A stretch of DNA of 64,000 nucleotides from the IMG/VR virus record IMGVR_UViG_3300012286_000299, positions 109,277-173,276 of that record; one strand, given 5' to 3'. Below the pieces are notes generated by a model. It had not been told where the DNA came from and searched no databases. It worked only from the letters and a program-made list of their open reading frames with translations. Positions 1-64,000 of this stretch are shown one piece after another (positions within the stretch are counted from its first letter, which is position 1; every line of letters begins with the position of its first letter). Source of the DNA: a virus. Taxonomy: Duplodnaviria; Heunggongvirae; Uroviricota; Caudoviricetes. A program made the translations under genes and the position numbers.

Positions 1-1
1 T

Positions 2-1111
2 GAATATGGTCGTGTTGATTCTTCAAGTACTAAACTAACTAAATCTATGTCACAATGGGGTTCTATCTACCGTGAAAAAACTAAAAAAGGTTACAAAGAT
101 ATAACTCATTTAGTTACTGAAAAGGTAGAAGATGATTCTACAGATGAAGTAGATGAAGTATTAGCAAAATTAGATGAAGCTAAAGTAAATGCTTTTCTAG
201 ATTTAATGCAAAAGTATACTGATGGGTTAGTTAAAAATACTTATTCGGTTACTTATAAAAGTGTAACAGTTGAGCAAGTTAAAAAAGCACAGGATATCTT
301 AAATGAATTCGATGACATTAATAAAAGCGATGAGAAGGCTGTAAACGAAAAGTTAATCGAGTTATACACTGTTATTCCCCGAAGAATGGGTAAGGTTGGT
401 GATTATTTATTACCAAGATTAGATTTAGATAAAGCCTTAGAAAAAGAACAAGATAACATTGACGCGATGTCTTCTAAAGTTCAAATGTACGAGCAAGAGA
501 AAGAAAACTCTAAACAAAATAAGGATAAAAAAGAGAAACCAAAACAAACAATGTTGGATGTTTTAGGATTATCTAAAATGGTTGAAACTAAATCTAATTC
601 TGATTTAAAGTACTTAATTGATCAAATTGGTGGTAGTAGAAGAGTTGAAGGTATATTTGAATTAGTTAAACCTGAAGAAGATAAATCATTTGATAAGTGG
701 ATGAGTGGGCAGAAAAATGTTCAAACACGAACTTTAATTCATGGAACTAGATGTTCATCAGTATTATCAATTCTTAAACAAGGTTTGAAAATCAGACCTT
801 CAGGTAACTTCCAATTTTCAGGTAAAGTATATGGGAATGGTAATTACTTCTCAGAAGTAGTACAAAAATCCTTAGGTTATACTGGATATGATAATGATAA
901 AATATTATTAGTATACGAAGTACATACAGGTAATCCATTTGTTTATGATGGTTGGTATAGAGGTAATTCATTTACTTTAGATTACAAAAACTTACAACAA
1001 CGTGGATTTGATTCAACTTACGTTAAAGCAGGTAATGGATTATTAAACAGTGAAATTATTGCCTATAAAGAGGAACAATGTAGAATTAAATATATAATTT
1101 GGTTAAAATAA
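2..1111 (+). CDS. PARP-like ADP-ribosyltransferase (catalytic domain at the C-terminus); the 5' end is probably upstream of the window
   Basis: The frame is open from nt 2, with no stop before the first in-window Met at 47. The C-terminus carries the PARP catalytic signature: TLIHGTRCSSVLSILKQGLKIRP (compare PARP1 [23 protein letters not shown]), GKVYGNGNYFSEVVQKS (donor-site Tyr loop) and LLVYEV (catalytic Glu), giving an H-Y-E triad. Confidence 0.75.
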   Translation, partial: EYGRVDSSSTKLTKSMSQWGSIYREKTKKGYKDITHLVTEKVEDDSTDEVDEVLAKLDEAKVNAFLDLMQKYTDGLVKNTYSVTYKSVTVEQVKKAQDILNEFDDINKSDEKAVNEKLIELYTVIPRRMGKVGDYLLPRLDLDKALEKEQDNIDAMSSKVQMYEQEKENSKQNKDKKEKPKQTMLDVLGLSKMVETKSNSDLKYLIDQIGGSRRVEGIFELVKPEEDKSFDKWMSGQKNVQTRTLIHGTRCSSVLSILKQGLKIRPSGNFQFSGKVYGNGNYFSEVVQKSLGYTGYDNDKILLVYEVHTGNPFVYDGWYRGNSFTLDYKNLQQRGFDSTYVKAGNGLLNSEIIAYKEEQCRIKYIIWLK

Positions 1112-1139
1112 TAAGAACTTAATAAAAACTATAAGTAAT

Positions 1140-1712
1140 ATGAAAACAAGTAAGATTAACAAAGTGTTTAAAGTAGCAAAAGGTTTGTGTAAAGCAAATA
1201 ACACAGTAACTACTCTAGAAATTAAAAATGAATTGAGAAAAAAATACTCAAAAAGAAATTGGAGACAAGATGAAATTTCTCAAGTTATGGCTGATTTCTA
1301 TTTAGAGGGTAAATTTGATTACTTAGATAATGGTACATTCAGAGTGTATTCATTAGCAGGCACTAACCCAACATCAGCTCCAGCTACACAATCTACTGTA
1401 GTAAATAAAGTTGCAAAAGTAAAAGCACCAAAAGCTCCATTAACTACACAAAGAATTTCACGTACTAAAGCTTTGGATGTTATTCAAAACTCAAATGGTA
1501 AATTCTTCACAGTAACTTTCATTAAAAAAGATGGTTCACAACGTGTAATGAATGGTCAACATACATCAGATATGGGAGTAAGTCCATTAGGTTATATTTT
1601 AGTAAAAGATATGACAGCGGTACGTAAAAAAGAAACTTCAACTGTTAAAAGTGTAAATTTACAAACTATCGAAAGCATTAAATTAAATAATGTGTTGTTT
1701 AAAGTAGATTAA
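1140..1712 (+). CDS. hypothetical basic, Lys-rich protein
   Basis: 190-aa ORF tightly spaced after the upstream gene and followed by a strong intrinsic terminator. Confidence 0.5.
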   Translation: MKTSKINKVFKVAKGLCKANNTVTTLEIKNELRKKYSKRNWRQDEISQVMADFYLEGKFDYLDNGTFRVYSLAGTNPTSAPATQSTVVNKVAKVKAPKAPLTTQRISRTKALDVIQNSNGKFFTVTFIKKDGSQRVMNGQHTSDMGVSPLGYILVKDMTAVRKKETSTVKSVNLQTIESIKLNNVLFKVD

Positions 1713-1732
1713 ATTTTAAAAATTATTCAAAG

Positions 1733-1759
1733 AGAGCTTGCTTACGCAAGCTCTTTTTC
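1733..1759 (+). terminator. rho-independent terminator
   Basis: Perfect hairpin agagcttgc-ttac-gcaagctct followed by a T5 run, which merges into the tcgtatatttaagtat promoter-like motif. Confidence 0.7.
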
Positions 1760-1790
1760 GTATATTTAAGTATATTAATTTAAAATAAAG
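1757..1790 (+). promoter_or_regulatory. conserved phage promoter-like element (ttcgtatatttaagtatatt...aaaggttATG)
   Basis: First of more than 30 copies of the same motif found about 15-35 nt upstream of ORF starts. Confidence 0.5.
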
Positions 1791-1793
1791 GTT

Positions 1794-2054
1794 ATGAAGT
1801 TTTTAAGATTTCTTTTTGGAGTTCTGATAATGCCTGTAATAGGTTGTTTAGAAATTTTTCTAGCAATAATGTTTCTATGTTGGGCATTTAGTGGATTTGG
1901 GTTAATTATGATAGCTATAGATTATACTGATCATAATCATCATTTTACTTGGGTAGGGTATAGTTTAATGGTTTTAGATGCTATAATATTAATACTGTTT
2001 CTATATGAGCATGTAACAAATGTTTACGAAAAAGTTTATAAAAATCAAAATTAA
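1794..2054 (+). CDS. small hydrophobic membrane protein
   Basis: 86-aa ORF with two or more predicted transmembrane helices (FLRFLFGVLIMPVIGCLEIFLAIMFLCWAF...), immediately downstream of the promoter motif. Confidence 0.5.
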   Translation: MKFLRFLFGVLIMPVIGCLEIFLAIMFLCWAFSGFGLIMIAIDYTDHNHHFTWVGYSLMVLDAIILILFLYEHVTNVYEKVYKNQN

Positions 2055-2059
2055 AAGTT

Positions 2060-2413
2060 ATGTTTAAAAAATTATTCGCTTACAAACCAACAGAGCAAGA
2101 ACAGCAGTTTATAGACATTGTTAAAGATTTATTAAATCATCCTGACACTGTAGTGAGAATGTCTTTTTATTCAAGAAAGTACTTTTTGACTAACGAGAAA
2201 AAGCATTACTATATGATGCTACAATGGCCAAATGTACAAGTAACTAATACTAAGTTTTCATTTTGTAAATCAATGCATCCAAAAGCATATGATATAATTT
2301 TAAAATTAGTACATGATTATATTGAAAAAGATCGTCAAGCGTTAGAAGATCATATTTTTGCAAACGAAAATAAAATGCTTGAACAAGTAAGAACTAAATT
2401 ACAATTAGCATAA
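2060..2413 (+). CDS. hypothetical protein
   Basis: 117-aa ORF; its stop overlaps the start of the next gene. Confidence 0.45.
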   Translation: MFKKLFAYKPTEQEQQFIDIVKDLLNHPDTVVRMSFYSRKYFLTNEKKHYYMMLQWPNVQVTNTKFSFCKSMHPKAYDIILKLVHDYIEKDRQALEDHIFANENKMLEQVRTKLQLA

Positions 2414-2652
2414 TGTATACAAAAAATATTTACATAGAAGGATTTTTAACTCGTAATGGGTTTAAAAAAATGAATGAAAATGATTTTGCTAATATGAAAT
2501 GTGTTGTAAAAGTTTTTCCCAAATATTATGAAATAGTATTTAATGATGATGAATTTGGGGAAATGACAATGTATACTGATAATATTTCAATACCTCAATT
2601 AGTAGGTATTTTAACTTGGCACGGTTTAATTGATAAAGATTACAATAAATAA
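2413..2652 (+). CDS. hypothetical protein
   Basis: 79-aa ORF in an ATAATG overlap chain. Confidence 0.4.
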   Translation: MYTKNIYIEGFLTRNGFKKMNENDFANMKCVVKVFPKYYEIVFNDDEFGEMTMYTDNISIPQLVGILTWHGLIDKDYNK

Positions 2653-2927
2653 TGAGAGTAAAACATAGTAAATTTAAAGATTGTGAATTTGTCGTTAGTG
2701 TTGATACTGATGGTAAAAGTTTTACATTAGTAAAAGATCCTTATCCGGCTTATGATGTTAAACCTGATTACTACATTTATTGGAGAAATATAGGAGAAGA
2801 TATTAGAACAGCAGGAAGAACATTATTACGTACTCCTTCAGGACGTAAAGTATCACAAAGTAGAGCTACTAAAATATTACATAATATGATAGCAGCATCA
2901 AAACAACTAACATTTAGCAAATTATAA
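2652..2927 (+). CDS. hypothetical protein
   Basis: 91-aa ORF in an overlap chain. Confidence 0.4.
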   Translation: MRVKHSKFKDCEFVVSVDTDGKSFTLVKDPYPAYDVKPDYYIYWRNIGEDIRTAGRTLLRTPSGRKVSQSRATKILHNMIAASKQLTFSKL

Positions 2928-3160
2928 TGGCAGCACTATCAGACAACAAATACGATGTATTTAATTGGATTATAAAAGTTTATGATTCATGTGAGAATGT
3001 ATCTCAAATAATAACAACAGAAAAATTAATTCGAAACTTTTATAAAATGTACGACGATTATACTTTGTATGATAAGTTACAGGACTATTATTTCGAAGTA
3101 TCAGAAAGACTACAACAAAAAGTAGATAAAAAGACTAGAAAACAAATACTAAAAGGATAA
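2927..3160 (+). CDS. hypothetical protein
   Basis: 77-aa ORF in an overlap chain. Confidence 0.4.
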   Translation: MAALSDNKYDVFNWIIKVYDSCENVSQIITTEKLIRNFYKMYDDYTLYDKLQDYYFEVSERLQQKVDKKTRKQILKG

Positions 3161-3163
3161 ATT

Positions 3164-3565
3164 ATGACATTTATACAGAAATACGTAGACTTTATCTTAG
3201 ATAACATCATACAGGATAATATAAGAGTTCAGCTTTACAAACCTTTTGAAGATGGTTCAAGAATGATTACAAAGATAGGACCTACAGTACATTGTAAAGT
3301 AAAGATTGAAGTAATTGAAAAGTATACACGATCTGCTAAACTAAAACTGACCTTTGATAAATACGAAATCGAAGAACTATTCTTCATACCTTTCAGCTCA
3401 AGTCCAGAATCAATTGAAGGTAAGACACGAACTAAAATTGAAAAGATCGTAAATCAAACTTTCATTGACGATAACAGAACTGAGGATATAAAGCAGATGT
3501 ACGAACAACAACACAAGTTATTAGGAGAAGCACTATCAAAAATAGTAGGTAAGAAAAAAATATGA
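3164..3565 (+). CDS. hypothetical protein
   Basis: 133-aa ORF. Confidence 0.45.
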   Translation: MTFIQKYVDFILDNIIQDNIRVQLYKPFEDGSRMITKIGPTVHCKVKIEVIEKYTRSAKLKLTFDKYEIEELFFIPFSSSPESIEGKTRTKIEKIVNQTFIDDNRTEDIKQMYEQQHKLLGEALSKIVGKKKI

Positions 3566-3912
3566 AGCTAGATAAACAACTCACAACATTAAATCAAGTT
3601 GCTGGTGCTATGTTTTTAGCCAACTCTAGATTTAAAACACAAGCCCATATATCTTCTCAAATGCTAAATCCTGAATGCAATGTAGATCATGAGGAAAGAG
3701 TTAGATATGAAATAATACAAAATCTATCAAAGCATGCAGTTGATACTTTCTCCAAAGAAATTAAAAAACAACAAGTACATGATGGAGAAGTACATTCACT
3801 TGAATTATTTATATTTCCAACTGAAGCATTAAAACTAGCAGTAGAGTACATTATTTCAGAAATGCCACAATCAGAAATAGACAGAATAAGAACAACACCA
3901 ATTTTTATTTAA
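3562..3912 (+). CDS. hypothetical protein
   Basis: 116-aa ORF with an ATGA start/stop overlap. Confidence 0.45.
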   Translation: MKLDKQLTTLNQVAGAMFLANSRFKTQAHISSQMLNPECNVDHEERVRYEIIQNLSKHAVDTFSKEIKKQQVHDGEVHSLELFIFPTEALKLAVEYIISEMPQSEIDRIRTTPIFI

Positions 3913-4002
3913 GATTAAGTAAAATAAAATGGAAAAAGTTTGCTTATTTAGATTTTTCTTCGTATATTTAAGTATTATAAATTTAAAAAATAAATAAAAA
4001 TT

Positions 4003-4953
4003 ATGAAAAACATACACATAATACCAACTACAAAGTCAAATAAGTTGTATAAAAATCTATTAACAGATAAATTATTTATTTTAGAAAATTCATTTATGGA
4101 TGTTTCTGAATGTAATAGAGAATATCAAAACATCTACATCACTTCTGATGAAGAAATTAAAGAAGGAGATTATGGATTAATAGTAAATGAAGTATTATCA
4201 TATAGTCAAATGCACAAAAAATGGGGTATACCACAAGGTAAAAAAATCATTCTAACAACAGACCAAGACTTAATCAAAGATGGTGTACAACCTATTGATG
4301 ATGAGTTTTTAGAATGGTTTGTTAATAATCCAAGTTGTGAAAGTGTTGAGATTGAAGAATTATGTGGTGGATGTGGCAGTAATGATGGGGACTGTTGGAG
4401 AAGTAAAGAGTGTAATAAAGGGTATTATAAAAATAAATACAAAATAATCATTTCAAAAAAAGAACCTAAACAAGACATAAACACTTGTAAAAACTTTGAT
4501 AGAGAAATTGGTTGTGATTTAGCAGATTGTCTTTGTGAAAAAGAAGAACCTACTCAAGAACTAGCTAAAACAGAAATTGATTGGTCAGGTTTTCCAAAAT
4601 CAACACAAGAACAAGTTGGTTTTACTGAACCAAATATCATTGATGAATGGTTAGATAAAAATGGTAGTCCAGAAATTGCTAAACAAGTTGATGAAGAAGC
4701 AAAAGAGTTATGTGAACAAGAAACACTTGAAGAAGCTTTGGAAAGATTATCTTTAACAGATACTAAAAAATTAAGTATATTTTTAGATGGAATGAGGTAT
4801 CAACAAGAAAGAAGTTATAGTGAGGAAGAAGTTAAAATAATGTACAGAAGTTTATGGACTCCGAAGGATTTTGGGTTTTATAGTTCTTATGAAATGGAAA
4901 GTAATTTTGAAGACGATTTTAATTTATGGTTTGAACAATTTAAAAAGAAATAA
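4003..4953 (+). CDS. hypothetical protein, paralog A, with a Cys-rich insert
   Basis: 316-aa ORF behind the promoter motif at about 3955-3975. Its N-terminal 60 aa and the blocks KKIILTTDQDL, DEFLEWF and EEPTQEL.KTEIDWSG are shared with ORF 5706..6194. It carries an extra CGGCGSNDGDCWRSKEC cluster. Confidence 0.55.
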   Translation: MKNIHIIPTTKSNKLYKNLLTDKLFILENSFMDVSECNREYQNIYITSDEEIKEGDYGLIVNEVLSYSQMHKKWGIPQGKKIILTTDQDLIKDGVQPIDDEFLEWFVNNPSCESVEIEELCGGCGSNDGDCWRSKECNKGYYKNKYKIIISKKEPKQDINTCKNFDREIGCDLADCLCEKEEPTQELAKTEIDWSGFPKSTQEQVGFTEPNIIDEWLDKNGSPEIAKQVDEEAKELCEQETLEEALERLSLTDTKKLSIFLDGMRYQQERSYSEEEVKIMYRSLWTPKDFGFYSSYEMESNFEDDFNLWFEQFKKK

Positions 4954-4954
4954 G

Positions 4955-5191
4955 ATGAAACAAACAGCAGTAGAATATTTAGAAAAAGAATTTAATACGT
5001 ATGGAACATTATTAAATGCTGATTTTATAAACGCAAAAGCAATGGAAAAGCAACAACAAGGCTATAGTGAAAATGAAGTTGAATTAATTGCTAATGAAAT
5101 GGTAAATTGGGCTATTGATAATATTGGTAATCCAAACCCTCAAAGTGGTAAAAAGTTTGATGAAGTTTTGGCTAAATATAAAAACAAATAA
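4955..5191 (+). CDS. hypothetical protein
   Basis: The track ORF 4871..5191 overlaps the upstream gene. The first ATG after the upstream stop (4955, MKQTAVEYLEKEF...) is the more likely start. Confidence 0.4.
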   Translation: MKQTAVEYLEKEFNTYGTLLNADFINAKAMEKQQQGYSENEVELIANEMVNWAIDNIGNPNPQSGKKFDEVLAKYKNK

Positions 5192-5196
5192 AAATT

Positions 5197-5547
5197 ATGA
5201 AAACAGAAATTGCAGAATTAGAAATTAACCAACTAAAATCAGAAGGATTAAATTTTGATTATGAGTTTACACAAAAAAATTATCTTAATTACTTAAACTT
5301 GTGTATTGAAAAAGAAGGTTATGATATAAAAACAATTATATCAAAATTAAAACAAAATGAGAAAATTATTTTTTCACTTAATTTAGGTGATAACTTCAAT
5401 GGTTCAAAAGACCAAAAAAAAGGTAGCATTTATTGGAAACACCCACAATATGGTTTGTGCATTAGAGTTCAGTCAAGTGAAAAAAGTTTACAAGAATGGT
5501 CTTATGAATTAGAAAAAACATTTTCCTTAACTCCTTCTAACATATAA
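5197..5547 (+). CDS. hypothetical protein
   Basis: 116-aa ORF. Confidence 0.45.
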   Translation: MKTEIAELEINQLKSEGLNFDYEFTQKNYLNYLNLCIEKEGYDIKTIISKLKQNEKIIFSLNLGDNFNGSKDQKKGSIYWKHPQYGLCIRVQSSEKSLQEWSYELEKTFSLTPSNI

Positions 5548-5705
5548 AAACAAATAAAATGAATAAACAAAATTTTTTTTTATCCTAAGAAAAATAATTG
5601 GGATATTGGGTGGCCTTGCTCTCCAAGATTTTTTAGTCTTTTAGTTTTAGGTATGACAGTGGTGATTTTAATATTAACTAATAACTTTTAAAAATAAATA
5701 AGATT

Positions 5706-6194
5706 ATGAAAAACATACACATATTATCAACAGATAAACCAAGTAGGTTGTATAGAAATCTATTAACAGACAAATTATTCATTTTAGAAAATTCAGTTAT
5801 GGATGTTTCTGAATGTAATAGAGAATACCAAAACATCTACATCACTAATGATGAAGAAATTAAAGATGGTGATTGGTTTTTAACTCCGATGAATGATTTA
5901 GAATATGCAAATAAGGAATGGATAATTACTATTTCAAAATTTATACCTAAAACTAATTTTAAAAAAATCATCCTAACAACAGACCAAGATTTAGATGGAA
6001 TACAAGCTATTGATTATGAGTTTTTAGAATGGTTTTGTAAAAATAGTAGTTGTGAGTTTGTTGAGGTTCAAAAAGGATTTGCTGATGGAAGTAATTATGG
6101 TTATAACTTTCTTGATTACAAAATAATCATTACAAAAGAAGAACCTACTCAAGAACTTCCTAAAACAGAAATTGATTGGTCAGGACAAAACTAG
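5706..6194 (+). CDS. hypothetical protein, paralog B (shorter copy of 4003..4953)
   Basis: 162 aa. About 70% identical at the N-terminus to 4003..4953 and ending right after the shared TEIDWSG block. It lacks the Cys-rich insert and the C-terminal extension. Confidence 0.5.
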   Translation: MKNIHILSTDKPSRLYRNLLTDKLFILENSVMDVSECNREYQNIYITNDEEIKDGDWFLTPMNDLEYANKEWIITISKFIPKTNFKKIILTTDQDLDGIQAIDYEFLEWFCKNSSCEFVEVQKGFADGSNYGYNFLDYKIIITKEEPTQELPKTEIDWSGQN

Positions 6195-6273
6195 CAGCTG
6201 TACACTTAGGATGTGATCCATCAACAATTACAGCTAATTTAAGAGGAATAACAAAAAAAGGATTCGGTTATAT

Positions 6274-7509
6274 ATGGAAAAGAAAAACAACATAGATTCT
6301 CAGTATATTAAGCTACTAGAGGATATTTTAGAAAATGGTATTAAAAAACAAACAAGAAATGGTGAAACTATTTCAGTATTCGGAAGACAAATACGTCACG
6401 ATATGAAAGACGGTTTTCCGTTGCTTACAACCAAGAAAATGCCGTTCAAAACAATCGTAACAGAACTTCTTTGGTTCTTACGAGGTGATACCAATATTAA
6501 GTATTTGGTTGATAATAATTGTCATATTTGGGATGGTGATGCTTATAAGAATTATATAAATACCGCACCACCTACATTAGATGGGAAGTATTTATCACAA
6601 CCAGAATTTATTCATTGGATAAAAACAGATGATGAGTTTGCTAAGAAGTGGGGTGAGTTAGGTCCAATTTACGGTAAGCAATGGAGAGATATTCCTGTAA
6701 TAAAAGATGGAGATGTAGAAGGTCATAAGATATTAAGTAGTATAGACCAAATCCAAAACCTAATCAACGACCTTAAAACAAATCCAGACTCAAGACGATT
6801 AATGGTTAATGCTTGGAATGTTGGAGAATTAGACCAAATGGTTCTTCCACCTTGTCATTATGGATTTCAAGTTTATACTAGAGAGTTGACTAAACAGGAA
6901 CGTTGGATGGCTTATTGTAATAAATGTAATGAATTAAAAACAGAATCAATTATAGGTTCTACCGATGATAAAGTAATGGAAAGTTATTATCAAGAATATA
7001 ACATACCAACACGAGCAATCTCTTTAATGTGGAATCAACGTTCAGTGGATACATTCTTAGGTTTACCATTTAATATTGCTTCTTATGGATTGTTGTTGGA
7101 AATCATTGCTGAAATCGTTAACATGGTTCCTGACCAATTGATTGGTAATCTTGGTGATACACACTTGTATTCAAATCATATTGAACAAGCAAAAGAACAG
7201 ATTGGAAGAGAGCTTAATGAAGATGAGAGATATGAATTAGTAACCCAGCAAATGAGTAAACTAAGAGCGATCAGAGATGAAGATTACATTAATTACAATA
7301 TTCCAACTAGAACAAGACAACCTTATTCTTTACCTAAAGTAAGAATCAATACTGAATTCTGGAACCCTGGTACAGAAGATGGATGTGGAATGGGACCAGG
7401 AACTTATACAAAAGATATAGGTGCTCTTGTAGAAGGAATGGAAGTAAATGATTTTCAAATTGAGGATTATCAATCACATCCAACAATCAAAGCACCCTTA
7501 TCAAATTAA
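6274..7509 (+). CDS. thymidylate synthase (ThyA) family enzyme with two large insertions (TS, or dUMP hydroxymethylase-type)
   Basis: ThyA motifs are present: LWFLRGDTN, GPIYGKQWR, SRRLMVNAWNVGEL..LPPCH (active-site Cys), QRSVDTFLGLPFNIASY (Asn, hence dUMP-type) and GDTHLYSNHIEQAKEQ, with a ThyA-like C-terminus DFQIEDYQSHPTIKA. It is 411 aa against about 265 aa for ThyA, because of inserts of about 45 aa and about 60 aa. Confidence 0.75.
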   Translation: MEKKNNIDSQYIKLLEDILENGIKKQTRNGETISVFGRQIRHDMKDGFPLLTTKKMPFKTIVTELLWFLRGDTNIKYLVDNNCHIWDGDAYKNYINTAPPTLDGKYLSQPEFIHWIKTDDEFAKKWGELGPIYGKQWRDIPVIKDGDVEGHKILSSIDQIQNLINDLKTNPDSRRLMVNAWNVGELDQMVLPPCHYGFQVYTRELTKQERWMAYCNKCNELKTESIIGSTDDKVMESYYQEYNIPTRAISLMWNQRSVDTFLGLPFNIASYGLLLEIIAEIVNMVPDQLIGNLGDTHLYSNHIEQAKEQIGRELNEDERYELVTQQMSKLRAIRDEDYINYNIPTRTRQPYSLPKVRINTEFWNPGTEDGCGMGPGTYTKDIGALVEGMEVNDFQIEDYQSHPTIKAPLSN

Positions 7510-7513
7510 AAAT

Positions 7514-7735
7514 ATGACACGAACTGAAATACACCCAAACACTTTTATATTTAGTGAAATACATGAATTAGAACCAGTTTCTTTAGAAATGGTGGTTGTG
7601 GATAAACAAGATGTTGTGTTATTTGACCATAAACAAGCAGCAGAACAGTTTTTAAATACTTTCCATGAAAAAGTTTGTGATTATTTTTTAATAGAACTAG
7701 TTGAAATAATTCAACAAACTAGATTAAATAAGTAA
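7514..7735 (+). CDS. hypothetical protein
   Basis: The track ORF 7448..7735 overlaps the thyA-like gene. The ATG at 7514 (MTRTEIHPNT...) follows the upstream stop. Confidence 0.4.
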   Translation: MTRTEIHPNTFIFSEIHELEPVSLEMVVVDKQDVVLFDHKQAAEQFLNTFHEKVCDYFLIELVEIIQQTRLNK

Positions 7736-7740
7736 TTAAT

Positions 7741-8079
7741 ATGAATTTTATAATAGGGTTTTTATTAGGTTTATTGGCACAAGTATTAACTTTTATACAA
7801 TTACAAGGTCAATTCAAGTTTACTTGGATGAGAGAAAATCCATTTTTTGTAGCATTATTAGGATTACCCATTTCTTATTTATTAATTAAATCTGTTAATA
7901 GATTAGTAATACACTTTGATGGTCAATTATGGCCATCAAGGTTAATGGGTTTTTCAATAGGAGCAATAGTTTTTACTTTAATGTCACGTTGGTTATTTAA
8001 TGAACCCTTTACTTTAAAAACTGTTGTTTGTTTAACATTAGCATTTTGCATATTAATGATTCAATTATTTTGGAAATGA
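7741..8079 (+). CDS. small membrane protein
   Basis: 112 aa with three or four hydrophobic helices. Confidence 0.45.
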   Translation: MNFIIGFLLGLLAQVLTFIQLQGQFKFTWMRENPFFVALLGLPISYLLIKSVNRLVIHFDGQLWPSRLMGFSIGAIVFTLMSRWLFNEPFTLKTVVCLTLAFCILMIQLFWK

Positions 8080-8378
8080 AAAATTTAGAAACATGTCACC
8101 ATTGTGGTGAAGAAAAAGAAAACTGTTATCATGGATTTATAGCAATGACTCTTCCAATTCCTGAAGCAGAAGCTAAAAAGGAAAAATGGGGAGGGAAAGA
8201 ATGGTGGAAAAATTTAGAAAGAACAGATCTTACTAAAGAAGAGATGGAAGAGTTAGATGGACTTTGTACGTATGACCAACTACTAAATACAGTTGGAAGA
8301 GGAGTGCAGTGTGATGATTGTGGAAAAAGAGAAGCAGAACTTTATGAAATATATTATCCAAAAAGTTTGGAATCTTAA
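8076..8378 (+). CDS. small zinc-binding protein (two C-x2-C pairs)
   Basis: ATGA overlap with the upstream stop; CHHCGEEKENC...CDDCGKRE. Confidence 0.4.
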   Translation: MKNLETCHHCGEEKENCYHGFIAMTLPIPEAEAKKEKWGGKEWWKNLERTDLTKEEMEELDGLCTYDQLLNTVGRGVQCDDCGKREAELYEIYYPKSLES

Positions 8379-8413
8379 AATAAATTTTGTATATTAAATA
8401 AAAAATAAAAGTT

Positions 8414-8590
8414 ATGTTTGATACAATTTTAAAATGGTGGAACAGAAAGTGGAGTAATTGGGAACTTGATACTCCTGATTGTAAAGTATTTAATGATGAT
8501 TCATCAAAACGGCCTTGGCAGATCTACGATAGATTTAAACGTACATCTAATGATGGGTTAGTAGAGTATAAAAAAGTTATTAAATCATGA
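8414..8590 (+). CDS. hypothetical small protein
   Basis: 58-aa ORF filling a gap, with an aaaagttATG leader. Coordinates approximate to 1 nt. Confidence 0.3.
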   Translation: MFDTILKWWNRKWSNWELDTPDCKVFNDDSSKRPWQIYDRFKRTSNDGLVEYKKVIKS

Positions 8591-8763
8591 GACAAATAAA
8601 CGACCATATGAAAGACGTAGTAGGTATCGAACCCGTACAAAAACCACAACAACCACAACCTTCATTCAATCCTTTAAAATGGAATTGGACAGCAATTATT
8701 ACATGGGCAATAATGGGATTTATTGCTTTCAATATTTTTAAATACTTATTTAGTTTAATATGA
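8587..8763 (+). CDS. hypothetical small membrane protein
   Basis: 58-aa ORF with ATGA coupling and a C-terminal transmembrane helix (WNWTAIITWAIMGFIAFNIFKYLFSLI). Confidence 0.3.
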   Translation: MRQINDHMKDVVGIEPVQKPQQPQPSFNPLKWNWTAIITWAIMGFIAFNIFKYLFSLI

Positions 8764-8924
8764 GATCATTTTACGTTATTGCATTAGCAATTATTTTATT
8801 ACCTATACCTTATTTTACAGGATTACCACAATGGTTAGCTTTAATACCAACTGCTTATTTGGTTTGGATATTTATAACCTCTTCTTGGTATGCTATTAAA
8901 CGTACATTCTTTAACAAAGACTAA
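8760..8924 (+). CDS. hypothetical small membrane protein
   Basis: 54-aa ORF with two hydrophobic helices, ATGA/TAATG coupled to its neighbours. Confidence 0.3.
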   Translation: MRSFYVIALAIILLPIPYFTGLPQWLALIPTAYLVWIFITSSWYAIKRTFFNKD

Positions 8925-9403
8925 TGATCTACACAATACAAAAAGGAAGTCATAGGAGTACCTGGTTACCTAAATTTAATACAAATACAATAATAAACTT
9001 TAAGTTTAAATTTTTATCTGATCCTTCATATATTTTAGGTAATAAATTAGATCAAGAAGACACTAACAAAATATTTGGAATATCAGATTCATGGTATCAT
9101 CGTAGACATTCAGTTAGATTAGGTTGGAGATATGATGACAAATTGCAAAAATCTATACTTTGTGTGTATTACTACAGAGATAGTAAACATTATACTCAAG
9201 ATTTAGGTGAAATGTATCAAGATAAAACATATTATGGTTTTATATCAATGTATAAAGATGAGTACATGATAGCATGTTTAGGAGATGTAATAACAATTCC
9301 AAGAACATCAAAATGGTGGGGTCCTCGATATTTATTGTTCCCATACTTTGGGGGACAACAAGTGGCACCAAAACAATTTAAAATAGAATTAACAAACTGG
9401 TAA
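8924..9403 (+). CDS. hypothetical protein
   Basis: 159-aa ORF immediately upstream of the deazaguanine genes. Confidence 0.45.
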   Translation: MIYTIQKGSHRSTWLPKFNTNTIINFKFKFLSDPSYILGNKLDQEDTNKIFGISDSWYHRRHSVRLGWRYDDKLQKSILCVYYYRDSKHYTQDLGEMYQDKTYYGFISMYKDEYMIACLGDVITIPRTSKWWGPRYLLFPYFGGQQVAPKQFKIELTNW

Positions 9404-9405
9404 AA

Positions 9406-9882
9406 ATGGGAAAATATCAATCAACAAAATTATTCGAGAACTACTCAGTAGCTATCAGACAATGGAAAGCACAACACTCACATTGTCAATTACTTCACGG
9501 ATATGCTTTAGAATTTAAAGTATGGTTTGAATCAATCGAACCTTTAGAAGAAAATCAATTAGACGAAATGAACTGGATCATGGACTATGGTGGGTTTAAA
9601 GAACAACCACAAGGAAACGGTTTAAAAGCATGGATGGACTATATGTGGGATCATACTCTACTAATCGAGAAAGATGATCCGCAATTAGAAACATTCCAAT
9701 ACATGCAAGAATTAGGTTTGTGTCATTTAAGAGTTATGGATAAGATTGGAGCTGAATCAGCTGCTAAACTAGTCTTCGATAAATTCAATGATGTAATGTC
9801 TAAGAATGGAGGAGGTAGAGTAAAAGTAGTAAAAGTAGAGTGCTGGGAAGCTCCTAAGAATTCATCAATTTATGGAGAGTAA
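9406..9882 (+). CDS. queD: 6-carboxy-5,6,7,8-tetrahydropterin synthase-like (QueD/PTPS family)
   Basis: About 158 aa with a C-x4-HGY..E.K motif (HCQLLHGYALEFKVWFE) resembling the PTPS/QueD Cys-x-His-Gly-His zinc site. Context between QueE-like and FolE genes. Confidence 0.5.
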   Translation: MGKYQSTKLFENYSVAIRQWKAQHSHCQLLHGYALEFKVWFESIEPLEENQLDEMNWIMDYGGFKEQPQGNGLKAWMDYMWDHTLLIEKDDPQLETFQYMQELGLCHLRVMDKIGAESAAKLVFDKFNDVMSKNGGGRVKVVKVECWEAPKNSSIYGE

Positions 9883-10747
9883 ATTTCTACAAGAGAATGG
9901 TTTTTTCGATGATAATACAGGAAAAATATCTCTAGCAGATAAATTAGAAGGTAAAACAAAACAGTATATGAAATTAAAAAGAATAGAAGATTACAACAAA
10001 ATACTGCCGATAGTAGAAGTCTATACAGCAGTACAATCAGAAGGAAGTAGAGCAGGATATCCTACAGTAGTAATTCGAACAAGTGGCTGTACTCACCGCT
10101 GCTGGTTCGGTGAAGGAGGTTGGTGTGATAGTCCATACACATCAATTCATCCAGAGAAAGGGAAATATTCATTCCAGAATATAATTGAAGCATACGACAG
10201 AAATCCTCACATCACAGAGATGATGTTAACTGGAGGATCACCAACAATGCATCCAGCATTAGTAAACGAATTAACACATTTTGCACATGAAAGAGGAATT
10301 TTTATTACTATGGAAACAGAGGGATCACATTACTTGGAAACAGACTTTCCGATTAATTTACTTAGCATTAGCCCTAAGTTTTCAAATTCAATTCCAGCAT
10401 TGGGAACCCGCACTCCAGGCGGTGACATCGTTGATGAAAAGATGGTTAAACAGCATAACAAACTTAGATTAAATTATGATGCAATGTCTAAGTCAATTGC
10501 GTATCATTCTGATTATCACCTGAAACCAGTGTGGGATGGAGAGGATGAAGGAGCATTGAAAGAGATTATGGCTTGCATTAAAATTCTAGATATTCCAGAA
10601 GACAAAGTTTGGTTCATGCCAGCAGGAGATTCAAGAGAGGCTTTATTCAAATCATATCCTAAAATGTTTGATTGGGTAAGAGATAATGGATATAGATTGA
10701 CTTGGAGACCACACATCATTGCATTTGAAGATAAAAGAGAAGTATAA
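9872..10747 (+). CDS. queE: radical-SAM 7-carboxy-7-deazaguanine synthase-like (QueE)
   Basis: Cys triad in SGCTHRCWFGEGGWCDSPY (non-canonical spacing, as known for some QueE), a glycine-rich SAM motif MLTGGSPTMHP, and a position adjacent to queD/folE. Confidence 0.6.
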   Translation: MESKFLQENGFFDDNTGKISLADKLEGKTKQYMKLKRIEDYNKILPIVEVYTAVQSEGSRAGYPTVVIRTSGCTHRCWFGEGGWCDSPYTSIHPEKGKYSFQNIIEAYDRNPHITEMMLTGGSPTMHPALVNELTHFAHERGIFITMETEGSHYLETDFPINLLSISPKFSNSIPALGTRTPGGDIVDEKMVKQHNKLRLNYDAMSKSIAYHSDYHLKPVWDGEDEGALKEIMACIKILDIPEDKVWFMPAGDSREALFKSYPKMFDWVRDNGYRLTWRPHIIAFEDKREV

Positions 10748-10803
10748 TATCATTTGGATATTAAAATAGAATTTATTACATTTACCTATTAAAAAAATTA
10801 TAA

Positions 10804-11499
10804 ATGACAGAAAATAGAAAAAAAGTCCACAACGATTTAGAAGTGGTACAAGTGGGATTTGCTAATGGTGTAGCACCTGGATTTCCCCTAAATGAGATTG
10901 AAAAACAAGGTATGATTGAGCAGGCTGCTGAAGCCTATGGTCAGTTTTTAACAGCATTAGGTTGTGATTGGAAAAATGATCCTAATAGTGCTGATACACC
11001 AAGACGTGTAGCTAAAGCCTATGTTAACGATCTATGGAAAGGTAGATATACTCCAATGTCTGAAATTACTTCATTCCCAAGTGATGGTTATGATGGGATT
11101 GTGATTGAAAGAAATATCCCTTTAACATCAATGTGTTCACATCACCACCAAACAATTGGAGGGGTAGTTCATATTGGGTATGTGGTAGGTGAAAATGGTA
11201 GAGTAATTGGTTTATCTAAATTAAACCGAATTGTAGAGCATTTTGGGCGTAGAGGTGCTATTCAAGAACAATTAACCTCTGCTATTCATCAAGCTGTAGA
11301 TAAAATTTGTGAAAATAATAGAGGTGTAATAGTTTCTATTGTTGGTACTCACAATTGCGTTTCTTGTAGAGGTGTTAAGCATCAAGGTGCTTCAATGATT
11401 ACAACTAAAGCATCAGGTGTTTTTATGGAGAATGGAAACTTAGCAAGAGAAGAATTCTTTGATTCAATTAAAATTAATAATGGTAATCATCCAGTATAA
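10804..11499 (+). CDS. folE: GTP cyclohydrolase I
   Basis: SMCSHHHQTIGGVVHIGYV matches the FolE zinc-site/active-site block (SMCEHH...VHIAY) in a 231-aa protein. Confidence 0.8.
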   Translation: MTENRKKVHNDLEVVQVGFANGVAPGFPLNEIEKQGMIEQAAEAYGQFLTALGCDWKNDPNSADTPRRVAKAYVNDLWKGRYTPMSEITSFPSDGYDGIVIERNIPLTSMCSHHHQTIGGVVHIGYVVGENGRVIGLSKLNRIVEHFGRRGAIQEQLTSAIHQAVDKICENNRGVIVSIVGTHNCVSCRGVKHQGASMITTKASGVFMENGNLAREEFFDSIKINNGNHPV

Positions 11500-11903
11500 T
11501 GGCTTTAAGAATTCATAATAAAATTTATTTAGGTTGGGATGATATTAATGATTTAATTGATACATTATGTTCAAAAATTATTACTGATCTTCCTAATATT
11601 GATTCAGTTCATGGTATAAAACGCGGTGGGTTAATTCCTGCCGTGTTGGTATCACATAAATTAGGTTTACCGTGGTCTGACGTGATGTTACCTAATACTT
11701 TAGTAATAGATGATATTTGTGATACTGGAGTTACTTTAAAAAATACAGTTGGAACTTATACGGCTGCTTTACATTATAAACCTCATACTTCTTGTTTTAT
11801 ACCTAATATTTATGCCCACGAACATAAAGGTGATGAATGGATTATCTACCCTTGGGAAAGAAAAGATTCAGAATCTATACAAGATTATTTAAAAACAAAA
11901 TAA
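11499..11903 (+). CDS. phosphoribosyltransferase (type I PRT) domain protein
   Basis: PRPP-binding motif LVIDDICDTGVTLK (compare HGPRT VVDDIVDTGGT) in a 134-aa protein. TAATG-coupled to folE. Confidence 0.5.
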   Translation: MALRIHNKIYLGWDDINDLIDTLCSKIITDLPNIDSVHGIKRGGLIPAVLVSHKLGLPWSDVMLPNTLVIDDICDTGVTLKNTVGTYTAALHYKPHTSCFIPNIYAHEHKGDEWIIYPWERKDSESIQDYLKTK

Positions 11904-11907
11904 AAAC

Positions 11908-12099
11908 ATGGCAAAAACTGAACAAATTCTCCAAATTACAGAAGTTATTTCAAATTTAGGAAAAGATCTTTTATCTGCAAATGAATCTAAAACAAATGCA
12001 TCATCTGAAGATCTACTTTTAATAGAACAAAATATTCAATATCTTGAAACTGTTTTACAAGAACATAAAGATAAACTTCAACAACTTATTTCTGAATAA
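11908..12099 (+). CDS. hypothetical protein (coiled-coil)
   Basis: 63-aa ORF. Confidence 0.35.
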   Translation: MAKTEQILQITEVISNLGKDLLSANESKTNASSEDLLLIEQNIQYLETVLQEHKDKLQQLISE

Positions 12100-12102
12100 T
12101 AA

Positions 12103-12492
12103 ATGACAGAAAATTTTGATCCAAATGCTCCTTCAAGAGGATTAGGTGATACAATTGCTAAATTTACTCATACAACTGGTATAGCTAAAGCTGTAGAAGT
12201 TGTAACGGGTGCTTTAGGAATAGAAGATTGTGGTTGTGGAAGAAGACAAGAATGGGTTAATAATTTAATTCCATATGAGAATCAGCCCAACCATAATGTT
12301 CAATATGATCCTAATAATGCTACAGAAGTAGAAGAAGGGATATATGAGGTAATGTATGAGATCCATGCTACTAAAGAAGGTAATAAATTTGATTACAAAG
12401 TAGGTGAAAAAATTTTGATAAATGAAAATCATTTATTATATTCAAATTGGCCTTATTATATAATGATAGGCGCAGTTAAAAAACAAAATTAA
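12103..12492 (+). CDS. hypothetical protein
   Basis: 129-aa ORF. Confidence 0.45.
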   Translation: MTENFDPNAPSRGLGDTIAKFTHTTGIAKAVEVVTGALGIEDCGCGRRQEWVNNLIPYENQPNHNVQYDPNNATEVEEGIYEVMYEIHATKEGNKFDYKVGEKILINENHLLYSNWPYYIMIGAVKKQN

Positions 12493-12501
12493 ATTAAAGT
12501 T

Positions 12502-13026
12502 ATGATTACAAAACCCAATGTACCTTTTATTGACGAGGTAGAAGAATTTAATGCCGTGATGGGCAAACCAAACAATTATGAACCAATTATTCCCGAAAGA
12601 AAAGAGTGGGAGTTCGTGTACAATTTCATCCTTGAGGAACTTGAAGAATATCGAGAAGCTTGCGAAGCAGGAAACATCGTGGAAGTTTTGGATGCTTTGT
12701 GCGATATTACTTATGTTGCCACTGGGAACGGTGCTATGCTACATGGCCTTAAGGGTAAGGTATGGCCGGCATATCAAGAAGTACAAGCTTCAAATTTATC
12801 GAAAGCTTGCCAAACTGAAGACGAAGCTAAAGCAACTGTCATTCAAAGATCGAGTGAACAAGGTGAAGAATGTCATTACGAAAAAGTTGGAGAATATTTC
12901 ATCGTATATCGAACAAGAGATAGAAAAGTAATGAAAAACGTAAATTACTTCAAACCAAACTTAAAACAATTCTTTACAGATAAAGAAATTCAAAAATCAT
13001 ATTTAATACAAATAACAGGAAATTAA
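12502..13026 (+). CDS. MazG-like nucleoside triphosphate pyrophosphohydrolase (putative)
   Basis: An all-alpha NTP-PPase-like motif: EELEEYREACEAGN..EVLDALCDITYVATG (E-E-x-x-E ... D metal-site pattern). Confidence 0.45.
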   Translation: MITKPNVPFIDEVEEFNAVMGKPNNYEPIIPERKEWEFVYNFILEELEEYREACEAGNIVEVLDALCDITYVATGNGAMLHGLKGKVWPAYQEVQASNLSKACQTEDEAKATVIQRSSEQGEECHYEKVGEYFIVYRTRDRKVMKNVNYFKPNLKQFFTDKEIQKSYLIQITGN

Positions 13027-13041
13027 TTTAAACTAGAAAAC

Positions 13042-13464
13042 ATGACAGCAATACAAGTATTAGGATTAATAGCATTTATAATAGCATTATCAGGTGTATT
13101 AGGGTTCTTATTTCAAGCCGGAAACGACGAAGAAGAAGAAGTTACATTTACTACTCCTGAGTATACTAAAGAAGAACTAGAAAATATTAAAGCTGCTGAA
13201 GCAGAATATAATAAACCTGTAGTAGCCGAAGAACTTGAAGTTACAGAACCTGAATTTGTAGCAAAAGGACTTAGTAGTACACCAGTAGCTCCGGAATTTC
13301 CAAACATAGGAAAGGATCTTACAAAAGTATTCCCACCAGATGCAACTATTAACACAGAAGAAATAGTAGAAACTAAATTGAAAAAGGTAAAAGAACCTAA
13401 ATCAGAGTTTCCAATTGATAAACCAAAGAAAAAAAGAAAATATTATCCTAAAAAAGCAAAATAA
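13042..13464 (+). CDS. membrane-anchored acidic protein
   Basis: N-terminal transmembrane helix, then a low-complexity E/P/K-rich region ending KKKRKYYPKKAK. Confidence 0.4.
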   Translation: MTAIQVLGLIAFIIALSGVLGFLFQAGNDEEEEVTFTTPEYTKEELENIKAAEAEYNKPVVAEELEVTEPEFVAKGLSSTPVAPEFPNIGKDLTKVFPPDATINTEEIVETKLKKVKEPKSEFPIDKPKKKRKYYPKKAK

Positions 13465-13539
13465 TATTAAATAAAGGTTAATTTTACATTATGGACTGAA
13501 TTAATTTAATTATTTTATAATCTGTCCATATTTATATGC

Positions 13540-14085
13540 ATGGATAAAAAAGTATGCAGTAAATGTAAAATTGAAAAAACTTTAGAAGAGTTTTCAATAG
13601 ATTTGTCTACTAAAAGTGGTAGAAAAAGTCAATGTAAAGAATGTAGAAAATTAATTTCTAAAAAGGAATATAAAAGTGATCCTTTATCTCATAATGTTAG
13701 AACTAGTGCTTATTATAAGGATAATAAAGAGTCTACTAGGAAGCAACAACGTGATTATGAAAGAAAACGTTTAAAAGTAGATCCCTTATTTAAATTAGGA
13801 AAATCAATGAGATGTCATTTGTATAGAATATTACAAGGACAAAAATCCATGAGTACTAAAGAATTATTAGGGTATAATGTTGAAGAATTAAAAATTCATA
13901 TTGAATCTCTTTGGGTAGAAGGAATGAATTGGGAAAATTGGGGTAAAGAATGGGAAATTGATCATATTTATCCTCTATCTCAATATTTAAAAGAAGGAGA
14001 AACTAGGCCTAGTATAATTAATAGTCTTAAAAATCTTCAACCTATAAGTAAAATTGAAAATCGAAAAAAATCAAATAAGTTATAA
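13540..14085 (+). CDS. HNH homing-type endonuclease
   Basis: N-terminal Cys4 (CSKCKIEK...CKECRK) and an HNH core EIDHIYPLSQ...NLQPISKIENRKK. Paralogous to 50911..51546. Confidence 0.65.
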   Translation: MDKKVCSKCKIEKTLEEFSIDLSTKSGRKSQCKECRKLISKKEYKSDPLSHNVRTSAYYKDNKESTRKQQRDYERKRLKVDPLFKLGKSMRCHLYRILQGQKSMSTKELLGYNVEELKIHIESLWVEGMNWENWGKEWEIDHIYPLSQYLKEGETRPSIINSLKNLQPISKIENRKKSNKL

Positions 14086-15812
14086 TGTATAAGAATATTG
14101 TTACGAATTCATTAGGGAAAAATAGATATAAGGTCATTTTATACACTGATGATGGAGTTGAAGAACATGAATTTCAAAATTATGCATATGAAGTGTGTAG
14201 CCAAAACCAGGCTACACATTTTGGTCTAAATGGAGAACCTTTAATGAAAACTACTTATTGGGATAAAACCAATCCCTTTATTCATTATCATGATATGCCT
14301 ATTCATCAAAAATTTTTAATTGATAAATATGGTACTAATGATGAACCCTCAACTACACATCAAGAAATATTTTTTGATATTGAGATTGAAATGGGAGGTG
14401 CTCTTACACCTGAGTACATTAGAAAAGCTCCAAAACCTGTTACTTCAATTGCTTGGTGGCATAAACAAGAAGATAAATGGTATATTTTAATTTTAGATAA
14501 AGATAATAAAATTGAAAAAACTACTATAGAGAATAAATATATTATTCCTGTACCTAACGAAAGAGAATTATTAAATAAGTGGTTAAATTATTTGAACAAA
14601 GTTAACCCTGATATCTTAATTGGCTATAATAGTGATTACTTCGATATACCTTACCTATACTATAGAATACTAAATCAATTAGGTGAACGTAGAGCTAATG
14701 CTTTCTCTCCAATAGGTAAAGTTAAAGAACAAAAACATTCAAATGAATCAGGAATGGTTTTTTGGAATGAAGAACAACCTATAAGAATAGAAGGAATGTA
14801 TTCTTTGGATTACATTCGCTTACATAAAAAATATTCGTTTGCAGATGAACCATCTTATAAATTAGATGCTTTAGGAGAAAAGTATTGTAAATTAGGTAAA
14901 ATTGAATATGAAGGTAGTTTAGACAGATTATTTGAAACTGATAAAGAAAAATTCATTGAATATAACTTTCGAGATGTTGAAATCCTAAAAGCACTTGATA
15001 ATAAATTTAATTATATTAGTTTAACTAAAAATCTAGCTCATAAGGGTAAAATCCATTATGATGATGTTTATCAATCATCTAAAATTCATGATGGAGCTAT
15101 TTCAGCATTCTTATTATCAGAAGATATAATTCCTCCTTCACGAGATAGAAACCCAATTAAAAAAGCTAATTACGCTGGTGGTTATTTGTTTTGTCCTAAA
15201 GCAGGGTTATATCGCTATATGTTTGATGAGGATTTAACTTCACTATACCCATCAATTATTATGTCTCTTAACATTGGTAAAGAAACATTAATAGGTAGAA
15301 TTATTGATTTAAATGATAGAAACAATCATTTAGGTTTAAATGATTTAATAAATGATATTGAAGATAGACCTCGTACTATGGAATGGTTTACTAATAAAGA
15401 TAAGTTCAGTAAAATTGATTGGACTTCTTCTAAAGTAGTTAAACTAATTCAACAATATAATTTGGCTATCTCAGCAAATGGTGTTATCTTTCGTACAGAT
15501 AAAGAGTCTGTATTATCAACTATTCTGAATAAGTGGTTTGATGAAAGGGTTTTATACAAAAATAAAATGAAAGCTGCATATAAAGCAGGAGATACAGTAG
15601 GTGGTGAGAAATATCATTTATTGCAATATACAATGAAAATCTTACTTAATTCACTTTATGGTGCTACAGCATTACCTTCATTTAGATATGGGAATGTAAT
15701 TCTATCAGAAGCAATCACTTTAAGTGGACAACGTATTATTCAAGAATCAGCACTTTGTGCTAACAGACATATGAACAAAGTTATTCGTGGTGAAATTAAA
15801 TTAGAGATATAA
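14085..15812 (+). CDS. family-B DNA polymerase, N-terminal fragment (3'-5' exonuclease plus polymerase motifs A and B)
   Basis: Exo I FDIEIEM, Exo II YNSDYFDIPYL, motif A DLTSLYPSIIMSLNIG, motif B KILLNSLYGA. Stop lies 50 aa after motif B. Confidence 0.85.
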   Translation: MYKNIVTNSLGKNRYKVILYTDDGVEEHEFQNYAYEVCSQNQATHFGLNGEPLMKTTYWDKTNPFIHYHDMPIHQKFLIDKYGTNDEPSTTHQEIFFDIEIEMGGALTPEYIRKAPKPVTSIAWWHKQEDKWYILILDKDNKIEKTTIENKYIIPVPNERELLNKWLNYLNKVNPDILIGYNSDYFDIPYLYYRILNQLGERRANAFSPIGKVKEQKHSNESGMVFWNEEQPIRIEGMYSLDYIRLHKKYSFADEPSYKLDALGEKYCKLGKIEYEGSLDRLFETDKEKFIEYNFRDVEILKALDNKFNYISLTKNLAHKGKIHYDDVYQSSKIHDGAISAFLLSEDIIPPSRDRNPIKKANYAGGYLFCPKAGLYRYMFDEDLTSLYPSIIMSLNIGKETLIGRIIDLNDRNNHLGLNDLINDIEDRPRTMEWFTNKDKFSKIDWTSSKVVKLIQQYNLAISANGVIFRTDKESVLSTILNKWFDERVLYKNKMKAAYKAGDTVGGEKYHLLQYTMKILLNSLYGATALPSFRYGNVILSEAITLSGQRIIQESALCANRHMNKVIRGEIKLEI

Positions 15813-16075
15813 TGGCATTAAAAGGACAATCAATTAGAAACGGGGTTACTATTAATATAAATGGTGTTAAAGCCGAAAAACAATTAGTTATTGATTTATC
15901 TGAAAATTGGGATGAATCACAAGAAAGATTCTTTAAGAAAATGCTTAAACAAGGAGGAAAATGTAAAGTTAATGGAAACTCATTTGAAATTATCCTCAAA
16001 GAAAGATCTGATATAGATTCAAAAGGAAATAGACCTATTAATTTACCACCAGTACCAGGAGAAAGAACATTTTAA
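15812..16075 (+). CDS. small ORF inside the polymerase split
   Basis: 87-aa ORF in a different frame, exactly filling the 264-nt insertion between the two polymerase cistrons. Confidence 0.35.
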   Translation: MALKGQSIRNGVTININGVKAEKQLVIDLSENWDESQERFFKKMLKQGGKCKVNGNSFEIILKERSDIDSKGNRPINLPPVPGERTF

Positions 16076-16076
16076 T

Positions 16077-17012
16077 ATGAAACATTTAGAAGATACCCCA
16101 TGGTGGATATGTGATGAAGGTGATTTTAATTTTTGTGCTTATGTTGATACAGATTCTAATTATTTCAATGCTGAGCCATTATTGAAACATTTATATCCTG
16201 ATTTTGATGAAAAAACTGATCAAGAAAAAGATGATTTATTAGAGAAAGTAGCTCTTAAGTACCAAGATATTATAACTGAACACTATGATATACTTGCTAA
16301 AGAAGCCTTTAATATTAGTACACACCGATTAGAAATGAAAACTGAGTGTGTTATTCGTTCTGCTTATTTTAGAGCTACAAGACGTTATGCTCAATGGATT
16401 ACTAAAAAAGAAGGTATAGCAAAAGAGGAATTAGACATTAAAGGATTAGAATTTAAAAAAGCTAATTTCCCTAAATATTTTGGAAAGTTTTATCAAGAAA
16501 TTCTTGAATTAATCATTAAAGGTACTTCACAGAGTATTATAGATAAGAAAATTCATGAATTTAGACAAGAAGCAACCTCAACTGATATAGATTTTACCCT
16601 TATAGGTAACCCAACATCAGTTAAAACATTAAATGAGTATATAGCTTCCCACCCTAAACCAGGTAAAATATTATCTGAAATAAAATCAGGAGCTGGTGCA
16701 TCAGTTAAAGCTTCTATCAAACATAATGATTTATTACGATTTTGGCAATTAGATTCAAAACATAGTCAAATAGTACAAGGTGATAAAGTAAAATGGGTTT
16801 ATTTAAAAAATAACCCTTATAATATAGAAGCTATTGCATTTTTAGAATTTGATATGGCTGATAAAATCAAAGACTTCATTAATGAATATATTGATAGAGG
16901 GAAAAGTTTTGAAACTATATTACAGAAAAAACTACAAGGCTTCTATGATGACCTTGAATGGATGTTACCACCAGCAAATCCACTAATACATAAATTTTTT
17001 ACATTCAACTAA
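16077..17012 (+). CDS. family-B DNA polymerase, C-terminal fragment (motif C plus thumb)
   Basis: Own ATG; motif C CAYVDTDSNYF 22 aa from the start; KKANFPKYF (KxY-like). Confidence 0.8.
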   Translation: MKHLEDTPWWICDEGDFNFCAYVDTDSNYFNAEPLLKHLYPDFDEKTDQEKDDLLEKVALKYQDIITEHYDILAKEAFNISTHRLEMKTECVIRSAYFRATRRYAQWITKKEGIAKEELDIKGLEFKKANFPKYFGKFYQEILELIIKGTSQSIIDKKIHEFRQEATSTDIDFTLIGNPTSVKTLNEYIASHPKPGKILSEIKSGAGASVKASIKHNDLLRFWQLDSKHSQIVQGDKVKWVYLKNNPYNIEAIAFLEFDMADKIKDFINEYIDRGKSFETILQKKLQGFYDDLEWMLPPANPLIHKFFTFN

Positions 17013-17734
17013 TGGATAAAACAATATTAACACAAATAATTGAAAGCTTTTACTTAAATGGATTAACATCTCAAGTTAAATTTAAGGTAAAAAACAACGA
17101 AGCTCACATTAAATTTGCAGTCGACAATAAGGATTGCATAGGAGAAGTTATTGCGCCTATAACTTTAGAAGATTGCGAGATTGGTATTTTTAATACTAGT
17201 CAATTACTTAAATTAATTAATATAACTAATGATTTTATTGATTTAAAATTAGAAAAAAATGGTATTCACTTTTTAAAACTTCATATTAGTGATAACCAAT
17301 TTGATTTATCATATAATTTAAGTGATTTAGGGTTAATTCAAGATCCTGGTGTAGTTCCTAATTTACCTCCTCATGATTTAGAATTTGATATTAATTTTGA
17401 TTTTACTCAAAAATATATTAAAGCACATAACGCATTAGATAAACCACCTCGTTTTGAAATAGGTGTATCTAAAGATTTTAAAAATGATGAAGTTATAAAT
17501 TTCATGATTGGTGAAAAATCATCTTATTCAAATAAAGCAAATTTTGCAGAATCTGGGAAAATTATAAATAAAATAAAACCTATAGCATTTAGTGCTAATA
17601 ACTTTAGAGAAGTAATATCTGTAAATAAAAATGCAGTAGGTAAGGTATGTGTTTATAAAGATGGGTTGTTAAAAATTAATCTAGAAGAAGCAGGAGTAAA
17701 ATCAGAATATTTTCTTGTAGCTTTACATGAGTAG
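17012..17734 (+). CDS. putative sliding clamp / polymerase accessory protein
   Basis: 240 aa, translationally coupled (TAATG) to the polymerase, similar in size to gp45-type clamps. No diagnostic motif. Confidence 0.3.
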   Translation: MDKTILTQIIESFYLNGLTSQVKFKVKNNEAHIKFAVDNKDCIGEVIAPITLEDCEIGIFNTSQLLKLINITNDFIDLKLEKNGIHFLKLHISDNQFDLSYNLSDLGLIQDPGVVPNLPPHDLEFDINFDFTQKYIKAHNALDKPPRFEIGVSKDFKNDEVINFMIGEKSSYSNKANFAESGKIINKIKPIAFSANNFREVISVNKNAVGKVCVYKDGLLKINLEEAGVKSEYFLVALHE

Positions 17735-17806
17735 TAATATTTATGACAAATGACCTAAGGGCAATTAATAACGAGTAGCAAAAGCACTCACAAAACGTAA
17801 ATCAAT

Positions 17807-18214
17807 ATGAGTACAAAATTTAATGAATTTGACATTCTATTCCACAATTTCTTTTACCCAACAAGTGGATTCGGTTCAGCAGCAACCACAAAACAACCTC
17901 ACCCTTTAAATATCTTTTATGACGATAACGGACTTCACTTTGAAGTAGCGTGTACTGGTCTTACTAAAGATGAGGTAAATGTAGATATCGAGGATGATAT
18001 CTTAAAAATTAGTTATAATAAAGCAGAAGAAGAAAAAGAACTTCATCCTGGAACAATCGTAAGAGGATTGTCTAAAAAATCTTTTAATTTAGGTTATAAA
18101 ATTTCAGCTAAATATGATTTGTCATTAGCACTAGCAAAACTAGAAAATGGTTTGCTAGAAATTTCTATACCTGTAGCTGAAAAAGCAAAACCAAAATCAA
18201 TAAAAATAAAATAA
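17807..18214 (+). CDS. small heat-shock protein (Hsp20/alpha-crystallin family)
   Basis: Alpha-crystallin domain pattern: DDNGLHFEVACTGLTKDEVNVDIEDDILKIS...ENGLLEISIP. Confidence 0.65.
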   Translation: MSTKFNEFDILFHNFFYPTSGFGSAATTKQPHPLNIFYDDNGLHFEVACTGLTKDEVNVDIEDDILKISYNKAEEEKELHPGTIVRGLSKKSFNLGYKISAKYDLSLALAKLENGLLEISIPVAEKAKPKSIKIK

Positions 18215-18299
18215 AAATCTAAGCCCTTAGGTTAAGTTTTATTTGGAGATTCAAGAAAAATTTATTATATTATATAATAAAAATTTAATTATAAAAGTT

Positions 18300-18602
18300 A
18301 TGGCAAATCCTCAATTCAAAGGTAGACAAAAAGGATCTATCAAAAAAACATCAACAATTTCCGATCCATCATTGGGTAATTTTAAAATTATCGTAGATGA
18401 TGAAAGTTATAATCTAGTTTTAACTGACCCTGAAACTGGAAAGGAAAAAATTATTGGTTATTATACTAGATTAACTAATGCTTTAAAGTATGTAGTTAGA
18501 ACCCAAACAGTTGAGAAAAAACCAACTTATACTATTAAAGAATATATCCAAGAATTAGAAACAGTTTTAAACAATTTAAACAATTTAATTAACAATGAGT
18601 AA
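18300..18602 (+). CDS. hypothetical protein
   Basis: The track ORF 18243 starts inside the upstream hairpin and leader. The ATG at about 18300 (MANPQFKG...) follows an AT-rich leader. Confidence 0.4.
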   Translation: MANPQFKGRQKGSIKKTSTISDPSLGNFKIIVDDESYNLVLTDPETGKEKIIGYYTRLTNALKYVVRTQTVEKKPTYTIKEYIQELETVLNNLNNLINNE

Positions 18603-18888
18603 ATTAGAATCAAGAGGTGGTAGTATCATCTTAAAACAACTTGAAGAAAATGAAATGAAAGTTGGTAACATCATTATCCCTGATAATGGTCATGAAAAAT
18701 CACTTGTAGCTGAAATTATAGCAGTATCAGATGTATTTAATTGGCATAGAGGAGAATTTGTACCATCAGATCTAAAAATAGGTCAAAAAGTAGTAATCCC
18801 ACCAATGGGAGCACAAAAATTAACATTAGATAATGTAGATTATTTAATCATTTCACAAGAACAAATCCCAGCAATAATAGTAGATTAA
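18595..18888 (+). CDS. groS: co-chaperonin GroES (Cpn10)
   Basis: 97 aa with the GroES fold pattern: GGSIILKQ..EMKVGNIIIPD...EIIAVSD...GQKVVIPPMGAQKL..DNVDYLIISQEQIPAII. Directly upstream of groEL. Confidence 0.75.
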   Translation: MSKLESRGGSIILKQLEENEMKVGNIIIPDNGHEKSLVAEIIAVSDVFNWHRGEFVPSDLKIGQKVVIPPMGAQKLTLDNVDYLIISQEQIPAIIVD

Positions 18889-18890
18889 TT

Positions 18891-20531
18891 ATGACAGAAA
18901 CAGTATTTGGACCCGAATTAAAATCAAAACTATTAGAAGGAGTTAGAAAACTCAATAATAGTGTATCATCTACCCTAGGACCAGCAGGTAGAACAGTATT
19001 AATTAAAGGTGAGTATGGTCAATTAACCGTAACTAAAGACGGTGTATCCGTAGCTAAGGCTTTTAAAGAATTAGAAGATCCAGTAGAATCTACAGGTGCA
19101 GAATTAGTACAAAAAGTATCAGTTAAATCCGCAAATGAAGTTGGAGATGGAACAACTACAGGTACTTTATTAACCTATGCTCTTTTAGAAGAAGGTTTAA
19201 AACATGTTAATGCAGGACAAAATGCAGTAGAAATTAAAAAAGGTATTGATGCTGCTGTAGAAGAAATTAAATCCTCACTTAACAATTTAACAGAAGATAT
19301 TTCTGATAACCAACAAATTAAAGAAGTTGCTACTATTTCAGGTAATAACGATGAAGAAATTGGTAATTTAATTGCTACTGCTTTAGAAAAAGTAGGCAGA
19401 GATGGAGTAGTTGCTATTGAAGAGTCTAAATCAGGCGAAACTTCACTTGAAGTTGTAGAAGGTATGCAGTTTGATAGAGGTTACAAATCACCTTATTTTG
19501 TAACTGATAATAATACAATGACAGCTGTATTAGATAACCCATATATTTTAATTTATAATGGTAGAATTACTAACCACCAAGAATTAATTCCAGCTTTAAC
19601 TTTAGCTAACACTGAAAAACGTTCATTATTAGTAGTAGCAGAAGATATTGATGGTGAAGCATTAGCAGTAGCTATTGTTAATAAAATGAGAGGTATTGTA
19701 AATGTTGTTGCTGTTAAAGCTCCTGATTTTGGAGATCGTAGAACAATGGCTTTAGAAGATTTAGCTATTATTACAGGTGGTCAAGTTTTATCTAAAGATA
19801 AGGGGCATAAATTAGAAAAAATTGATGTTAATACCTTAAAACAATGTTTAGGTACATCTCGTACTGCTACAATTGGAAAAGAGAAAACTACTATTGTAGA
19901 TGGTAAAGGTGAAGAAGAAGCTATTACAACTAGAGCTCAAGAAATTAAAAAACAAATTGATGACGCTGGTTCACCATTTGAAAAAGAAAAATTACAAGAG
20001 CGTTTAGGTAAGATGATTGGTGGAGTAGCTATTATTAACGTAGGTGGTAATAGTGAATTAGAAATCAAAGAGAAAAAAGATAGAGTAGAAGATGCTTTAT
20101 TCGCTACAAGAGCTGCTTTAGAAGAAGGTATTGTAGTAGGTGGTGGTACTGCTTTATTATATGCTAGAAAATCTATTACATTTGAAGGTGCAAATGATTT
20201 TGTTTTAGGTAAAAAAATAGTTTATAAAGCTGTAACAGCACCCTTCCAGAAAATTTTAACTAATGCCGGACACGATCTTGTAGAAGTACAATATTTAGGT
20301 TCTAAATTAACTGATTCTGAAAAAGGAAGTAATTGGGCAGGTCTTAATTATAAAGATTTATCAACAATGGATTTCAAATCAGCAGGTATTATTGATCCTA
20401 AAAAAGTAACTCGTATTGCATTAGAAAATGCAGCATCAGTTGCAGGTACAATTTTAACAACTGAATCTGTAATCTACGAGAAAAAAGAAGACAATAAAGA
20501 AGAAATCAATCCTATGCAAGGAATGATGTAA
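18891..20531 (+). CDS. groL: chaperonin GroEL (Cpn60)
   Basis: LGPAGRTVLI, AVKAPDFGDRR, GGGTALL and the C-terminal Gly-Met tail PMQGMM, in 546 aa. Confidence 0.9.
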   Translation: MTETVFGPELKSKLLEGVRKLNNSVSSTLGPAGRTVLIKGEYGQLTVTKDGVSVAKAFKELEDPVESTGAELVQKVSVKSANEVGDGTTTGTLLTYALLEEGLKHVNAGQNAVEIKKGIDAAVEEIKSSLNNLTEDISDNQQIKEVATISGNNDEEIGNLIATALEKVGRDGVVAIEESKSGETSLEVVEGMQFDRGYKSPYFVTDNNTMTAVLDNPYILIYNGRITNHQELIPALTLANTEKRSLLVVAEDIDGEALAVAIVNKMRGIVNVVAVKAPDFGDRRTMALEDLAIITGGQVLSKDKGHKLEKIDVNTLKQCLGTSRTATIGKEKTTIVDGKGEEEAITTRAQEIKKQIDDAGSPFEKEKLQERLGKMIGGVAIINVGGNSELEIKEKKDRVEDALFATRAALEEGIVVGGGTALLYARKSITFEGANDFVLGKKIVYKAVTAPFQKILTNAGHDLVEVQYLGSKLTDSEKGSNWAGLNYKDLSTMDFKSAGIIDPKKVTRIALENAASVAGTILTTESVIYEKKEDNKEEINPMQGMM

Positions 20532-20538
20532 TAAATTT

Positions 20539-20560
20539 GGAGTCTCGAAAGAGACTCCAT
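20539..20560 (+). terminator. intrinsic terminator after groEL
   Basis: Hairpin ggagtctc-gaaa-gagactcc followed by an A/T-rich tract. Confidence 0.55.
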
Positions 20561-20573
20561 ATATTAAAAAGTT

Positions 20574-21485
20574 ATGTTCAATAAAAAACACACTATTTGG
20601 GTAGAAAAATACAGACCAGATACTTTAGAAGGGTATATTGGTAATGAATTTTTTGTAGAGAAATTAAATCAATGGGTAGGAGATAATGATATCCCTCATC
20701 TATTACTTACAGGTCCTGCTGGTACAGGAAAAACAACTGCTGCTAAATTAATAGTAAATAATATTAATTGTGATTTTATCTACATTAATTGTTCAGATGA
20801 AAATGGTGTTGATACTATTAGAGATAAAGTAAAATCGTTTGTTTCCGCTGCTAGTTTTAAACCACTTAAAGTGGTTATAATGGATGAAGCAGATTTCTTA
20901 ACACTTAATGCTCAAGCATCTTTAAGAAACGTAATTGAAACTTATAGTTTAAATGCTCGTTTTATATTTACTTGTAATTTTGTAGAAAGAATTATGGAAC
21001 CAATTCAATCTAGAACAAATATATTTGAATTAATGCCTCCTTCTATGCAAGATGTAGCATTCAAATGTGTTGAAATTTTAGATTTAGAAAAAATTACTTA
21101 TACTAGAGCAGATATAGTAAGAATTGTAAAACAAACTTACCCTGATATTAGAAAGTGTTTAAACTTACTCCAAATATCTATTAGAAATGGAGAATTAATT
21201 GAAAGTAGAACTTCATCTAATTTTAAACAAACCTCTGACCAAGTAATAGAATTACTTAAAACTAAAAACGTTAAAAACTTTACTGCTATAAGACAGTTAG
21301 TAATGGATTCTAATGTTAGAGATTACAACGAGTTATATAGAGTATTATTTGAAAGAGCAGATGAATTTAATGAATCTGCTGTTACTACTCTTATAATAGC
21401 TGATTACCAACACAAATCAATTATGGCACCTGATAAAGAAATTACATTTTGTGCCTGTATCGCTAAATTATTAACAACTAAATAA
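20574..21485 (+). CDS. clamp-loader AAA+ ATPase (RFC/gp44-like)
   Basis: Walker A LLLTGPAGTGKTT, Walker B VVIMDEADFLT and sensor IQSRTNIF (an SRC-like SRT). Confidence 0.75.
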   Translation: MFNKKHTIWVEKYRPDTLEGYIGNEFFVEKLNQWVGDNDIPHLLLTGPAGTGKTTAAKLIVNNINCDFIYINCSDENGVDTIRDKVKSFVSAASFKPLKVVIMDEADFLTLNAQASLRNVIETYSLNARFIFTCNFVERIMEPIQSRTNIFELMPPSMQDVAFKCVEILDLEKITYTRADIVRIVKQTYPDIRKCLNLLQISIRNGELIESRTSSNFKQTSDQVIELLKTKNVKNFTAIRQLVMDSNVRDYNELYRVLFERADEFNESAVTTLIIADYQHKSIMAPDKEITFCACIAKLLTTK

Positions 21486-21487
21486 AA

Positions 21488-21736
21488 ATGGAAGGACAAC
21501 AACCACAAATGAGCTTAGATTTAAGCAAAACAACTCCAATTTTAACTGCTGCTGGCGGTAAAATTTGGCATCAAGGATACCTTTTAAGAAAAGTATCTAA
21601 ATTTATAACTGGTACTAATGAAGACAATGTGCTACCAATCCAAGTATTCTATGATCCAGAAACTGGTGAGATTTTAAAAGATGGTTTACCTGATGAGTTT
21701 AAATTCATTTTAGAAGATGGACAAGAAAATCAATAG
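21488..21736 (+). CDS. hypothetical protein (possibly a clamp-loader small subunit)
   Basis: 82-aa ORF immediately after the clamp loader. Confidence 0.35.
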   Translation: MEGQQPQMSLDLSKTTPILTAAGGKIWHQGYLLRKVSKFITGTNEDNVLPIQVFYDPETGEILKDGLPDEFKFILEDGQENQ

Positions 21737-22139
21737 TATATTTGATTGGGTAAAACAAATGTCTTATGATAAAGAATCATGGTCCTCATTTTCGAATGAG
21801 GAGCATGAAATCTTTAGTAATTTTATGGTTAACAAAATAATTTCAATGAATCCTAACTATATTGAGTTAGTAGCTGAAATACAAGAATACCAAATGCCCA
21901 AACAAAAACTATATGAATTTTATTGTAAAACTTTACCTAAACAAAAATTCTTTAACAAATATCAAAAACCCTCTAAACAACAATACCCAAAAGAAGTAAT
22001 AAATTTATTAACACTTTATTATCAAATAAGTACAAGAGAAGTTTTAGATTACTGTAATATCTTAACACAACAAGATATAAAAGATATTTTATTACAATTA
22101 GGTAAAGATGAAAAAGAAATCAAAAAATTACTAAAATGA
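21717..22139 (+). CDS. hypothetical protein
   Basis: 140-aa ORF. Confidence 0.45.
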   Translation: MDKKINSIFDWVKQMSYDKESWSSFSNEEHEIFSNFMVNKIISMNPNYIELVAEIQEYQMPKQKLYEFYCKTLPKQKFFNKYQKPSKQQYPKEVINLLTLYYQISTREVLDYCNILTQQDIKDILLQLGKDEKEIKKLLK

Positions 22140-22420
22140 GTGATTCAATAAAAAAATTTGAAGAAATGAATGATAGAGAAATGCATTTCACCATTGATGA
22201 TGATGAAAATAATATGGTAATACATCCAAATCACTATGGAGGTAAAGATAACCCTTATGAGGCTATCAAAGTTATAGAAGCTTGGGAAGTAGGATTTAAT
22301 TTAGGTAATACACTTAAATATATTTCCAGAGCAGGTAAAAAAGATAATATAATCCAGGATTTAGAAAAAGCTCTATTTTATTTAGATAGAGAAATCCAAA
22401 ATAGAAAAAAACTTGGCTAA
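22136..22420 (+). CDS. hypothetical protein
   Basis: 94-aa ORF, ATGA-coupled. Confidence 0.4.
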   Translation: MSDSIKKFEEMNDREMHFTIDDDENNMVIHPNHYGGKDNPYEAIKVIEAWEVGFNLGNTLKYISRAGKKDNIIQDLEKALFYLDREIQNRKKLG

Positions 22421-23384
22421 ACAAATCCCACCAGTATTAAAGGATCTTAAGAAGGTAATAGTTCCACCCGTCAACTACGAAGTTAATAAGTATATATCGT
22501 ATTCTCAATTAAGTATGTTTTCTAACTGCCCTTTTCAATGGGGTTTGAGATATAGAGATGGCTTTAAAGTATTTGAACCAAGTATACACGCGGTATTTGG
22601 AACAGCATTACACTTAACTCTACAAAACTATTTAACAGTATTGTATGAAGAAAGTGGTGTAGCAGCAGATCATTTAGATATTGAGACAGATTTTAAAAAT
22701 GCTTTAAAAAACGAATACAAACTTACTTTAGAAAAGAATAATAATGTTCATTTTTCTACAGCTGCGGAATTAGCAGAATTTTGTGATGATGGGATTCAAA
22801 TCCTTAATTTCATTAGAGAAAAACGAGCTGCTTACTTTTCTAAAAAAGGTTGGTATTTAGTAGGTTGTGAGTTACCAATTGTTTTGAACCCTATTAAAAC
22901 TCTAGAAAAAGTCTTTATAACAGGTTTTATTGATGTAGTGTTTTACCATGAACCAACTAATACAATTAAGATTCTTGATATAAAGACTTCAACTAGAGGT
23001 TGGGGTGACAAAGAAAAGAAAGATGATGTTAAAGTGACTCAAATACTTCTATACAAAAAGTTCTTTGCAGAACAATATGATTTCCCAATGGATAACATTG
23101 AGGTAGAATTCTTTATTACAAGAAGAAAAGTATATGAAGGTGGAGATTTCCCACAAAAACGAATTCAAGAATTTAAACCTGCTGCAGGTAAAATAAAATT
23201 GAATAAATCTACACAATTATTAGAAGGGTTTTTAAAACAAGTATTTGATTCTGAAGGGAATTACAATATGGCCGAATTAGAGAAAAAACCAAGTAAACGT
23301 AATTGTCATTTTTGTCCTTACAAAAATAATCAAGATTTATGTGATAAAAACGAGGATATTAAAAAAACATTCAAATTTTATTAG
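22413..23384 (+). CDS. PD-(D/E)XK nuclease with a C-terminal Cys cluster (Cas4/RecB-like exonuclease)
   Basis: GFIDVVFYH...ILDIKTS (D...D/E-x-K core) and C-terminal CHFCPYKNNQDLCDKN, typical of Cas4-like Fe-S nucleases. Confidence 0.6.
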   Translation: MAKQIPPVLKDLKKVIVPPVNYEVNKYISYSQLSMFSNCPFQWGLRYRDGFKVFEPSIHAVFGTALHLTLQNYLTVLYEESGVAADHLDIETDFKNALKNEYKLTLEKNNNVHFSTAAELAEFCDDGIQILNFIREKRAAYFSKKGWYLVGCELPIVLNPIKTLEKVFITGFIDVVFYHEPTNTIKILDIKTSTRGWGDKEKKDDVKVTQILLYKKFFAEQYDFPMDNIEVEFFITRRKVYEGGDFPQKRIQEFKPAAGKIKLNKSTQLLEGFLKQVFDSEGNYNMAELEKKPSKRNCHFCPYKNNQDLCDKNEDIKKTFKFY

Positions 23385-23425
23385 AGTACATATATTTATA
23401 TATAATAACAATAAAAATATAAATT

Positions 23426-23614
23426 ATGTCACAAAATCAACAATTAACAAGTGTGAAGGTAGACAAAGATATCTTTGAAGCTTTCAAAATTGAGACTATT
23501 AAAACTAAGTTCTCATTACAAAAATTAGCAGATAGGTGTATGCATCTATACTTAACAGACCCTGAATTTCAAAAAATGGTTCACGATCATATGAATTTGG
23601 AATTAGAAAAATAA
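23426..23614 (+). CDS. hypothetical small protein
   Basis: 62-aa ORF. Confidence 0.35.
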   Translation: MSQNQQLTSVKVDKDIFEAFKIETIKTKFSLQKLADRCMHLYLTDPEFQKMVHDHMNLELEK

Positions 23615-23619
23615 AATTT

Positions 23620-25044
23620 ATGAAAGAAGGTTATATACCAAAAGAACAAAGAAAAAAGATATTATTCATTTGTGATGATATCAGAATGCACTCGGGTGTA
23701 GCTACAATGGCTCGAGAAATAGTTTTAGGAACCTCTCACCATTATAACTGGGTAATAATTGGAGCAGCTATTGATCATCCTGAATCAGGACAAAGATTAG
23801 ACTTATCTGATGCTACTAACAAAGAAACTGGAAATGAGGATACAAATGTAATTATCTATCCTAGTAATGGATATGGAAGTGCTGATTTAATCAGATATAT
23901 GATAAAGAATGAAAAACCTGATGGGTTAATGTTCTTTACGGATCCAAGATATTATGACTGGTTATTTGCTATCGAAAATGAAGTAAGAAAACAAATACCA
24001 ATGATTTACTTAAACATTTGGGATGATTTACCTGCTCCACTTTATAATAGAGCATTCTATGAATCATGTGATGCTTTATTAGCTATCTCAAAACAAACCA
24101 AAAACATTAATGAAATGGTTTTAGGTAAAAAAGCAGATGGTAAAGTTATCTCTTATGTACCTCATGGTATTAATGAAAAAATGTTTTATCCTATAGAAGA
24201 TAAAACACAGTTACAAGAAACTAAGAAAAAATTATTTGGAGATAAAGAATTTGATTTTGTATTATTCTTTAATTCACGTAATATTAGGAGAAAATGTACT
24301 AGTGATTTATTAGCAGCTCATAAAATGTTTTTAGATTCTTTACCTAAAGAAAAAGCTGATAAAATTGCCTTAGTATTACATACACAAGTTGTAGATAATA
24401 ATGGTACTGATTTAGATGCTGTTAGAACTTTATTATTTGGTAAGAAATCAAACATATTCTTTTCAGATCAAAGAATTGATACTGCTGAGTTAAATAGAAT
24501 TTATAATATATCTGATGCTGTAGTATTACCTTCTTCAAATGAAGGATGGGGATTAGCAATAACTGAAGCTATGATGGCTGGTAAAATGATAATCGCTAAT
24601 GTAACTGGAGGTATGCAAGATCAAATGCGTTTTGAGGATGAAAATGGTAAATGGATTGAATTAACACCTGAATTTCCTTCTAATCATTTTGGTACTTATA
24701 AAAAATGTGGTAAGTGGGCTGTACCTGTATTCCCTAATAACATGTCATTAGTAGGTTCACCTATAACTCCTTATATTTGGGATGATAGATTAGATTTTAG
24801 AGACTTAGCAAATGCTATTAATCAGGTTTATGAATTATCTCCTGAAGAAAGAGTAGAAAATGGTAAAGCAGCTAGAGAATGGGTAACTTCTGATGAATCT
24901 GGTATGAGTGCTAGAATGATGTGCAATAATGTAATTAAAGATATTGATTTAACTTTAGAAACATTTAAACCTAAAAAATCATTTGATCTACTTTTAGTAG
25001 AAGATTTGGAACCTCTAGAATTAGTTCATAAATTAACGTATTAA
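23620..25044 (+). CDS. glycosyltransferase, GT-B fold (GT4-like)
   Basis: E-x7-E motif region LPSSNEGWGLAITEAMMAGKMII; 474 aa. Confidence 0.7.
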   Translation: MKEGYIPKEQRKKILFICDDIRMHSGVATMAREIVLGTSHHYNWVIIGAAIDHPESGQRLDLSDATNKETGNEDTNVIIYPSNGYGSADLIRYMIKNEKPDGLMFFTDPRYYDWLFAIENEVRKQIPMIYLNIWDDLPAPLYNRAFYESCDALLAISKQTKNINEMVLGKKADGKVISYVPHGINEKMFYPIEDKTQLQETKKKLFGDKEFDFVLFFNSRNIRRKCTSDLLAAHKMFLDSLPKEKADKIALVLHTQVVDNNGTDLDAVRTLLFGKKSNIFFSDQRIDTAELNRIYNISDAVVLPSSNEGWGLAITEAMMAGKMIIANVTGGMQDQMRFEDENGKWIELTPEFPSNHFGTYKKCGKWAVPVFPNNMSLVGSPITPYIWDDRLDFRDLANAINQVYELSPEERVENGKAAREWVTSDESGMSARMMCNNVIKDIDLTLETFKPKKSFDLLLVEDLEPLELVHKLTY

Positions 25045-25102
25045 TTAGATAAGATAAGTTTTCCATTGGGTACATATATTTATTATCATAAATACGTACC
25101 TA

Positions 25103-25774
25103 ATGGATTATCAAAGAATTTACAACCAATTAATAGAAAAAGCTCAAAGTAGAACCTTAGAAGGTTATATTGAAAAACATCATATTATCCCTAAATGTCT
25201 AGGAGGAAGTAATGATAAAGAAAATTTAGTAGAATTAACAGCAAGAGAACATTTTTTATGTCATATGTTACTTTGTGAGATTTATCCTAAAGAAAATAAA
25301 CTAAAACATGCCTTATTTTTAATGTCTATTGGTAAACAAAGGATTAAAGAAAAACATTATGTTGTTGGTTCTAGAGTTTATGAAAGGCTTAAAACTGAAT
25401 ATTCTCAATTTTTAACAGGTAAAAAACAATCACAAGAAACTAAAGATAAAAAGAGTAAAGCTATGTTAGGAATTTGGGAAGATAAAACCCAAGAAGAAAA
25501 ATCTAAGATAGGACAAAAAAGATGGGACACTAGAATCAAAAATGGGACTACTAATATTAAAAGTATTAATAGAAGTAAATCATTAAAGGGTAGAGAAATT
25601 ACATGGGACCGAGGAGTTAATAAAATCATTATTCAATATGATAAACAAAATAACTTTATTAAAGAATGGTCTAGTATATCAGAAGCTCAAAGGCAAATAG
25701 GAGGGGATATTAAAGGTGCTTTAGCAGGGAGGCAAAAAACTGCTGCAGGTTTTATTTGGAAATACAAAAACTAG
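25103..25774 (+). CDS. HNH homing-type endonuclease
   Basis: EKHHIIPKCLGGSNDKENLVELTAREHFLCH (HNH core) plus a C-terminal IENR/NUMOD-like region. Sits between two glycosyltransferase genes. Confidence 0.6.
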   Translation: MDYQRIYNQLIEKAQSRTLEGYIEKHHIIPKCLGGSNDKENLVELTAREHFLCHMLLCEIYPKENKLKHALFLMSIGKQRIKEKHYVVGSRVYERLKTEYSQFLTGKKQSQETKDKKSKAMLGIWEDKTQEEKSKIGQKRWDTRIKNGTTNIKSINRSKSLKGREITWDRGVNKIIIQYDKQNNFIKEWSSISEAQRQIGGDIKGALAGRQKTAAGFIWKYKN

Positions 25775-25797
25775 TTATTATATTAAAATAAAAAAAA

Positions 25798-27105
25798 ATG
25801 AAAAATACATTTGTGATATCATGTCCCATAGATTGTTATGCAGGGTATGGAGCACGTTCACGTGATTTAGTTAAAGCGTTAATTAATTTAGATAAATACG
25901 ATGTTAAAATAATGCCTCAACGTTGGGGAAATACACCTTGGAGTTTTATTGAAGATCATCAAGAAGAATGGGGATTTTTACAACCACATATTTTAACAGG
26001 TCAGTTAACTCAACAACCTGATATTTGGGCTCAAATAACAGTACCTAATGAATTTCAAGCTATTGGAAAATATAATATTGGAATAACAGCGGGTATCGAA
26101 ACTACTATTTGTGCTCCTCAATGGATTGAGGGTATGAATAGAATGAGTTTAAATTTAGTTTCATCAGAACATGCTAAAAAAGTATTTCAAGATTCTAAAT
26201 TTCAAAAACATGATGAAAGGACTAAACAAGTTGTTGGTGTAATAGAATTAACATCTCCTATTGAAGTATTATTTGAAGGAGTAGATATTGTTAAATACTT
26301 TGCATCTACATTAACTCCTACTTCCGAAATAAAGCAAGCCTTAGATAATGTAAAAGAAGAGTTTGCATTTTTATTTGTGGGTCATTGGCTTCAAGGTGAT
26401 TGGGGTCAAGATAGAAAAGATGTAGGAGGGTTAGTTAGAGTATTCTTAGAAGCCTTTAAAAATAAATCTAAAAAACCTGCTCTTATATTAAAAACAATGT
26501 CAGGTCCAACTAGTATTATAGATAGAGATAATATCTTGAAAAAAATAGACGTTATAAGACAATCTATGCCTACTAAAAACTTACCTAATATTTACTTATT
26601 TCATGGTGAAATATCAGACGATGAAATGAATCAATTATATAACCATTCTAAAGTAAAAGCAATGGTTAGTTTTACTAAAGGAGAAGGATTTGGTAGACCT
26701 TTACTTGAATTTACTCAAACTAAAAAACCAGTTATTGCTTCAAATTGGAGTGGACAATTGGATTTCTTAAACCCTGAATTTACTTCATTAATACCTGGTA
26801 CTTTAACTAATATTCATCCATCTGCTCAAGTTAAGGATATGTTAATTGATGGTTCACAGTGGTTTACAGTAGATTATGGATTTGCTGGTGGTATATTAAG
26901 AGATTATTTTGAAAATTATAAAAAATATCAAGATAATGGTAAACGTTTAGCACATTATTGTAAAACTAATTTCTCATTTGAGAAAATGCAAGAAAAATTA
27001 GATACTATATTAACTGCTAATATACCTGAGTTTCCAAAGCAAGTGCAATTGAAATTACCTCAATTAAAAAAGGTTGAGTTACCTAAATTAAAAAAAGTAG
27101 AATAA
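25798..27105 (+). CDS. glycosyltransferase, GT-B fold (putative)
   Basis: FTKGEGFGRPLLEFTQTKKPVIASNWSGQLDFL resembles the GT4 E-x7-E donor-binding block; 435 aa. Confidence 0.5.
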   Translation: MKNTFVISCPIDCYAGYGARSRDLVKALINLDKYDVKIMPQRWGNTPWSFIEDHQEEWGFLQPHILTGQLTQQPDIWAQITVPNEFQAIGKYNIGITAGIETTICAPQWIEGMNRMSLNLVSSEHAKKVFQDSKFQKHDERTKQVVGVIELTSPIEVLFEGVDIVKYFASTLTPTSEIKQALDNVKEEFAFLFVGHWLQGDWGQDRKDVGGLVRVFLEAFKNKSKKPALILKTMSGPTSIIDRDNILKKIDVIRQSMPTKNLPNIYLFHGEISDDEMNQLYNHSKVKAMVSFTKGEGFGRPLLEFTQTKKPVIASNWSGQLDFLNPEFTSLIPGTLTNIHPSAQVKDMLIDGSQWFTVDYGFAGGILRDYFENYKKYQDNGKRLAHYCKTNFSFEKMQEKLDTILTANIPEFPKQVQLKLPQLKKVELPKLKKVE

Positions 27106-27106
27106 A

Positions 27107-27559
27107 ATGAAAGATAAATTATCTATATGCCCACGTTGCGGGAGTGATGCTTGTTATGTCACTCCTGTAAATGAAGTAAAAAACAACTATTTCTGTTTTG
27201 GATGTGGTTTTCAAACAAATGACCTAATGAAAGAAGGTGAATTTGATTTTGAAACATATGAAGAACCATTACCTGAACTATATAAAGATCTTAAAAACAC
27301 TGATTCAGAAAAACGTGTTTGGTATCCAATTACTATTAATATTCAGGATAAAGGAACGGTATTTGCCAATGGAAAAACCAAAGATAATTGGACATGGGCA
27401 GGAGTAAAGGCCGTTGAAGTAAGCGAAGAAGAAAAAGGTAAATTTAAAATACCTGGTACTGAAGATTACTATACTCATAAAACTGATATTAAATCTTTAA
27501 AGAATTATCCACAAGATGATTTTATTGAAGCCCTAGATTATATAGGTTTTTATAATTAA
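27107..27559 (+). CDS. zinc-ribbon protein
   Basis: CPRCGSDACYV...CFGCGF at the N-terminus. Confidence 0.4.
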   Translation: MKDKLSICPRCGSDACYVTPVNEVKNNYFCFGCGFQTNDLMKEGEFDFETYEEPLPELYKDLKNTDSEKRVWYPITINIQDKGTVFANGKTKDNWTWAGVKAVEVSEEEKGKFKIPGTEDYYTHKTDIKSLKNYPQDDFIEALDYIGFYN

Positions 27560-27562
27560 TAT

Positions 27563-28180
27563 ATGAGAATAAGTTATGCAATTCCTGTTTGTAATGAACA
27601 TGAAGAATTAATGAGATTACTAAGCATCCTCATCACCAATAAAAGAGATGAGGATGAAATAGTAGTTCAATGTGATCAGGGTAATACTACACCTGAAGTA
27701 TATAAAGTATTAGACCAATTTTTTGGTAGAATAAGTGTTATAGAATTTCCATTAAAAGGTAATTTTGCGGCTTTTAAAAATAATTTAAAGAAGCATTGTA
27801 CTGGAGAATGGATTTTTCAAATTGATGCTGATGAATACGTAACTATTGAATTTTTACAAAGTTTACATTTAATTTTACAAGATAATCCTACAACAGAAGT
27901 ATTTTTGCTTCCTAGAATTAATACTGTAGAAGGATTAACTCAAGAGCATATTAATAAATGGAGATGGAATGTAAATGAGAAAGGATGGGTTAACTTCCCA
28001 GATTTACAACCTCGTATACTTCAAAATTCACCTAAAATTAATTGGGGTAATAAAGTACATGAAGTACTAATGGGTCATAGTACATGGTCTACTTTACCAT
28101 TAGAAGATGATTATTGTCTGTATCATCCAAAACATATTGAAAGACAAGAACGACAAAATAATTTATACGATTTATTATGA
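27563..28180 (+). CDS. glycosyltransferase family 2-like (putative)
   Basis: N-terminal ISYAIPVCNEHEEL resembles the GT2 ...IPxYNE... start, with EIVVQCDQGNTT at the DxD-like position. Confidence 0.4.
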   Translation: MRISYAIPVCNEHEELMRLLSILITNKRDEDEIVVQCDQGNTTPEVYKVLDQFFGRISVIEFPLKGNFAAFKNNLKKHCTGEWIFQIDADEYVTIEFLQSLHLILQDNPTTEVFLLPRINTVEGLTQEHINKWRWNVNEKGWVNFPDLQPRILQNSPKINWGNKVHEVLMGHSTWSTLPLEDDYCLYHPKHIERQERQNNLYDLL

Positions 28181-29529
28181 TAAAATTTATAATATTTGAT
28201 TTAGATGGTGTTTTAGTAGAAGCCAAAAATATTCATTTTGAAGCTTTAAATGAAGCTTTAGGAAAAAAATATGAAATATCTTGGAATGAACATTTAAGTA
28301 AATATGATGGTTTAAAAACAAATCAAAAACTTGAAATGTTAACTCAAGATAAAGGGTTACCTGTTGCATTATATAAACAAGTTTGGGATGAAAAACAACG
28401 ATTAACTTTACATAAGTTAAAAAACTTACAACCTGATACTCAATTAATGGTTTGTATGGATTCATTAGTACAACAAGGTTATAAATTAGCAGTATGTTCA
28501 AATAGTATACGTAAAACTGTATTAACAGTGTTATCTAAATTAAATATAATTGAAAATTTTGATTTAATATTATCTAATGAAGACGTAAAGAATAGTAAAC
28601 CTCATCCTGAGATTTATTGGAAAGCCATATCACAAATGGGTTTTTTACCTGAGGAAACACTTATTGTTGAGGATTCACCTTATGGTTTACTAGCCGCAAG
28701 CAGGAGTAAAGCTTCTGTAATGAGAGTTGGATCCCCAAAAGATATTTCGTATAATAACATTTATAAATACTTAAACCAAGAAAAAATGAATTTAACACCT
28801 AAATGGAAAGATGACAAATTAAATGTTTTAATTCCTATGGCTGGAGCTGGTTCACGTTTTGAACAAGCAGGTTATACTTTTCCTAAACCTCTAATAGAAG
28901 TAAAAGGTAAACCAATGATCCAAGTTGTAGTTGAAAACTTAAACTTAGAAGCAAATTATATTTATGTAGTACAAAAAGCTCATAGACAAAAATATAACTT
29001 AGATACATTATTAAATCTAATTACACCAGGATGTAAAATTGTAGAGACTGATGGGTTAACTGAAGGAGCAGCATGTACTGCTTTATTAGCTAAAGAATTT
29101 ATAGACAACAATGCTCCATTGTTTTTTGCTAATTCAGATCAATTTGTAGAATGGGACTCAAATGAATTTATGTATAAAATGAATGAAACTAACGCTGATG
29201 GTGGTATTGTTTCATTTACTGCTACTCACCCTAAATGGTCATTTGCTAAAGTTGATGAAAACGGATTAGTAACTAAAGTTGCTGAGAAAAATCCTATTTC
29301 AGATATAGCAACTGTAGGATATTACTACTGGAAACATGGTTCAGATTTTGTTAAATATGCTGAGCAAATGATTGAAAAAAATATAAGAGTAAATAATGAA
29401 TTCTATGTATGTCCTGTATTTAATCAAGCAATTGAAGATTGTAAACAAATCCGAACTTTTAACACTAATGGAATGTGGGGTCTTGGAACACCTGAAGATT
29501 TAAATTATTATTTAGAACATTATGTATAA
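28177..29529 (+). CDS. bifunctional HAD-superfamily hydrolase / sugar- or alcohol-phosphate nucleotidyltransferase
   Basis: N-terminal HAD motifs FIIFDLDGVL (I), SKPHPEIY (III, Lys) and VEDSPYGLLAA (IV). C-terminal nucleotidyltransferase P-loop LIPMAGAGSRF (G-x-G-[ST]-R), compare LicC/RmlA/HddC-type. Confidence 0.6.
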   Translation: MIKFIIFDLDGVLVEAKNIHFEALNEALGKKYEISWNEHLSKYDGLKTNQKLEMLTQDKGLPVALYKQVWDEKQRLTLHKLKNLQPDTQLMVCMDSLVQQGYKLAVCSNSIRKTVLTVLSKLNIIENFDLILSNEDVKNSKPHPEIYWKAISQMGFLPEETLIVEDSPYGLLAASRSKASVMRVGSPKDISYNNIYKYLNQEKMNLTPKWKDDKLNVLIPMAGAGSRFEQAGYTFPKPLIEVKGKPMIQVVVENLNLEANYIYVVQKAHRQKYNLDTLLNLITPGCKIVETDGLTEGAACTALLAKEFIDNNAPLFFANSDQFVEWDSNEFMYKMNETNADGGIVSFTATHPKWSFAKVDENGLVTKVAEKNPISDIATVGYYYWKHGSDFVKYAEQMIEKNIRVNNEFYVCPVFNQAIEDCKQIRTFNTNGMWGLGTPEDLNYYLEHYV

Positions 29530-30322
29530 ATTACATATAGTAATACCTATTGGAGTAAGTTCACCTGGGACTCCAGTACCTGAATTTTTATTAAATGGTA
29601 TAGAAAGTTTAAAAGAACAAACATTAGATGATATTCTAATTACAGTAGCAGCTGACGAAAATATATCAGATGAATGTAAACAAGTATTAAAAGATACAGG
29701 TGTAAATGTTGAATGGTTTCCTGAGTATTCTTATTTTACTAAAGAAGGAATTTGGGGTAAAATATTTAAATGTTGGGAAAATTATGATTCACAATATGTT
29801 TCATTTCTTCATTATGATGATCTTTGGGAAAGTAATAAAGCTTTAAATCAAATTAATTTTATTGAAAAAAACAATTTAGATGGTTGTTGGTCCCAAGTAT
29901 ATCTTATAAATGATAATAATGAAATTACTAGTGGAGATAGTATGCAAATTAGTAAATTATCTGCTAATTCTGTAGGATATTTAATTCCATGGATGTGTCA
30001 TTCTACTATTATAAAAAAAGATACCATATTAAACTGTGGAATATTAGAATATAGAGAAAAATGGAATTGTGATTTTGAATGGTTATATACTGTATTTTTA
30101 CATAAAATTAAAAACCTAATGAAATGTGAGGATGCTATATTTTTATGGAGACAACATGAAAGTCAAGTATCACACGCTCAAGGGATTAATATGAAAGAAG
30201 ATAATAATCATGTTAAAGAACAAAGAGAACTTGTAGGTTATTCGTTTGATGAAACCATGGAAGATTCTCGTTATGTGATGGAAAATATAAATTTAGAGGA
30301 GATTAAAAAACTATACAAATAA
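29522..30322 (+). CDS. hypothetical protein (possible glycosyltransferase)
   Basis: 266 aa with a HIVIPIGVSS...TLDDILITVAADEN N-terminus within the glycosylation island. Confidence 0.3.
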   Translation: MYKLHIVIPIGVSSPGTPVPEFLLNGIESLKEQTLDDILITVAADENISDECKQVLKDTGVNVEWFPEYSYFTKEGIWGKIFKCWENYDSQYVSFLHYDDLWESNKALNQINFIEKNNLDGCWSQVYLINDNNEITSGDSMQISKLSANSVGYLIPWMCHSTIIKKDTILNCGILEYREKWNCDFEWLYTVFLHKIKNLMKCEDAIFLWRQHESQVSHAQGINMKEDNNHVKEQRELVGYSFDETMEDSRYVMENINLEEIKKLYK

Positions 30323-30324
30323 AA

Positions 30325-31011
30325 ATGGAAAATTTAAATCAATATGTAAATATGCTTAATGAAGCATACAAAATGGGAACAAATAACCACCCAGAACACA
30401 ATTCAAATCCTAATTATTGGGGCTTACTTTTAAATAGTATTAAATCAAATCCTGAAAACTGGGATGGGAAAAAAGCACTTGATTTTGGGTGTGGTAAAGG
30501 AAGAAATGTAACTAATATGTTATCTTTAGCTAATTTTGAAAGAGTAGATGGTATAGATGTTAGTGAAGATAATGTTAGATACTGTAAAGAAATATACACT
30601 AATCAACCTTCTGACTTTTATAAAAATTCAGGGGAAGATTTATCTGATTTAAATGATAATGAATATGATTTTGTAATGAGTACTATTGTATTCCAACATA
30701 TTTGTGTACATGAATTAAGATATAAATTAAAAGAAGAAATATATAGAGTATTAAAACCTGGAGGAGAATTTTCATTCCAAATGGGATTTGGACCTATAGA
30801 TTGGAGTGGTAATACAAAACAGAGAACTTACTTTGAAAATGGGTATAACGCTGAAAATTCTAATGGAAGTAATGATGTTCGAGTATCAGACCCACAAGAT
30901 TTAGTTAATGATTTAAGTAAAATTGGTTTTAAAGATATTACTTATTCTGTTGAAGAGCCTTGGGAAGATGGAGGTCATCCTAATTGGATTTATGTAAAAT
31001 GTTTTAAATAA
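30325..31011 (+). CDS. SAM-dependent methyltransferase
   Basis: Motif I ALDFGCGKGRNV and post-I acidic RVDGIDVSE, with a Rossmann-fold MTase layout. Confidence 0.65.
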   Translation: MENLNQYVNMLNEAYKMGTNNHPEHNSNPNYWGLLLNSIKSNPENWDGKKALDFGCGKGRNVTNMLSLANFERVDGIDVSEDNVRYCKEIYTNQPSDFYKNSGEDLSDLNDNEYDFVMSTIVFQHICVHELRYKLKEEIYRVLKPGGEFSFQMGFGPIDWSGNTKQRTYFENGYNAENSNGSNDVRVSDPQDLVNDLSKIGFKDITYSVEEPWEDGGHPNWIYVKCFK

Positions 31012-31871
31012 TGAACACTTGTATATTTACAACTCATACCACTTTAAATTTAAAACATGCTGAATACAGTTTGAAGTCCCTATTGGGGCTTCAAAGTGTT
31101 GATGTGATATGGGATAATTTTATAATTTATAATACTCATGATCATGAATTGAGTAACTATGATTTAGTAAATTTAATTAAACAATTTGATGTTAAGAATT
31201 ATATTAAAAACCTTTTAATATTTCCTTATGATTCTGAAATAAATAAAAAAAATTTATTACAAGATATAAGAAATTGGTATGATATAGGATTATCATTAGA
31301 ATTACAAAACACACCAGGTAAAATGTTATGGTTAAAATCAGACTATTGTGTTTCTAATAATTTCAACCAAATATTCTTAGAACATAGTCTTAATAATTGT
31401 ATGTGGTCATTACCTACATTAGGGGCTAAACAAAAAATTAGTTATGACACTATATTAACTAAACTTAATTTACCTGAGTTTACTACATCAGATTTTGAAA
31501 CATATTATAGGGGAGGAGATAATCCTAATAATGAATTATCTAATGAAGAAATATCACCTAATGGAGAAATGGATTATCATCCATCTATAAATTATGTTTC
31601 TCATAATTACGTTCATGATTTTAACTTACATGTTATATCTAATGATACTTTAGAATTAGGTAGAGAATTAGCTTATCATCCTCAAGTATTCGATATGAAT
31701 TCAACATGGGGTGGTCCCCATAATTTATTTTATGGTTTGAAACAAAATGGAGTGTATTTTAGTGGTGAATATAGAGCTTATGGTATCCATATGTTTCATG
31801 AAATAATTTCTGAAAATAGGTTGGAAGACAGAGGAGATGATCGTAAATTACATATAGGAGAAAAATATTAA
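31011..31871 (+). CDS. hypothetical protein
   Basis: 286-aa ORF in the glycosylation island. Confidence 0.45.
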   Translation: MNTCIFTTHTTLNLKHAEYSLKSLLGLQSVDVIWDNFIIYNTHDHELSNYDLVNLIKQFDVKNYIKNLLIFPYDSEINKKNLLQDIRNWYDIGLSLELQNTPGKMLWLKSDYCVSNNFNQIFLEHSLNNCMWSLPTLGAKQKISYDTILTKLNLPEFTTSDFETYYRGGDNPNNELSNEEISPNGEMDYHPSINYVSHNYVHDFNLHVISNDTLELGRELAYHPQVFDMNSTWGGPHNLFYGLKQNGVYFSGEYRAYGIHMFHEIISENRLEDRGDDRKLHIGEKY

Positions 31872-31877
31872 AAAATT

Positions 31878-32312
31878 ATGATACTAATTTCACATAGAGG
31901 GAATACAAACGGGAAGTTTGAATCCTATGAAAATGAACCTAATTACATTGATAAAGCCATATCAGAAGGATATGATGTTGAAATTGATATTTGGTGTATT
32001 GAAGGTCTTTTATTATTAGGACATGATAAACCACAATACGGTATAACACAACATTGGTTAAATGAACGACATGATAAATTATGGATACATTGTAAAAATG
32101 TAGAAGCTGTAGAATGGTTTAACATGATTAAAGGGTTTAATTATTTTTGGCATGAAGAAGATACAGTAACATTGACATCACATGGATTTATTTGGGCTTA
32201 CCCAGGTAAACAACCTATAAAAAATTCAATAGCAGTATTACCTGAAAAATACAATGATAATTTAAATCAATGTATAGGAATATGCTCCGATTATTTAAAA
32301 AATTATAAATAA
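31878..32312 (+). CDS. glycerophosphodiester phosphodiesterase-like (GDPD) small protein
   Basis: ILISHRGN ... YDVEIDIW matches the GDPD HR(G) and E-x-D catalytic blocks, though the protein is only 144 aa. Confidence 0.4.
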   Translation: MILISHRGNTNGKFESYENEPNYIDKAISEGYDVEIDIWCIEGLLLLGHDKPQYGITQHWLNERHDKLWIHCKNVEAVEWFNMIKGFNYFWHEEDTVTLTSHGFIWAYPGKQPIKNSIAVLPEKYNDNLNQCIGICSDYLKNYK

Positions 32313-32908
32313 TGAAAAACAGAGTTATTTTAGGAGGACCTTTAAGAGGAAATATAAATAACTGGAATAAATTACAAGAATTATTCTCATTATTATCAGC
32401 TGAGGTATACGTGTCATCTTATACAAAATGGGAAAATGTTCCTTTTGAATATCATTATACTCAAACAAAACCCTTTTTAGATTTAACATGTTTTTCTCAA
32501 GGACAACATGTTCACAATGCTAGATATAAAGAACAATGGGAATCATTATATACTTGTTATTCTACCTTTTCTCCATCATTTTCAGAAGATGATATAATCT
32601 TTAAATTAAGAAATGATATATGTTTAGAATCTTCATTAAATATATTATTAGAACTCCAAATAAAAGATAATTACATACACGCTCCCAATACTGAATTTCA
32701 TATGAATTGTCCATTTGATGTGAATGTAGTATGTAATGACCAATTTTATATTTCTAAAAAACCAGTAGCTGATAAGATCTTTAATCTTCCTTATAATTTT
32801 GTATTTGATTCTAATAAAGATTTAGGTATAGAAGCTATTTTACGGGATTATATGTCACAACAAAATATCAATTTAGAAACATTTGAATTTAAATACTCCC
32901 GAGTATGA
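32312..32908 (+). CDS. hypothetical protein
   Basis: 198-aa ORF. Confidence 0.45.
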   Translation: MKNRVILGGPLRGNINNWNKLQELFSLLSAEVYVSSYTKWENVPFEYHYTQTKPFLDLTCFSQGQHVHNARYKEQWESLYTCYSTFSPSFSEDDIIFKLRNDICLESSLNILLELQIKDNYIHAPNTEFHMNCPFDVNVVCNDQFYISKKPVADKIFNLPYNFVFDSNKDLGIEAILRDYMSQQNINLETFEFKYSRV

Positions 32909-33618
32909 AGTTAGCAATTTGCATAAGTGGTCAACCTAGAAATTTTGAACAAGGTTATGAAAGTTTAAAAACTTATTTTTTAGACAAATATGATTGTGAT
33001 ATTTACTTTCATACTTGGAAAATTGATAGTTTTGAATCAACTAATTTTGGTTTTGGTAATCATCAATATAGTTTTGATAGAAATGATTATTATAGTTTAA
33101 ACTTTTTATATCAACCCAAAAATCACATTTTAGAAAATCCTATTATATTTGATAGTAGTGGTTATAAATGTCCAATTTGGAGACAACCACTAAATAATAC
33201 ATTAAGTATGTTTTATTCTATTTATAGATCTTTTCAATTAATTGAAGGGAATTATGATTATATTATAAGAACTAGATTTGATGTAAATTACTCTAAATTT
33301 AATTTGGAGTTTCCAGAAAAAGGTATTATATTACCAGAATGGAATACTGATATTAGAGTTAAATCTAGGGGTTATTATGATGTATTTGCTTTGGGTAAAC
33401 CCGAAGATATGAAAATATATTCACAAGTATTTTCAAATATTATATCTTATGTAACTAATGATGAAGATTTTCTTAACTTCTTAACAGGAGGTTGGCCTGG
33501 ACAAGACTCACCATTAAGAAATGAGTATTTATTAAAATGGCATTTATTAAAAAATAATATAAAAGTAAAAGAATTACCTACATTAGAAATAAAAGCTGAT
33601 GTTGGTTTAATAAGATAA
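32905..33618 (+). CDS. hypothetical protein
   Basis: 237-aa ORF. Confidence 0.45.
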   Translation: MKLAICISGQPRNFEQGYESLKTYFLDKYDCDIYFHTWKIDSFESTNFGFGNHQYSFDRNDYYSLNFLYQPKNHILENPIIFDSSGYKCPIWRQPLNNTLSMFYSIYRSFQLIEGNYDYIIRTRFDVNYSKFNLEFPEKGIILPEWNTDIRVKSRGYYDVFALGKPEDMKIYSQVFSNIISYVTNDEDFLNFLTGGWPGQDSPLRNEYLLKWHLLKNNIKVKELPTLEIKADVGLIR

Positions 33619-33619
33619 T

Positions 33620-34534
33620 ATGAAAGGAGTCATAACTATATTTGCATTACCCCAAGAATTAGAAGATTTATCTTTAACATTATATAACCTAAAAAGAAAT
33701 TCAGTTTATTTAGACCCACAAGACAAATATTCAGTAGACATAACATTATGTTTATCAGATGAATTAACAGATTGGAACAGTTCTATATTACCTAAAGATT
33801 ATATTGAACAACGAACTATTGAATTATGTAAAAAGTTTTTAGATTGGTGTGAATATGATTTAAATATTGAAAAAGGAGATAATATATTAGGATGTGTTTC
33901 TCAAAGACGATATAGTTTAAATAAACATCAAGATGCTGATTTTTTTATTTGGTTAGATTGTGATTTTATATTTAAAGATTCAACATTATCCTATATGGCT
34001 ACTGCATATCAAAATATAAAAGATATAGGAACTAATAATTTTATTCTAACCCCTCAATTTGTAAGACAATGGGACACTTCATGGGATGTATTAGTTAATG
34101 AAAAATTTATAAATCACCCTATATGTTACCACGAATCAGCAGATGTTTATATTGATACCCTTCCACAAAATGATGAAATACAAGTTAAACAAATCAATAA
34201 CATTAAATTTGCAGGTGGGTGGTTCACATTAATAACAGGTAAATTATTACAAGAAATAACTATCCCTGAATCTTTAGGCCATTATGGTTTAGAAGATAAT
34301 TTTGTTATTGAGTGTTCTAAAATACTACAACATAAAGGTGTAAATATATCTCAATTTATATTAGACGGACTTGTTATAGGTGAAAGTTATACTCATAGAC
34401 CAAATCAAACTATTAAAAATTTTATTACAAGTAAAAATAGAAAACAAGAATTTACTCAAATAGCACAAGATAATTTTCCAATTGAATTAAATAAATTTTA
34501 TGAAAGAAGTAACAGTAGTATTAACAGCCTGTAA
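33620..34534 (+). CDS. hypothetical protein
   Basis: 304-aa ORF. Confidence 0.45.
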   Translation: MKGVITIFALPQELEDLSLTLYNLKRNSVYLDPQDKYSVDITLCLSDELTDWNSSILPKDYIEQRTIELCKKFLDWCEYDLNIEKGDNILGCVSQRRYSLNKHQDADFFIWLDCDFIFKDSTLSYMATAYQNIKDIGTNNFILTPQFVRQWDTSWDVLVNEKFINHPICYHESADVYIDTLPQNDEIQVKQINNIKFAGGWFTLITGKLLQEITIPESLGHYGLEDNFVIECSKILQHKGVNISQFILDGLVIGESYTHRPNQTIKNFITSKNRKQEFTQIAQDNFPIELNKFYERSNSSINSL

Positions 34535-35189
34535 TAGGGCAGATTTATTAGAACGAACTTTAGATAGTTTTTTCGAAATGAACACTTATCCTCTTAAACG
34601 TTTTATTATCATTGATGATGGGATGAATTTTGGATGTAATGATTTTGTTAAAGATAAATATGATTTTCCTATTGAATTAATTTATAATGATCCTAAATTA
34701 TATCAAATTAAATCTATTGATTATGCCTATTCTTTAGTTGATACTGAATATATATTTCATATGGAAGAGGATTGGTTATTTCTTAAATCAGGTTTTATTG
34801 AAGATTCAATAGAAATATTAGAACAAGATCCTAACATAGTTCAAGTATGGTTAAGAGGTTTAGATGATAAAACTTTAAATCACCCTTATTCTCCTGATTT
34901 ATATTCTAGTGGTGATAAAAAATTAGTAATGAATTTACCTAATGGAGTATGGGGTGGAATTAGTTTTAACCCGGGATTAAATAGATTAAGTGATTGGAAA
35001 TCATTTGCTAATGGTTATGATGGATGTACTAGATTAACTCCTCCAGAAAACAGTGGTGGTGTAACACTTGAATGTGATATATCATATGAAAACATTCAAC
35101 GAGGTAAAATCACTATGAGATTTGTAGAATCATACATAGAACATATAGGATGGGATAGACATATAATACACGGAATAAATGGAGAATAA
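34500..35189 (+). CDS. glycosyltransferase family 2-like
   Basis: VTVVLTACNRADLLERTLDSF ... FIIIDDGMN (GT-A DxD region). Confidence 0.5.
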   Translation: MKEVTVVLTACNRADLLERTLDSFFEMNTYPLKRFIIIDDGMNFGCNDFVKDKYDFPIELIYNDPKLYQIKSIDYAYSLVDTEYIFHMEEDWLFLKSGFIEDSIEILEQDPNIVQVWLRGLDDKTLNHPYSPDLYSSGDKKLVMNLPNGVWGGISFNPGLNRLSDWKSFANGYDGCTRLTPPENSGGVTLECDISYENIQRGKITMRFVESYIEHIGWDRHIIHGINGE

Positions 35190-36384
35190 ATTTAATATAA
35201 GCAATATATCAGTTGTTGTACCAAGTTACAATAATTTAGAATACCTTAAATCTTTATATAAATCAGTTAGACAAGTTTCATCTGAAATTGAATTAATAAT
35301 GTTTAGTGATGGTTCAACTGATGGGACTAAAGAATGGTTAGAACAATTAAATGATTCTAATTCAATAATAAAATGTTATAATGAAAGAAAGGGACATACC
35401 TTATTATATGATGAAGGATTTTTATTAGCAACTAAAGAAATCATAGGTATATTACATGCTGATATGATTGTAAATAAGAATTTCTTTAATTCTATTATAA
35501 AACATATTGCTACTAATAATATAGTTTGTGGAACGTGTATAGAACCACCTTTACACCCACCTGGAGGAGAAAAACATATATTAGATCTTGGAATGTATCC
35601 TAATGAATTCAATGAGGATAAATTTAATAGTTTTTGTAATGATAAAGATGTAAATCAAATATCCGAAGGTATATTTGCTCCTTGGTTTTTACTTAAAGAT
35701 GATTATATATCAAAAATAGGTAAACATGATATTATATATGCTCCTTATGGATACGAAGATAGTGATCTATTTACTAGAATGGCTTTAGCTAATTTTAATT
35801 TTATACAAAGTAGAGATGCTTTTGTATATCATTTTACTCAAAGAGGTCATAAATGGACTAAAGGAGTAGGGATAGAAAATAATGATTATCAGTATCAAAT
35901 GGGTAAAACTCGAAAAGAATATATTAGAAAGTTTGGGAGTGATCCTAAATTTGATTTTAATCATAAACCTACCCCTTCACCTAAATATAATATTGCTTAT
36001 GTAGTTAAACATGCAAACATGCAAATAGTAGAAGTATTAGAACCTTGGTGTGATAGACTTTATATTGAAGACAGTATGCAAGTGATTACAGATTCTTATA
36101 GAGAAAAAGAACAACTAAATACCAAGTTTGATTTATCAAAAAGAGTTCTTACATTGGAGTATAATGATCCAAAAGGAGAGAATGACATCGTAGTAGAATT
36201 TGATGCAAAACAATTTACAAATGCCGATTTTGCTTTCTTACAAAGACTTCCTGAGATTATAAAAGATAATGGAGATATAGGTGAATTTGAATTTGATATA
36301 TTTAAAATAACTATCAATTCAATGACTGAATACCAAAATGATTTAATTTATTTTGATAAAAATAATATTTATATTAAAACATAA
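35179..36384 (+). CDS. glycosyltransferase family 2
   Basis: ISVVVPSYNNLEYL ... MFSDGSTDGT, the canonical GT2 N-terminus and DxD block. Confidence 0.6.
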   Translation: MENKFNISNISVVVPSYNNLEYLKSLYKSVRQVSSEIELIMFSDGSTDGTKEWLEQLNDSNSIIKCYNERKGHTLLYDEGFLLATKEIIGILHADMIVNKNFFNSIIKHIATNNIVCGTCIEPPLHPPGGEKHILDLGMYPNEFNEDKFNSFCNDKDVNQISEGIFAPWFLLKDDYISKIGKHDIIYAPYGYEDSDLFTRMALANFNFIQSRDAFVYHFTQRGHKWTKGVGIENNDYQYQMGKTRKEYIRKFGSDPKFDFNHKPTPSPKYNIAYVVKHANMQIVEVLEPWCDRLYIEDSMQVITDSYREKEQLNTKFDLSKRVLTLEYNDPKGENDIVVEFDAKQFTNADFAFLQRLPEIIKDNGDIGEFEFDIFKITINSMTEYQNDLIYFDKNNIYIKT

Positions 36385-36387
36385 ATT

Positions 36388-36834
36388 ATGGAATTTAAAT
36401 TACGAGATTTTTTCTTAAATGAAGAACTTCTTAGAGAAGAAGGTGAACTAAATTATGAAGCCACTTTAGGAGGTGAAAAATTTAGAGTGGTAGTTGATGT
36501 AAATAAAAACCCAACTAAAAAAGGTATCAAGGTTAAATTTTTCCCTGTTAATGAACAAGGAATGGTCCTTAGTAACTTAACACCTGAAGAAATAGATACA
36601 TTACAAAATAGTATTGCAACTGCAGTAACATCAAAATTTACTGATTATGGTTTAGAATTTGATAGAGATACAGATGCCCCTGATAGACAAGCAGCTAATT
36701 TCCAAATCCCATTAGATTCAGTATTTGCTTTTATTAGAGATACAATATTAGGAGGAGGCGAAGAATCAAGTATGGAAACACAACCTACTGAAGTTCCAAA
36801 TGAAATAGGTTATGATGAAGAAGAAAACGCCTAA
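36388..36834 (+). CDS. hypothetical acidic protein
   Basis: 148-aa ORF. Confidence 0.45.
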   Translation: MEFKLRDFFLNEELLREEGELNYEATLGGEKFRVVVDVNKNPTKKGIKVKFFPVNEQGMVLSNLTPEEIDTLQNSIATAVTSKFTDYGLEFDRDTDAPDRQAANFQIPLDSVFAFIRDTILGGGEESSMETQPTEVPNEIGYDEEENA

Positions 36835-37135
36835 TTTAATTTTAACAAGCTATAGTTTAAGAGGGGTACTAGATACCCTTTTTAATACTGAAATTCAAAA
36901 TGTTTTATATAATGAAACTTTTGAAAGTATTAAAACTGCTTTACAAACTAAAAAACGAGAATGTGTTGTATGTAACATTGGGCAATTAGAAACAACTATA
37001 ACACTTTCTAAATCCAATTGGGAACCTGCTTTAAAATCAATATTAGACTTTTATGTTAAAATAGAAGATTATGATAAATGTTCTCAAATTAACAAATTAA
37101 TACAAGAATTAAATGGAGAAGGAAGTAAAAAGTAA
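36812..37135 (+). CDS. hypothetical protein
   Basis: 107-aa ORF with a 23-nt overlap. Confidence 0.4.
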   Translation: MMKKKTPNLILTSYSLRGVLDTLFNTEIQNVLYNETFESIKTALQTKKRECVVCNIGQLETTITLSKSNWEPALKSILDFYVKIEDYDKCSQINKLIQELNGEGSKK

Positions 37136-37532
37136 TCTTGAAGAGGGATTTAATAAACTTTTCAACACTACAGTTAATATTAAGAGACAAAAAAAGGATA
37201 AAGAATTAAGAAAAAAAACATTATTCATATCTCTTATTAAACAATATGAAGATGTTATATCTAATTCATTTAAATTATTTGAAGGTTTTGGAATTGATTT
37301 AAAAGATTATGAAGATAATTATCATCAAATCATAGATAAAGTGCTCTTACTAAGTTGGGGTGCTGATGTATATGAAATAATTAATTATTATTTATATGAT
37401 CGTTTCGCTATGGATGGATTACCTAATTGCATTATAGAAGAAGTAGAAGGTGTAGAACAAGAGGTATTTTTAAGTAACCCTGAAGAATTGTATAACTACT
37501 TAGTAAATATAAATCCGAATTTTTTAAAATAA
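37113..37532 (+). CDS. hypothetical protein
   Basis: 139-aa ORF. Confidence 0.4.
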   Translation: MEKEVKSNLEEGFNKLFNTTVNIKRQKKDKELRKKTLFISLIKQYEDVISNSFKLFEGFGIDLKDYEDNYHQIIDKVLLLSWGADVYEIINYYLYDRFAMDGLPNCIIEEVEGVEQEVFLSNPEELYNYLVNINPNFLK

Positions 37533-37535
37533 GTT

Positions 37536-38192
37536 ATGGGAACTAGAGGTAAAGCCCCTAAAATTTACTCTAAGGAAGATTTGTTACGTTCAATGAAGGT
37601 TACTAAGAGTATCAGAGCAGCTGCTCGATACTTAAACTGTTCATATCAACATATTAAACCTTATTTTAAATCATATCGAGTTGATGACAACGATCCCAAC
37701 TCGCCTACATTATTTGATGTTCATAAAAATCAATTAGGTAAAGGTATTCCTAAATTCCTAAAACATCATGGTAAAGACCCGGATTTACAGAAAATACTAA
37801 CAGGAGAGTTATACACTGAATCATTTAGTATAGACAAATTCAAACGTCGTTTAATTCAGGAAGCTATATTAGCTGAAGAATGTGTTTGTTGTGGATTTAA
37901 AGAACAACGTGTATCAGATTATAGAGTACCCTTATTAATTAATTTTAAAAATGGGAATAAACGAGATTGGAAACGAGAAAATTTAGAATTTCTTTGTTAT
38001 AACTGTTACTTCTTAACAATTGGAGATGTGTTTACTAAAAAACAAACACAGGATATTGAAGATTATAATGAGGGGTATAAAGCAAATCAGGTAACTTGGG
38101 AATTAGATGAATATGCTGAAGAGCATTTCCGTTCACTAGGGTTAATTGATACTCCAAATGAAGAAGATGACTTTGTTTCTTATAATAGATAA
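37536..38192 (+). CDS. putative HNH-like / zinc-finger nuclease or DNA-binding protein
   Basis: C-terminal CVCCGF...NFKNGNKRDW...LCYNCY (C-x2-C ... N ... C-x2-C, an HNH-like scaffold lacking the canonical His). Possible N-terminal HTH. Confidence 0.3.
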   Translation: MGTRGKAPKIYSKEDLLRSMKVTKSIRAAARYLNCSYQHIKPYFKSYRVDDNDPNSPTLFDVHKNQLGKGIPKFLKHHGKDPDLQKILTGELYTESFSIDKFKRRLIQEAILAEECVCCGFKEQRVSDYRVPLLINFKNGNKRDWKRENLEFLCYNCYFLTIGDVFTKKQTQDIEDYNEGYKANQVTWELDEYAEEHFRSLGLIDTPNEEDDFVSYNR

Positions 38193-38210
38193 GTTTGGAA
38201 ATTTAAAATT

Positions 38211-38235
38211 TTCTTCGTATATTATAAGGTAAATC
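38211..38235 (+). promoter_or_regulatory. conserved promoter-like element
   Basis: ttcttcgtatattataaggtaaat, 10 nt upstream of the ATG at 38243. Confidence 0.45.
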
Positions 38236-38242
38236 AAAAATT

Positions 38243-38608
38243 ATGAAAGTAGAAAATAGAGGTAGACAAGCCATAAATGATACTGTTATAAAACAATATA
38301 CTCAAGTATTTAAAGACCACAAAGGTGAAATAACTACTTGGGAATGGGACAAAAACATTCACGCAAATGGTCCTATTAGTGTTACTATTAAAGATCCCTT
38401 CTGGAGTGTTTTTGATAAAAAAGAAAAACAATTAGCTGATCTCTTAGATAGATACGAACCCAAAGGTAACGAGCGCAAACCACGTATTACAAAAGCTGAT
38501 AAAGAATTAATGGAGCAACTAGAATCCGAAATAAATGAAATCTGGTATGACTCATTCCCTGAAGATAGACCCAAAACTAGAAAACCAAGAACACCTAAAA
38601 ACAAATAA
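38243..38608 (+). CDS. hypothetical basic protein
   Basis: 121-aa ORF. Confidence 0.45.
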   Translation: MKVENRGRQAINDTVIKQYTQVFKDHKGEITTWEWDKNIHANGPISVTIKDPFWSVFDKKEKQLADLLDRYEPKGNERKPRITKADKELMEQLESEINEIWYDSFPEDRPKTRKPRTPKNK

Positions 38609-38920
38609 ATGAAAGCCAAAAAAATGACCTTAAGGGATTTAGATGAACTAATTGATTTCTCTGAAAATGAACCTGATCAAATTCATAATCAGACCTACAA
38701 AATGTTAAACCAAGAATGGAATAAGAATAAAAAATTCTCCATAGTTGACTTGTTTGTAGTTGAATTAACTGATGATGATGAAATGGAAGAGGTTATTTTA
38801 ACAGTTCAAGAACATGAATGGGAACGAGCCTTAGAATTAGGATTAGAACATTTTGAATCAGTTGAAAATTATGAAATGTGTGCTAAAGTTAAAAAATTAT
38901 TAGAAACAATTACTTTATAA
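38609..38920 (+). CDS. hypothetical acidic protein
   Basis: 103-aa ORF. Confidence 0.45.
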   Translation: MKAKKMTLRDLDELIDFSENEPDQIHNQTYKMLNQEWNKNKKFSIVDLFVVELTDDDEMEEVILTVQEHEWERALELGLEHFESVENYEMCAKVKKLLETITL

Positions 38921-38952
38921 TATTTATATCATATAATTTAAACTAATATAAA

Positions 38953-39429
38953 ATGAATAACGACTTTAACTTAAAACAATTCCTTACTGAAGGAAAATTA
39001 TTGAAAGAAAGTAAAGAAACTTTTAATACTCCTGAAGATTTAGCTGATTTTCTTAATCAGCATAAAGAAGAATTCTTTAATGAATTTAATACAGATGTTA
39101 TAATGTATGTAGTAGATGCCTTTGGGCCATTTGACGTTGATGGTGAAAATATAGATAACGAATGGGTTGAGGATCACTGGGATCATGAAAATATTAAAAA
39201 TTTTATTAAAAAATATTGGATGAAACCTGAAATGAAATTTGAAGTTGTAGATTTAGATACAGCAGAGGGTAATTTTCCTATAGTAAGTATATCTTGGCCC
39301 GGGTCCGATACTGATGTAGATATGTCAGGATATACATGGTTCCAAAATACTCCTGATACTGATACATCTTTTGGAGGTGATAAAACTGTAAACTTTTTAG
39401 GTAGAAAATTTTGGTATGATTATAATTAA
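38953..39429 (+). CDS. hypothetical protein
   Basis: 158-aa ORF. Confidence 0.45.
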   Translation: MNNDFNLKQFLTEGKLLKESKETFNTPEDLADFLNQHKEEFFNEFNTDVIMYVVDAFGPFDVDGENIDNEWVEDHWDHENIKNFIKKYWMKPEMKFEVVDLDTAEGNFPIVSISWPGSDTDVDMSGYTWFQNTPDTDTSFGGDKTVNFLGRKFWYDYN

Positions 39430-39453
39430 ACTAAAATTTACATATAAAAATTT

Positions 39454-39470
39454 GGCTCCCTAAGGGAGCC
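39454..39470 (+). terminator. intrinsic terminator hairpin fused to a promoter-like motif
   Basis: ggctccc-taa-gggagcc followed by tttgtatatt. Confidence 0.5.
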
Positions 39471-39507
39471 TTTGTATATTTAACATTATAAATTTAAAAC
39501 AATAAAA

Positions 39508-39711
39508 ATGAGTTATTTCCAAGTAAACGTGTCTATTATAGACACAAATGACAAAGGTAAACAAACTAAAGTTACCGAACAATACCTAGTTGACGCTGTA
39601 AGTGTAACTGATGCCGAAGTAAAAGTTACTAAAATGTACGAAGACGAAGGTGGAAGCGTTGATTTCCAAGTTAAAAGTGTTAAGGAAACTAAGATCTTAC
39701 AGGTAATTTAA
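39508..39711 (+). CDS. hypothetical protein
   Basis: 67-aa ORF. Confidence 0.4.
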   Translation: MSYFQVNVSIIDTNDKGKQTKVTEQYLVDAVSVTDAEVKVTKMYEDEGGSVDFQVKSVKETKILQVI

Positions 39712-39747
39712 TACCCGTCCCTATTTATATCCCTCCATATATACGCC

Positions 39748-39951
39748 ATGAAACACCTATTTAAACACAACGACAAACTCTATGTTATCATACGCGATAT
39801 GGCTATGCACAATTTTGAAAACAAAAATGGTAGCATTAACATGGAGGTACTCAAAGCATGGAGGGATCATATGGGGTGCGATCACGTTTTAAGACACAAC
39901 GACCGTTATTTATTAGTACAAACAATACAAGACGCAATAATAGAAGAATAG
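39748..39951 (+). CDS. hypothetical protein
   Basis: 67-aa ORF. Confidence 0.4.
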   Translation: MKHLFKHNDKLYVIIRDMAMHNFENKNGSINMEVLKAWRDHMGCDHVLRHNDRYLLVQTIQDAIIEE

Positions 39952-39952
39952 T

Positions 39953-40157
39953 TATGGCAAGTGAATTTATAAATCACATGAAGGGTAAATACCCGGAATT
40001 AGATATAGACACGATTGTTAAATTAGTTAACCAAAATGTTAACAGTATTCAAACTCATACTAAAAATCCTAACAAACAAATATCTGTTCCATTAGGATGT
40101 GACATGAATAAAAATTTGATAATCAAAACTATTTCAGAATATTTAAAAAAAGATTAA
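39953..40157 (+). CDS. hypothetical protein
   Basis: The track ORF 39858..40157 overlaps the upstream gene. The ATG at 39953 (MASEFINHMKG...) follows the upstream stop. Confidence 0.35.
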
Positions 40158-40158
40158 A

Positions 40159-40410
40159 ATGAAAACAGTAATTAAATACGGAGCAGCATGGTGCGGGCCT
40201 TGTAAGGTTTATGCCCCTAAATTTGCTCAAGCACAAAGTGAAATTTCAGGAGTTAATTTCCAATCAGTAGATGTTGATTCGGGTGATCCAAGAATTGTTG
40301 AACATGGAATTAGAAACGTTCCTACTACAGTGGTAATTGATGAGAATGGAAGCGTTCGTAAACAAACAGGTGTTATGAGTGTAGACCAATTAAGAGCGTT
40401 CATAGGGTAA
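40159..40410 (+). CDS. thioredoxin
   Basis: WCGPCK active site in an 83-aa thioredoxin-fold protein. Confidence 0.8.
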   Translation: MKTVIKYGAAWCGPCKVYAPKFAQAQSEISGVNFQSVDVDSGDPRIVEHGIRNVPTTVVIDENGSVRKQTGVMSVDQLRAFIG

Positions 40411-40434
40411 TATTTATTACCATACACTAAACTT

Positions 40435-41658
40435 ATGGCTCAATTAAAAGATATATTACCTCAAATACCTAAAGATGAATTAGCGATTTTAAAATCATTA
40501 AATCAGGAATTAGGAAAAGAATTAACAGAAGCAACTGCTAAAGAAACTGCTCAAGCTGTTAAAACAATAATTAAAGGATGGAAAGGTTGGTCACAGGCCA
40601 TGTTAGCAGCAATGCTATTAACACCAAATATATCTAATGCCTTAGAGACATACGCACCTGATACTTTAGATGCAATTAAAACTGAAATATCAGGAGAAAA
40701 ATCAAGTGAAATTAAAGGTAACCCAACTGCTGTTAAAACAGTAGACTTCTCACAAACCTTTTCTTCAGGGCAATCAGAAATTGTTAATAAACAAGTTATA
40801 CTTGAGAAAGTTAATGATTTGAAAAAATGGATAAGTGAAAATAAAACTAAACCATTTAAAATTGTAATCACAGCTAGCGAATCAAGAGTACCAAATCAAG
40901 CAGGATTTGAAGAAGGTGAATTGGCTCAAGCAAGAGGTGAAGCAATTAAAGCCGTAGTTGACAATTTAGGAGCACAAGATGTTGAAATCAAATCATTAGT
41001 AGGTGGACCTGCTTGGGATGGTAAAAACAAAGATGATGTTAAATATACTAAACACCAATACATTAAAGTTAGTATAGTAATTGATACAGAAAGTATCTGT
41101 ACTATGAATAGTATTGATGATACAGGTAAACAAGGTAATTCAACCAACAACTTTAGAACATATGATGAGTATCTAAGTGGAGATGGTAATATAACACTTC
41201 ATACAGGAACAATACCTGATAGAATGATTGTATTGGATGAAAATGATAATATCACACACGATACAGGATATGTAGCAACTGATGAGACTAATGCTCAAAG
41301 TGGGTATCAAGAATGGAATTACGTTCCAATTTATGTTTTAAAATTAACTAAATTGAAATCTAATCAAACTGTAATGGGATCAAATGTAGAAACCATTAAA
41401 GTAACATCTTATGAAGATTTAGTTAACAAAATGTTAAAACCAGGAGCTAAACAAGCTAAAAGTGATACTGTAGATAAAGCATTAGAAGAGTTAAAATCAA
41501 TGGTTGAAAGTGGGGTTAAAGAATTTGTTATTTATAAAGTAGGAACAGGTGATTTAAAAGTCGAGTTCATGAATAATAAAGGAGATACTAAAGTGCAAAT
41601 ATTCTCACCCGTTGGTAAAACAGGGTTCAGTTTAAAAGGACAATGTACTAGAATATAA
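40435..41658 (+). CDS. hypothetical protein
   Basis: 407-aa ORF. Confidence 0.5.
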   Translation: MAQLKDILPQIPKDELAILKSLNQELGKELTEATAKETAQAVKTIIKGWKGWSQAMLAAMLLTPNISNALETYAPDTLDAIKTEISGEKSSEIKGNPTAVKTVDFSQTFSSGQSEIVNKQVILEKVNDLKKWISENKTKPFKIVITASESRVPNQAGFEEGELAQARGEAIKAVVDNLGAQDVEIKSLVGGPAWDGKNKDDVKYTKHQYIKVSIVIDTESICTMNSIDDTGKQGNSTNNFRTYDEYLSGDGNITLHTGTIPDRMIVLDENDNITHDTGYVATDETNAQSGYQEWNYVPIYVLKLTKLKSNQTVMGSNVETIKVTSYEDLVNKMLKPGAKQAKSDTVDKALEELKSMVESGVKEFVIYKVGTGDLKVEFMNNKGDTKVQIFSPVGKTGFSLKGQCTRI

Positions 41659-41662
41659 AAAG

Positions 41663-41700
41663 AGGCTTGTTAATTCAAGCCTTTCTTCGTATATTATATC
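41663..41700 (+). promoter_or_regulatory. terminator hairpin (aggcttg-ttaatt-caagcct) fused to promoter-like ttcttcgtatattatatc
   Basis: Hairpin immediately after the stop at 41658, with the motif 19 nt upstream of the ATG at 41719. Confidence 0.5.
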
Positions 41701-41718
41701 AAATTAAAATAATAAGTT

Positions 41719-42327
41719 ATGGAAGTTAAAATCTACAGAGAGCCTGAAAATGAAGCTCTAATATTGGATGAAGAACAATTAGCAGAATATCATGAATTAA
41801 CTGCTGAGTTGGGTCTTCAAGTTGTTGATCAGCAAGAACAAAAAGTACCAAACGTTTATACATTTCTAAACTCTGCTATGACTAAACAATTACATGCTAT
41901 ATGTCCTAGACATTTAAAAGTGGAAGAGTATAAAAAATCTACTATACCTGTAGAGGTATTGAAAGTGTTAAAGTTTGCTAAAGAACAAAACATGTATGAA
42001 GGTTATGAAATTTGGTATAATGATGTTGAACCAGATCCACTGTTAATTGGATGGAATTATTCAAATGATAGAGCTAGAGAAAACAATTATGATTGGCAAA
42101 AAGATAGATTCTTAATGGCTCGTTGGGGTGATTGCGCTATGGAATTACCTGAATTACTACAAGTAGGATTTGATAAGTTAAAACAAGAATTAATTGATAA
42201 AGCTAAACAAGCCATATCAACTTGCAAATCAGTAATAGAAGACCCTGACATGTATGTTAGAAAAGTGTTGAGTGATCAATCTGCTAACATCGATTTAACT
42301 ACTACTTCATCAAACACAATTTATTAA
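41719..42327 (+). CDS. hypothetical protein
   Basis: 202-aa ORF. Confidence 0.45.
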   Translation: MEVKIYREPENEALILDEEQLAEYHELTAELGLQVVDQQEQKVPNVYTFLNSAMTKQLHAICPRHLKVEEYKKSTIPVEVLKVLKFAKEQNMYEGYEIWYNDVEPDPLLIGWNYSNDRARENNYDWQKDRFLMARWGDCAMELPELLQVGFDKLKQELIDKAKQAISTCKSVIEDPDMYVRKVLSDQSANIDLTTTSSNTIY

Positions 42328-42328
42328 T

Positions 42329-42925
42329 ATGAAATTCAAATCACAACAAGCTTTTAATTATCACGAATTAAAAGGGTTATATCCTTACATTAAAGGTACA
42401 AAAGGTTTTATAGCAGGAGGATGCTTCAAAGACATATTTGCAGGTAACAAAGCTAGAGACATTGATGTTTTCTTTGAAAATGAAAGCGACTATAAAAAGG
42501 CTGTAAAACTTTATAAAACCAAAAATAATTTTAAGAAAATATACTCAAACGACAACTGTACAGGGTATAGAGATCTTAAAAACAATGTTGGAGTTGAATT
42601 AGTTAAATCAATATTTGGAACACCTGAAGCGGTGTTGGAGCAATTCGATTTTACTATTGTAAAAGCAGCTTACTATAACCCACCTACAGACGAGCAAGAA
42701 ATTCAATTCATATTTCACCCTGACTTTTTTGAGCATTTGCTTCTTAAAAGATTAGTTTTAGATGATGCTATACCTAGAGCTGTAGCAACACTTAACAGAA
42801 GTTGGAAATATGCTGCTTATGGATTTGGGTTGTGTAGAGAAAGTAAAGTTAAATTATCAAATGAGATTATCAACAAAGGAGTTGTTGATGACATTAATGG
42901 AGATTTATATTTTGGATATGACTAA
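42329..42925 (+). CDS. hypothetical protein
   Basis: 198-aa ORF. Confidence 0.45.
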   Translation: MKFKSQQAFNYHELKGLYPYIKGTKGFIAGGCFKDIFAGNKARDIDVFFENESDYKKAVKLYKTKNNFKKIYSNDNCTGYRDLKNNVGVELVKSIFGTPEAVLEQFDFTIVKAAYYNPPTDEQEIQFIFHPDFFEHLLLKRLVLDDAIPRAVATLNRSWKYAAYGFGLCRESKVKLSNEIINKGVVDDINGDLYFGYD

Positions 42926-42938
42926 TAAAATATATAGA

Positions 42939-43403
42939 ATGTATGGGTTAGTTCCATACAATATTAGCCCAATTCAGCAAGCTATTCAATATGGACATGC
43001 AGTTGTTGAGTATTTGAACAGTTATTTTAATGAACCTGACTGTACTGAGTGGAGATTGAATGATAAAACATTTATTATCTTAAATGGGGGTACAACTAAC
43101 AAATCATATTCAGAGTTTGGTACATTAAATAAACATCAACAGACGTTAAAATTTGCTGGAGTACGTAATGCTAGTTTTTTTGAACCTGATTTAGGAAATC
43201 AATTAACAGCAGTTGTCTTCTTGGTTGATGAAAGAGTTTATGATAAAAAGATGTGGCCTGATTATAATGGGTTATGTTACATGGATGGAACACCTGATGA
43301 AACAGAGTATTATACTTGGAAAATGCAATTTGCTGAAACTGAAGAAGAAGTAAACCAAATATTATTTTTAAGAGATTTCTTAAAACAATTTAGATTGGCT
43401 TAA
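42939..43403 (+). CDS. hypothetical protein
   Basis: The track ORF starts inside the upstream gene. In-frame ATGs at 42918 and 42939 are the likely starts. Confidence 0.4.
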   Translation: MYGLVPYNISPIQQAIQYGHAVVEYLNSYFNEPDCTEWRLNDKTFIILNGGTTNKSYSEFGTLNKHQQTLKFAGVRNASFFEPDLGNQLTAVVFLVDERVYDKKMWPDYNGLCYMDGTPDETEYYTWKMQFAETEEEVNQILFLRDFLKQFRLA

Positions 43404-43442
43404 CTAAAAATTCTTCGTATATTAAATCAAAATTAAAAGGTT

Positions 43443-44180
43443 ATGCCAAAATTATTTAAAGTAGGAGGATGTGTTAGAGATAGGTTGCTAGGAGTAAAGA
43501 CAAAAGATATTGACTTTGTATTTGTTCTAGATGATCTAAACAAAACAGTTGAAGAAGGATTTCAAGAGATGAAATCTTGGATGGAGAATGAAGGATTTAC
43601 AATATTCCTATCAGTCCCTGAAATGTACACAATCAGAGCTAAATTCCCACCTGACCATAAATTCGCTAAATTAGATGCTGACTTTGTAATGGCTCGTAAA
43701 GAAACTGGTTATGAAGAAGGAACAAGACGTCCTGTTTTAGAATTAGGAACTCTTGAAGATGATTTGGTTCGTAGAGACTTCACAGTTAATGCTATGGCTG
43801 AGGATGAGGATGGAAACATTATTGATATGTTCAATGGATTAGAAGATTTAGATTTTATGTTACTTCGTACTCCATTAGATCCAAAAGATACATTCATGGA
43901 TGATCCTTTGAGAATCTTACGTGCATTGAGATTTGTAATTACAAAAGGATTTACAATGTACGTAGATGTTTGGGAAGCAATACAACAACCACACATCCTA
44001 GCCAAACTAACTCAAACTGTAAGCAGTGAGAGAATAAGAGAAGAGGTATTAAAGATGATGGCTGTAGATACTCCAAGAACAATTCGATTGTTAATAGATA
44101 TTGATAATGAAGTGCCAGGATTTTTAGAAGTAGTATTCAAAGAAGGATTGTGGTTAAAACCAACATTTGAAAAAATATAG
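43443..44180 (+). CDS. tRNA nucleotidyltransferase / poly(A) polymerase family head-domain protein (minimal CCA-adding-type enzyme)
   Basis: N-terminal VGGCVRDRLLGVKTKDIDFVFV matches the class II nucleotidyltransferase GGxVRDxLLG...DxD signature. 245 aa, so the head/neck region only. Confidence 0.65.
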   Translation: MPKLFKVGGCVRDRLLGVKTKDIDFVFVLDDLNKTVEEGFQEMKSWMENEGFTIFLSVPEMYTIRAKFPPDHKFAKLDADFVMARKETGYEEGTRRPVLELGTLEDDLVRRDFTVNAMAEDEDGNIIDMFNGLEDLDFMLLRTPLDPKDTFMDDPLRILRALRFVITKGFTMYVDVWEAIQQPHILAKLTQTVSSERIREEVLKMMAVDTPRTIRLLIDIDNEVPGFLEVVFKEGLWLKPTFEKI

Positions 44181-44182
44181 TT

Positions 44183-44404
44183 ATGGAGAATTTTAGATTA
44201 CAAGCACTAGAAAGACGTGCTGAGGAACTAGTATTGGAATTAAGGGAACAAGGATTAATCAATCCAGATTTTGAATTGATCGGAGCAATAATATTTAATA
44301 AGTATAAGGGCTCTGAAGATAGGTTTAATGACCTTATTGGTAATATTGTAGAATTGAGAAAAGAAGCAGAAGACTTCCTTAAAAAACTAAAAGATGATAA
44401 ATAA
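44183..44404 (+). CDS. hypothetical coiled-coil protein
   Basis: 73-aa ORF. Confidence 0.4.
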   Translation: MENFRLQALERRAEELVLELREQGLINPDFELIGAIIFNKYKGSEDRFNDLIGNIVELRKEAEDFLKKLKDDK

Positions 44405-44996
44405 TATAGAACAAATAAAAGGATTGCTTCATTTTGAAGCACCAGGTGATTTTTATATGTTATACGTTTTTAAACGTAAGAAAGATCAGCCTGAAGGTGA
44501 AAGAGATAATCATCAATCAGTACGAACAATTAAGACATACTGTATTGAAAGTATCGATCACTTGGAAAGACGTTATGATGAGATCATACAACTGTGTGAA
44601 ATGTTTAAAGCAAGAGCTTATATTCACGTACAGAAACAGAACCATGCAGATGTATCATTGGAAATGATGATGGCACTTGCTCAACGTATTAAGAACGGAC
44701 AGCCAAATCAAAAAGGTTTATTCGATTCTGTTGTAGGTCAAATCAAGACTCAAGAAAAGAGATGGATTGTTGACATTGATACAAAAGATTTTGACTATGT
44801 GAAGAATGTACATGACTTTATCAATACTTTACAACCTGCAGGGCATAAAACTGAAGCTATTGTACCTACTAAGAATGGTTGTCATTTAATTACTTGTAAG
44901 TTTAATGTAATGGAATTTGCAAAACAATTCCCGGATGTTGATATACAGAAAAAGAATCCAACTTTATTATACTATCCTGATAGTTTGGATTTTTAA
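44394..44996 (+). CDS. hypothetical protein
   Basis: 200-aa ORF. Confidence 0.45.
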   Translation: MINNIEQIKGLLHFEAPGDFYMLYVFKRKKDQPEGERDNHQSVRTIKTYCIESIDHLERRYDEIIQLCEMFKARAYIHVQKQNHADVSLEMMMALAQRIKNGQPNQKGLFDSVVGQIKTQEKRWIVDIDTKDFDYVKNVHDFINTLQPAGHKTEAIVPTKNGCHLITCKFNVMEFAKQFPDVDIQKKNPTLLYYPDSLDF

Positions 44997-45037
44997 ATTA
45001 AACTTCGTATATTTAATCAAATAAAAAGATAAAGGTT

Positions 45038-45490
45038 ATGAAATTAAAAGAAAAGTTATTTGCTGACTTCATCACAGCAATGAAAGCTAAAGATGAAGTA
45101 GCTAAATCTGCCTTAAGTAGTGTTAAAGCCAAAATTATTGAAGCTGAAAAAGCAGCTGGTAATTGGGAACCTACAGATAGTGAAGTGTTAAAGATTATAA
45201 TCAAAGCTATTAAACAACGTGAAGAATCACAAGCTATATTTTTTAGTTCAGGCAGGATTCAACTTTCAATAGACGAAGCCAATGAAGCATCTGTACTGAG
45301 AAATTATTTACCCCAACAAATGACTGAAGTTGAAATTGAAAATGCAATACGCACAATTTCATCTGATATAATTGGTGTTGTTAATAATATGCAGGCCCTG
45401 AAAGGTAAAGTTATTGGTGAATTCAATAAACAATATAATGGGCAAGCTGATATAAATTTGGTAAAGCAAATTGTAGAGCGTATATTATGA
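45038..45490 (+). CDS. GatB/YqeY-domain protein
   Basis: AMKAKDEVAKSALSSVKAKI...SDSEVLKIIIKAIKQREES...GR...NYLPQQMTEVEIENAI matches the YqeY (COG1610) pattern. Confidence 0.6.
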   Translation: MKLKEKLFADFITAMKAKDEVAKSALSSVKAKIIEAEKAAGNWEPTDSEVLKIIIKAIKQREESQAIFFSSGRIQLSIDEANEASVLRNYLPQQMTEVEIENAIRTISSDIIGVVNNMQALKGKVIGEFNKQYNGQADINLVKQIVERIL

Positions 45491-45666
45491 AAACAGTTTT
45501 AAGATTAATAAGTCGTGAGGGTAGTGACTTCATTGAAGTCCCAAACCCTTATAATATGACTCCAAGAAAAGACGATAATTTCGTTTGGAAAGAAAAATGT
45601 TATGTAGTTGATTGGGTTGAGTTTGATTTTGACACAAACACACTTTATATAATTTCAGTAAAATAA
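45487..45666 (+). CDS. hypothetical small protein
   Basis: 59-aa ORF, ATGA-coupled, filling the gap before the ligase. Coordinates approximate to 1 nt. Confidence 0.3.
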   Translation: MKTVLRLISREGSDFIEVPNPYNMTPRKDDNFVWKEKCYVVDWVEFDFDTNTLYIISVK

Positions 45667-45668
45667 TT

Positions 45669-46790
45669 ATGACAAAATTTCCAGCGTTGTATAAACGTTC
45701 AAACAGTAAAGACCACATTAATGAGTGGCAAATCGAAGTTGATGGTTGTATGTTTAGAACTACAACTGGGTTTGTAGGTATGAAAATGTTTACAGGCGAT
45801 TGGACAGTATGTTCTCCTAAAAATATTGGGAAGAAAAACGGAACCACTGCAGAACAACAAGCATTAGCTGAAGCTCAAGCGCTATGGCAAAAACGTAAAG
45901 ATTTAGGTTATTGGGAGGACGTTAATGACTGTGATAAGAAAGTATTCTTCCAACCTATGTTGGCACAAGACTATGATAAACGTAAAGGTAAAATCAAATA
46001 CCCTATCTTATCACAACCTAAATTAGATGGTGTTAGATGTGTCATTAAATCAGACGGAATGTGGTCTCGTAATGGTAAAGAAATTATATCTGCACCACAT
46101 ATATTTGAGAATCTAAAGCATATCTTCGAGAGTCAACCTGACCTAGTGTTAGACGGTGAGTTATATACTTCAGATAGGAGCGTTGATTTTAACACAATTA
46201 TTTCATGTGTTAGAAAGACAAAACCAACACAAGATGATTTAGATATGTCACAACAATACATAGAGTATTGGATGTATGATATAGTAAATGATAAGGATCA
46301 AGGTTATGAAGAGCGATATGAAGATTTAATTGACTTGATGTTGAATTACAAATTAGATACTTTATTGTTTCATGTAGTAGCTACTTATGAACTGCCTGAT
46401 GAAAAACACGTTATTGACCAGTTAAGTCATTACCTTGAACAAGGTTTTGAAGGGCAAATACTACGTGAATGTAATTCGTTTTATGAAAATAAACGCTCAA
46501 ATGGTTTATTAAAGCATAAAATATTTCATGATGAAGAATTTAAAATTCTAGCTATCAATGAAGGTGTAGGTAAATTTGCTAATAAAGCTGCTACAATGTC
46601 GTTTCAAACATCAATTGGTGTTAAATTTGATGCTACTATTAATGGTACTATGGCTTATTTAGAAGAAATTTGGGCTAATAAAGACAATTTAATAGGTAAG
46701 TTAGCAACTGTTAAGTATTTTGAAGAAACTACTGATGGTTCACTACGTTTTCCTAAAGTAATTAATATTGATAGAGCTAGTTATGAATAA
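45669..46790 (+). CDS. ATP-dependent DNA ligase
   Basis: Motif I SQPKLDGVRC (KxDGxR adenylation lysine); 373 aa. Confidence 0.75.
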   Translation: MTKFPALYKRSNSKDHINEWQIEVDGCMFRTTTGFVGMKMFTGDWTVCSPKNIGKKNGTTAEQQALAEAQALWQKRKDLGYWEDVNDCDKKVFFQPMLAQDYDKRKGKIKYPILSQPKLDGVRCVIKSDGMWSRNGKEIISAPHIFENLKHIFESQPDLVLDGELYTSDRSVDFNTIISCVRKTKPTQDDLDMSQQYIEYWMYDIVNDKDQGYEERYEDLIDLMLNYKLDTLLFHVVATYELPDEKHVIDQLSHYLEQGFEGQILRECNSFYENKRSNGLLKHKIFHDEEFKILAINEGVGKFANKAATMSFQTSIGVKFDATINGTMAYLEEIWANKDNLIGKLATVKYFEETTDGSLRFPKVINIDRASYE

Positions 46791-47163
46791 GTTTATATTA
46801 ACAATATTATTAATGAGCAGTATGTTGTGTACTGCTCAGTTTTTTAACAGTGATTTAGATAGAAGATATTTTTATCATTGGGAATCAGTTAATCCACAAC
46901 AGAATGATATGGAAATTATTATTCATAGAGAAAGTGGTAAAGCTAGGGTAACTGAAATTAAATTTGAGAAAGAAGGTAAATTAGGACAAGCTGTTGTTTA
47001 TACTACAGTTTATGTTTGTAAAAATAGAAAAGGTAAAATGGTAGTTGAAACTATTGATCCATCTACATTACAAATCATAGATAGTGAGTATATTCTCACT
47101 AAGGATAAAAAGTTATTGAGAATAACACAAAACGATACTATTACATTTCAAAGGCGATATTAA
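46768..47163 (+). CDS. hypothetical secreted protein
   Basis: N-terminal signal-like segment ILTILLMSSMLCTAQ. Confidence 0.45.
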   Translation: MIELVMNKFILTILLMSSMLCTAQFFNSDLDRRYFYHWESVNPQQNDMEIIIHRESGKARVTEIKFEKEGKLGQAVVYTTVYVCKNRKGKMVVETIDPSTLQIIDSEYILTKDKKLLRITQNDTITFQRRY

Positions 47164-47433
47164 ATGGAAAAAACAGGTAATACTGAGAAACTCAAATACA
47201 CATTTGAAACTGCAGCTAATTTAGAAGTGTTTATGCCTAATTTAAACGATTGGTATAGAGTTACAGCAAGAGAATTTCGCTCATTTAATGGAAAAAGACG
47301 TATAAACAACGTTGAGTATAATGGTGATATATACTTGTATGGAACCAATAAATTAATCGATTTAAACACAGAGATTCAAGGGAAAATAGCAGGTTATAGT
47401 TGGGTTTCTAAAAGAAGAGCAGGAGAGGATTAG
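47164..47433 (+). CDS. hypothetical protein
   Basis: 89-aa ORF. Confidence 0.4.
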   Translation: MEKTGNTEKLKYTFETAANLEVFMPNLNDWYRVTAREFRSFNGKRRINNVEYNGDIYLYGTNKLIDLNTEIQGKIAGYSWVSKRRAGED

Positions 47434-47484
47434 AATTATTAAAACTTTCTTCGTATATTTAAGTATAATTTTAAAAATAAAATA

Positions 47485-47679
47485 ATGTTAGAAAAAATTG
47501 GAACAGTTATTGGATTATTAGTTGTAGTAGCAGTATTATTGGCTTGGCCAGTCCAGTTACTATGGAATGGTTGTTTAGTTGGAGCAGTTGATGGAGTACA
47601 TCCAATTGGCTTTTGGCAAGCAATGGGGTTAAATTTCTTGTTTGGTATGTTATTTAAATCATCTAGTTCAAGTAAGTAA
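47485..47679 (+). CDS. small membrane protein
   Basis: 64 aa with two hydrophobic helices; promoter motif upstream. Confidence 0.4.
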   Translation: MLEKIGTVIGLLVVVAVLLAWPVQLLWNGCLVGAVDGVHPIGFWQAMGLNFLFGMLFKSSSSSK

Positions 47680-47897
47680 TGAGTGGTAAAATAACAAAAA
47701 TTCAGGAAAAAGTACCTCAAGAGACTACACTACCTGATGGAACATATACCGGAACGTGGGGTGGATACACCATTGACGTTAGGTACAAGGACAAGTCTTA
47801 TGAACTTACTACTGAAGAAGGAGTAAGAGGAATGGGATTCAAAGTAGTAGTTCATATTGTGGACGGAGTAGCAACATTCACATCAACAAATAATTAA
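47679..47897 (+). CDS. hypothetical protein
   Basis: 72-aa ORF. Confidence 0.4.
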   Translation: MSGKITKIQEKVPQETTLPDGTYTGTWGGYTIDVRYKDKSYELTTEEGVRGMGFKVVVHIVDGVATFTSTNN

Positions 47898-47899
47898 TT

Positions 47900-48133
47900 A
47901 TGAAGATATCAACAGGATGGAAAATAATATTATATGCTTTTGCAGTAATATTACTAATACAGGGTTTGGATTTATCATATTATTTGATGAATCAAAAAGA
48001 TAGTTACTTAGCTAACTTAGGGATAATAGCCTTAGTAGCAAATATTGCAGCTATAGGATATTGTTTAGTGCAAATAGTAACAAATGCTTTACAACACATT
48101 AAAGAACAAATTAAAAAAGAAGAACAGCCATGA
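47900..48133 (+). CDS. small membrane protein
   Basis: 77 aa with two transmembrane helices. Confidence 0.4.
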   Translation: MKISTGWKIILYAFAVILLIQGLDLSYYLMNQKDSYLANLGIIALVANIAAIGYCLVQIVTNALQHIKEQIKKEEQP

Positions 48134-48501
48134 TTATATTATTTTTATTAGTAATAGCTTTAGTTATAGGAATTATAATAGAGTGTATAAACATGGCTGA
48201 ACATGGAACACCCGCTAAAGATTCTGACATTTTAGAGATGTTAGAGAATTGTGAATCAAGTTATGAAGTAGAAAAAAAATGGAATGACAAATTCAAACTA
48301 AAAGCATCATATAGAACATTAGCACCTACTATACATCAAACACAGTATAGTGTTATATTTCCATATTATATAAGTGATGTAGGTGTTATTCCTATCTGGT
48401 ATAAGTCAGCAGGTAGAATTAGAAAAATATTTGAGGAAAAGATCTCTGCCTCAAAATATGATGTAACAAAGAGAGATAAATTAGGTTTAAATAAAAAATA
48501 A
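48130..48501 (+). CDS. hypothetical protein with an N-terminal transmembrane helix
   Basis: 123-aa ORF. Confidence 0.4.
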   Translation: MIILFLLVIALVIGIIIECINMAEHGTPAKDSDILEMLENCESSYEVEKKWNDKFKLKASYRTLAPTIHQTQYSVIFPYYISDVGVIPIWYKSAGRIRKIFEEKISASKYDVTKRDKLGLNKK

Positions 48502-48504
48502 GTT

Positions 48505-48861
48505 ATGATGATATTATTAATAATATTAGGAGTTATATGGATTGCTGGTACAATAGCATCATTTAGTAGTTTTAAATACTATAAATCAACTTACCAAAAA
48601 TTAGTAAATGGTAATGTTGTGTTTAATTATAAATCAAGTGGGTTATATTGGTTTTGTGAACCTTCAAATAAAGATAAATATATAGATGATGTTGTATTTT
48701 TTACACATCTTGATGGGACTATAAGTGATATAAAAGTAGGAGATGGAGAATATATACATGGGGGTGTATTATCATATATGAGCCCTTATTCACTTTACTG
48801 GTTGTTCAAGTATAAAAATTGGTTTAAAGAAAATAAAGCTAAATTTGATTCTATAAAATAA
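48505..48861 (+). CDS. hypothetical protein with an N-terminal transmembrane helix
   Basis: 118-aa ORF. Confidence 0.4.
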   Translation: MMILLIILGVIWIAGTIASFSSFKYYKSTYQKLVNGNVVFNYKSSGLYWFCEPSNKDKYIDDVVFFTHLDGTISDIKVGDGEYIHGGVLSYMSPYSLYWLFKYKNWFKENKAKFDSIK

Positions 48862-48901
48862 TTTTCGTATATTTAATTATAATTTTAAACAAATAAAGTT
48901 T

Positions 48902-49156
48902 ATGACAACGTACAAACACATTCGTACAGGTAGAGTAATTACCGAATCAGATTACAGAAGATTAAGTTCATACGAACAAAGAGACTATTCATACAATGGA
49001 AGCTCTTCATCAACATCAGACAGTTCAGGAGATTTTTTAACATCAGCAGCTATTGGTTATGCAACTGATAATGCTTTGTTAGGAGGTGCACTTGGAGGAG
49101 ATATGCTTGGAGGTATTGTAGGTGATCTTTTAGATGGTGACGGAGGATTATTCTAA
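48902..49156 (+). CDS. hypothetical Gly/Ser-rich protein
   Basis: 84-aa ORF. Confidence 0.4.
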   Translation: MTTYKHIRTGRVITESDYRRLSSYEQRDYSYNGSSSSTSDSSGDFLTSAAIGYATDNALLGGALGGDMLGGIVGDLLDGDGGLF

Positions 49157-49443
49157 TGAAAAAAGTACTATTAGCATTACTGTTAGTTATAAGTATAGCT
49201 AGCTGTAATAAGGCTGAAGAAGCAAAAGATACAGGTAATACACAACAAGAACAAGTAGCTTGGGATTTAGACACAACTACATATGATGCTGTTGACGTAG
49301 ATGAAACTTCAGAAGATGAAGTATCTAATGGTCCCACAGAATGGATTTGGGACGGTAGTCAATTCGATACATTATATGTTGGAGCTACTTTAAGAATCTC
49401 AAACATTGATGGAGATAAAGTTTATTTAGTTATGTCAAAATAA
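49156..49443 (+). CDS. putative lipoprotein
   Basis: Signal peptide with a lipobox-like LVISIASC. Confidence 0.45.
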   Translation: MKKVLLALLLVISIASCNKAEEAKDTGNTQQEQVAWDLDTTTYDAVDVDETSEDEVSNGPTEWIWDGSQFDTLYVGATLRISNIDGDKVYLVMSK

Positions 49444-49567
49444 ATTTGATTATATAAATTTTTCTTCGTATATTAAATCATTAGAAATTTAAAAATTAAG
49501 GTTGATACTACCTTTGCAAAAATAGTATTAGATAAATAAAAACAAGTTATAAATTAAAAACAAAAAA

Positions 49568-50407
49568 ATGAAGAAAATTTTAGGTATTTTAGGAGCGATT
49601 GTATTAATTTTCGCAATGTTTAGTTCATGTGATGTGGTAAATGCCGGTCACGTAGGGGTTAAGGTTGATATGTTTGGTTCCGGTAAAGGAGTACAGAATG
49701 TAACAGCATGTACAGGATGGGTATTTTACAACCCAATCACAACAAAGGTATATGAGTTCCCAACTTATATCCAGCATAAAGAGTATAAGAAAACAGAAGA
49801 TGGAGATAATTCATTTACTGTAAATACTAAAGACGGGTCTGAGTTTAGAGTGTCACCTATACTAAATTATTCAGTTAATCCTGATAAAGCACCTTCAATC
49901 TTTGCTAAATATAGACGTACATTACCTGAATTAGAGGAAGGATTTTTAAAGACTGCTATTTATGATGCATTTAGATTAGCAACAAATAAATATTCAGCTG
50001 AAGAATTAATATCTAATCGAGCTAAATTTGAAGTTGAAGTACGTAAATTATTAGAAGCACAAATTGTTAAAGAAGGATTTATTGTTAATCAATTTACATC
50101 TAATTTAGAATATCCAACATCATTTAAGAATGCTATTAATGCTAAGAATAATGCAGTACAAGCTGCTTTAACAGCTGAGAATCAAGTTAAAACAGCTGAA
50201 GCACAAGCTAAAATTAAAGTAGCACAAGCAGCTGGTAACGCTGAAGCATTACTTACAAATGCACGAGCTGAAGCTGAATCTAATAAATTAAGATTATCAA
50301 CATTGACTCCAATGCTATTACAACAACAATGGATTGAAAAGTGGGATGGTGCATTACCAACTACACAGTTAGCATCAGGTGCTAATACAATGTATGGTTT
50401 GAAGTAA
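49568..50407 (+). CDS. SPFH/band-7 (prohibitin-like) domain lipoprotein
   Basis: Lipobox AMFSSC; an SPFH-like core; C-terminal coiled-coil AEAQAKIKVAQAAGNAEALLTNARAEAE. Confidence 0.5.
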   Translation: MKKILGILGAIVLIFAMFSSCDVVNAGHVGVKVDMFGSGKGVQNVTACTGWVFYNPITTKVYEFPTYIQHKEYKKTEDGDNSFTVNTKDGSEFRVSPILNYSVNPDKAPSIFAKYRRTLPELEEGFLKTAIYDAFRLATNKYSAEELISNRAKFEVEVRKLLEAQIVKEGFIVNQFTSNLEYPTSFKNAINAKNNAVQAALTAENQVKTAEAQAKIKVAQAAGNAEALLTNARAEAESNKLRLSTLTPMLLQQQWIEKWDGALPTTQLASGANTMYGLK

Positions 50408-50424
50408 TAAAAATACTCAAAGAG

Positions 50425-50460
50425 GGGCTTGTTAATACAAGCCTTTCTTTGTATATTAAA
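50425..50460 (+). promoter_or_regulatory. terminator hairpin (ggcttgt-taat-acaagcc) fused to a promoter-like motif
   Basis: Same architecture as at 41663. Confidence 0.5.
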
Positions 50461-50473
50461 TCAAATAAAATAT

Positions 50474-50656
50474 ATGCCTCAAAAATATTATCAAGTACTG
50501 TTAAAAACAGGAAAAACACACCCATCACTTTATATTAATCTTCAAACAGCAATTAAAAAAGTAGGAGTAGAAAATATAAAAGAAATCAAAGAAATTAGAG
50601 CAGAATTAGTTAATGCCAAGTACAACGAAATAGTAGGAACAATCAATATAGAATAG
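50474..50656 (+). CDS. hypothetical small protein
   Basis: The track start at 50429 lies within the terminator. The ATG at 50474 (MPQKYYQ...) is downstream of the motif. Confidence 0.35.
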   Translation: MPQKYYQVLLKTGKTHPSLYINLQTAIKKVGVENIKEIKEIRAELVNAKYNEIVGTINIE

Positions 50657-50910
50657 TATGTCTAAAAACTCAGCAAAATCAAATTACGAACAATTAATGG
50701 CATGGTTACCAACATTGAATGCACCAAAATTAAAAGTAGAACAATCTTCTACTAAGTTTTCAAAATCTACATATTACAAAGAAAAAGGTGTAAAGTAATA
50801 TAAAATATTAATATTTATAGGTATAGTGTCGGACCTATAATATAAAATATTAATTTAAAGCTTATGGTGAGTAGAGAGTCCGACCTCGAAAACCTAAGCT
50901 TTTATTTTTT

Positions 50911-51546
50911 ATGGAAACCAAGGAATGTAAAGTTTGTAAAAATGAAAAAACATTAAATAATTTTAGTAAAAATCAAAAATCTATTGATGGGTTACATTAT
51001 AAATGTAAGGAATGTGTTAAAGAATATAATAAACATCATTACCAAAATAATGAGGAATCTATTAAAAATTATCACCAAAAATGGAGAGAAGATAATTTTA
51101 GTTATTTTAAAGATTACTATCAAAATAATGAGGAATACCTTAAAGGTAAAAATAAAGATTGGAGAGAAAATAATAAGGAAATGTTTAAAAATTATCAAAA
51201 AAACTATTCTAAATATAGGTTACAAAATGATCCTGTTTTTAAATTCAAATTTAATGTTAGAAATTTAATCAAGGGGTCTTTTAAAAGAGCTTGTAATGGT
51301 TTATTTCCTAAAACAGCAAAATCTATAGATATATTAGGATGTAATTTTGAATATTTTATTCAACATATACAATCTCAATTTACAGAAGGTATGACTTTAG
51401 AAAATTATGGTAAATGGCATTTAGACCATATTATACCCATATCAAAAGCACAAACCGAGGAAGATATTATAAAATTAAATCATTATACTAATTTTCAACC
51501 CTTATGGGCTATTGATAATTTAAAAAAAGGAAATAAAATTAAATAA
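50911..51546 (+). CDS. HNH homing-type endonuclease
   Basis: Cys4 N-terminus (CKVCKNEK...CKECVKEY) and an HNH core HLDHIIPISKA...NFQPLWAIDNLKKGNK. Paralog of 13540..14085. Confidence 0.65.
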   Translation: METKECKVCKNEKTLNNFSKNQKSIDGLHYKCKECVKEYNKHHYQNNEESIKNYHQKWREDNFSYFKDYYQNNEEYLKGKNKDWRENNKEMFKNYQKNYSKYRLQNDPVFKFKFNVRNLIKGSFKRACNGLFPKTAKSIDILGCNFEYFIQHIQSQFTEGMTLENYGKWHLDHIIPISKAQTEEDIIKLNHYTNFQPLWAIDNLKKGNKIK

Positions 51547-51553
51547 ACAACTA

Positions 51554-51730
51554 ATGACTGAAAGAAAACAAATTATTCAGCAAGTAAAAGAGTTAGGTAT
51601 CAAAACTGATAAACCTGCTCATATGTGCACTACATCTTATCTTAAAGGGTTATTACCTAAAGAAGAAGTTAAACAAGAAGAAGTTAAAATTGGGTTTTTT
51701 AAGAAGGTTTTAAGAGGATTAGGCTTTTAA
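51554..51730 (+). CDS. small protein with a Rho-N/SAP-like N-terminal domain
   Basis: 58-aa ORF. MTERKQIIQQVKELGIKTDKPAHMCTTSYLKGLL parallels the N-terminus of the 59038 gene (MNRIEIIAEVKKLGLTTEKPAHQCKTDYLQQVL). Confidence 0.35.
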   Translation: MTERKQIIQQVKELGIKTDKPAHMCTTSYLKGLLPKEEVKQEEVKIGFFKKVLRGLGF

Positions 51731-51765
51731 AGCCTTTCTTCGTATATTAAAGCATTATTAATTTA
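51721..51765 (+). promoter_or_regulatory. terminator hairpin (aggcttt-taa-agcct) fused to promoter-like ttcttcgtatattaaagcattattaa
   Basis: Motif 17 nt upstream of the ATG at 51778. Confidence 0.5.
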
Positions 51766-51777
51766 AAAATAAAGGTT

Positions 51778-52575
51778 ATGAGTTTAAAAGCATTATCAAA
51801 AGGGGAATTAGCAGCATTAGCTCCTCAAACATTCAATCATGAAATCGGTTCTAATTTAACTGATAAGTATGTTCATATTCCAACTGATACCATAGTTGAT
51901 GATATGGAAGCGTTAGGTTGGTTTCCGTATGATGTAAAAACAGTTAGAGCAAGAAAGAAAAATGCTCAAACTGCTAAACATTTAATTCAGTTTTTTAACC
52001 CAAATATTGTTATTAATAACGAAGAAGGTGAAGCTGATATGCACCCAACACTATTACTTATCAATTCACATGATGGCTCTACAGCGGTTAGATTTGAAAT
52101 GGGTGTGTTTAGAATGATTTGTGAAAATGGTTTAGTAATCAAATCACAGGATTTCGGTGGATTCAGAATGAGACACATGGGTTATACCTTTGAAGATTTA
52201 CGTCAGTACATTAATCAATTGGTTGAAACACTACCAACTGTAGTTGCTAACCTGAATAAGTTTTCACAAGTATTAATGACACCTGAGCAACAACACGATT
52301 TCGCTGTTAAAGCAGTTGCAGCTCGTTTTGGTGAAGATAAACAATTGTCAGATGAGGCTATTAAAGATTTATTATTAGCAGAACGTAAAGAGGATATTGG
52401 TGATAATGTTTGGGTTGTATTAAATCGTGTTCAAGAAAAATTAACAAGTGGTGGTTTTAGTTACTTGGGTGTTAAAGGTAAACCAAGAAAAGCACGAGCT
52501 GTTAAAAATTTCACACAGGATGTTGAAATGAACTCCAAATTGTGGGAATTAGCTGAAACATATTTAATTAACTAA
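51778..52575 (+). CDS. hypothetical protein
   Basis: 265-aa ORF. Confidence 0.5.
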   Translation: MSLKALSKGELAALAPQTFNHEIGSNLTDKYVHIPTDTIVDDMEALGWFPYDVKTVRARKKNAQTAKHLIQFFNPNIVINNEEGEADMHPTLLLINSHDGSTAVRFEMGVFRMICENGLVIKSQDFGGFRMRHMGYTFEDLRQYINQLVETLPTVVANLNKFSQVLMTPEQQHDFAVKAVAARFGEDKQLSDEAIKDLLLAERKEDIGDNVWVVLNRVQEKLTSGGFSYLGVKGKPRKARAVKNFTQDVEMNSKLWELAETYLIN

Positions 52576-52579
52576 TAAT

Positions 52580-52625
52580 AAAGGGCCTGGAATAGGGCCC
52601 TTTAAATTTTCTTCGTATATTTAAT
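52580..52625 (+). promoter_or_regulatory. terminator hairpin (aaagggcc-tggaatag-ggcccttt) fused to promoter-like ttcttcgtatatttaat
   Basis: GC-rich stem right after the stop, with the motif upstream of the ATG at 52638. Confidence 0.55.
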
Positions 52626-52637
52626 AAAATAAAGGTT

Positions 52638-53075
52638 ATGACAAGAATTAATGCATTCATACCAGTTGAGGATTTATCAAACAAACATTTGATAGCTGAA
52701 CACAGAGAGATAAAACGTATACCTAATCACGTAGCTAAACATTTTAGTAAAATGTCTCTATCAAAAATACCTAAACAATTTACGCTTAATACTGGTCACG
52801 TTACTTTCTTCTTTGATAAAGGGCAATTTACCTATGAAAGGTATAAGCAGCTTTATGAAGAGTGTAAAAAAAGAGGGTTCAATATCACTTATTATGGACA
52901 TGCTTGGGATGTTTATAAAGATAAACCTGATGTTTGGAATAAAGATTTAAACGTAACATCACAAGAAAAAATACGCATACAAACCCTAATTAAAGATAGA
53001 ATTAGGAGTAATGAAAAAATAGCCCTTGAAAAAAAGTTAGCAAAAAAGTTAAGTAAATCTATTTTGGATTTATAA
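52638..53075 (+). CDS. denV: pyrimidine-dimer DNA glycosylase (T4 endonuclease V / DenV family)
   Basis: MTRINAFIPVEDLSNKHLIAEHREIKRIP...GHVTFFFDKGQFTYERYKQLYEECKKRGFNI parallels T4 EndoV (MTRINLTLVSEL..HLMAEYRELPRV...GHVTFFYDK...CLKRGFNI), including the N-terminal Thr2 and the catalytic Glu region. Confidence 0.85.
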   Translation: MTRINAFIPVEDLSNKHLIAEHREIKRIPNHVAKHFSKMSLSKIPKQFTLNTGHVTFFFDKGQFTYERYKQLYEECKKRGFNITYYGHAWDVYKDKPDVWNKDLNVTSQEKIRIQTLIKDRIRSNEKIALEKKLAKKLSKSILDL

Positions 53076-53116
53076 AATAATCTTCGTATATTTAATTATA
53101 ATTAAAAATAAAGGTT

Positions 53117-53350
53117 ATGACATCACAAATGAATGAATACCATACTACTTTAAATAAGGTAGAAGAAATTATCACAATGTTAAGAAGTTTAACTCATAAA
53201 GGTGATTGTGTTGATGGAGAGACAATGCAATACATACTTGAACAGGTAGGTATGCAAGACCAAATGTTAAGACAACTAATGATGTCTATGCCTTATGATG
53301 AGGTTGAGTACATAATGGAAGAAAGAGCAATCTTTGAAAACAATAAGTAA
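53117..53350 (+). CDS. hypothetical protein
   Basis: 77-aa ORF; promoter motif upstream. Confidence 0.4.
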   Translation: MTSQMNEYHTTLNKVEEIITMLRSLTHKGDCVDGETMQYILEQVGMQDQMLRQLMMSMPYDEVEYIMEERAIFENNK

Positions 53351-53625
53351 TGATAGTAGAACTATACACAATAGCATTTCCACATAATGGGGAAATAGTG
53401 TCTGAATTACACACATTCGATTCAGAAGATGAAAGTGATTTATTTGCTGTAATAGAGTATTTGGAAGAAGATGGAATTGATAGAGATGAAATGTCTCAAG
53501 ATGAATTTGAAACTGCTTGTAGAAAATGGTTATTTGAAGATGAAGTAGCATCTTGGGGACAAGCATTTGTTAATTGCATAGTTGTAACTAAAGAACAGTT
53601 AAAAAGAATTAAAAATATACAATAA
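53350..53625 (+). CDS. hypothetical acidic protein
   Basis: 91-aa ORF. Confidence 0.4.
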   Translation: MIVELYTIAFPHNGEIVSELHTFDSEDESDLFAVIEYLEEDGIDRDEMSQDEFETACRKWLFEDEVASWGQAFVNCIVVTKEQLKRIKNIQ

Positions 53626-53628
53626 GCT

Positions 53629-53991
53629 ATGGATAATAATTGGAAACCCGGAGACATTGGTATTTGTATCAATACAGGAAAACTACCTCATCAAAAAAAT
53701 GGTACAAACTTACCACCATTAAGACTTAAGGCAGAATATCTAGTTCAAAATGTTTCAAATTGTGGATGTGGTCTAATAGTGTTAGATGTAGGTTTTGGCT
53801 TAACTGACGGCAAAGGTGTAAATTGTAGTTGTGGAGCAACTACATCACCAGCAACCGGAATTAGATGGATAGCAGCTGAAAGATTAGTTAAGAAACAAAC
53901 TAAAAGTGAAATTGAATCGCAAATTGAAGAAGCAGTTGCTAATGAAAATTATGAGTTAGCTCCGGAATTAACAAAAAAATTAGAACAATAA
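53629..53991 (+). CDS. hypothetical protein
   Basis: 120-aa ORF. Confidence 0.4.
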   Translation: MDNNWKPGDIGICINTGKLPHQKNGTNLPPLRLKAEYLVQNVSNCGCGLIVLDVGFGLTDGKGVNCSCGATTSPATGIRWIAAERLVKKQTKSEIESQIEEAVANENYELAPELTKKLEQ

Positions 53992-53997
53992 AAGGTT

Positions 53998-54396
53998 ATG
54001 AAAAGAGTAATAGTTAAGTACAAAGATAGTGAACAAACACTAATTTATCACATTGTTAGTTTTAAAAACGACAAACGTCAAATTCTAGTTGAGGATGTAA
54101 AAGAATTCTTAGCAAACCCAAGAGTAGAATCATACGAAATCATAGACATGTCAGGGCGATCATCGAATTCTGATGGTGAAGGTAAAGTATACGAATCGAA
54201 GTACGAACGGGAAAATAATAACTTACCTAAAATAATCGCTAATGAGGTAATACAAGTTGCTACATCATTAAAAGGTTGTACTAAGGAAACCATTGATAAA
54301 TGGAACCAACATCTTGATTTTGACTTACATGAAAAGTTAAATGGTGAATACGGTTTTACAGGCGCCAAAAGATTATATAATATCTTTGGATTGTAA
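53998..54396 (+). CDS. hypothetical protein
   Basis: 132-aa ORF. Confidence 0.4.
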   Translation: MKRVIVKYKDSEQTLIYHIVSFKNDKRQILVEDVKEFLANPRVESYEIIDMSGRSSNSDGEGKVYESKYERENNNLPKIIANEVIQVATSLKGCTKETIDKWNQHLDFDLHEKLNGEYGFTGAKRLYNIFGL

Positions 54397-54436
54397 AATA
54401 TAACTTCGTATATTAAAGCATAATTAAAATATAAAT

Positions 54437-54550
54437 TATGAAAGATTTTGCAGATTGCGGGTTTTATTTTGCAATGGGATGTTGTCTCTTTGCTTGTGGT
54501 GTAATGGTGAGTGCACTAATTTTTAGAATGTTTAAAGATTTATTTAGATA
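54437..54550 (+). CDS. hypothetical small membrane peptide
   Basis: About 38 aa (MKDFADCGFYFAMGCCLFACGVMVSALIF...) behind a promoter motif. Coordinates approximate. Confidence 0.25.
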
Positions 54551-54552
54551 AT

Positions 54553-54669
54553 TATGAGTTTAGTAAGTAATTGTTGTGGTGCGTATTCAGAATATGCTGA
54601 GGACATAGACATTTGTCCTGATTGTCTTGAACATTGTGAATTCGAAGATGATGAAGAAGATGAAGATTA
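54553..54669 (+). CDS. hypothetical small Cys-rich acidic peptide
   Basis: About 38 aa, CCGAY...CPDCLEHCEFEDDEEDED. Coordinates approximate. Confidence 0.25.
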
Positions 54670-54729
54670 AATAAATTTGTTTTATTAAAATTTACTTAGT
54701 ATATTAAATCATAATTAAAATAATAAGTT

Positions 54730-54933
54730 ATGTTTAAAACGGAAAAAGCAAGAGATTTATTTAGTCAATTATTGGATGTTAATTGGAAAATTGACAATAA
54801 AGAATATCGTTCACCTGAAGAACGAATTGAATTGAATGCCCAATACCGTAAGTTATATGATGAACTTATGTTAGAGATGGGTACAGAAGAGTTCACCAAA
54901 TTCATGGAAATGGGTCACAAATTGTTTAATTAA
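54730..54933 (+). CDS. hypothetical protein
   Basis: 67-aa ORF; promoter motif upstream. Confidence 0.4.
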   Translation: MFKTEKARDLFSQLLDVNWKIDNKEYRSPEERIELNAQYRKLYDELMLEMGTEEFTKFMEMGHKLFN

Positions 54934-54943
54934 AATAAAGGTT

Positions 54944-55132
54944 ATGATATTACAGGTAATTAACACCAAAAAGGAAAAACACAATCAAATTCGTACAACT
55001 AAGGAAACTTTATTTCAAGACCTTAAAACTCAAGGTTGGGCAGTCCAAGATTGTAAAGTAACAGAACTAAATGAGGCTTTAGTAAACACTGTATATCGTG
55101 GTACTGATGGTAAAAATTCATTAAAACGTTAA
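54944..55132 (+). CDS. hypothetical protein
   Basis: 62-aa ORF. Confidence 0.4.
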   Translation: MILQVINTKKEKHNQIRTTKETLFQDLKTQGWAVQDCKVTELNEALVNTVYRGTDGKNSLKR

Positions 55133-55135
55133 AAT

Positions 55136-55288
55136 ATGGTAGTATTATTAGCACAACTTGTATTAATGGGTATAAATTTATATCTAGCAAAAGTACAAAC
55201 AGAACAGGGTAGAAATCCAGCAATACAATATTTTGTTGCAGGAATGTGTTTTATGGGTGCAATTGATGCACTTATTAAATTACTTTAG
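55136..55288 (+). CDS. hypothetical small membrane protein
   Basis: 50-aa ORF with two hydrophobic segments. Confidence 0.3.
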   Translation: MVVLLAQLVLMGINLYLAKVQTEQGRNPAIQYFVAGMCFMGAIDALIKLL

Positions 55289-55297
55289 TAAGGCAAT

Positions 55298-55367
55298 AGT
55301 CAGGTAGTGTAATGGTAGCACCCGGAGGTCACACTTCTAGAACAGGTTCGAATCCTGTCCTGACTAC
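55298..55367 (+). tRNA. tRNA-like gene 1 (anticodon not confidently assigned; possibly CAC)
   Basis: Perfect 7-bp acceptor stem AGTCAGG/CCTGACT, D-arm GTGT-AATGGTA-GCAC with a GG D-loop, and a canonical T-arm ACAGG-TTCGAAT-CCTGT. The anticodon stem is irregular by hand folding. Confidence 0.5.
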
Positions 55368-55482
55368 AAAGTAATGCCTGGCGAAGTTGTCAAAACCGGG
55401 ATGAAGCAGAATTGTAAATAAAACACGCGAGTGTATAATGACAGATGGGATACACAAAAGTTACAATTAGAATTACTTAAAC

Positions 55483-55582
55483 AGTCAGGTGGCACTGAAG
55501 GTAGAGTGCTCCATAAAATAAGCAATAAGTGGTAATATGGTACCAATACTTATAGCCTTAGGTTCGAATCCTGTCCTGACTA
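55483..55582 (+). tRNA. tRNA-like gene 2, about 100 nt (long variable arm or intervening hairpin)
   Basis: Same acceptor strands AGTCAGG/CCTGACT, D-arm GCAC-TGAAGGTAGA-GTGC, T-arm TTAGG-TTCGAAT-CCTGT, and an internal long hairpin TAAGTGGTA-ATATGG-TACCAATACTTA. Confidence 0.4.
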
Positions 55583-55638
55583 CTATAACAATATAAGTGT
55601 TTCATAACCACTTATTATTTTTAATTATGCCCGTAATT

Positions 55639-55700
55639 AGCCCCGAAAGGGGCTATTACTTTATTTGGAGGGTATAAATTAAATTCGTATATTTATTACA
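55639..55700 (+). promoter_or_regulatory. terminator hairpin (agcccc-gaaa-ggggct) followed by promoter-like gagggtataaattaaattcgtatattt
   Basis: GC-rich stem-loop plus the conserved motif downstream of the tRNA-like genes. Confidence 0.5.
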
Positions 55701-55711
55701 AATAAAATAAA

Positions 55712-55849
55712 ATGAAAGTAGTACAATTCACATTACAGGAAAGATGGGCTGCATCAAAGCACATGGTTCAAAAGAACAAGAAAAAATACAATAGGGAAAA
55801 AGATAAAAGAGAAAATAGGGAGGCTGGTAAGTCTCCTTACTTCATTTAA
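55712..55849 (+). CDS. hypothetical small basic protein
   Basis: About 45-aa ORF behind the motif. Confidence 0.25.
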   Translation: MKVVQFTLQERWAASKHMVQKNKKKYNREKDKRENREAGKSPYFI

Positions 55850-55932
55850 TATATTTATAAGGGTCCTTATTTAGTTTCTTTGAGTGTTTAAAACTAATTC
55901 GTATATTAAAGTATAATTAAAAAATAAAGGTT

Positions 55933-56202
55933 ATGAATAAAATTGAAATAGAAGGTAAAGTTTATGAGCAAATTGAACAAAAATCTTCTAATAATGGGGT
56001 AAGTAAAAAAATGCTAGGAATGTTAGCTATGGCACAAGCTATGTATAACTTATCTTTTGGTGGTTCCAATTATAGCCGACAAAGACCCTCTGTAAATATA
56101 GTTGAAGAGTTCCGACTAATACAACAAAAGAAAAGTAAATTAAATCGTTCTGATAGGGACTGGGTTATATATCAATTTAATAGAAATTTTAAAGAAGTAT
56201 AA
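55933..56202 (+). CDS. hypothetical protein
   Basis: 89-aa ORF with promoter motif 55894-55920 upstream. Confidence 0.45.
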   Translation: MNKIEIEGKVYEQIEQKSSNNGVSKKMLGMLAMAQAMYNLSFGGSNYSRQRPSVNIVEEFRLIQQKKSKLNRSDRDWVIYQFNRNFKEV

Positions 56203-56206
56203 GGTT

Positions 56207-56524
56207 ATGAATTTAGATTTTGACTTAATTAGAAGTGAGGTATTAGTAGCACGTAAGGAAGATAGTCCTAACGATTGCCCTTCCACAAATGTTGAAGAAC
56301 TTTCTGAAAATATAAAATATTTACTTGAAGAGCTTCCTATAATGAATTTATCTAATATTGAAGACCTCGATGAGGATGAATTCAGTTTATTTGATGATTA
56401 CTTTGAGGATGAACAATTCTGGATATTGATTTGGAAAGGCAGAACATTCTTTGTAGATACTCAAGGGTATTCCTATGCAAGATATTGTGGTGAATTAATT
56501 AATTATAATGAAGTTGAGGGTTAA
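56207..56524 (+). CDS. hypothetical acidic protein
   Basis: 105-aa ORF. Confidence 0.45.
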   Translation: MNLDFDLIRSEVLVARKEDSPNDCPSTNVEELSENIKYLLEELPIMNLSNIEDLDEDEFSLFDDYFEDEQFWILIWKGRTFFVDTQGYSYARYCGELINYNEVEG

Positions 56525-56566
56525 AATTAACTTAGTATATTAAAGTATATTAATAATTAAAAAGTT

Positions 56567-56761
56567 ATGGCAAGTAAGATATTAATGTATAATGATGTAA
56601 CCGGGGAAGTAGTAGCTACTACTGCTAGTCTTGAAGGGCATAAGTTTGCAAACTTCATTGAAAAAGGATTTAAACCTATTTGTATAGCTTACCCTGTAAG
56701 TTACTCAGTAGCTGTAGAATCCTATACTGAAGAAAAACATGTAAGGTTAACTAAAAAATAA
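56567..56761 (+). CDS. hypothetical protein
   Basis: 64-aa ORF with promoter motif 56528-56560. Confidence 0.4.
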   Translation: MASKILMYNDVTGEVVATTASLEGHKFANFIEKGFKPICIAYPVSYSVAVESYTEEKHVRLTKK

Positions 56762-56765
56762 GATT

Positions 56766-56927
56766 ATGACACAATTTGAAAAAAATTCTTTATCAATAGC
56801 AAAAGAACTAATTGAATTAAAATTTAAGGTTCAAGTTATTGCAATAGATTTTGAAGATGGTTCGGGAAGAAATTTTATTGTAACTACAAAGGATAATCCT
56901 TTAAAGAAAAGATTTGTTAAATTTTAA
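56766..56927 (+). CDS. hypothetical small protein (MTQFEKN... paralog pair, copy 1)
   Basis: About 53-aa ORF. Its N-terminus MTQFE is shared with the next ORF. Coordinates approximate. Confidence 0.3.
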   Translation: MTQFEKNSLSIAKELIELKFKVQVIAIDFEDGSGRNFIVTTKDNPLKKRFVKF

Positions 56928-56935
56928 ATAAGGTT

Positions 56936-57100
56936 ATGACACAGTTTGAAGAAAACAACCCTAAGGAATTAAAGAAATTTATTTCCGAGTTAGACAATCT
57001 TATAGATGAATTTCACCCTAACATATATCTAATTGATGATGTGTTTAAAGGGGTAGAAATTATAAGAAACGCTATTAAGGAAGTGATTGCTGAGAAATAA
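56936..57100 (+). CDS. hypothetical small protein (MTQFEEN... paralog pair, copy 2)
   Basis: About 54-aa ORF. Coordinates approximate. Confidence 0.3.
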   Translation: MTQFEENNPKELKKFISELDNLIDEFHPNIYLIDDVFKGVEIIRNAIKEVIAEK

Positions 57101-57136
57101 CTTCGTATATTTAAGCATAATTAAAATAATAAAGTT

Positions 57137-57382
57137 ATGGCAAGAGGAGAAGGAACAATTACCTATGATGGTGTAGAAATTGATATTGAATTCCAATATG
57201 AACCTTTAGTAAGAGGTAGAATGTGGATGGACAATGGTGACCCAGGTTACCCTGATGAAGGAGGTGAATTCTATATTGAAAAAGCATTCATTGGAGGGCA
57301 AGATGTAACTGATTTACTTGGTGAAGACAAGCTAGAATCAATAGCTGAAGCCTATCAAGAAAAACATGGTGGGGAATATTAA
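57137..57382 (+). CDS. hypothetical protein
   Basis: 81-aa ORF with promoter motif 57099-57125. Confidence 0.45.
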   Translation: MARGEGTITYDGVEIDIEFQYEPLVRGRMWMDNGDPGYPDEGGEFYIEKAFIGGQDVTDLLGEDKLESIAEAYQEKHGGEY

Positions 57383-57446
57383 TTCCCTGTCGTGTTTATT
57401 ATAAATTTACCTCGTATATTAAAGCATAATTAAAATAAGAAAAGTT

Positions 57447-57842
57447 ATGAGTGCTGAATCAATTAAAATTGCATTTATTAAATTAAATGCTGCTGATAAA
57501 ATTAAAGTAAGGGCTTATATAAAATCCCTTAGTGAATCTTATAAGAAACCACCCTTAAAAGTTAAGGAATATAAAGTTAATACTATAACGGGTGCACTCA
57601 AACATACCCTATCCTCAATGGGGTGTGATATTGAAAATAAATATACATTTTCAGATAATCGTACCATTGGAATCAGTGTTAAAATATGTAACTTAAAACT
57701 TACAAAATCCCAGGAACAAGAAGTGAAATCTAAAATGGAAAACTTGGGGTACACTTACCACAGTATAAAAAGACCTTCACATAATCATGGTTCACCATAT
57801 TATAGAGATACTTTTAAGGGTACAAGATTTCATTTTTCTTAA
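57447..57842 (+). CDS. hypothetical protein
   Basis: 131-aa ORF with promoter motif 57401-57430. Confidence 0.45.
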   Translation: MSAESIKIAFIKLNAADKIKVRAYIKSLSESYKKPPLKVKEYKVNTITGALKHTLSSMGCDIENKYTFSDNRTIGISVKICNLKLTKSQEQEVKSKMENLGYTYHSIKRPSHNHGSPYYRDTFKGTRFHFS

Positions 57843-57859
57843 AATAGTTAAGGTATAGT

Positions 57860-57897
57860 GAGGTATAAATTAACTTCGTATATTAAGGCATAATTAA
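57860..57897 (+). promoter_or_regulatory. extended conserved element gaggtataaattaacttcgtatattaaggcataattaa
   Basis: About 40-nt element recurring with 90% or greater identity at 58224, 58583, 59809, 60680, 61138, 61584, 61902 and 62683. Confidence 0.55.
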
Positions 57898-57913
57898 TTA
57901 AAACATTAATATA

Positions 57914-58222
57914 ATGGATTACGGAAAAAAGTATTTCACTAACAACAATAAATTTGGTGTTGGTAGAGTTGAGACAATGAGGTTAGTTAATCAACCTGAA
58001 ATTTTGAATTTCATAACTCACAATCCTGGAAGAACAGAACTACAAATTATGGAGCAGTTGTATAATTACCCTAATTATGTAGGTATATTTCAGGAAAGTA
58101 ATAAAAAGTATGCTGACCGATTAAGAGCATTACTTCATAGTGGGAAAATATCCCGAGTTAAAGCTAGAACCATAGATGGGCCTCGTTTTATATATTTCTC
58201 AATATATGAGAAAAAGGCATAG
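57914..58222 (+). CDS. hypothetical protein
   Basis: 102-aa ORF. Confidence 0.45.
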   Translation: MDYGKKYFTNNNKFGVGRVETMRLVNQPEILNFITHNPGRTELQIMEQLYNYPNYVGIFQESNKKYADRLRALLHSGKISRVKARTIDGPRFIYFSIYEKKA

Positions 58223-58274
58223 TAAGGTATAAATTAACTTCGTATATTAAGGCATAATTAAAATATTAAATGTT

Positions 58275-58571
58275 ATGAGTAAGTATGTAGAATTAATGAA
58301 TAACCCACCTAAATTAACTATTAAGGAGGGTGCTCGAGAAGTAGTGTTTAAAACCATAGCAAGTATGTGTGATAATGTTCACTACATTACATTCAAGAAA
58401 AATAATGAAGGTGACTTCAAAATGAGCGGTAATGGGTTTTCACTCTCAAACTGGGGAATGAAACATACACCTCAAGAGATTGAGTGGGAAGCAGATGAAA
58501 ACCTATGGGGAGGGGTTATTGCAATGGTTAATTCAGGTTATGAAGTTATTGAATCTGTAGTAAGTAGATAA
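58275..58571 (+). CDS. hypothetical protein
   Basis: 98-aa ORF. Confidence 0.45.
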   Translation: MSKYVELMNNPPKLTIKEGAREVVFKTIASMCDNVHYITFKKNNEGDFKMSGNGFSLSNWGMKHTPQEIEWEADENLWGGVIAMVNSGYEVIESVVSR

Positions 58572-58637
58572 TAAGGCATTTTGAGGTATAAATTAACTTC
58601 GTATATTAAAGTATAATTAAAATAAATAATTAAGGTT

Positions 58638-58952
58638 ATGACAAAAACACAAACAGTAGACTTATTAAAAAGTCAATTGCCAGGATTTTATTCCGCAGAA
58701 CAAGTAATCAATCTAATTGAGAAGATGGAGGACACTCCAAAAATTACTCAGGAACACATTAAAGAAATTGCAAGAAGTATCATGAATGATATTGAAAGCG
58801 AGGCACAAAGAGGTCACATTGTCAGTAATGACGAGGTTGAATTTGACTTAAGACACAGAGAAATTGAAGTGACTGACGTTCCAATTAACTTTGATACCAT
58901 CAGAGAGTGTATTGAAGAAGGTCTATCAAATGCCTTTGAAGAAGAAGAATAA
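58638..58952 (+). CDS. hypothetical acidic protein
   Basis: 104-aa ORF. Confidence 0.45.
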   Translation: MTKTQTVDLLKSQLPGFYSAEQVINLIEKMEDTPKITQEHIKEIARSIMNDIESEAQRGHIVSNDEVEFDLRHREIEVTDVPINFDTIRECIEEGLSNAFEEEE

Positions 58953-59037
58953 ATCAAGGTAGTTGAGGGACAAAAATAAATTCGTATATTTAAAACATAT
59001 TAATAATAAAAAAGTTTAATTTTAAAATTTAAAGGTT

Positions 59038-59499
59038 ATGAACAGAATTGAAATCATTGCAGAAGTAAAAAAATTAGGTTTAACAACAGAAAAACCTGCG
59101 CACCAATGTAAAACTGATTACTTACAACAAGTATTAGATGCACACTATGCAACTAGTGTTGAAGTAAAACAGAAAGGTAGACCTGTGAATGAAAACAGTG
59201 AACGCCAAAAACGACTTGCTGAATTAGAAGCAAAACGTGAAGCAGGTGAACTACGTAAAGGTAGACCAGTAGTGGAAGGTAGTGCTCGTCAAGTGAGATT
59301 ATCACTTAAAGGTACATTGCCATTAGGTAGAAAACCAAATCCTGAAAGCGCTGCTTACAAACGTAAAATGGAATTGGAAGCAAAACGTGCTGCGGGTGAA
59401 CTAAAAAGAGGTAGACCAGCACAAGTAAAAGAAGCAGCTGAACCAGTAGCAGCTCAAGTAGAAGCGCCTGCAGCAGCAGAGCCACAAACTGAAGTATAA
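59038..59499 (+). CDS. DNA-binding protein with three AT-hook motifs and a Rho-N/SAP-like N-terminal domain
   Basis: KGRPVNEN, KGRPVVEG and RGRPAQVK (AT-hook GRP cores flanked by basic residues), with an Ala/Glu-rich tail. The gene has locally elevated GC. Confidence 0.5.
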   Translation: MNRIEIIAEVKKLGLTTEKPAHQCKTDYLQQVLDAHYATSVEVKQKGRPVNENSERQKRLAELEAKREAGELRKGRPVVEGSARQVRLSLKGTLPLGRKPNPESAAYKRKMELEAKRAAGELKRGRPAQVKEAAEPVAAQVEAPAAAEPQTEV

Positions 59500-59568
59500 G
59501 AATTAATTACAGAAAAGGGACATGACGATTAGTTATGTCCCTTACTTTAACCCTTAATCAGTATATAT

Positions 59569-59805
59569 TTGAAAAGACATACAGTAATTAGCAAAAAATA
59601 TGTTGAAACCTACAAAAATTACCCTAAAGCAAAACCCAAACCACAATATATAATTGGGTGTGTTTATTATGGAAGAAACCGCTCAAATCATTTAAAATTA
59701 GGCATACTAACCTTATTTGGTGATAGGGTATCAACTTTAAAAACTAAAGATGGTAAATTGGTTAAAGTTAAAAATAACACTCTAAAAAGCGCTCAAACAG
59801 GGTAG
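59569..59805 (+). CDS. hypothetical basic protein
   Basis: 78-aa ORF, duplicated identically at 60440..60676. Confidence 0.4.
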   Translation: MKRHTVISKKYVETYKNYPKAKPKPQYIIGCVYYGRNRSNHLKLGILTLFGDRVSTLKTKDGKLVKVKNNTLKSAQTG

Positions 59806-60055
59806 TTTGAGGTATAATTTAACTTCGTATATTAAAGTATAATTAATAAATACATTATTATGGTAAAAGTAGTTAAATCAGGCATCACATATTATGAGGT
59901 AAATTTAGGTAGTATATCTCTAATTGCATTTGAACCACAGGAATTAGTTATTAGCAACAGAAAAACCTGCGCACCAATGTAAAACTGATTACTTACAACA
60001 AGTATTAGATGCACACTATGCAACTAGTGTTGAAGTAAAACAGAAAGGTAGACCT

Positions 60056-60370
60056 GTGAATGAAAACAGTGAACGCCAAAAACGACTTGCTGAATTAGAA
60101 GCAAAACGTGAAGCAGGTGAACTACGTAAAGGTAGACCAGTAGTGGAAGGTAGTGCTCGTCAAGTGAGATTATCACTTAAAGGTACATTGCCATTAGGTA
60201 GAAAACCAAATCCTGAAAGCGCTGCTTACAAACGTAAAATGGAATTGGAAGCAAAACGTGCTGCGGGTGAACTAAAAAGAGGTAGACCAGCACAAGTAAA
60301 AGAAGCAGCTGAACCAGTAGCAGCTCAAGTAGAAGCGCCTGCAGCAGCAGAGCCACAAACTGAAGTATAA
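60056..60370 (+). pseudogene. 5'-truncated second copy of the AT-hook gene (lacks the original start and N-terminal domain)
   Basis: Identical to the 3' 417 nt of 59038..59499. The track ORF uses an internal Met. Confidence 0.5.
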
Positions 60371-60439
60371 GAATTAATTACAGAAAAGGGACATGACGAT
60401 TAGTTATGTCCCTTACTTTAACCCTTAATCAGTATATAT

Positions 60440-60676
60440 TTGAAAAGACATACAGTAATTAGCAAAAAATATGTTGAAACCTACAAAAATTACCCTAAAG
60501 CAAAACCCAAACCACAATATATAATTGGGTGTGTTTATTATGGAAGAAACCGCTCAAATCATTTAAAATTAGGCATACTAACCTTATTTGGTGATAGGGT
60601 ATCAACTTTAAAAACTAAAGATGGTAAATTGGTTAAAGTTAAAAATAACACTCTAAAAAGCGCTCAAACAGGGTAG
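60440..60676 (+). CDS. hypothetical basic protein (duplicate copy of 59569..59805)
   Basis: 100% identical to 59569..59805. Confidence 0.4.
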   Translation: MKRHTVISKKYVETYKNYPKAKPKPQYIIGCVYYGRNRSNHLKLGILTLFGDRVSTLKTKDGKLVKVKNNTLKSAQTG

Positions 60677-60864
60677 TTTGAGGTATAATTTAACTTCGTA
60701 TATTAAAGTATAATTAATAAATACATTATTATGGTAAAAGTAGTTAAATCAGGCATCACATATTATGAGGTAAATTTAGGTAGTATATCTCTAATTGCAT
60801 TTGAACCACAGGAATTAGTTATTAGAATGGTAAACATGAATATATCACTAAACTAATAAAGGTT

Positions 60865-61128
60865 ATGACGGAAAAATCAACTCAACAAGCGGCAAACGTT
60901 GCCAAAATAGGATTAATTATTTTATGGGCGGCATTCATGTATTCCCTAACATCATGTGGTTCACAATGTTCAAGAACAAAACGTTATTGGAGAAACCATA
61001 GATGTGTCGAGGTGAAAACCCAAAAATCAATCAACAGGGCAAGAAGATCATTGGATAGAAGAATACAATCAGCACAACAACAGTATGCTATTGTCAACAA
61101 TGAAATCATAATGTTTGAAAATTATTAG
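60865..61128 (+). CDS. hypothetical protein with an N-terminal transmembrane segment
   Basis: 87-aa ORF. Confidence 0.4.
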   Translation: MTEKSTQQAANVAKIGLIILWAAFMYSLTSCGSQCSRTKRYWRNHRCVEVKTQKSINRARRSLDRRIQSAQQQYAIVNNEIIMFENY

Positions 61129-61192
61129 TGGTCGTTTGAGGTATAAATTTACTTCGTATATTTAAGCATATTAATAATTAAAATATAATGTT

Positions 61193-61375
61193 ATGAAATT
61201 TAATGGTTTTGAAAAGTACTTAATTATACAAGGGTTAAATATAGTTAAGGAACAAGCTAAAACTGAAATACGTGAAGCTATAGCCAAAGGTGAAATGCCT
61301 ATTATGACGGAAGATTTCATTGATATAACTGTGAAAGAAGCCCTAGACAAATTAAATAAATTAACTGTAGAATAA
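61193..61375 (+). CDS. hypothetical protein
   Basis: 60-aa ORF with promoter motif 61138-61180. Confidence 0.4.
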   Translation: MKFNGFEKYLIIQGLNIVKEQAKTEIREAIAKGEMPIMTEDFIDITVKEALDKLNKLTVE

Positions 61376-61377
61376 TT

Positions 61378-61563
61378 ATGGTAGCTAAAGTAAGAGAATA
61401 CTTCAGACAAAACTATGGACACGTGTACTTTGATGACATTAGTGATTCATTTATTGAAGAATACATGTCACGTTCCTACGTAGTCTCATTATCATTTGAA
61501 ATGCAAATGGACTGTTTGTATGATGCAGTCATGTCACAATCAATGGTTGATTATGACGAATAA
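61378..61563 (+). CDS. hypothetical protein
   Basis: 61-aa ORF. Confidence 0.4.
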   Translation: MVAKVREYFRQNYGHVYFDDISDSFIEEYMSRSYVVSLSFEMQMDCLYDAVMSQSMVDYDE

Positions 61564-61634
61564 AAAATTAATTATGGTATGTGAGGGTTAAATATAACCT
61601 CGTATATTTAAGTATAATTAATAAATAAAACATC

Positions 61635-61901
61635 ATGACAAAAGAGGAATTTATAGCAGGAACACCGTTCTATGTAGGTAAAAAAAGATACAGAGGTGAA
61701 TCAACACACTATTATGACCCAAAAATAGGTTGTATTTGTAAACAAAATAGATCTTCGGCCGATGAAAGAATTGTACTTGAAGATTATGCTTGCAATATTA
61801 AAAAAGTAGGTAGATTAGGGTTCGAAGGGTTCACTCATGTAATGAATAAACAAGTGAATGTTAAATATAAATTTGAGCATTTGAGTGTATTTGAGGGTTA
61901 A
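61635..61901 (+). CDS. hypothetical protein
   Basis: 88-aa ORF with promoter motif 61584-61620. Confidence 0.45.
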   Translation: MTKEEFIAGTPFYVGKKRYRGESTHYYDPKIGCICKQNRSSADERIVLEDYACNIKKVGRLGFEGFTHVMNKQVNVKYKFEHLSVFEG

Positions 61902-61950
61902 GATTAGCTTCGTATATTAAGGTATAATTAATAATAAAAACATAAAGGTT

Positions 61951-62316
61951 ATGAAAAAAGTTGTAAAAAAAGCATCACAGGTTAAGGTATCTATTACCCA
62001 CAAAACATTAATGGTGAATTTCGAGTTCCCAATTGTAGTAGGACAAGTTAAGATAATTGCTATTGGTCTAGCTCATGTTTATAAGGGTGATGAATCAGGA
62101 CAAATTGAAGCAGATATCGATTTTATGGATTATGGGGAAACAACCTATATGGACATGCCTGTTGAGGGGTATGAGGGTGTGAAAAAGTTAAAGGAAATGC
62201 ACAAAGGATTTGGTATTGACTTAGGTACCCTAATTGATAATGAATTCAATAAGGTTGTAACAGAGGAATTCAAAACCGAATTCCTAAAACAATTCGACGT
62301 TAGAATGTTTGAATAA
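61951..62316 (+). CDS. hypothetical protein
   Basis: 121-aa ORF with promoter motif 61902-61940. Confidence 0.45.
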   Translation: MKKVVKKASQVKVSITHKTLMVNFEFPIVVGQVKIIAIGLAHVYKGDESGQIEADIDFMDYGETTYMDMPVEGYEGVKKLKEMHKGFGIDLGTLIDNEFNKVVTEEFKTEFLKQFDVRMFE

Positions 62317-62323
62317 TAAAAAT

Positions 62324-62376
62324 AAGCCCCGGAATGGGGCTTATAAATTTTACTTCGTATATTTAAGTATAATTAA
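62324..62376 (+). promoter_or_regulatory. terminator hairpin (agcccc-ggaat-ggggct) fused to promoter-like tacttcgtatatttaagtataattaa
   Basis: Same terminator-promoter architecture as elsewhere in the window. Confidence 0.55.
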
Positions 62377-62387
62377 AAATTAAGGTT

Positions 62388-62705
62388 ATGTTAAATACAA
62401 CTTATTTAGGAAGAGAAATCACTAGACGTGATAATGTTAAAGTAGAAGGTACATTCCAATCATTTTATGAGGCATCAAAACGTTTGATGGGGATGGGTTA
62501 TATAATGGGAAGCATGTGTGGAGATGAACCAATAGGGTTTGCCGATGCAGACAAATACGAGTATATTGCCAAATGGAGAAACATTGACCCGAGCGATAGA
62601 GTAAAAGTGGACGGGGTAATGATCAGTAGTGACTGGAGAGAGGGTAGTGTTGAAATAATATGGTTTAAAGAGCCATTAAATAAGGCAGTAGCGGGTATAA
62701 ATTAA
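62388..62705 (+). CDS. hypothetical protein
   Basis: 105-aa ORF. Confidence 0.45.
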   Translation: MLNTTYLGREITRRDNVKVEGTFQSFYEASKRLMGMGYIMGSMCGDEPIGFADADKYEYIAKWRNIDPSDRVKVDGVMISSDWREGSVEIIWFKEPLNKAVAGIN

Positions 62706-62742
62706 CTTCGTATATTGAGGTATAATTAAAAAAGTAAACGTT

Positions 62743-63087
62743 ATGGTAAAAGAAATTACTGCAATAGATAAACTGATTGCTATTGAGGAAATGCTTGTTA
62801 AAATGAGGTATGACACTACAGGAATGAGTGTGAGCCAAGCACTGGAAATAATGAAGGCAACGGTAAAGGCTATTGATAAAGCAAAATTACCCTCAAACAC
62901 GATTTACCCTATGACACGAGACGATTTATACAAAATAATGGATTCAGAAAACTATACGGTGGACGAGATCAAAGATTCAGTGTATATGGGGAACAGAATA
63001 ACCACTATATTGGAGAATGAGGACGTGGAGATAGATGACGAACAGGTAAAGGTGTTGGTGGTAGAGTACCAAAATGCTAGAGCATAG
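62743..63087 (+). CDS. hypothetical protein
   Basis: 114-aa ORF with promoter motif 62683-62719. Confidence 0.45.
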   Translation: MVKEITAIDKLIAIEEMLVKMRYDTTGMSVSQALEIMKATVKAIDKAKLPSNTIYPMTRDDLYKIMDSENYTVDEIKDSVYMGNRITTILENEDVEIDDEQVKVLVVEYQNARA

Positions 63088-63370
63088 TAATGTTAAACCA
63101 TTCCAATATCTAAAGATATCGTAATGTGGAAACTTATTCCTAGTATATTGGGGTAACGGACAAATGTTCCGGCGGTAACGCTTAATAGTATAGTTGTATG
63201 TGGAAATTGGGTTAAATTGGGGTGGATAATAGGGCAGGGTCTCCGCTCCCCTGCCCCGTTATGGAATAACTTTCCTCCCTACCTCCCTTGTATATACAAT
63301 TTTTAATGGAACTAGGTGGAACAAATCAACTTCGTATATTATAGTATATTAATAATTAAACAACTATATT

Positions 63371-63553
63371 ATGATAAAGTTTGAGGTTTACCCAAGTGTT
63401 AGATTACAAGCACACCAATTGTTAATCAATTCGAACCGTTTGAAAAGTGTATTTTATAATACTGGAAATACTTTCCTAATTGACCCCGTTGATTTACCTC
63501 GTTGTAAGGAAATACTTACCAAACGAATGATTAAATTAAAGGTAGTTAATTAA
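63371..63553 (+). CDS. hypothetical protein
   Basis: 60-aa ORF with promoter motif 63327-63359. Confidence 0.4.
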   Translation: MIKFEVYPSVRLQAHQLLINSNRLKSVFYNTGNTFLIDPVDLPRCKEILTKRMIKLKVVN

Positions 63554-63618
63554 GGTAATAGGGGAATAAAAATCCCTTCGTATATTATAGTATAATAAAA
63601 AATATAAAATTAAAGGTT

Positions 63619-63855
63619 ATGAAAGCTAAAGTACAAATTAAATCAGTGTTCGAACAAATTGCAGGTAAAGTATTTACCATGACCAATGTTACCCAAGCCA
63701 AAGAGTATATCACTGAATTTATTACCAGTAAAGGTATTGATGGTACCGACAAACAAACCATCGTTAATAACGTTAATAAATGTACCTCAATTGCACAACT
63801 ACAACGTTACGTGTGTAATTCATTATTAATGTATGAGGGTATGGGTATCAGTTAA
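63619..63855 (+). CDS. hypothetical protein
   Basis: 78-aa ORF with promoter motif 63562-63600. Confidence 0.45.
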   Translation: MKAKVQIKSVFEQIAGKVFTMTNVTQAKEYITEFITSKGIDGTDKQTIVNNVNKCTSIAQLQRYVCNSLLMYEGMGIS

Positions 63856-63885
63856 TACCCCGCTATTACCCACATTCCCACCGCA

Positions 63886-63936
63886 GGGACCCAGGCTTTA
63901 CAGCCCCGGGTCCCTTCTTTGTTTTTCTTTCCCTTT
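63886..63936 (+). terminator. strong GC-rich intrinsic terminator
   Basis: 7-bp GC stem gggaccc...gggtccc with a 15-nt loop, followed by a T-rich tract ttctttgtttttctttccctttt. Confidence 0.6.
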
Positions 63937-64000
63937 TCGTCCGAATTCGGTCCGCATGCGGATCGGCACGGGTTGCCCACGCGGCGTTGCTGTCCATAAA

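Follow-up and report, generated by a model that had tools for sequence, protein, structure and literature searches.

Related systems

The DpdA3-type phage 7-deazaguanine DNA modification system was described by Cui et al. 2023 (PMC10516641). In that study G was found to be fully replaced in the DNA of Flavobacterium phage immuto, by fdPreQ1, and in that of Cellulophaga phage phiST, by dDG. The phiST system comprises FolE, QueD, QueE, DpdL, DpdA3 and MazG and has no QueC. Full replacement of G is also known from Campylobacter phage CP220, which carries dADG and has a DpdA3-family protein 44% identical to that of immuto. The gene set of CP220 is disputed: one study lists FolE, QueD, QueE and QueC (PMC10484667) whereas the other lets synthesis end at 7-carboxy-7-deazaguanine (CDG) (PMC10516641). 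Outside phages, the tubercidin pathway of Streptomyces secondary metabolism uses TubC, TubA and TubB, which correspond to FolE, QueD and QueE, together with the CDG-PRPP transferase TubE and the Nudix hydrolase TubG (PMC6112128).

The gene module in the window

The stretch of phage DNA analysed here (64 kb, hereafter the window) carries a module that resembles these systems. The six ORFs that the preliminary description had placed in this region are all present on the + strand, and two further small ORFs lie among them.

8924..9403, + strand: 159-aa accessory protein with a polysaccharide-lyase-like jelly-roll fold, neighbouring the module
9406..9882, + strand: QueD-like 6-carboxytetrahydropterin synthase, T-fold (Pfam PTPS 1.4e-11, 44.8 bits, cut-off 22.4)
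9872..10747, + strand: QueE, radical-SAM 7-carboxy-7-deazaguanine synthase (PHROG QueE-like 2.3e-53)
10804..11499, + strand: FolE, GTP cyclohydrolase I (Pfam GTP_cyclohydroI 7.3e-43, 146.5 bits, cut-off 27)
11499..11903, + strand: short Gpt/XGPRT-like purine phosphoribosyltransferase (PRT), 134 aa (Pfam Pribosyltran 4.5e-7; NCBIfam xanthine PRT PRK09177 3e-12)
11908..12099, + strand: 63-aa ORF, variable accessory gene between PRT and MazG-like gene (no family match in Pfam, PHROG or NCBIfam)
12103..12492, + strand: 129-aa ORF, variable accessory gene (PHROG 32048, unknown function, 4.5e-5)
12502..13026, + strand: MazG/PRA-PH-like all-alpha nucleoside-triphosphate pyrophosphohydrolase (Pfam PRA-PH 3.4e-9; PHROG nucleotide pyrophosphohydrolase 6e-27)

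The earlier FolE, QueD-like and QueE-like assignments are borne out by Pfam, PHROG and NCBIfam matches and by identity to the immuto and phiST proteins. FolE matched four NCBIfam FolE models with E-values from 4e-43 to 3e-39, all under the curated cut-offs, and is 65% identical to FolE of immuto and 64% to that of phiST. The profile searches on which the QueD and QueE assignments had been staked returned Pfam PTPS, PHROG QueD-like (2.6e-33) and PHROG QueE-like. QueD is 45% identical to its immuto and 43% to its phiST counterpart and shows a CxxxHGY motif instead of the canonical CxxxHGH. The same HC..LHGY variant is found in QueD of immuto and phiST, both of which make fully modified DNA (PMC10516641). 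QueE overlaps QueD by 11 nt and is extended by about 33 aa at its N-terminus. It scored slightly under the cut-off of Pfam Radical_SAM (28.3 against 29.5 bits), and its matches to five NCBIfam QueE models (3e-14 to 5e-7) likewise fell short of the curated cut-offs, while it is 87.5% identical to QueE of immuto and 72.7% to QueE of phiST. FolE, QueD and QueE, the three members of a DpdA3-type system that make CDG, are each present, and by homology of each step the window would encode the GTP-to-CDG half of the known phage 7-deazaguanine pathway.

The likeness to immuto extends beyond these enzymes, as the MazG-like protein is 88% identical to immuto gp208 and the PRT 61% to its counterpart, and in both phages QueD is preceded by ThyA and an EmrE-like gene. 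In contrast, the DpdA3, DpdN formyltransferase, thymidylate-kinase-like and QueF genes that stand right behind the hydrolase in immuto are absent at that position in the window phage, and the polymerase is of family A in immuto but a split family-B enzyme here. With phiST the window shares a FolE-QueD-QueE core without adjoining QueC, followed by a nucleotide pyrophosphohydrolase. Nevertheless, phiST has DpdL and the kinase-like gp041, its MazG has no BLAST-detectable similarity to the one described here, and the window genome has QueC, as shown below.

QueC and DpdA3 elsewhere in the genome

It had been stated that the window holds neither QueC nor a TGT/DpdA-like transglycosylase, and this holds. 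No Pfam match to either was found among nearly all + strand ORFs of at least 75 aa in the window. Purpose-built HMMs run against its six-frame ORFs and stop-to-stop frames gave noise only, with best E-values of 1.5-3.2 for DpdA3 (31 sequences) and 0.9-1.8 for phage QueC (14 sequences). Both genes are absent from the 64 kb of the window and from the 8.9 kb that precede it.

The genome-wide search for queC and dpdA that had been proposed found both outside the window. A DpdA3 profile search recovered P0190, a protein of 261 aa (E 5e-112) that retains 18/18 residues invariant across 19 reference DpdA3 sequences. It is encoded on a Logan contig (L273, ERR3489837_692) that reads DpdA3, a 47-aa ORF, a 75-aa ORF, QueC and 14 tRNA genes, and that comes from the same run, ERR3489837, as the window pieces.

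L273 4299-5252: QueC, PP-loop ATPase, 317 aa (Pfam QueC PF06508 1.8e-35; SGGxDS motif as SLSGGMDSS)

In cellular QueC a CxxCxxC-type cysteine cluster binds zinc; no such cluster is present in the phage QueC sequence. At the DNA level this region matches immuto QueC with 82% identity. Immuto also has the order NrdA ... QueC ... tRNAs, and there too QueC lies upstream near a tRNA array. The window phage DpdA3 is just 34% identical to the immuto protein and adjoins QueC.

A single 173,276-bp JGI contig, also assembled from ERR3489837, carries all ten window proteins that were tested. For four upstream proteins, and for DpdA3, QueC and their two neighbours, there is likewise just one contig on record, again 173,276 bp long, with JGI and Logan as sources. 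FolE, QueD, QueE, QueC and DpdA3 are therefore present in one genome, the DpdA3 and the QueC of the preQ0 branch being supplied by genes outside the window. By synteny with immuto, rather than by contiguous sequence, the DpdA3-QueC block would lie upstream of the module at an estimated distance of some 15-25 kb, itself upstream of the 14-tRNA array. In four relatives (L027, L073, L083 and L037) QueD, DpdA3 and QueC are found together with QueE-FolE-PRT-MazG at a single locus. Of the two options first offered, that the missing genes lie elsewhere proved right, whereas new steps leading to a product derived from CDG, and with them the idea of a QueC-less chemistry, are not supported, since QueC and DpdA3 belong to the same 173,276-bp genome.

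Tailoring genes and the predicted base

Genes that would tailor the base further were sought in the window and contigs L187 and L273, which amount to 81 kb of the 173-kb genome. QueF, DpdN and DpdM, the preQ1-branch genes of the immuto/phiSM type, gave no tblastn or HMM match there. DpdL of the phiST-type dDG branch, a QueD paralogue with an LxxxHRHxF motif, gave no tblastn match and a best E of 0.27 with an HMM built from 11 sequences, and the phiST gp041 kinase-like gene is absent from all three pieces. In 123 DpdA3 loci QueC is likewise present with no QueF, DpdN or DpdL nearby. The QueC of the window phage is orthologous to that of immuto, which, in contrast to the disputed case of CP220, must make preQ0 for QueF. 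From this gene content the predicted base would be dPreQ0 or, less likely, dADG, although QueF, DpdN or other tailoring genes, if present in the remaining ~92 kb of the genome, may change it. By analogy with other DpdA3 phages, it is probably present at high occupancy.

The phosphoribosyltransferase and the MazG-like enzyme

The PRT is translationally coupled to FolE, as its start overlaps the FolE stop (TAATG, 11497-11501). The preliminary description had called the PRT-like and MazG-like ORFs coupled, but the PRT is separated from the MazG-like gene by two small ORFs. The best profile and structure-database sequence matches of the PRT are E. coli Gpt (XGPRT, 1A95) and the archaeal 6-oxopurine PRTs 4TRB (GpT-1) and 1VDM. 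With these proteins it has in common, by eye, a 'KRGG' sequence corresponding to the 'RGG' loop, a VIDDxxDTG PRPP-binding motif (VIDDICDTG) and a C-terminal W...PW element. However, in alignments with 4trb and 1vdm it lacks about 30 residues that cellular purine PRTs carry ahead of the PRPP motif, after the first helix-strand unit and the PPi-binding region. Against PRK09177 it scored 46.3 bits for a cut-off of 138, with only residues 5-57 aligning well, and an AF2 model reached a pLDDT of 50. The protein is Gpt-like but no bona fide Gpt, being neither a full-length type I PRT nor above the PRK09177 cut-off.

Among 83 related loci the PRT is found in 72 and the MazG-like gene in 62, and where both PRT and FolE occur they adjoin each other in 61 of 69 loci, in either gene order. 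The same adjacency exists in Brevundimonas phage MaInes, and in Brevundimonas phages a FolE-PRT pair lies beside RNR. In addition, an apparent fusion of a PRT-like N-terminal extension to FolE was found inside a canonical queE-queC-queD-folE-dpdA phage cluster, whose dpdA is a canonical, non-DpdA3 one annotated as queuine tRNA-ribosyltransferase. Adjacency, start/stop overlap and apparent fusion thus show a close pairing of PRT and FolE in phages that are not related to each other. This link is under-described, and the PRT goes unmentioned in the main papers on phage deazaguanines.

PRT and MazG-like enzyme had been put forward as candidate new steps, for example in feeding a modified-dNTP route. 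Both are indeed conserved parts of the module, but the resemblance of the PRT to xanthine-guanine PRTs and its company with FolE in a canonical dpdA cluster favour guanine-nucleotide supply over such a route. The PRT would most likely salvage guanine to GMP and in this way supply the pathway with GTP. As for the MazG-like enzyme, it is a conserved partner with a putative role on the nucleotide pool.

Proposed pathway and alternatives

Altogether, the most probable reading (about 0.8) is a complete DpdA3-type 7-deazaguanine DNA modification system whose genes lie at two separate sites of the same genome, with the Gpt-like PRT as guanine salvage. FolE would convert GTP to dihydroneopterin triphosphate, QueD would turn this into 6-carboxytetrahydropterin and QueE would form CDG, all three being encoded in the window. 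From the genes outside it, QueC would then take CDG through ADG to preQ0 and DpdA3 would swap guanine in the phage DNA for the deazapurine base. Guanine set free by this exchange, or by host DNA breakdown, could be returned by the PRT as GMP and hence GTP to FolE, while the MazG-like enzyme would work on the nucleotide pool. Which genes are there, and that one genome carries them, is shown directly; the chemistry of each step is deduced from homology, and the final base and the roles given to PRT and MazG-like enzyme are deductions too.

In a quite different, tubercidin-like scheme the PRT would phosphoribosylate a 7-deazaguanine base, either CDG or preQ0, and a modified dNTP would arise from this through kinases and ribonucleotide reductase. 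The MazG-like enzyme would destroy dGTP and the polymerase would incorporate the modified base during replication, leaving DpdA3 with a minor or different role. The precedent is TubE, a proven CDG-specific PRPP transferase, and the cluster of FolE, QueD, QueE, PRT and nucleotide hydrolase without QueC (PMC6112128; bioRxiv 10.64898/2026.04.15.718813) is matched by the window in outline gene content. Most clusters of this phage group contain PRT and MazG-like genes, and some have an extra kinase gene (thymidylate-kinase-like in immuto, P-loop kinase-like in phiST). Moreover, 100% of G is replaced in DpdA3 phages against at most ~30% for those DpdA subfamilies that have been tested in phages. No activity of DpdA3 has ever been demonstrated, whether in vitro or in E. 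coli, and cells infected with CP220 contained the ADG nucleoside (PMC10516641). Yet the genome encodes both DpdA3 and QueC, TubE has 194 aa and the tubercidin hydrolase is a Nudix enzyme rather than MazG. The nearest characterised relatives of the PRT are xanthine-guanine and 6-oxopurine PRTs, and both the FolE fusion in a non-DpdA3 phage and the FolE-PRT pair beside RNR point to GTP supply. No homologue of the window PRT was found by tblastn in the DpdA3 phages of Campylobacter, a host of another phylum. We consider this scheme unlikely, and equally doubtful that the short FolE-coupled PRT is a TubE-like transferase turning CDG or preQ0 into a nucleotide, which with a dGTP-clearing MazG-like enzyme would make a pre-replicative 7-deaza-dGTP route. 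If true, such a route would explain the complete replacement now credited to DpdA3, and the PRT substrate, guanine or CDG/preQ0, bears on whether this replacement is really post-replicative.

Even less probable is that the genes serve tRNA rather than DNA modification, by providing precursors of queuosine for tRNAs of the host or of the phage array. Q-pathway genes in phages have historically been read in this way, and QueC adjoins the 14-tRNA array. Nevertheless, immuto and phiST, with orthologous QueE, FolE and QueD, carry deazaguanine in their DNA at full replacement (PMC10516641), and the transglycosylase belongs to the DpdA3 family, so far found with DNA modification only. It is at least as improbable, and in our view slightly more so, that the DpdA3-QueC contig stems from a different, co-occurring phage and that the window phage lacks both genes and stops at CDG. 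L273 and the window were read as separate pieces, several close relatives have no DpdA3 or QueC in the 5-18 kb upstream of QueE, and on the contig of one relative a stop codon falls at an invariant Gly of DpdA3. Against this, DpdA3, QueC, their two neighbours, the ten window proteins and the four upstream proteins are all recorded solely on the 173,276-bp contig, both pieces come from run ERR3489837 and the genes follow the order found in immuto.

The split DpdA3-type system removes the apparent anomaly of a deazaguanine pathway without QueC or transglycosylase: it is an ordinary further case of a known modification, with no support for new chemistry. It adds an uncultured, T4-like, family-B-polymerase lineage of aquatic Bacteroidota phages predicted to have dPreQ0 or dADG in their DNA, with the tie between Gpt-like PRT and FolE as a by-product.

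Accessory ORFs

The 159-aa ORF upstream of QueD had been put forward as a candidate new step. Its jelly-roll fold and its occurrence in unrelated phage contexts speak against this, and the protein probably has no part in the pathway. The 63-aa ORF has homologues only on the contigs L007, L027/L118 and L043, all of them closely related. The 129-aa ORF occurs in about a dozen related loci, each time between the PRT and the MazG-like gene, and has the conserved region GLGDTIAKFTH...CGCGRRQEW.

A DpdA3-type system divided over the genome

The DNA of the reference phages immuto and phiST contains fdPreQ1 and dDG, respectively, with canonical dG fully replaced in both, and each phage encodes a distant TGT homologue named DpdA3 (PMC10516641). 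The genome to which the window belongs is a further member of these DpdA3-type 7-deazaguanine DNA-modification systems, a system already known. It encodes FolE, QueD, QueE, QueC and DpdA3, a gene set that, judged by sequence, is a predicted full preQ0 branch joined to a transglycosylase of the family that goes with complete replacement of guanine.

Gene content of the module

The window has a GC content of ~29% and carries nearly all its genes on the + strand. Reading its ORFs between 8924 and 13026 returned exactly those listed in the preliminary description.

Genes of the module (window coordinates)
8924-9403, +, 159-aa ORF of unassigned function, without family match
9406-9882, +, QueD-like (Pfam PTPS 1.4e-11; PHROG QueD-like 3e-33)
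9872-10747, +, QueE (PHROG 2e-53; five NCBIfam QueE models, all below cut-off)
10804-11499, +, FolE (Pfam 7e-43)
11499-11903, +, phosphoribosyltransferase, PRT (Pfam Pribosyltran 4.5e-7)
11908-12099, +, 63-aa ORF, without family match
12103-12492, +, 129-aa ORF (PHROG 32048, unknown function, 4.5e-5)
12502-13026, +, MazG/PRA-PH-like pyrophosphohydrolase (Pfam 3.4e-9; PHROG 6e-27)

QueD and QueE share 11 nt, and the start codon of PRT overlaps the stop codon of FolE in a TAATG at 11497-11501. A promoter and terminator scan found no terminators in 8300-14200 and fewer promoter-like sites than expected by chance. The MazG-like gene, whose product had no significant match among PDB sequences, is followed on its 3' side by a 140-aa ORF, an HNH endonuclease and a split family-B DNA polymerase. 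This polymerase is encoded at 14085-15812 and 16077-17012 with a conserved 87-aa ORF in between (15812-16075), and the split arrangement is the same in all polymerase-B relatives examined.

The 159-aa ORF had been put forward as a new pathway step; its fold and genomic context speak against an enzyme of the pathway, and a profile search of PDB sequences with it came back empty. The 63-, 129- and 140-aa ORFs were likewise rejected as enzymes, being short, present in some loci and not in others, and lacking enzyme-like features or family support. Just upstream of QueD are found a four-helix small membrane protein (7741-8079; annotated as EmrE-like in immuto) in 30/83 related loci and a Zn-ribbon protein (8028-8378) kept in 21/83; a purine or deazapurine would be a candidate cargo of the membrane protein. 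The thymidylate synthase at 6274-7509 is 411 aa long and, to judge by this size, seems to contain large insertions; relatives range from 366 to 423 aa.

QueC and DpdA homologues are not found in the window

No Pfam match to TGT, QueC or QueF was obtained among almost all + strand ORFs of at least 75 aa in the window. As a test for DpdA, Pfam had to be rejected because it misses the known DpdA3 of immuto and phiST as well as the DpdL of phiST, and custom HMMs were therefore built, the one for DpdA3 from 31 sequences and the one for phage QueC from 14, all taken from related loci. When the window was searched with them, in all its six-frame ORFs and all its frames from stop to stop, the best E-values were 1.5-3.2 for DpdA3 and 0.9-1.8 for QueC. 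The earlier statement that the window holds no QueC and no TGT/DpdA thus holds by Pfam and custom HMMs alike. The hydrolase gene of immuto is directly followed by DpdA3, DpdN, a thymidylate-kinase-like gene and QueF. Homologues of these four are absent from the window, as are homologues of DpdL, gp041 and DpdA3 of phiST.

DpdA3 and QueC elsewhere in the genome

The window's proteins were located by exact-protein matching on short Logan contigs of run ERR3489837; the ORFs at 47-1111 and 62743-63087 had no recorded contig by this route, and an exact 54-mer of the window had 0 matches in IMG/VR. One of the Logan contigs, L187, is 100% identical to window positions 1-4123 and adds 8,861 bp of upstream sequence, in which an endolysin and a cluster resembling NAD salvage are encoded; neither QueC nor DpdA3 was found in these 8.9 kb. 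A DpdA3 profile made from 19 diverse sequences recovered the 261-aa protein P0190 (E 5e-112), which keeps all 18 residues invariant in the 19 reference sequences. Its sole recorded contig is 173,276 bp long, and a single JGI/IMG contig of this length records 10/10 window proteins checked, in addition to QueC, DpdA3, their two neighbours and four L187 proteins. P0190 also lies on the Logan contig L273 (8,616 bp), which comes from run ERR3489837 like the contigs carrying the window's proteins.

Features of L273 (L273 coordinates)
Start of contig, in order: NrdA C-terminus, GH19-like lysin, holin
3085-3870, DpdA3 (P0190), then two small ORFs
4299-5252, QueC (Pfam QueC 1.8e-35)
After QueC, 14 tRNA genes

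The QueC region shares 82% DNA identity with immuto QueC, and the order NrdA, QueC, tRNAs, endolysin, ThyA and QueD is the same as in immuto. Because of this synteny, the most likely place of the DpdA3-QueC block is about 15-25 kb upstream of the module. A true loss of DpdA3 and QueC is overturned for this genome, both being recorded on the 173,276-bp contig together with window proteins. The preliminary description had left two options, of which the one placing the missing genes elsewhere is borne out and the one of a CDG-derived product reached by new steps is not.

Cellular QueC proteins are roughly 220-230 aa long, and a CxxCxxC-type cysteine cluster binds zinc. The L273 QueC has 317 aa, that of immuto 293 aa, and the former is without such a cluster. 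In the window itself, ARAGORN reported one aberrant tRNA-like element (55298-55367) with no anticodon determined; a 29-nt stretch of it (55342-55370) recurs at L273 6249-6277, just upstream of the tRNA array.

Related loci and gene order

The Flavobacterium phages vB_FspM_immuto are the only isolates with nucleotide similarity, amounting to 84% over parts of the module. The encoded proteins share with their immuto counterparts 87.5% (QueE), 88% (MazG-like protein), 65% (FolE), 61% (PRT) and 45% (QueD) identity, and QueE is 72.7% identical to that of the Cellulophaga phage phiST. A QueE scan of IMG/VR gave 252 relatives; 80 loci were kept from these and, joined with L001-L003, make a set of 83. 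Immuto-type DpdA3 is present in 40/83 loci, phiST-type DpdA3 in 11/83 and DpdL in 10/83.

The window order, QueD-QueE-FolE-PRT-(63 aa)-(129 aa)-MazG-(140 aa)-split PolB, recurs in L004, L023, L027, L030, L031, L036, L042, L043, L046, L050, L073, L078, L079, L082 and L083. In the polymerase-B lineages L027, L073, L083, L032, L037, L047 and L077, a second block situated 2-8 kb upstream of QueE encodes a DpdA3 ~33% identical to that of immuto along with a QueC bearing the SLSGGMDSS motif. Among the closest relatives of the window, no such block occurs within the readable 5-18 kb upstream, and in the contig of L004 both genes are missing as far as 18 kb upstream of QueE. IMG/VR scans with the relatives' DpdA3 and QueC, an L004 ORF and the endolysin as queries did not return the contigs of these closest relatives (L004, L023, L030, L042 and others) among the DpdA3/QueC matches.

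In the close relative L118 (10001-10783), which belongs to the same contig as L027 and has the DpdA3-QueC block, DpdA3 shows an in-frame stop at the invariant Gly184, so that the gene is a pseudogene unless the sequence is in error there. L004, the closest IMG/VR relative, has its QueE split by a ~390-nt insertion after an N-terminal extension (9980-11268), and a 267-aa tyrosine-recombinase-like ORF lies upstream (4474-5277).

Predicted base and proposed role of the phosphoribosyltransferase

QueC would supply preQ0, as the orthologous immuto enzyme must feed preQ0 to QueF. Since the two QueC are orthologous, the inserted base is predicted to be dPreQ0, with dADG as the alternative, on the basis of 81 kb of the 173-kb genome, in which QueF, DpdN, DpdL, the thymidylate-kinase-like gene and phiST gp041 have no HMM match. 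Among all DpdA3 loci collected, 123 carry QueC and lack QueF, DpdN and DpdL in the vicinity, and this gene content is therefore a common type.

PRT and the MazG-like protein had been proposed as new steps. Their conservation in the module stands (72/83 and 62/83 loci), but PRT is Gpt-like and linked to FolE, which favours GTP supply. Its best matches are the NCBIfam xanthine PRT PRK09177 (3e-12, far below cut-off) and the purine PRTs 4TRB, 1VDM and 1A95, to which it aligns with a ~30-residue internal deletion; the AF2 model, made from a shallow alignment, has a pLDDT of 50. PRT adjoins FolE in 61/69 IMG/VR loci having both, in either gene order, in aquatic Bacteroidota phages. In the Brevundimonas phage MaInes, FolE adjoins a "xanthine PRT" beside RNR and a dNMP kinase, and in the Stenotrophomonas phage vB_SM_ytsc_ply2008005c a 117-aa extension ~30% identical to PRT is fused N-terminally to the FolE domain, within a canonical queE-queC-queD-folE-dpdA cluster. 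Adjacency in both orders, the MaInes pairing and this fusion link PRT to the substrate supply of FolE. PRT would salvage guanine to GMP and hence GTP, and guanine removed from DNA could in this way be rebuilt into deazaguanine, closing the loop. A search of the literature for a role of PRT in phage deazaguanine clusters found none, and a phosphoribosyltransferase goes unmentioned in the three key papers on phage deazaguanines. The pairing, seen at window 11497-11501, L274 5331-6486 and L263 4944-5837, spans unrelated phage groups.

Alternatively, in line with the modified-dNTP route of the preliminary description, PRT might act on the deazaguanine base itself, as TubE acts on CDG in tubercidin biosynthesis; there, homologues of FolE, QueD and QueE, with no QueC, feed TubE, a PRPP transferase specific for CDG, and a nucleotide hydrolase acts next (PMC6112128). 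Such a route would suit the 100% replacement, unusual for post-replicative exchange, and the activity of DpdA3 was never demonstrated, the authors' attempts in E. coli having failed (PMC10516641). It is nevertheless improbable, given that the genome has both DpdA3 and QueC, that PRT is Gpt-like and that it is found with FolE also in a phage whose dpdA gene is canonical; moreover, tblastn of the Campylobacter DpdA3 phages gave no homologue of PRT.

Other features of the window and its flank

A PARP-like gene of 399 aa, whose product has a best match of 60% identity among JGI metagenome contigs, begins 88 nt ahead of the window, occupies positions 1-1111 and is the last gene of a cluster at L187 4322-9972 that comprises a Prs-like PRTase (298 aa), NADAR, a nucleoside 2-deoxyribosyltransferase-like protein (154 aa) and a NAPRTase/Nampt-like protein (545 aa). 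We take this PARP/NADAR/Prs-like/Nampt-like cluster to resemble phage NAD-reconstitution counter-defence pathways. A large block at 23620-36384, comparable to one in immuto, encodes glycosyltransferases (GT1, GT2, GT4), a HAD-nucleotidyltransferase fusion and a methyltransferase; the virion, the host surface and DNA are candidate targets.

Positions 59080-59379 and 59951-60250 form a 100% identical tandem duplication with a period of 871 nt, which could be real or an assembly artefact and repeats two small ORFs (59038-59499 with 59569-59805; 60056-60370 with 60440-60676). Finally, the 28-nt intergenic motif TTTGAGGTATAAWTTWACTTCGTATATT occurs in 6 copies (at most 3 mismatches) on the + strand between 57857 and 61162, where 0 are expected by chance; every copy lies upstream of a small ORF, and the motif probably serves as a promoter or another regulatory element of the phage.

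Follow-up and report, generated by a model that had tools for sequence, protein, structure and literature searches.

The gene at positions 11499-11903 (+ strand) of the window, by which we mean the whole 64-kb stretch of viral DNA analysed, encodes a 134-aa type I phosphoribosyltransferase (PRT) of the purine (6-oxopurine) branch, an assignment on which sequence, profile and fold agree. This protein, here called mini-PRT, is one of a large and essentially viral group of proteins of about 115-140 aa, which derives from the XGPRT/archaeal HGXPRT (Gpt) branch, and it is physically and evolutionarily coupled to 7-deazaguanine genes, a coupling that recurs in many independent phage lineages. Judging from sequence comparisons, we tentatively propose, with a confidence just short of even, that mini-PRT is a conserved, virus-specific accessory part of phage 7-deazaguanine modules, in which it would act as a 6-oxopurine (guanine) PRT feeding the GTP pool. 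In the literature searched, no paper connects such a PRT with phage Dpd systems or treats this family, a conserved partner of 7-deazaguanine clusters.

Family, fold and active site of the mini-PRT

The matches of mini-PRT to known PRTs are far beyond chance. The protein matches Pfam PF00156 (E = 4.5e-7; 29.7 bits, gathering cut-off 26.3) and PHROG 8995, "phosphoribosyl transferase" (7e-14), while the family profile compared with solved purine PRTs gives 3e-27 for 1vdm, about 1e-20 for 4z1o and 4trb, and about 1e-14 for XGPRT. The AF2 model (pLDDT 92.8) contains the type I alpha/beta core with the PPi loop after the first core strand (strand 36-39, RGG loop, helix 45-55). Foldseek relates this model with probability 1.00 to many PRT structures, the best PDB folds being HGXPRT, purine PRT and XGPRT; 5vog, a PRT-like protein with bound ppGpp, is also among its structural neighbours. 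The proteins with which mini-PRT is placed are all 6-oxopurine PRTs, namely the HGXPRT structures 5bqp, 4zfn and 4z1o, 1vdm, and the XGPRTs of E. coli and Yersinia. The first-pass annotation, which had described a type I, purine PRTase-like gene with a PRPP loop, is borne out on these points.

The best matches are the archaeal Gpt-type PRTs (P. horikoshii 1VDM, S. solfataricus HGXPRT 4Z1O/4ZFN/5BQP and APRT 4TRB), with profile E-values of 3e-27 to 4e-20 and Foldseek E-values of about 1e-9. 1VDM and mini-PRT have the GGLIPAV.LSH helix motif in common, but the archaeal proteins carry 24-25 extra residues between this helix and the PRPP loop and are cellular housekeeping enzymes, whereas mini-PRT is viral. 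XGPRT (Gpt of E. coli and Yersinia; PDB 1A95-1A98, 1NUL, 5XTK) resembles mini-PRT in overall fold (TMq about 0.7) and in its similarly small size, and both have an RGG PPi loop, a VIDDxxDTGxT PRPP loop with an Asp after DD-x-x, a K/R before the hood and a W-I-x-x-P-W-(D/E) hood. Their identity is nevertheless only about 20%; mini-PRT lacks about 21 residues of the mobile-loop beta-hairpin, ends in a semi-conserved S..IQDY tail that is absent from XGPRT, and is encoded by a virus beside FolE.

Homologues of mini-PRT number 1019 at E<=1e-3 (90% clusters), and 568 of the 50%-identity clusters match at E<=1e-10. The dN/dS of the window gene is 0.15-0.25 against eight homologues (dS is saturated for two more distant ones), so that mini-PRT evolves under purifying selection. 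These dN/dS values, together with a homologue count above 1000, exclude a spurious ORF. Capture of a housekeeping XGPRT from a host was likewise rejected, because no protein in cellular genomes exceeds about 42% identity to the window protein, and the matches there are mostly of the full-length archaeal type. Among longer family members (182-326 aa), Pfam gave no informative second domain; the sole fusion partner found is FolE.

The stretch LVIDDICDTGVTLK corresponds to residues 68-81 (nt 11700-11741). Within it lies the PRPP-binding loop L68-T79, LVIDDICDTGVT (11700..11735, + strand), which satisfies the type I pattern of a hydrophobic strand, two acidic residues and x-x-(D/A)-(T/S)-G-x-T, and in which 60 relatives show no variation at D71, D75 and G77. 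The PPi loop K41-R42-G43-G44 (11619..11630, + strand) keeps R in 59/60 and GG in 60/60 diverse family members. The hood motif W114-I-I-Y-P-W-E120 (11838..11858, + strand) aligns with TWIEQPWD of XGPRT, and D75, W114 and P118-W119-E120 correspond to D92, W134 and PWD of that enzyme. In 6-oxopurine PRTs, the Asp two residues after the DD pair is the general base that contacts purine N7, and structural work on XGPRT and HGPRT has assigned a stacking Trp and contacts with the purine edge to the hood. Invariant or nearly so among the 60 diverse members are R42, G43, G44, D71, D72, D75, G77, K/R94, W114, P118, W119 and E120, the last of which never varies. The D75/W114/PWE set is kept in 58-60 of these 60 proteins and in 118-120 of 120 PRT-FolE fusions, where conservation amounts to 116/120 for RGG, 120/120 for DD, 119/120 for D75 and 119-120/120 for PWE.

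What distinguishes the family structurally is a short linker, residues 57-67 (11667..11699, + strand; from alignment and the AF2 model), which replaces the beta2/flexible loop II/beta3 hairpin. The RGG-to-DD spacing is 26 residues in the window protein versus 48 in E. coli XGPRT. Where the linker stands, the aligned PDB relatives contain insertions of 21-25 residues, and the AF2 model has only coil at this position. The hairpin is absent throughout the mini-PRT family, according to alignments of the 60 diverse members. By analogy with the remaining type I PRTs, this loss should lower catalytic efficiency, unless the S..IQDY tail or a partner protein substitutes for the hairpin, and we infer that mini-PRT is catalytically competent without a mobile loop. 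The first-pass annotation had regarded clear homology to a housekeeping HGPRT as an argument against a deazapurine substrate. The homology is indeed present, together with the canonical RGG, DD, Asp, stacking Trp and PWE, but identity with a housekeeping enzyme is not, since the hairpin is missing and the protein scores 46.3 bits with NCBIfam NF006613 (the XPRT equivalog) against a cut-off of 138, in a match split into two stretches.

Linkage to FolE and the Que genes

Directly upstream of mini-PRT, and on the same + strand, the window encodes QueD (6-carboxytetrahydropterin synthase, 9406..9882), QueE (the radical SAM 7-carboxy-7-deazaguanine synthase, 9872..10747) and FolE (GTP cyclohydrolase I, 10804..11499), all three recognised by domain matches. 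The ATG of mini-PRT overlaps the TAA stop of folE (gtaTAATGg; TAATG at 11497..11501, + strand), an arrangement that suggests translational coupling. Downstream, a MazG-like nucleoside-triphosphate pyrophosphohydrolase (12502..13026, + strand), which gave no PDB sequence match, accompanies the PRT in 85/107 loci of the window's lineage. The conservation of this MazG-like neighbour is left unexplained by a role in GTP supply.

The analysis across phages indicates that this neighbourhood is not particular to the window. Que genes lie <=10 kb from the PRT in 23/33 independent lineages, and linkage counts make FolE the closest conserved partner: it is fused to the PRT or <=250 bp away in 16/33 lineages, while QueE is that close in 7/33. 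At least 16 of the 18 phage records with a PRT match encode FolE, which occurs in 0.74% of all phage records. The converse does not hold, as 376 records have FolE, and the PRT is rare rather than universal among FolE phages. The coupling to folE and the deazaguanine genes that had been noted from the window alone is therefore confirmed by the stop/start overlap, by the lineage counts and by natural PRT-FolE fusions, which are widespread in phages.

The phage immuto carries an orthologue (131 aa, 61% identity) in the same QueD-QueE-...-FolE-MazG module. Adjacency of the two genes survives an inversion of their order, which is FolE->PRT in the window and PRT->FolE in immuto. In immuto, the next 5 kb contain DpdA3, DpdN, Tmk and QueF, none of which is found in the window. 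The immuto PRT has an automatic annotation only and is not discussed in the paper on its modification (PMC10516641). In the fusions of Stenotrophomonas and Pseudomonas siphophages (e.g. NC_072504 gp47), the N-terminal ~115 aa correspond to mini-PRT with all core motifs, but, unlike in the window, this domain is covalently joined to FolE; gp47 is annotated merely as GTP cyclohydrolase I. These phages have a family-A polymerase and the operon QueE-QueC-QueD-[PRT-FolE]-DpdA, with a canonical DpdA. A type I PRT devoid of its mobile catalytic loop that recurs in many independent lineages and, throughout one group of phages, is fused to FolE is in itself notable.

Such fusions bear on the possibility that mini-PRT is a non-catalytic, regulatory PRT-like domain that binds PRPP, GMP or another guanine nucleotide and tunes the activity or assembly of FolE, for which the PRT-fold regulators PyrR and PurR offer a loose analogy. 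The absence of the loop II hairpin in the whole family, the missed NCBIfam equivalog threshold, the ppGpp-bound structural neighbour and the fact that no features are more conserved than association and fusion with FolE are all consistent with it. We nevertheless consider a regulatory domain very doubtful, because purifying selection has preserved every class of residue required for chemistry and not only those for binding (the Arg of the PPi loop, the two Asp that bind ribose, the Asp at the general-base position of the alignment and the loop for the 5'-phosphate), and because other genes often intervene between FolE and a stand-alone PRT.

A further possibility is that the gene is a generic purine-salvage auxiliary that would raise the nucleotide supply of an AT-rich lytic phage, unrelated to the DNA modification as such and placed after folE by accident within a block of nucleotide metabolism. 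Some loci agree with this: in one sublineage (L025, L026, L036 and L058) the PRT lies among ligase/HNH genes with no Que genes <=10 kb, in phiST it is near ribonucleotide reductase (RNR) and 20 kb from the Que genes of that phage, and in a Brevundimonas phage it lies inside an RNR/dNMP-kinase block. The frequency of Que genes around the PRT and the enrichment of FolE among PRT-matching records, given above, argue against it, and chance placement cannot account for the FolE fusions; we regard such a generic auxiliary as highly improbable.

A proposed guanine recycling beside base exchange

Under the guanine-recycling proposal that we favour, mini-PRT would catalyse the reaction guanine (possibly also xanthine or hypoxanthine) + PRPP -> GMP + PPi, a substrate choice predicted from the aligned residues. 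TGT-family enzymes exchange guanine, and FolE uses GTP. DpdA-type transglycosylases expel one guanine for each deazaguanine inserted, synthesis of the deazaguanine base begins at GTP, via FolE, and the PRT would feed expelled or scavenged guanine back to the GTP pool that FolE draws on, thereby closing a cycle guanine -> GMP -> GTP -> CDG/preQ0 -> DNA. The same reaction would hold free guanine low; this base has a low solubility, and TGT-type enzymes accept it as a substrate for exchange.

It is important to note that the active-site residues stay constant whatever end product is predicted for the lineage. The same site is kept in QueC/preQ0-type clusters with a canonical DpdA, in DpdL-type clusters and in immuto, and since these lineages make different end products, a common active site argues for a common substrate.

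The proposal also agrees with the distribution of DpdA. A search of the window with tblastn and with HMMs built from relatives found none of DpdA, QueC, QueF, DpdN, Tmk and DpdL. However, in relatives DpdA3 lies on the same contig 8-32 kb upstream of the PRT, with QueC adjoining it, and the closest relative has DpdA3 about 53 kb upstream of its homologue of the window start. As the window covers only 11.5 kb upstream of the PRT, and relatives have DpdA3 at 13-53 kb upstream, outside such a stretch, its absence here is uninformative, and the reading of the window phage as DpdA-less was rejected. With a single sequence as query, DpdA3 was found on the same contig in 8/9 long (>=100 kb) relatives with mini-PRT inside a Que cluster. 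In further lineages, among them the phages with PRT-FolE fusions, the operon of the PRT also encodes a canonical DpdA. The PRT thus co-occurs with two different DpdA subfamilies, which fits an accessory role to base exchange, and we infer that its physiological role may lie in guanine recycling. The first-pass annotation had instead envisaged incorporation of the modification through the nucleotide pool, in contrast to DpdA-type exchange, and this opposition finds no support, given the presence of DpdA3 in the long relatives and of canonical DpdA in the other lineages.

If guanine recycling is correct, the expelled guanine would pay for the next deazaguanine, which would give base-exchange modification a stoichiometric logic, and the PRT would be a practical helper gene for heterologous reconstitution.

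Several observations count against the proposal. The 7-deazaguanines have the O6/N1/N2 face of guanine, so that only Asp75 discriminates between them, and this residue may be kept for structure. GMP is two kinase steps from the substrate of FolE, and the FolE fusion is not a strict fusion of sequential enzymes. Hosts normally have their own Hpt or Gpt, which counts against a salvage role.

Deazaguanine bases as candidate substrates

The main alternative substrate is the one that the first-pass annotation had in mind. Mini-PRT might join PRPP to CDG, preQ0 or another 7-deazaguanine and yield a deazaguanine ribonucleotide, as do TubE and ToyH, the 7-deazapurine PRTs of tubercidin and toyocamycin. 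We hold this to be unlikely, and we think the same of the onward route, in which kinases, ribonucleotide reductase and the phage polymerase would carry the nucleotide into DNA while the MazG-like enzyme would deplete dGTP. At that same low probability, mini-PRT, the MazG-like enzyme, kinase-like proteins and sometimes DpdL would together build a deazaguanine nucleotide pool.

TubE of Streptomyces provides the precedent, since it is an experimentally proven CDG-specific PRT that uses PRPP + CDG. It is encoded with homologues of FolE, QueD and QueE in a cluster without QueC, and the 64-kb window likewise has FolE, QueD and QueE, and neither QueC nor DpdA. Its authors aligned TubE with 4Z1O (PMC6112128), a top match here, and it is indirectly, through this structure, that TubE is linked to the Gpt-like subfamily of mini-PRT. 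The two differ in length, as TubE has 194 aa and is presumably full length. They also differ in context, for TubE and ToyH, although encoded with FolE, QueD and QueE as mini-PRT is, belong to secondary-metabolite clusters without nucleic-acid insertion enzymes, whereas the phage PRT travels with DpdA.

Other features are compatible with a deazaguanine substrate. In L044, L045 and L060 the PRT directly precedes the candidate CDG decarboxylase DpdL and a kinase-like ATPase, an order that parallels TubE then TubF; the MazG-like enzyme is conserved beside the PRT; and without the hairpin the pocket might be more open towards C7 and could thus make room for a C7 substituent. A Gpt-like PRT is present in both Bacteroidota phage groups with complete G replacement, those of immuto, in which G is fully replaced by fdPreQ1 (PMC10516641), and phiST.

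The remaining evidence points away from it. Besides the DpdA3 of the long Que-cluster relatives and the canonical DpdA of other lineages, the FolE fusions sit in operons with QueC and canonical DpdA, where a side reaction that makes a preQ0 nucleotide would compete with DpdA. The N7-contacting Asp is invariant, and a 7-carboxylate would adjoin it; the constancy of the active site whatever the predicted end product also speaks against deazaguanine substrates.

A deazapurine PRT, if correct, would overthrow the view that every modification of this kind is introduced after replication, as complete G replacement of the immuto and phiST types would be at least partly pre-replicative. It would be the counterpart, for guanine, of the PurZ/MazZ/DatZ logic in Z-genome phages. 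The means by which DpdA3 phages attain 100% G replacement are an active question in 7-deazaguanine phage genomes, and DpdA3 and DpdL were not reconstituted, for which the authors suspect missing components (PMC10516641); a deazapurine PRT would be among the "unknown enzymes" whose absence defeated that reconstitution. On the other hand, the Campylobacter CP220-type DpdA3 phages, which are described as completely modified (PMC10516641), gave no PRT match, and the PRT is therefore not required for full replacement.

At one further locus of lineage 1 (L140), Pfam identified QueE, FolE and QueD in the vicinity of the PRT; those remaining genes around it that were compared with Pfam, a search that may miss a divergent DpdA, matched unrelated families or none.

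The phosphoribosyltransferase gene and its active site

An open reading frame at 11499-11903 on the plus strand of the window, beginning with ATG and encoding 134 aa, corresponds to a small phosphoribosyltransferase (PRT); its start codon shares bases with the TAA that ends folE (…gtaTAATGgct…). The first-pass annotation had described a PRPP-binding loop in a type I PRT gene coupled to folE, and the reading frame, the overlapping start, Pfam (PF00156, type I PRT domain; 29.7 bits against a gathering threshold of 26.3, E=4.5e-7) and PHROG (8995, “phosphoribosyl transferase”; 7e-14) all agree with that description. Residues 68-81 read LVIDDICDTGVTLK. The protein has 1019 homologues at E<=1e-3 (90%-identity clusters), and purifying selection acts on its gene, with dN/dS of 0.15-0.25 against eight relatives and dS saturated for two more distant ones.

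According to Pfam and PHROG, the upstream neighbors are QueD (9406-9882), QueE (9872-10747) and, directly before the PRT, FolE (GTP cyclohydrolase I; 10804-11499), all on the plus strand like the PRT and almost gap-free, and a MazG-like NTP pyrophosphohydrolase lies downstream (12502-13026). The latter adjoins the PRT in 85 of the 107 loci of the window's lineage, and its protein has no sequence match in the PDB. Within it, a 117-aa alternative-frame ORF (12578-12931) stays open across 71 related loci, which probably reflects the strong conservation of MazG rather than a real gene. A 159-aa ORF (8924-9403) with no Pfam or PHROG match abuts QueD across a 3-nt gap and is confined to the closest sublineage (L006, L007, L009 and L012).

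Sequence, profile and fold searches concordantly place the protein closest to solved archaeal Gpt-type purine PRTs (P. horikoshii 1VDM; S. solfataricus HGXPRT 4Z1O, 4ZFN and 5BQP; APRT 4TRB), followed by bacterial XGPRT. E-values against solved PRTs range from 8e-11 to 2e-3 for the single sequence and from 3e-27 to 1e-13 for the family profile, and the AF2 model (pLDDT 92.8) gives Foldseek E-values of ~1e-9 with TMq 0.69-0.75. Residue conservation was counted over 60 diverse relatives aligned to the functional residues of XGPRT, whose roles are known from structural work on XGPRT and HGPRT. The PPi loop R42-G43-G44 is kept in 59, 60 and 60 of the 60, the ribose-binding pair D71 and D72 in 60 and 56, D75, aligned with the N7-contacting Asp of 6-oxopurine PRTs, in 60, K/R94 in 53, the stacking Trp (W114) in 58, and the hood P118-W119-E120 in 59, 57 and 60; the 5'-phosphate loop is (S/T)76-G77-x-T79.

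In type I PRTs, the segment from the helix to the PRPP loop is a beta-hairpin bearing the mobile catalytic loop (loop II). In the AF2 model, plain coil joins helix 45-55 to strand 67-74. The RGG and DD motifs are separated by 26 residues in the window PRT (family median 28.5) compared to 48 in E. coli XGPRT, and in alignments 1VDM, 4Z1O, 4TRB and Yersinia XGPRT each carry 21-25 residues without counterpart in it. By these alignments and the model, the window PRT lacks the mobile-loop hairpin, unlike every solved relative. In keeping with this, its score against the NCBIfam xanthine-PRT equivalog is only 46 bits, far from the cut-off of 138. As a speculation, the semi-conserved C-terminal S..IQDY tail of the family, or a partner protein, might serve as a lid over the active site.

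Across 1.84 billion representatives, searched exhaustively, 568 clusters match at E<=1e-10 and 3314 at E<=1e-3; the best 150 clusters, with a median of 134.5 aa, include 129 of at most 145 aa. The closest cellular matches, from 185,579 prokaryotic species genomes, are at most 42% identical and are mostly full-length archaeal Gpt-type genes, with a few short ones on MAG contigs, so the loop-less form is essentially viral.

Linkage to FolE and other 7-deazaguanine genes

We compared 152 PRT-bearing loci (the window and 151 viral or metagenomic ones), whose PRTs cluster at 50% identity into 33 lineages. At least one of FolE, QueD, QueE, QueC and DpdA3 lies within 10 kb of the PRT in 23 of these, which, with the recurrent FolE adjacency and fusions, bears out the coupling to deazaguanine genes proposed earlier. 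In the ten lineages without such genes within 10 kb, PRTs are mostly longer (141-196 aa), a length consistent with a retained hairpin; three are at most 140 aa. Distant members chosen blind (P0163, P0218 and P0219; 44%, 35% and 34% identical) adjoin QueD, QueE or FolE; of two other blind picks, one is on a 4-kb contig and one has no linked genes but a truncated flank.

The tightest partner is FolE, fused to the PRT or within 250 bp of it in 16 of the 33 lineages (QueE is so near in 7). Their adjacency is kept despite a gene-order flip between the window and the Bacteroidota phage immuto, where QueE and FolE flank the orthologue immuto26A_60 and DpdA3, the formyltransferase DpdN, a Tmk-like kinase and QueF follow within 5 kb. 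Compared with window positions 9000-13000, immuto DNA is ~79% identical where aligned (53% of the stretch), and its MazG, QueE and PRT proteins are 88%, 88% and 61% identical. Fusions with the PRT at the N-terminus and FolE at the C-terminus occur in two IMG/VR phages (L141 2239-3129; L138 9989-10915), and cultured Stenotrophomonas/Pseudomonas siphophages carry a PRT-FolE fusion annotated only as GTP cyclohydrolase I (e.g. L280 5754-6647, NC_072504 gp47) in the operon QueE-QueC-QueD-[PRT-FolE]-DpdA-clamp-PolA. These proteins have about 297-309 aa, and a fusion query recovered at least 120 distinct 90%-identity metagenome clusters (~297 aa, coverage 89-100%), with all core PRT motifs kept in 116-120 of 120. 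Among 50,697 cultured-phage records, 18 match the PRT and 376 (0.74%) match FolE; at least 16 of the 18 encode FolE.

Fusion to FolE and loss of the mobile loop would both suit a non-catalytic, ligand-sensing partner of FolE, but the conservation of every catalytic residue class makes this improbable. Even less probable is a generic salvage gene without relation to the modification. A sublineage whose PRT is embedded in ligase and HNH genes would fit it, as would Cellulophaga phage phiST, whose 142-aa, full-length-type Gpt-like PRT (gp064; L283 3989-4417) lies near ribonucleotide reductase, ~20 kb from the Que/DpdA3 cluster, and ranks first among BFVD structural matches to the window PRT; the overall linkage statistics and the FolE fusions contradict it. 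Databases already label such genes “phosphoribosyltransferase” or “hypoxanthine PRT”. In the full-text, non-subscription literature we found no paper tying a PRT to phage DpdA systems or to guanine salvage there; for the mini-PRT, the missing loop, the restriction to viruses and the recurrent coupling or fusion to FolE all appear to be undescribed.

Co-occurrence with DpdA

No homologues of DpdA3, QueC, QueF, DpdN, DpdL or Tmk were found in the 64-kb window, but their absence carries no information, since the window extends only 11.5 kb upstream of the PRT. Relatives without DpdA3 within 10 kb carry it further upstream on the same strand of long contigs: at ~13 kb on a 105.8-kb contig (L010/L237), ~12 kb on a 105.7-kb contig (L020/L244) and ~32 kb on a 168-kb contig (L019/L261). 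The window's left end is most closely related to a 161.7-kb contig (L284) with an 86% identical homologue of the first ORF, and a QueD-DpdA3-QueC block (L247) lies ~53 kb upstream of that homologue. DpdA3 is present on eight of the nine contigs of at least 100 kb with a mini-PRT in a Que cluster; the ninth ends 6.7 kb from its PRT. In four loci (L280, L136, L128 and L138), the PRT is accompanied by a second, canonical DpdA type, and three of the four belong to lineages without a DpdA3 match. These co-occurrences do not support the earlier proposal that the modification enters through the nucleotide pool, in contrast to DpdA-type exchange. In cultured-phage records, Campylobacter CP220-type phages, DpdA3 carriers whose DNA is described as completely modified (PMC10516641), have no PRT match at E<=1e-3. 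Therefore, the PRT is an accessory that accompanies DpdA and not a substitute for it.

In L002, whose PRT is the closest to that of the window (87% identical), a stop interrupts the DpdA3 frame (332-1135, as 332-901 and 905-1135), either through a sequencing error or because the gene has become a pseudogene.

Possible roles in guanine replacement

Each deazaguanine base costs the pathway one GTP, via FolE, and for each base that a DpdA-type enzyme inserts, one guanine is set free. Guanine dissolves poorly and can itself serve as a substrate in TGT-type exchange. Tentatively, and with slightly less than even confidence, we propose that the PRT serves the modification module specifically and acts on a 6-oxopurine, most likely guanine. 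Beside or fused to FolE, it would return expelled guanine to GTP by way of GMP, together with guanine from the breakdown of host nucleic acids. A further effect would be a low level of free guanine, which as a TGT-type substrate would otherwise compete with the deazaguanine base. Such a guanine PRT would account for active-site residues, including the N7-contacting Asp, that are invariant across the predicted products preQ0, fdPreQ1 and dDG, for FolE as the preferred neighbor, for the company of two unrelated DpdA subfamilies, and for dispensability in some fully modified phages. It leaves out how catalysis runs without the mobile loop and what part the conserved MazG-like neighbor plays.

The conversion of a 7-deazaguanine base into a nucleotide, as first suggested, is rather unlikely, although a real precedent exists in the tubercidin pathway. 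There, the PRT TubE is specific for CDG and is encoded in a QueC-less cluster with FolE, QueD and QueE homologues, and decarboxylation follows at the nucleotide level; in PMC6112128, TubE's authors align it with 4Z1O, of the same subfamily as the window PRT. The order QueE-PRT-DpdL-ATPase-FolE-DpdA3 in L044 (~10001-13428), L045 and L060, where the PRT directly precedes the DpdL-like proposed CDG decarboxylase and a kinase-like, AAA_18-like ATPase, also favors it, and the MazG-like neighbor fits. Both groups of Bacteroidota phages that replace dG completely have Gpt-like PRTs, which also fits: in immuto DNA the dG peak is gone and fdPreQ1 is present, and phiST DNA, fully substituted, carries dDG (Hutinet et al. 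2023, PMC10516641). That study ascribes insertion to DpdA3, a new and very efficient subfamily, and its text contains no occurrence of “phosphoribosyltransferase”; its failed reconstitution of DpdA3 and DpdL in E. coli would fit a deazaguanine PRT as well. Against this stand the DpdA genes on long PRT-bearing contigs, the CP220-type phages, the FolE fusions inside preQ0/DpdA operons and the invariant Asp, which adjoins the position of a 7-substituent. The PRT bears directly on how phages reach complete guanine replacement.

Other genes of the window include a thymidylate synthase homologue (6274-7509) of 411 aa, far over the usual size, with internal insertions (423 aa in immuto), and, at 18595-20531, a phage-encoded GroEL (546 aa) preceded by a probable GroES, a pair also found in immuto. 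The family-B DNA polymerase (13540-17012) is split into ORFs of 575 aa and 311 aa with an 87-aa ORF between them, an arrangement common to most relatives, and an HNH endonuclease gene lies immediately upstream. Positions 23620-36384 are rich in glycosyltransferase-like and HAD-hydrolase-like genes, and an ARAGORN tRNA-like call at 55298-55367 has an abnormal two-base anticodon loop reading (“tRNA-???”).

Follow-up and report, generated by a model that had tools for sequence, protein, structure and literature searches.

The polymerase locus lies on the plus strand of the window, by which we mean the whole 64-kb stretch of DNA analysed here. It opens with an HNH-like ORF of 181 aa (13540-14085), the 3' end of which abuts the ATG of the first polymerase cistron. 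This cistron, PolB-N (575 aa, 14085-15812), encodes an N-terminal domain, the exonuclease, motif A, the fingers and motif B. The gap that follows is filled by ORF87 (87 aa, 15812-16075), which is read in a frame different from that of the polymerase halves, and the second cistron, PolB-C (311 aa, 16077-17012), encodes the rest of the palm with motif C, and the thumb. Directly downstream lies a 240-aa ORF (17012-17734), syntenic in nearly all related loci. Searches of Pfam, PHROG and PDB gave no match for it, and its position alone makes it a putative sliding clamp.

From the PolB-N stop to the PolB-C ATG the gap measures 264 nt. ORF coordinates and motifs thus agree with an earlier, sequence-only reading of this DNA, which had described two cistrons divided between motifs B and C by 264 nt holding an 87-aa ORF. 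The phage is uncultured, AT-rich (GC ~29%), marine and T4-like, and its replicative family-B DNA polymerase is made as two separate proteins. A DNA-level search matched no GenBank phage, and no cultured relative of the clade exceeds ~37% protein identity. In the homologue search one NCBI contig was labelled Candidatus Pelagibacter; the GTDB matches comprised one unclassified bacterial MAG and one Flavobacteriaceae MAG.

Two cistrons encode one complete polymerase

PolB-N matches the Pfam families DNA_pol_B_exo1 (1.5e-21) and DNA_pol_B (6e-22). It carries the family-B signatures of the 3'-5' exonuclease, namely Exo I FDIE (within FDIEIE), Exo II NSDYFD (within YNSDYFD) and Exo III YNFRD, as well as polymerase motif A, DLTSLYPS, and motif B, KILLNSLYG (15636-15662). 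The family-B motif C, YVDTDS (16140-16157), is found in PolB-C, together with a KKRY-like TRRYAQ, the thumb and the C-terminal aromatic peptide HKFFTFN. By tblastn, PolB-C is 36.7% identical to the C-terminal third of the contiguous polymerase of Mel-JY01. On the PHROG DNA polymerase profile phrog_262 (856 positions), PolB-N covers positions 22-567 and PolB-C positions 565-846 (1.6e-45). Since the two products tile this profile with nothing missing, together they constitute one complete polymerase. The intervening DNA is extraneous to it, as had been proposed, and the idea that ORF87 supplies a missing piece of the polymerase was rejected on the same grounds.

A break in the palm loop ahead of motif C

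Where exactly is the chain interrupted? PolB-N residues 514-567 align to residues 556-609 of RB69 gp43, with residue 567 at RB69 C609. The break corresponds to RB69 residues ~610-614, in the palm loop that precedes the motif-C strand. We aligned the junctions of 20 diverse members of the clade with those of contiguous relatives. The split polymerases contain ~18-20 extra residues at the break (about 8 plus 12-16), in the form of clade-conserved tails. PolB-N ends in RGEIKLEI (15786-15809), a conserved stretch of alternating hydrophobic pattern that is absent from contiguous polymerases (L048, RB69). PolB-C begins with MKHLEDTPWWICDEGD (16077-16124), a strongly conserved stretch (TPW[WF]IC), most of which has no counterpart in contiguous polymerases. 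Owing to these tails, one on either half, the distance between motifs B and C, previously judged normal at ~72 aa, is ~20 residues longer than in contiguous relatives.

The split is an old and fixed trait

The same break recurs in every related junction that we compared: 134 of 134 distinct junctions are interrupted at the same residue and none is contiguous. These junctions come from non-identical, related viral contigs of many independent metagenomes, with PolB-N 50-96% identical. Gap length among them ranges from -4 to 4214 nt, and the two halves stand in relative frame 0, 1 or 2 in 57, 44 and 33 cases. That the halves share a frame, as the sequence-only reading pointed out, is true of the window but coincidental in light of these frame counts. 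A contiguous gene occurs only in distant relatives of ~34-45% identity (L048, 35%; L090, 45%; Mel-JY01, 34%), and the collinear, same-strand cistrons together equal the gene that is contiguous in these three, as in a fractured gene. The architecture is not a product of chance, because it recurs in more than 130 non-identical junctions. The split is an old, fixed trait of a large clade and not a recent insertion in this genome. We found no description of this clade's split in the literature. Two-cistron family-B polymerases as such are already known in phages; the break just before motif C in this clade is a new variant of them.

In a single metagenomic contig, one stop codon or frameshift can mimic a split gene, whether by an assembly or sequencing error or through decay into a pseudogene. 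Such an error would not be shared by 134 non-identical junctions from many independent metagenomes. Decay, in turn, is contradicted by the intact state of all catalytic motifs and by a dN/dS of 0.12 for PolB-C, and we found no further PolB in the 64-kb window. We give this explanation next to no chance.

The gap is coding and the halves are probably not rejoined

Could the 264 nt instead be a small self-splicing intron, or be bypassed or frameshifted over, such that one contiguous polymerase is made after all? Group I introns and, in gene 60, a translational bypass do occur in T4-like phages, and the shared frame of the halves in this window would fit such a mechanism. However, an Rfam scan of the gap, including for the group I intron that had been suggested as a check, returned only noise even at E<=10, and the gap RNA folds no better than shuffled sequence (z = +0.92). 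The gap is an ORF under purifying selection (dN/dS 0.19) with homologues at the protein level. Gaps in relatives span -4 nt to 4.2 kb in all three frames and are filled with unrelated genes, and in every case PolB-C starts at an ATG of its own that overlaps the stop of the preceding gene, whatever that gene is. The ORF87 frame, moreover, is closed 5 codons upstream of the ORF87 ATG. A frameshift fusion of PolB-N with ORF87 was discarded for the same closure, and no slippery site is visible. We therefore consider a single contiguous product highly improbable, and the earlier ranking of an intron below a two-subunit replicase is upheld by the empty Rfam scan, the z score, the coding gap and the variable gaps of relatives.

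A second route to one chain would be post-translational, by protein trans-splicing through a split intein, as in metagenomic fractured genes and in Nanoarchaeum PolB. Marine metagenomes have yielded phage genes fractured in this way, with an endonuclease between the split-intein halves (PMC2677866), and a distant huge-phage relative has intein-like inserts in the same gene. Against this, the extra sequence at the break (~8 + 12-16 residues) is far too short for intein halves, neither polymerase half has a Hint or intein Pfam match at E<=0.1, and the coverage of phrog_262 leaves no unexplained domain. Rejoining by an intein is thus very unlikely as well.

How, then, is PolB-C translated? The PolB-N stop and the ORF87 ATG overlap as TAATG (15810-15814), and the ORF87 stop lies 1 nt before the PolB-C ATG (TAA-T-ATG, 16073-16079). 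No promoter-like or terminator-like site is present on the plus strand within the gap, and the counts of such sites across 13000-18300 equal those of shuffled sequence. The RBS-like leader reported earlier does exist as a Shine-Dalgarno-like AGGAG (16057-16061, plus strand), read from the sequence, but it sits inside ORF87, 15 nt upstream of the PolB-C ATG, and the overlap of stop and start codons is the more striking feature. With so long a spacing, PolB-C is likelier to be started through coupling via the adjacent stop codon.

ORF87 is a conserved orphan family tied to the polymerase locus

Homologues of ORF87 are 39-94% identical and form 61 clusters when grouped at 50% identity, or 212 when grouped at 90%. 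Nearly all of the 50% clusters are of at most ~100 aa; two are of 120-123 aa. With a dN/dS of 0.19, against 0.12 for PolB-C, ORF87 is a real protein family under purifying selection. Sequence and profile searches of Pfam, PHROG and PDB gave no match. Matches of the family to the 'viral insert' of DNA_pol_B_3 were judged to be chance, being weak (E ~0.1) and confined to 3 of 35 members. An AF2 model (pLDDT 66) predicts a beta-beta-alpha-alpha-beta-beta arrangement followed by a tail, and a fold comparison of this model gave no match. The family has a conserved core and a conserved C-terminal PG..[RT]F peptide; the tail is predicted, at low confidence, to be without regular structure.

ORF87 lies within the polymerase gap in 127 of the 134 junctions, and in 86 of these 127 its start overlaps the PolB-N stop or is at most 1 nt away. 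Among the matches listed, 108 of 111 copies (~97%) that were found by pattern and had adequate flank are in polymerase context. Is ORF87 then a dedicated third part of the split polymerase, such as an assembly chaperone, a bridging subunit or a stoichiometric regulator between the halves? Its presence in the gap at nearly all junctions, the overlap with the PolB-N stop in most of them and the high share of pattern-found copies in polymerase context amount to a linkage and a tight coupling beyond those expected of a random hitch-hiker. Purifying selection, the conserved core and the terminal peptide point the same way, and PhiKZ offers a precedent of extra subunits on a split PolB (PMC13648687). 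Yet a subclade with the same split (L024, L028, L033-35, L043, L045, L046) lacks ORF87 both in the gap and within ~6 kb; there, the PolB-N stop and PolB-C start overlap directly as ATGA. L090, with its unsplit polymerase, keeps a homologue elsewhere, between GroEL and the clamp loader, and some other copies adjoin RNR genes or a membrane protein. Homology and fold searches also support no function. A third polymerase component is consequently a doubtful proposition, to which we would grant perhaps an outside chance. Most likely, ORF87 is a gene in its own right that occupies the gap slot, and not an obligatory polymerase subunit; it is possibly associated with replication.

Endonucleases and metabolic genes around and within the gap

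The HNH gene upstream of PolB-N (13540-14085) matches the PHROG endonuclease VII profile (1e-18), whereas the Pfam families HNH_4, GmrSD_C and His_Me_b4a2 all remained below cutoffs. An HNH endonuclease abutting the 5' end, as noted before, is thus a real gene. A segment of ~590 nt at this gene (13476-14064) is missing as a clean indel in the relative L016, and most close relatives have no such gene upstream of PolB-N. This HNH/His-Me-finger gene is free-standing, variable and mobile-looking, and it is no part of the split itself. Nor did it cause the split, because it lies upstream of the whole gene and outside the break, and most close relatives lack it.

The gap of this window contains no endonuclease; it holds ORF87 only, in which searches of Pfam, PHROG and PDB revealed no sign of a nuclease. 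By Pfam, gaps of relatives contain HNH genes (L007-9, L143-146), a GIY-YIG gene (L110) and a T5orf172 gene (L044). Other cargo identified in the same way includes Smr, DAHP/KDO8P synthase, transaldolase, cupin and SET domain genes, as well as an FkbM methyltransferase plus glycosyltransferase. The split may have originated by invasion of a homing endonuclease.

Discussion

We propose with good confidence that this locus is a fractured gene without an intein, encoding the replicative polymerase as an enzyme of two translationally coupled polypeptides. The two-subunit replicase favoured at the outset thus stands as the best reading, given the negative intron evidence, the coding gap and the variable gaps of relatives; assembly and activity of the enzyme are predicted. 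An ancestral contiguous gp43-type gene would have been broken in the palm loop preceding the beta-strand that bears motif C. PolB-N would then bring the exonuclease, motif A, fingers and motif B, and PolB-C motif C and the thumb. As the metal-binding aspartates of motifs A and C reside on different chains, activity should require a non-covalent 1:1 complex. The conserved tails, RGEIKLEI of PolB-N and MKHLEDTPWWIC... of PolB-C, probably zip the halves together, a role suggested by their conservation and by analogy to the split NrdA of phage Aeh1, in which such tails are essential (PMC3045599). Given the TAATG and TAA-T-ATG junctions and a gap free of promoter-like or terminator-like sites, the three cistrons may share a single mRNA, their translation being coupled by termination and reinitiation. 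The interval that separates the halves has become a permissive insertion site, with ORF87 nearly always directly after PolB-N.

A bolder extension holds that the break is a maintained genetic platform and not a tolerated scar. ORF87 would be a polymerase-associated factor for assembly, regulation or cassette retention, coupled to PolB-N, and the slot a protected, co-expressed landing pad for swapped homing endonucleases and host-derived metabolic genes. We regard this as speculative, and as somewhat less probable even than a third polymerase component. If true, it would represent a new way of organising phage accessory genes, and a three-part replicase module.

What does the split teach us beyond this locus? 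It provides family-B polymerases with a new natural site of division, the palm loop immediately ahead of motif C, and those who engineer split polymerases could be guided by hundreds of environmental variants in which the interface tails are conserved. Evidently, an essential replication gene can remain broken throughout a large, widely sampled marine phage clade, with PolB-N down to ~50% identity, and the gap inside it serves homing endonucleases and auxiliary metabolic genes as a hot spot. Unless the halves are joined, this polymerase will be missed or truncated in annotation pipelines and in PolB marker phylogenies of marine T4-like phages. ORF87 is an orphan family that is well defined and unusually specific in its genomic location, and is thereby tractable for functional work.

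Comparison with known split enzymes

In the fractured genes of Dassa et al. (2009), N- and C-intein halves flank the break; none are found at the break here. The unannotated GenBank record LR756508.1, an uncultured 484-kb phage, has a PolB interrupted in the corresponding loop between motifs B and C, with ~3 kb and 4 ORFs between the halves and the same g45-like gene following. It differs in being only ~30-35% identical, in its intein-like (Hint) inserts in both halves and in the lack of ORF87.

The chimallivirus PhiKZ likewise has a two-polypeptide PolB with the motif A and motif C aspartates on different chains, and its DNAP-N and DNAP-C form a stable 1:1 complex (PMC13648687). There, however, the break lies right after motif A inside a large palm insertion, with the fingers on the C half, whereas motifs A and B are both on PolB-N here. 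The two PhiKZ genes are also distant from each other, an extra RNase H-clamp subunit is present and the lineage is unrelated. The split PolB of Methanothermobacter thermautotrophicus (Kelman et al. 1999, as related in PMC3061061) is reported to be divided in the palm downstream of the fingers, and its two subunits form an active enzyme, but it is archaeal, with its two genes ~85 kb apart. By the description in PMC3061061, with which we compare, that split lies ~83 residues C-terminal of Pfu 467; the same source states that split Pfu is fully active.

A parallel in another enzyme is nrdA-a/mobE/nrdA-b of phage Aeh1, in which an essential enzyme of nucleotide metabolism is cut in its catalytic core without intein or intron, with short novel C- and N-terminal tails at the break and a composite active site over two chains (PMC3045599). 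The Aeh1 split is restricted to one phage, and its gap still houses mobE, the causative HNH gene. The split described here, by contrast, is ancient, and in this window no endonuclease lies in its gap; a like function of the tails is suggested here by analogy.

A further parallel is 43A/43B of the T4-related Aeromonas and Acinetobacter phages 25, 31, 44RR, 65 and 133 (Petrov et al. 2006/2010, as relayed in PMC2988022 and PMC3061061), where a T4-type family-B replicase is likewise encoded in two collinear cistrons. These are described as 2 bp to 3 kb apart, sometimes with a homing endonuclease between them, and their products as co-purifying and active, those of phage 25 (PMC2988022) being a precedent for an active split PolB. 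The present split had been likened to 43A/43B, but it is not the same one. According to PMC3061061, 43A/43B are separated at the fingertip, between two finger helices and before motif B, whereas motif B is on the N half here. The 43A/43B split coincides with the phrog_2062/phrog_1918 boundary; PolB-N matches phrog_2062 (43A type) and then positions 33-92 of phrog_1918 (43B type), and PolB-C starts at phrog_1918 position 92. The RB69 mapping agrees, placing the break ~70 residues past the fingertip split, in the palm loop before motif C. Compared with 43A/43B, the split studied here is a fixed trait of a far wider, uncultured clade, and its gap contains a conserved orphan ORF and, in relatives, metabolic cargo.

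A family-B DNA polymerase encoded in two cistrons

ORFs are tightly packed on the + strand around the polymerase locus. The N-terminal cistron (PolB-N, 14085-15812, 575 aa) contains Exo I-III as well as polymerase motifs A (DLTSLYPS) and B (KILLNSLYG, 15636-15662). It is followed, all on the + strand, by an 87-aa ORF (ORF87, 15812-16075), the C-terminal cistron (PolB-C, 16077-17012, 311 aa) with YVDTDS at 16140-16157, and a 240-aa ORF (17012-17734), putatively g45-like. The PolB-N stop overlaps the ORF87 start in TAATG (15810-15814), and a single base separates the ORF87 stop TAA (16073-16075) from the PolB-C ATG. Pfam and PHROG domain assignments accord with the motif placement in both halves. 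The 856-position profile phrog_262 is covered from 22 to 567 by PolB-N and from 565 to 846 by PolB-C, with no part absent or duplicated; the sequence-only reading, which saw a polymerase split between motifs B and C, is therefore correct. Every catalytic motif is intact, and the aspartates of motifs A and C reside on separate polypeptides.

Could the HNH gene alongside have caused the split? This HNH-like ORF (13540-14085, + strand, 181 aa) lies upstream of the entire polymerase gene, outside the break. It represents a discrete indel of ~590 nt relative to the related locus L016 and is missing at the corresponding position in most close relatives. As an insertion beside a conserved gene it is typical of free-standing homing endonucleases, and it has no bearing on the origin of the split.

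Position of the break

Alignment to contiguous polymerases, a check proposed along with the sequence-only reading, locates the break. Because residues 514-567 of PolB-N align to residues 556-609 of RB69 gp43, the break falls within the palm, in the loop that connects the helix after motif B with the beta-strand bearing motif C. Beyond the aligned block RB69 reads GTEGEAFVLYGDTDS, and the window reads RGEIKLEI-stop, then MKHLEDTPWWICDEGDFNFCAYVDTDS. PolB-N ends in ...VIRGEIKLEI and PolB-C begins with MKHLEDTPWWICDEGD...; each half carries a tail, with a combined length of ~18-20 residues over contiguous relatives. Across the clade the tails follow the consensus [RK].E[IL]KLE[IL] in PolB-N and TPW[WF]IC in PolB-C. 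Divergent PolB-N tails co-occur with divergent PolB-C heads by lineage, a suggestive pattern that shared ancestry could likewise give.

Evidence against an artefact or an intron

A two-subunit replicase had been preferred to a tiny intron, and this interpretation is right in kind. The proposed Rfam scan of the gap matched no intron model even at E<=10, and the RNA fold of the gap is no better than that of shuffled sequence (z = +0.92). No promoter-like or terminator-like site was found on the + strand of the gap, and counts of such sites over 13000-18300 equal those of shuffled sequence. Split-intein halves were considered and rejected: the break adds far too few residues, and Pfam gives no Hint or intein match on PolB-N or PolB-C.

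The junctions of related viruses tell the same story. IMG/VR searches with PolB-N and with ORF87 as queries returned >200 loci, in which tblastn mapping shows the recurring order PolB-N, ORF87, PolB-C, 240-aa ORF. Collapsing these loci gave 134 non-identical junctions, whose PolB-N shares 50-96% identity with that of the window. The break residue is the same in all 134, so the split is not recent. The distance from PolB-N stop to PolB-C start ranges from -4 nt (an ATGA overlap) to 4214 nt, and the halves stand in relative frame 0, 1 or 2 in 57, 44 and 33 junctions, respectively. The frame shared by the halves of the window is therefore a coincidence, and readthrough, frameshifting or bypass cannot apply generally. 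Only distant relatives have an unsplit PolB: L048 (850 aa, 35%), L090 (45%) and the Microcystis phage Mel-JY01 (848 aa, 34%). At one locus, L206 (2005-4845), PolB-N too is interrupted: 1.1 kb separates residues 10-183 from residues 181-570, an insertion within the exonuclease region.

Variable cargo in the gap

The space between the halves is a variable island. Its cargo in relatives includes, beyond ORF87, homing-endonuclease-type genes (HNH, SegE-like GIY-YIG, T5orf172), small or uncharacterised genes (a Smr-like ORF of 71-73 aa, a DUF6165 protein, a SET-domain protein) and metabolic genes (a DAHP/KDO8P-synthase family enzyme, transaldolase, a mannose-6-phosphate-isomerase-like cupin, and an FkbM methyltransferase-glycosyltransferase fusion). 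Most cargo lies between ORF87 and PolB-C: ORF87 starts <=20 nt from the PolB-N stop in 89/127 junctions, and PolB-C follows ORF87 by <=35 nt in just 61/127. In loci L143-L146 (e.g. L146, 810-7633) as many as four HNH-like genes surround the polymerase, placed 5' of PolB-N, in the interval from ORF87 to PolB-C and in that from PolB-C to the 240-aa ORF; this looks like a local homing-endonuclease pile-up.

ORF87 is a real gene

The ORF87 family comprises 212 clusters at 90% identity; at 50% identity, 1.84 billion representatives yield 61. Almost all of these 61 are <= about 100 aa long; two measure 120-123 aa. The conserved core reads QSIR.G...K...S..W...Q..FF[RK]KMLKQGG, frequently with a C-terminal PG..[RT]F, and dN/dS is 0.19, versus 0.12 for PolB-C. 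Pfam, PHROG and PDB searches returned no relative. In the AF2 model (pLDDT 66), a beta-beta-alpha-alpha-beta-beta core precedes a C-terminal tail devoid of regular secondary structure, and no fold match to the model was found.

Is ORF87 an obligatory third subunit of the polymerase? Among the pattern matches listed, 108 of the 111 copies with adequate flank have a polymerase context, a tight linkage that speaks for such a role. We nevertheless consider it unlikely: one subclade with the same split, which includes L024, L034 and L045, has no ORF87 within about 6 kb, L090 combines an unsplit PolB with an ORF87 located between GroEL and the clamp loader, and a few copies adjoin RNR genes or a conserved membrane protein. 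Because ORF87 is not strictly tied to the split, an independent small gene resident in the gap is rated above an obligatory subunit.

The membrane protein that adjoins ORF87 copies outside the polymerase gap is ~330-415 aa long, with the N-terminus ...LIAFSALSVSA.AAFYS.SGLSKLF... It is encoded at L092 6268-7248, L093 7989-8996, L219 3169-4317, L229 6473-7720 (- strand) and L238 935-2035. By tblastn the family also occurs in L010, L065, L084 and L087; it is not present in the window.

Assembly, expression and origin

PolB-N and PolB-C would form one enzyme by non-covalent assembly, as do the two chains of the split phage 25 gp43, of split Pfu and of PhiKZ DNAP (PMC2988022, PMC3061061, PMC13648687). 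The tails may aid this assembly, by analogy with the split NrdA of Aeh1, in which tails are essential (PMC3045599). In nearly all variants examined the PolB-C ATG abuts or overlaps the stop of the preceding gene, whichever gene that is, from which we infer that the cistrons are co-translated from a single mRNA through stop-start coupling. As for origin, the most plausible scenario follows the fractured-gene model (PMC2677866): a free-standing homing endonuclease would have invaded close to the strongly conserved motif-C DNA, and the insert would later have turned over. HNH, GIY-YIG and T5orf172 genes occupy the gap of some relatives; none is found in that of the window.

Genomic setting

The window (GC about 29%) contains a T4-like replication module of ThyA, split PolB, sHSP-like ORF, GroES/GroEL and clamp loader, together with many glycosyltransferases. 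The nearest cultured phages show <= about 37% protein identity, and the longest related contigs span 165-173 kb. Host hints conflict: one contig bears a Pelagibacter label, and the other hits are a Flavobacteriaceae MAG and an unclassified bacterial MAG.

In the 411-aa thymidylate synthase ORF (6274-7509), Pfam Thymidylat_synt extends over residues 10-337 yet has just 247 profile positions, implying at least one insertion and a C-terminal extension. A 354-aa ORF (47-1111) has a PARP (poly-ADP-ribose polymerase) catalytic domain (1e-16). At 17807-20531, between the block of polymerase and 240-aa ORF and the clamp loader (20574-21485), lie three ORFs: one sHSP-like by eye only, one of GroES size and one GroEL-like of 546 aa. 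L090 shares this gene order, with its ORF87 copy between GroEL and clamp loader. On the replication side, a long series of sugar-modification genes, glycosyltransferases and HAD/nucleotidyl-transferases among them, occupies 23620-36384.

Comparison with known split polymerases

The split had been likened to that of T4-like 43A/43B, an equivalence that does not hold. Splits of the 43A/43B type are located in the fingertip, upstream of motif B (PMC3061061, PMC2988022), and correspond in PHROG to the boundary between phrog_2062 and phrog_1918. PolB-N extends past this boundary, spanning phrog_2062 and then positions 33-92 of phrog_1918, and the window polymerase breaks ~70 residues further downstream, at a distinct point.

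A PolB broken at the equivalent loop between motifs B and C is present in L335 (LR756508.1, 258500-268500), an unannotated GenBank record of a 484-kb uncultured huge phage. Its halves are ORFs 849-3917 and 6911-8788, with ~3 kb and 4 ORFs between them. Both halves contain Hint/intein-like inserts (Pfam matches under gathering cutoffs), one directly after the motif-C 'YTDS'.

A literature search found no description of this clade's PolB split. What is new is the break point, which is fixed in a large environmental clade; a variable island is nested in it, along with a conserved orphan ORF. PhiKZ PolB is split after motif A (PMC13648687), whereas the window polymerase is split before motif C; that of RM378 is divided elsewhere, between the N-terminal and palm domains (PMC3061061). 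According to its published description, Methanothermobacter PolB is split in the palm (PMC3061061).
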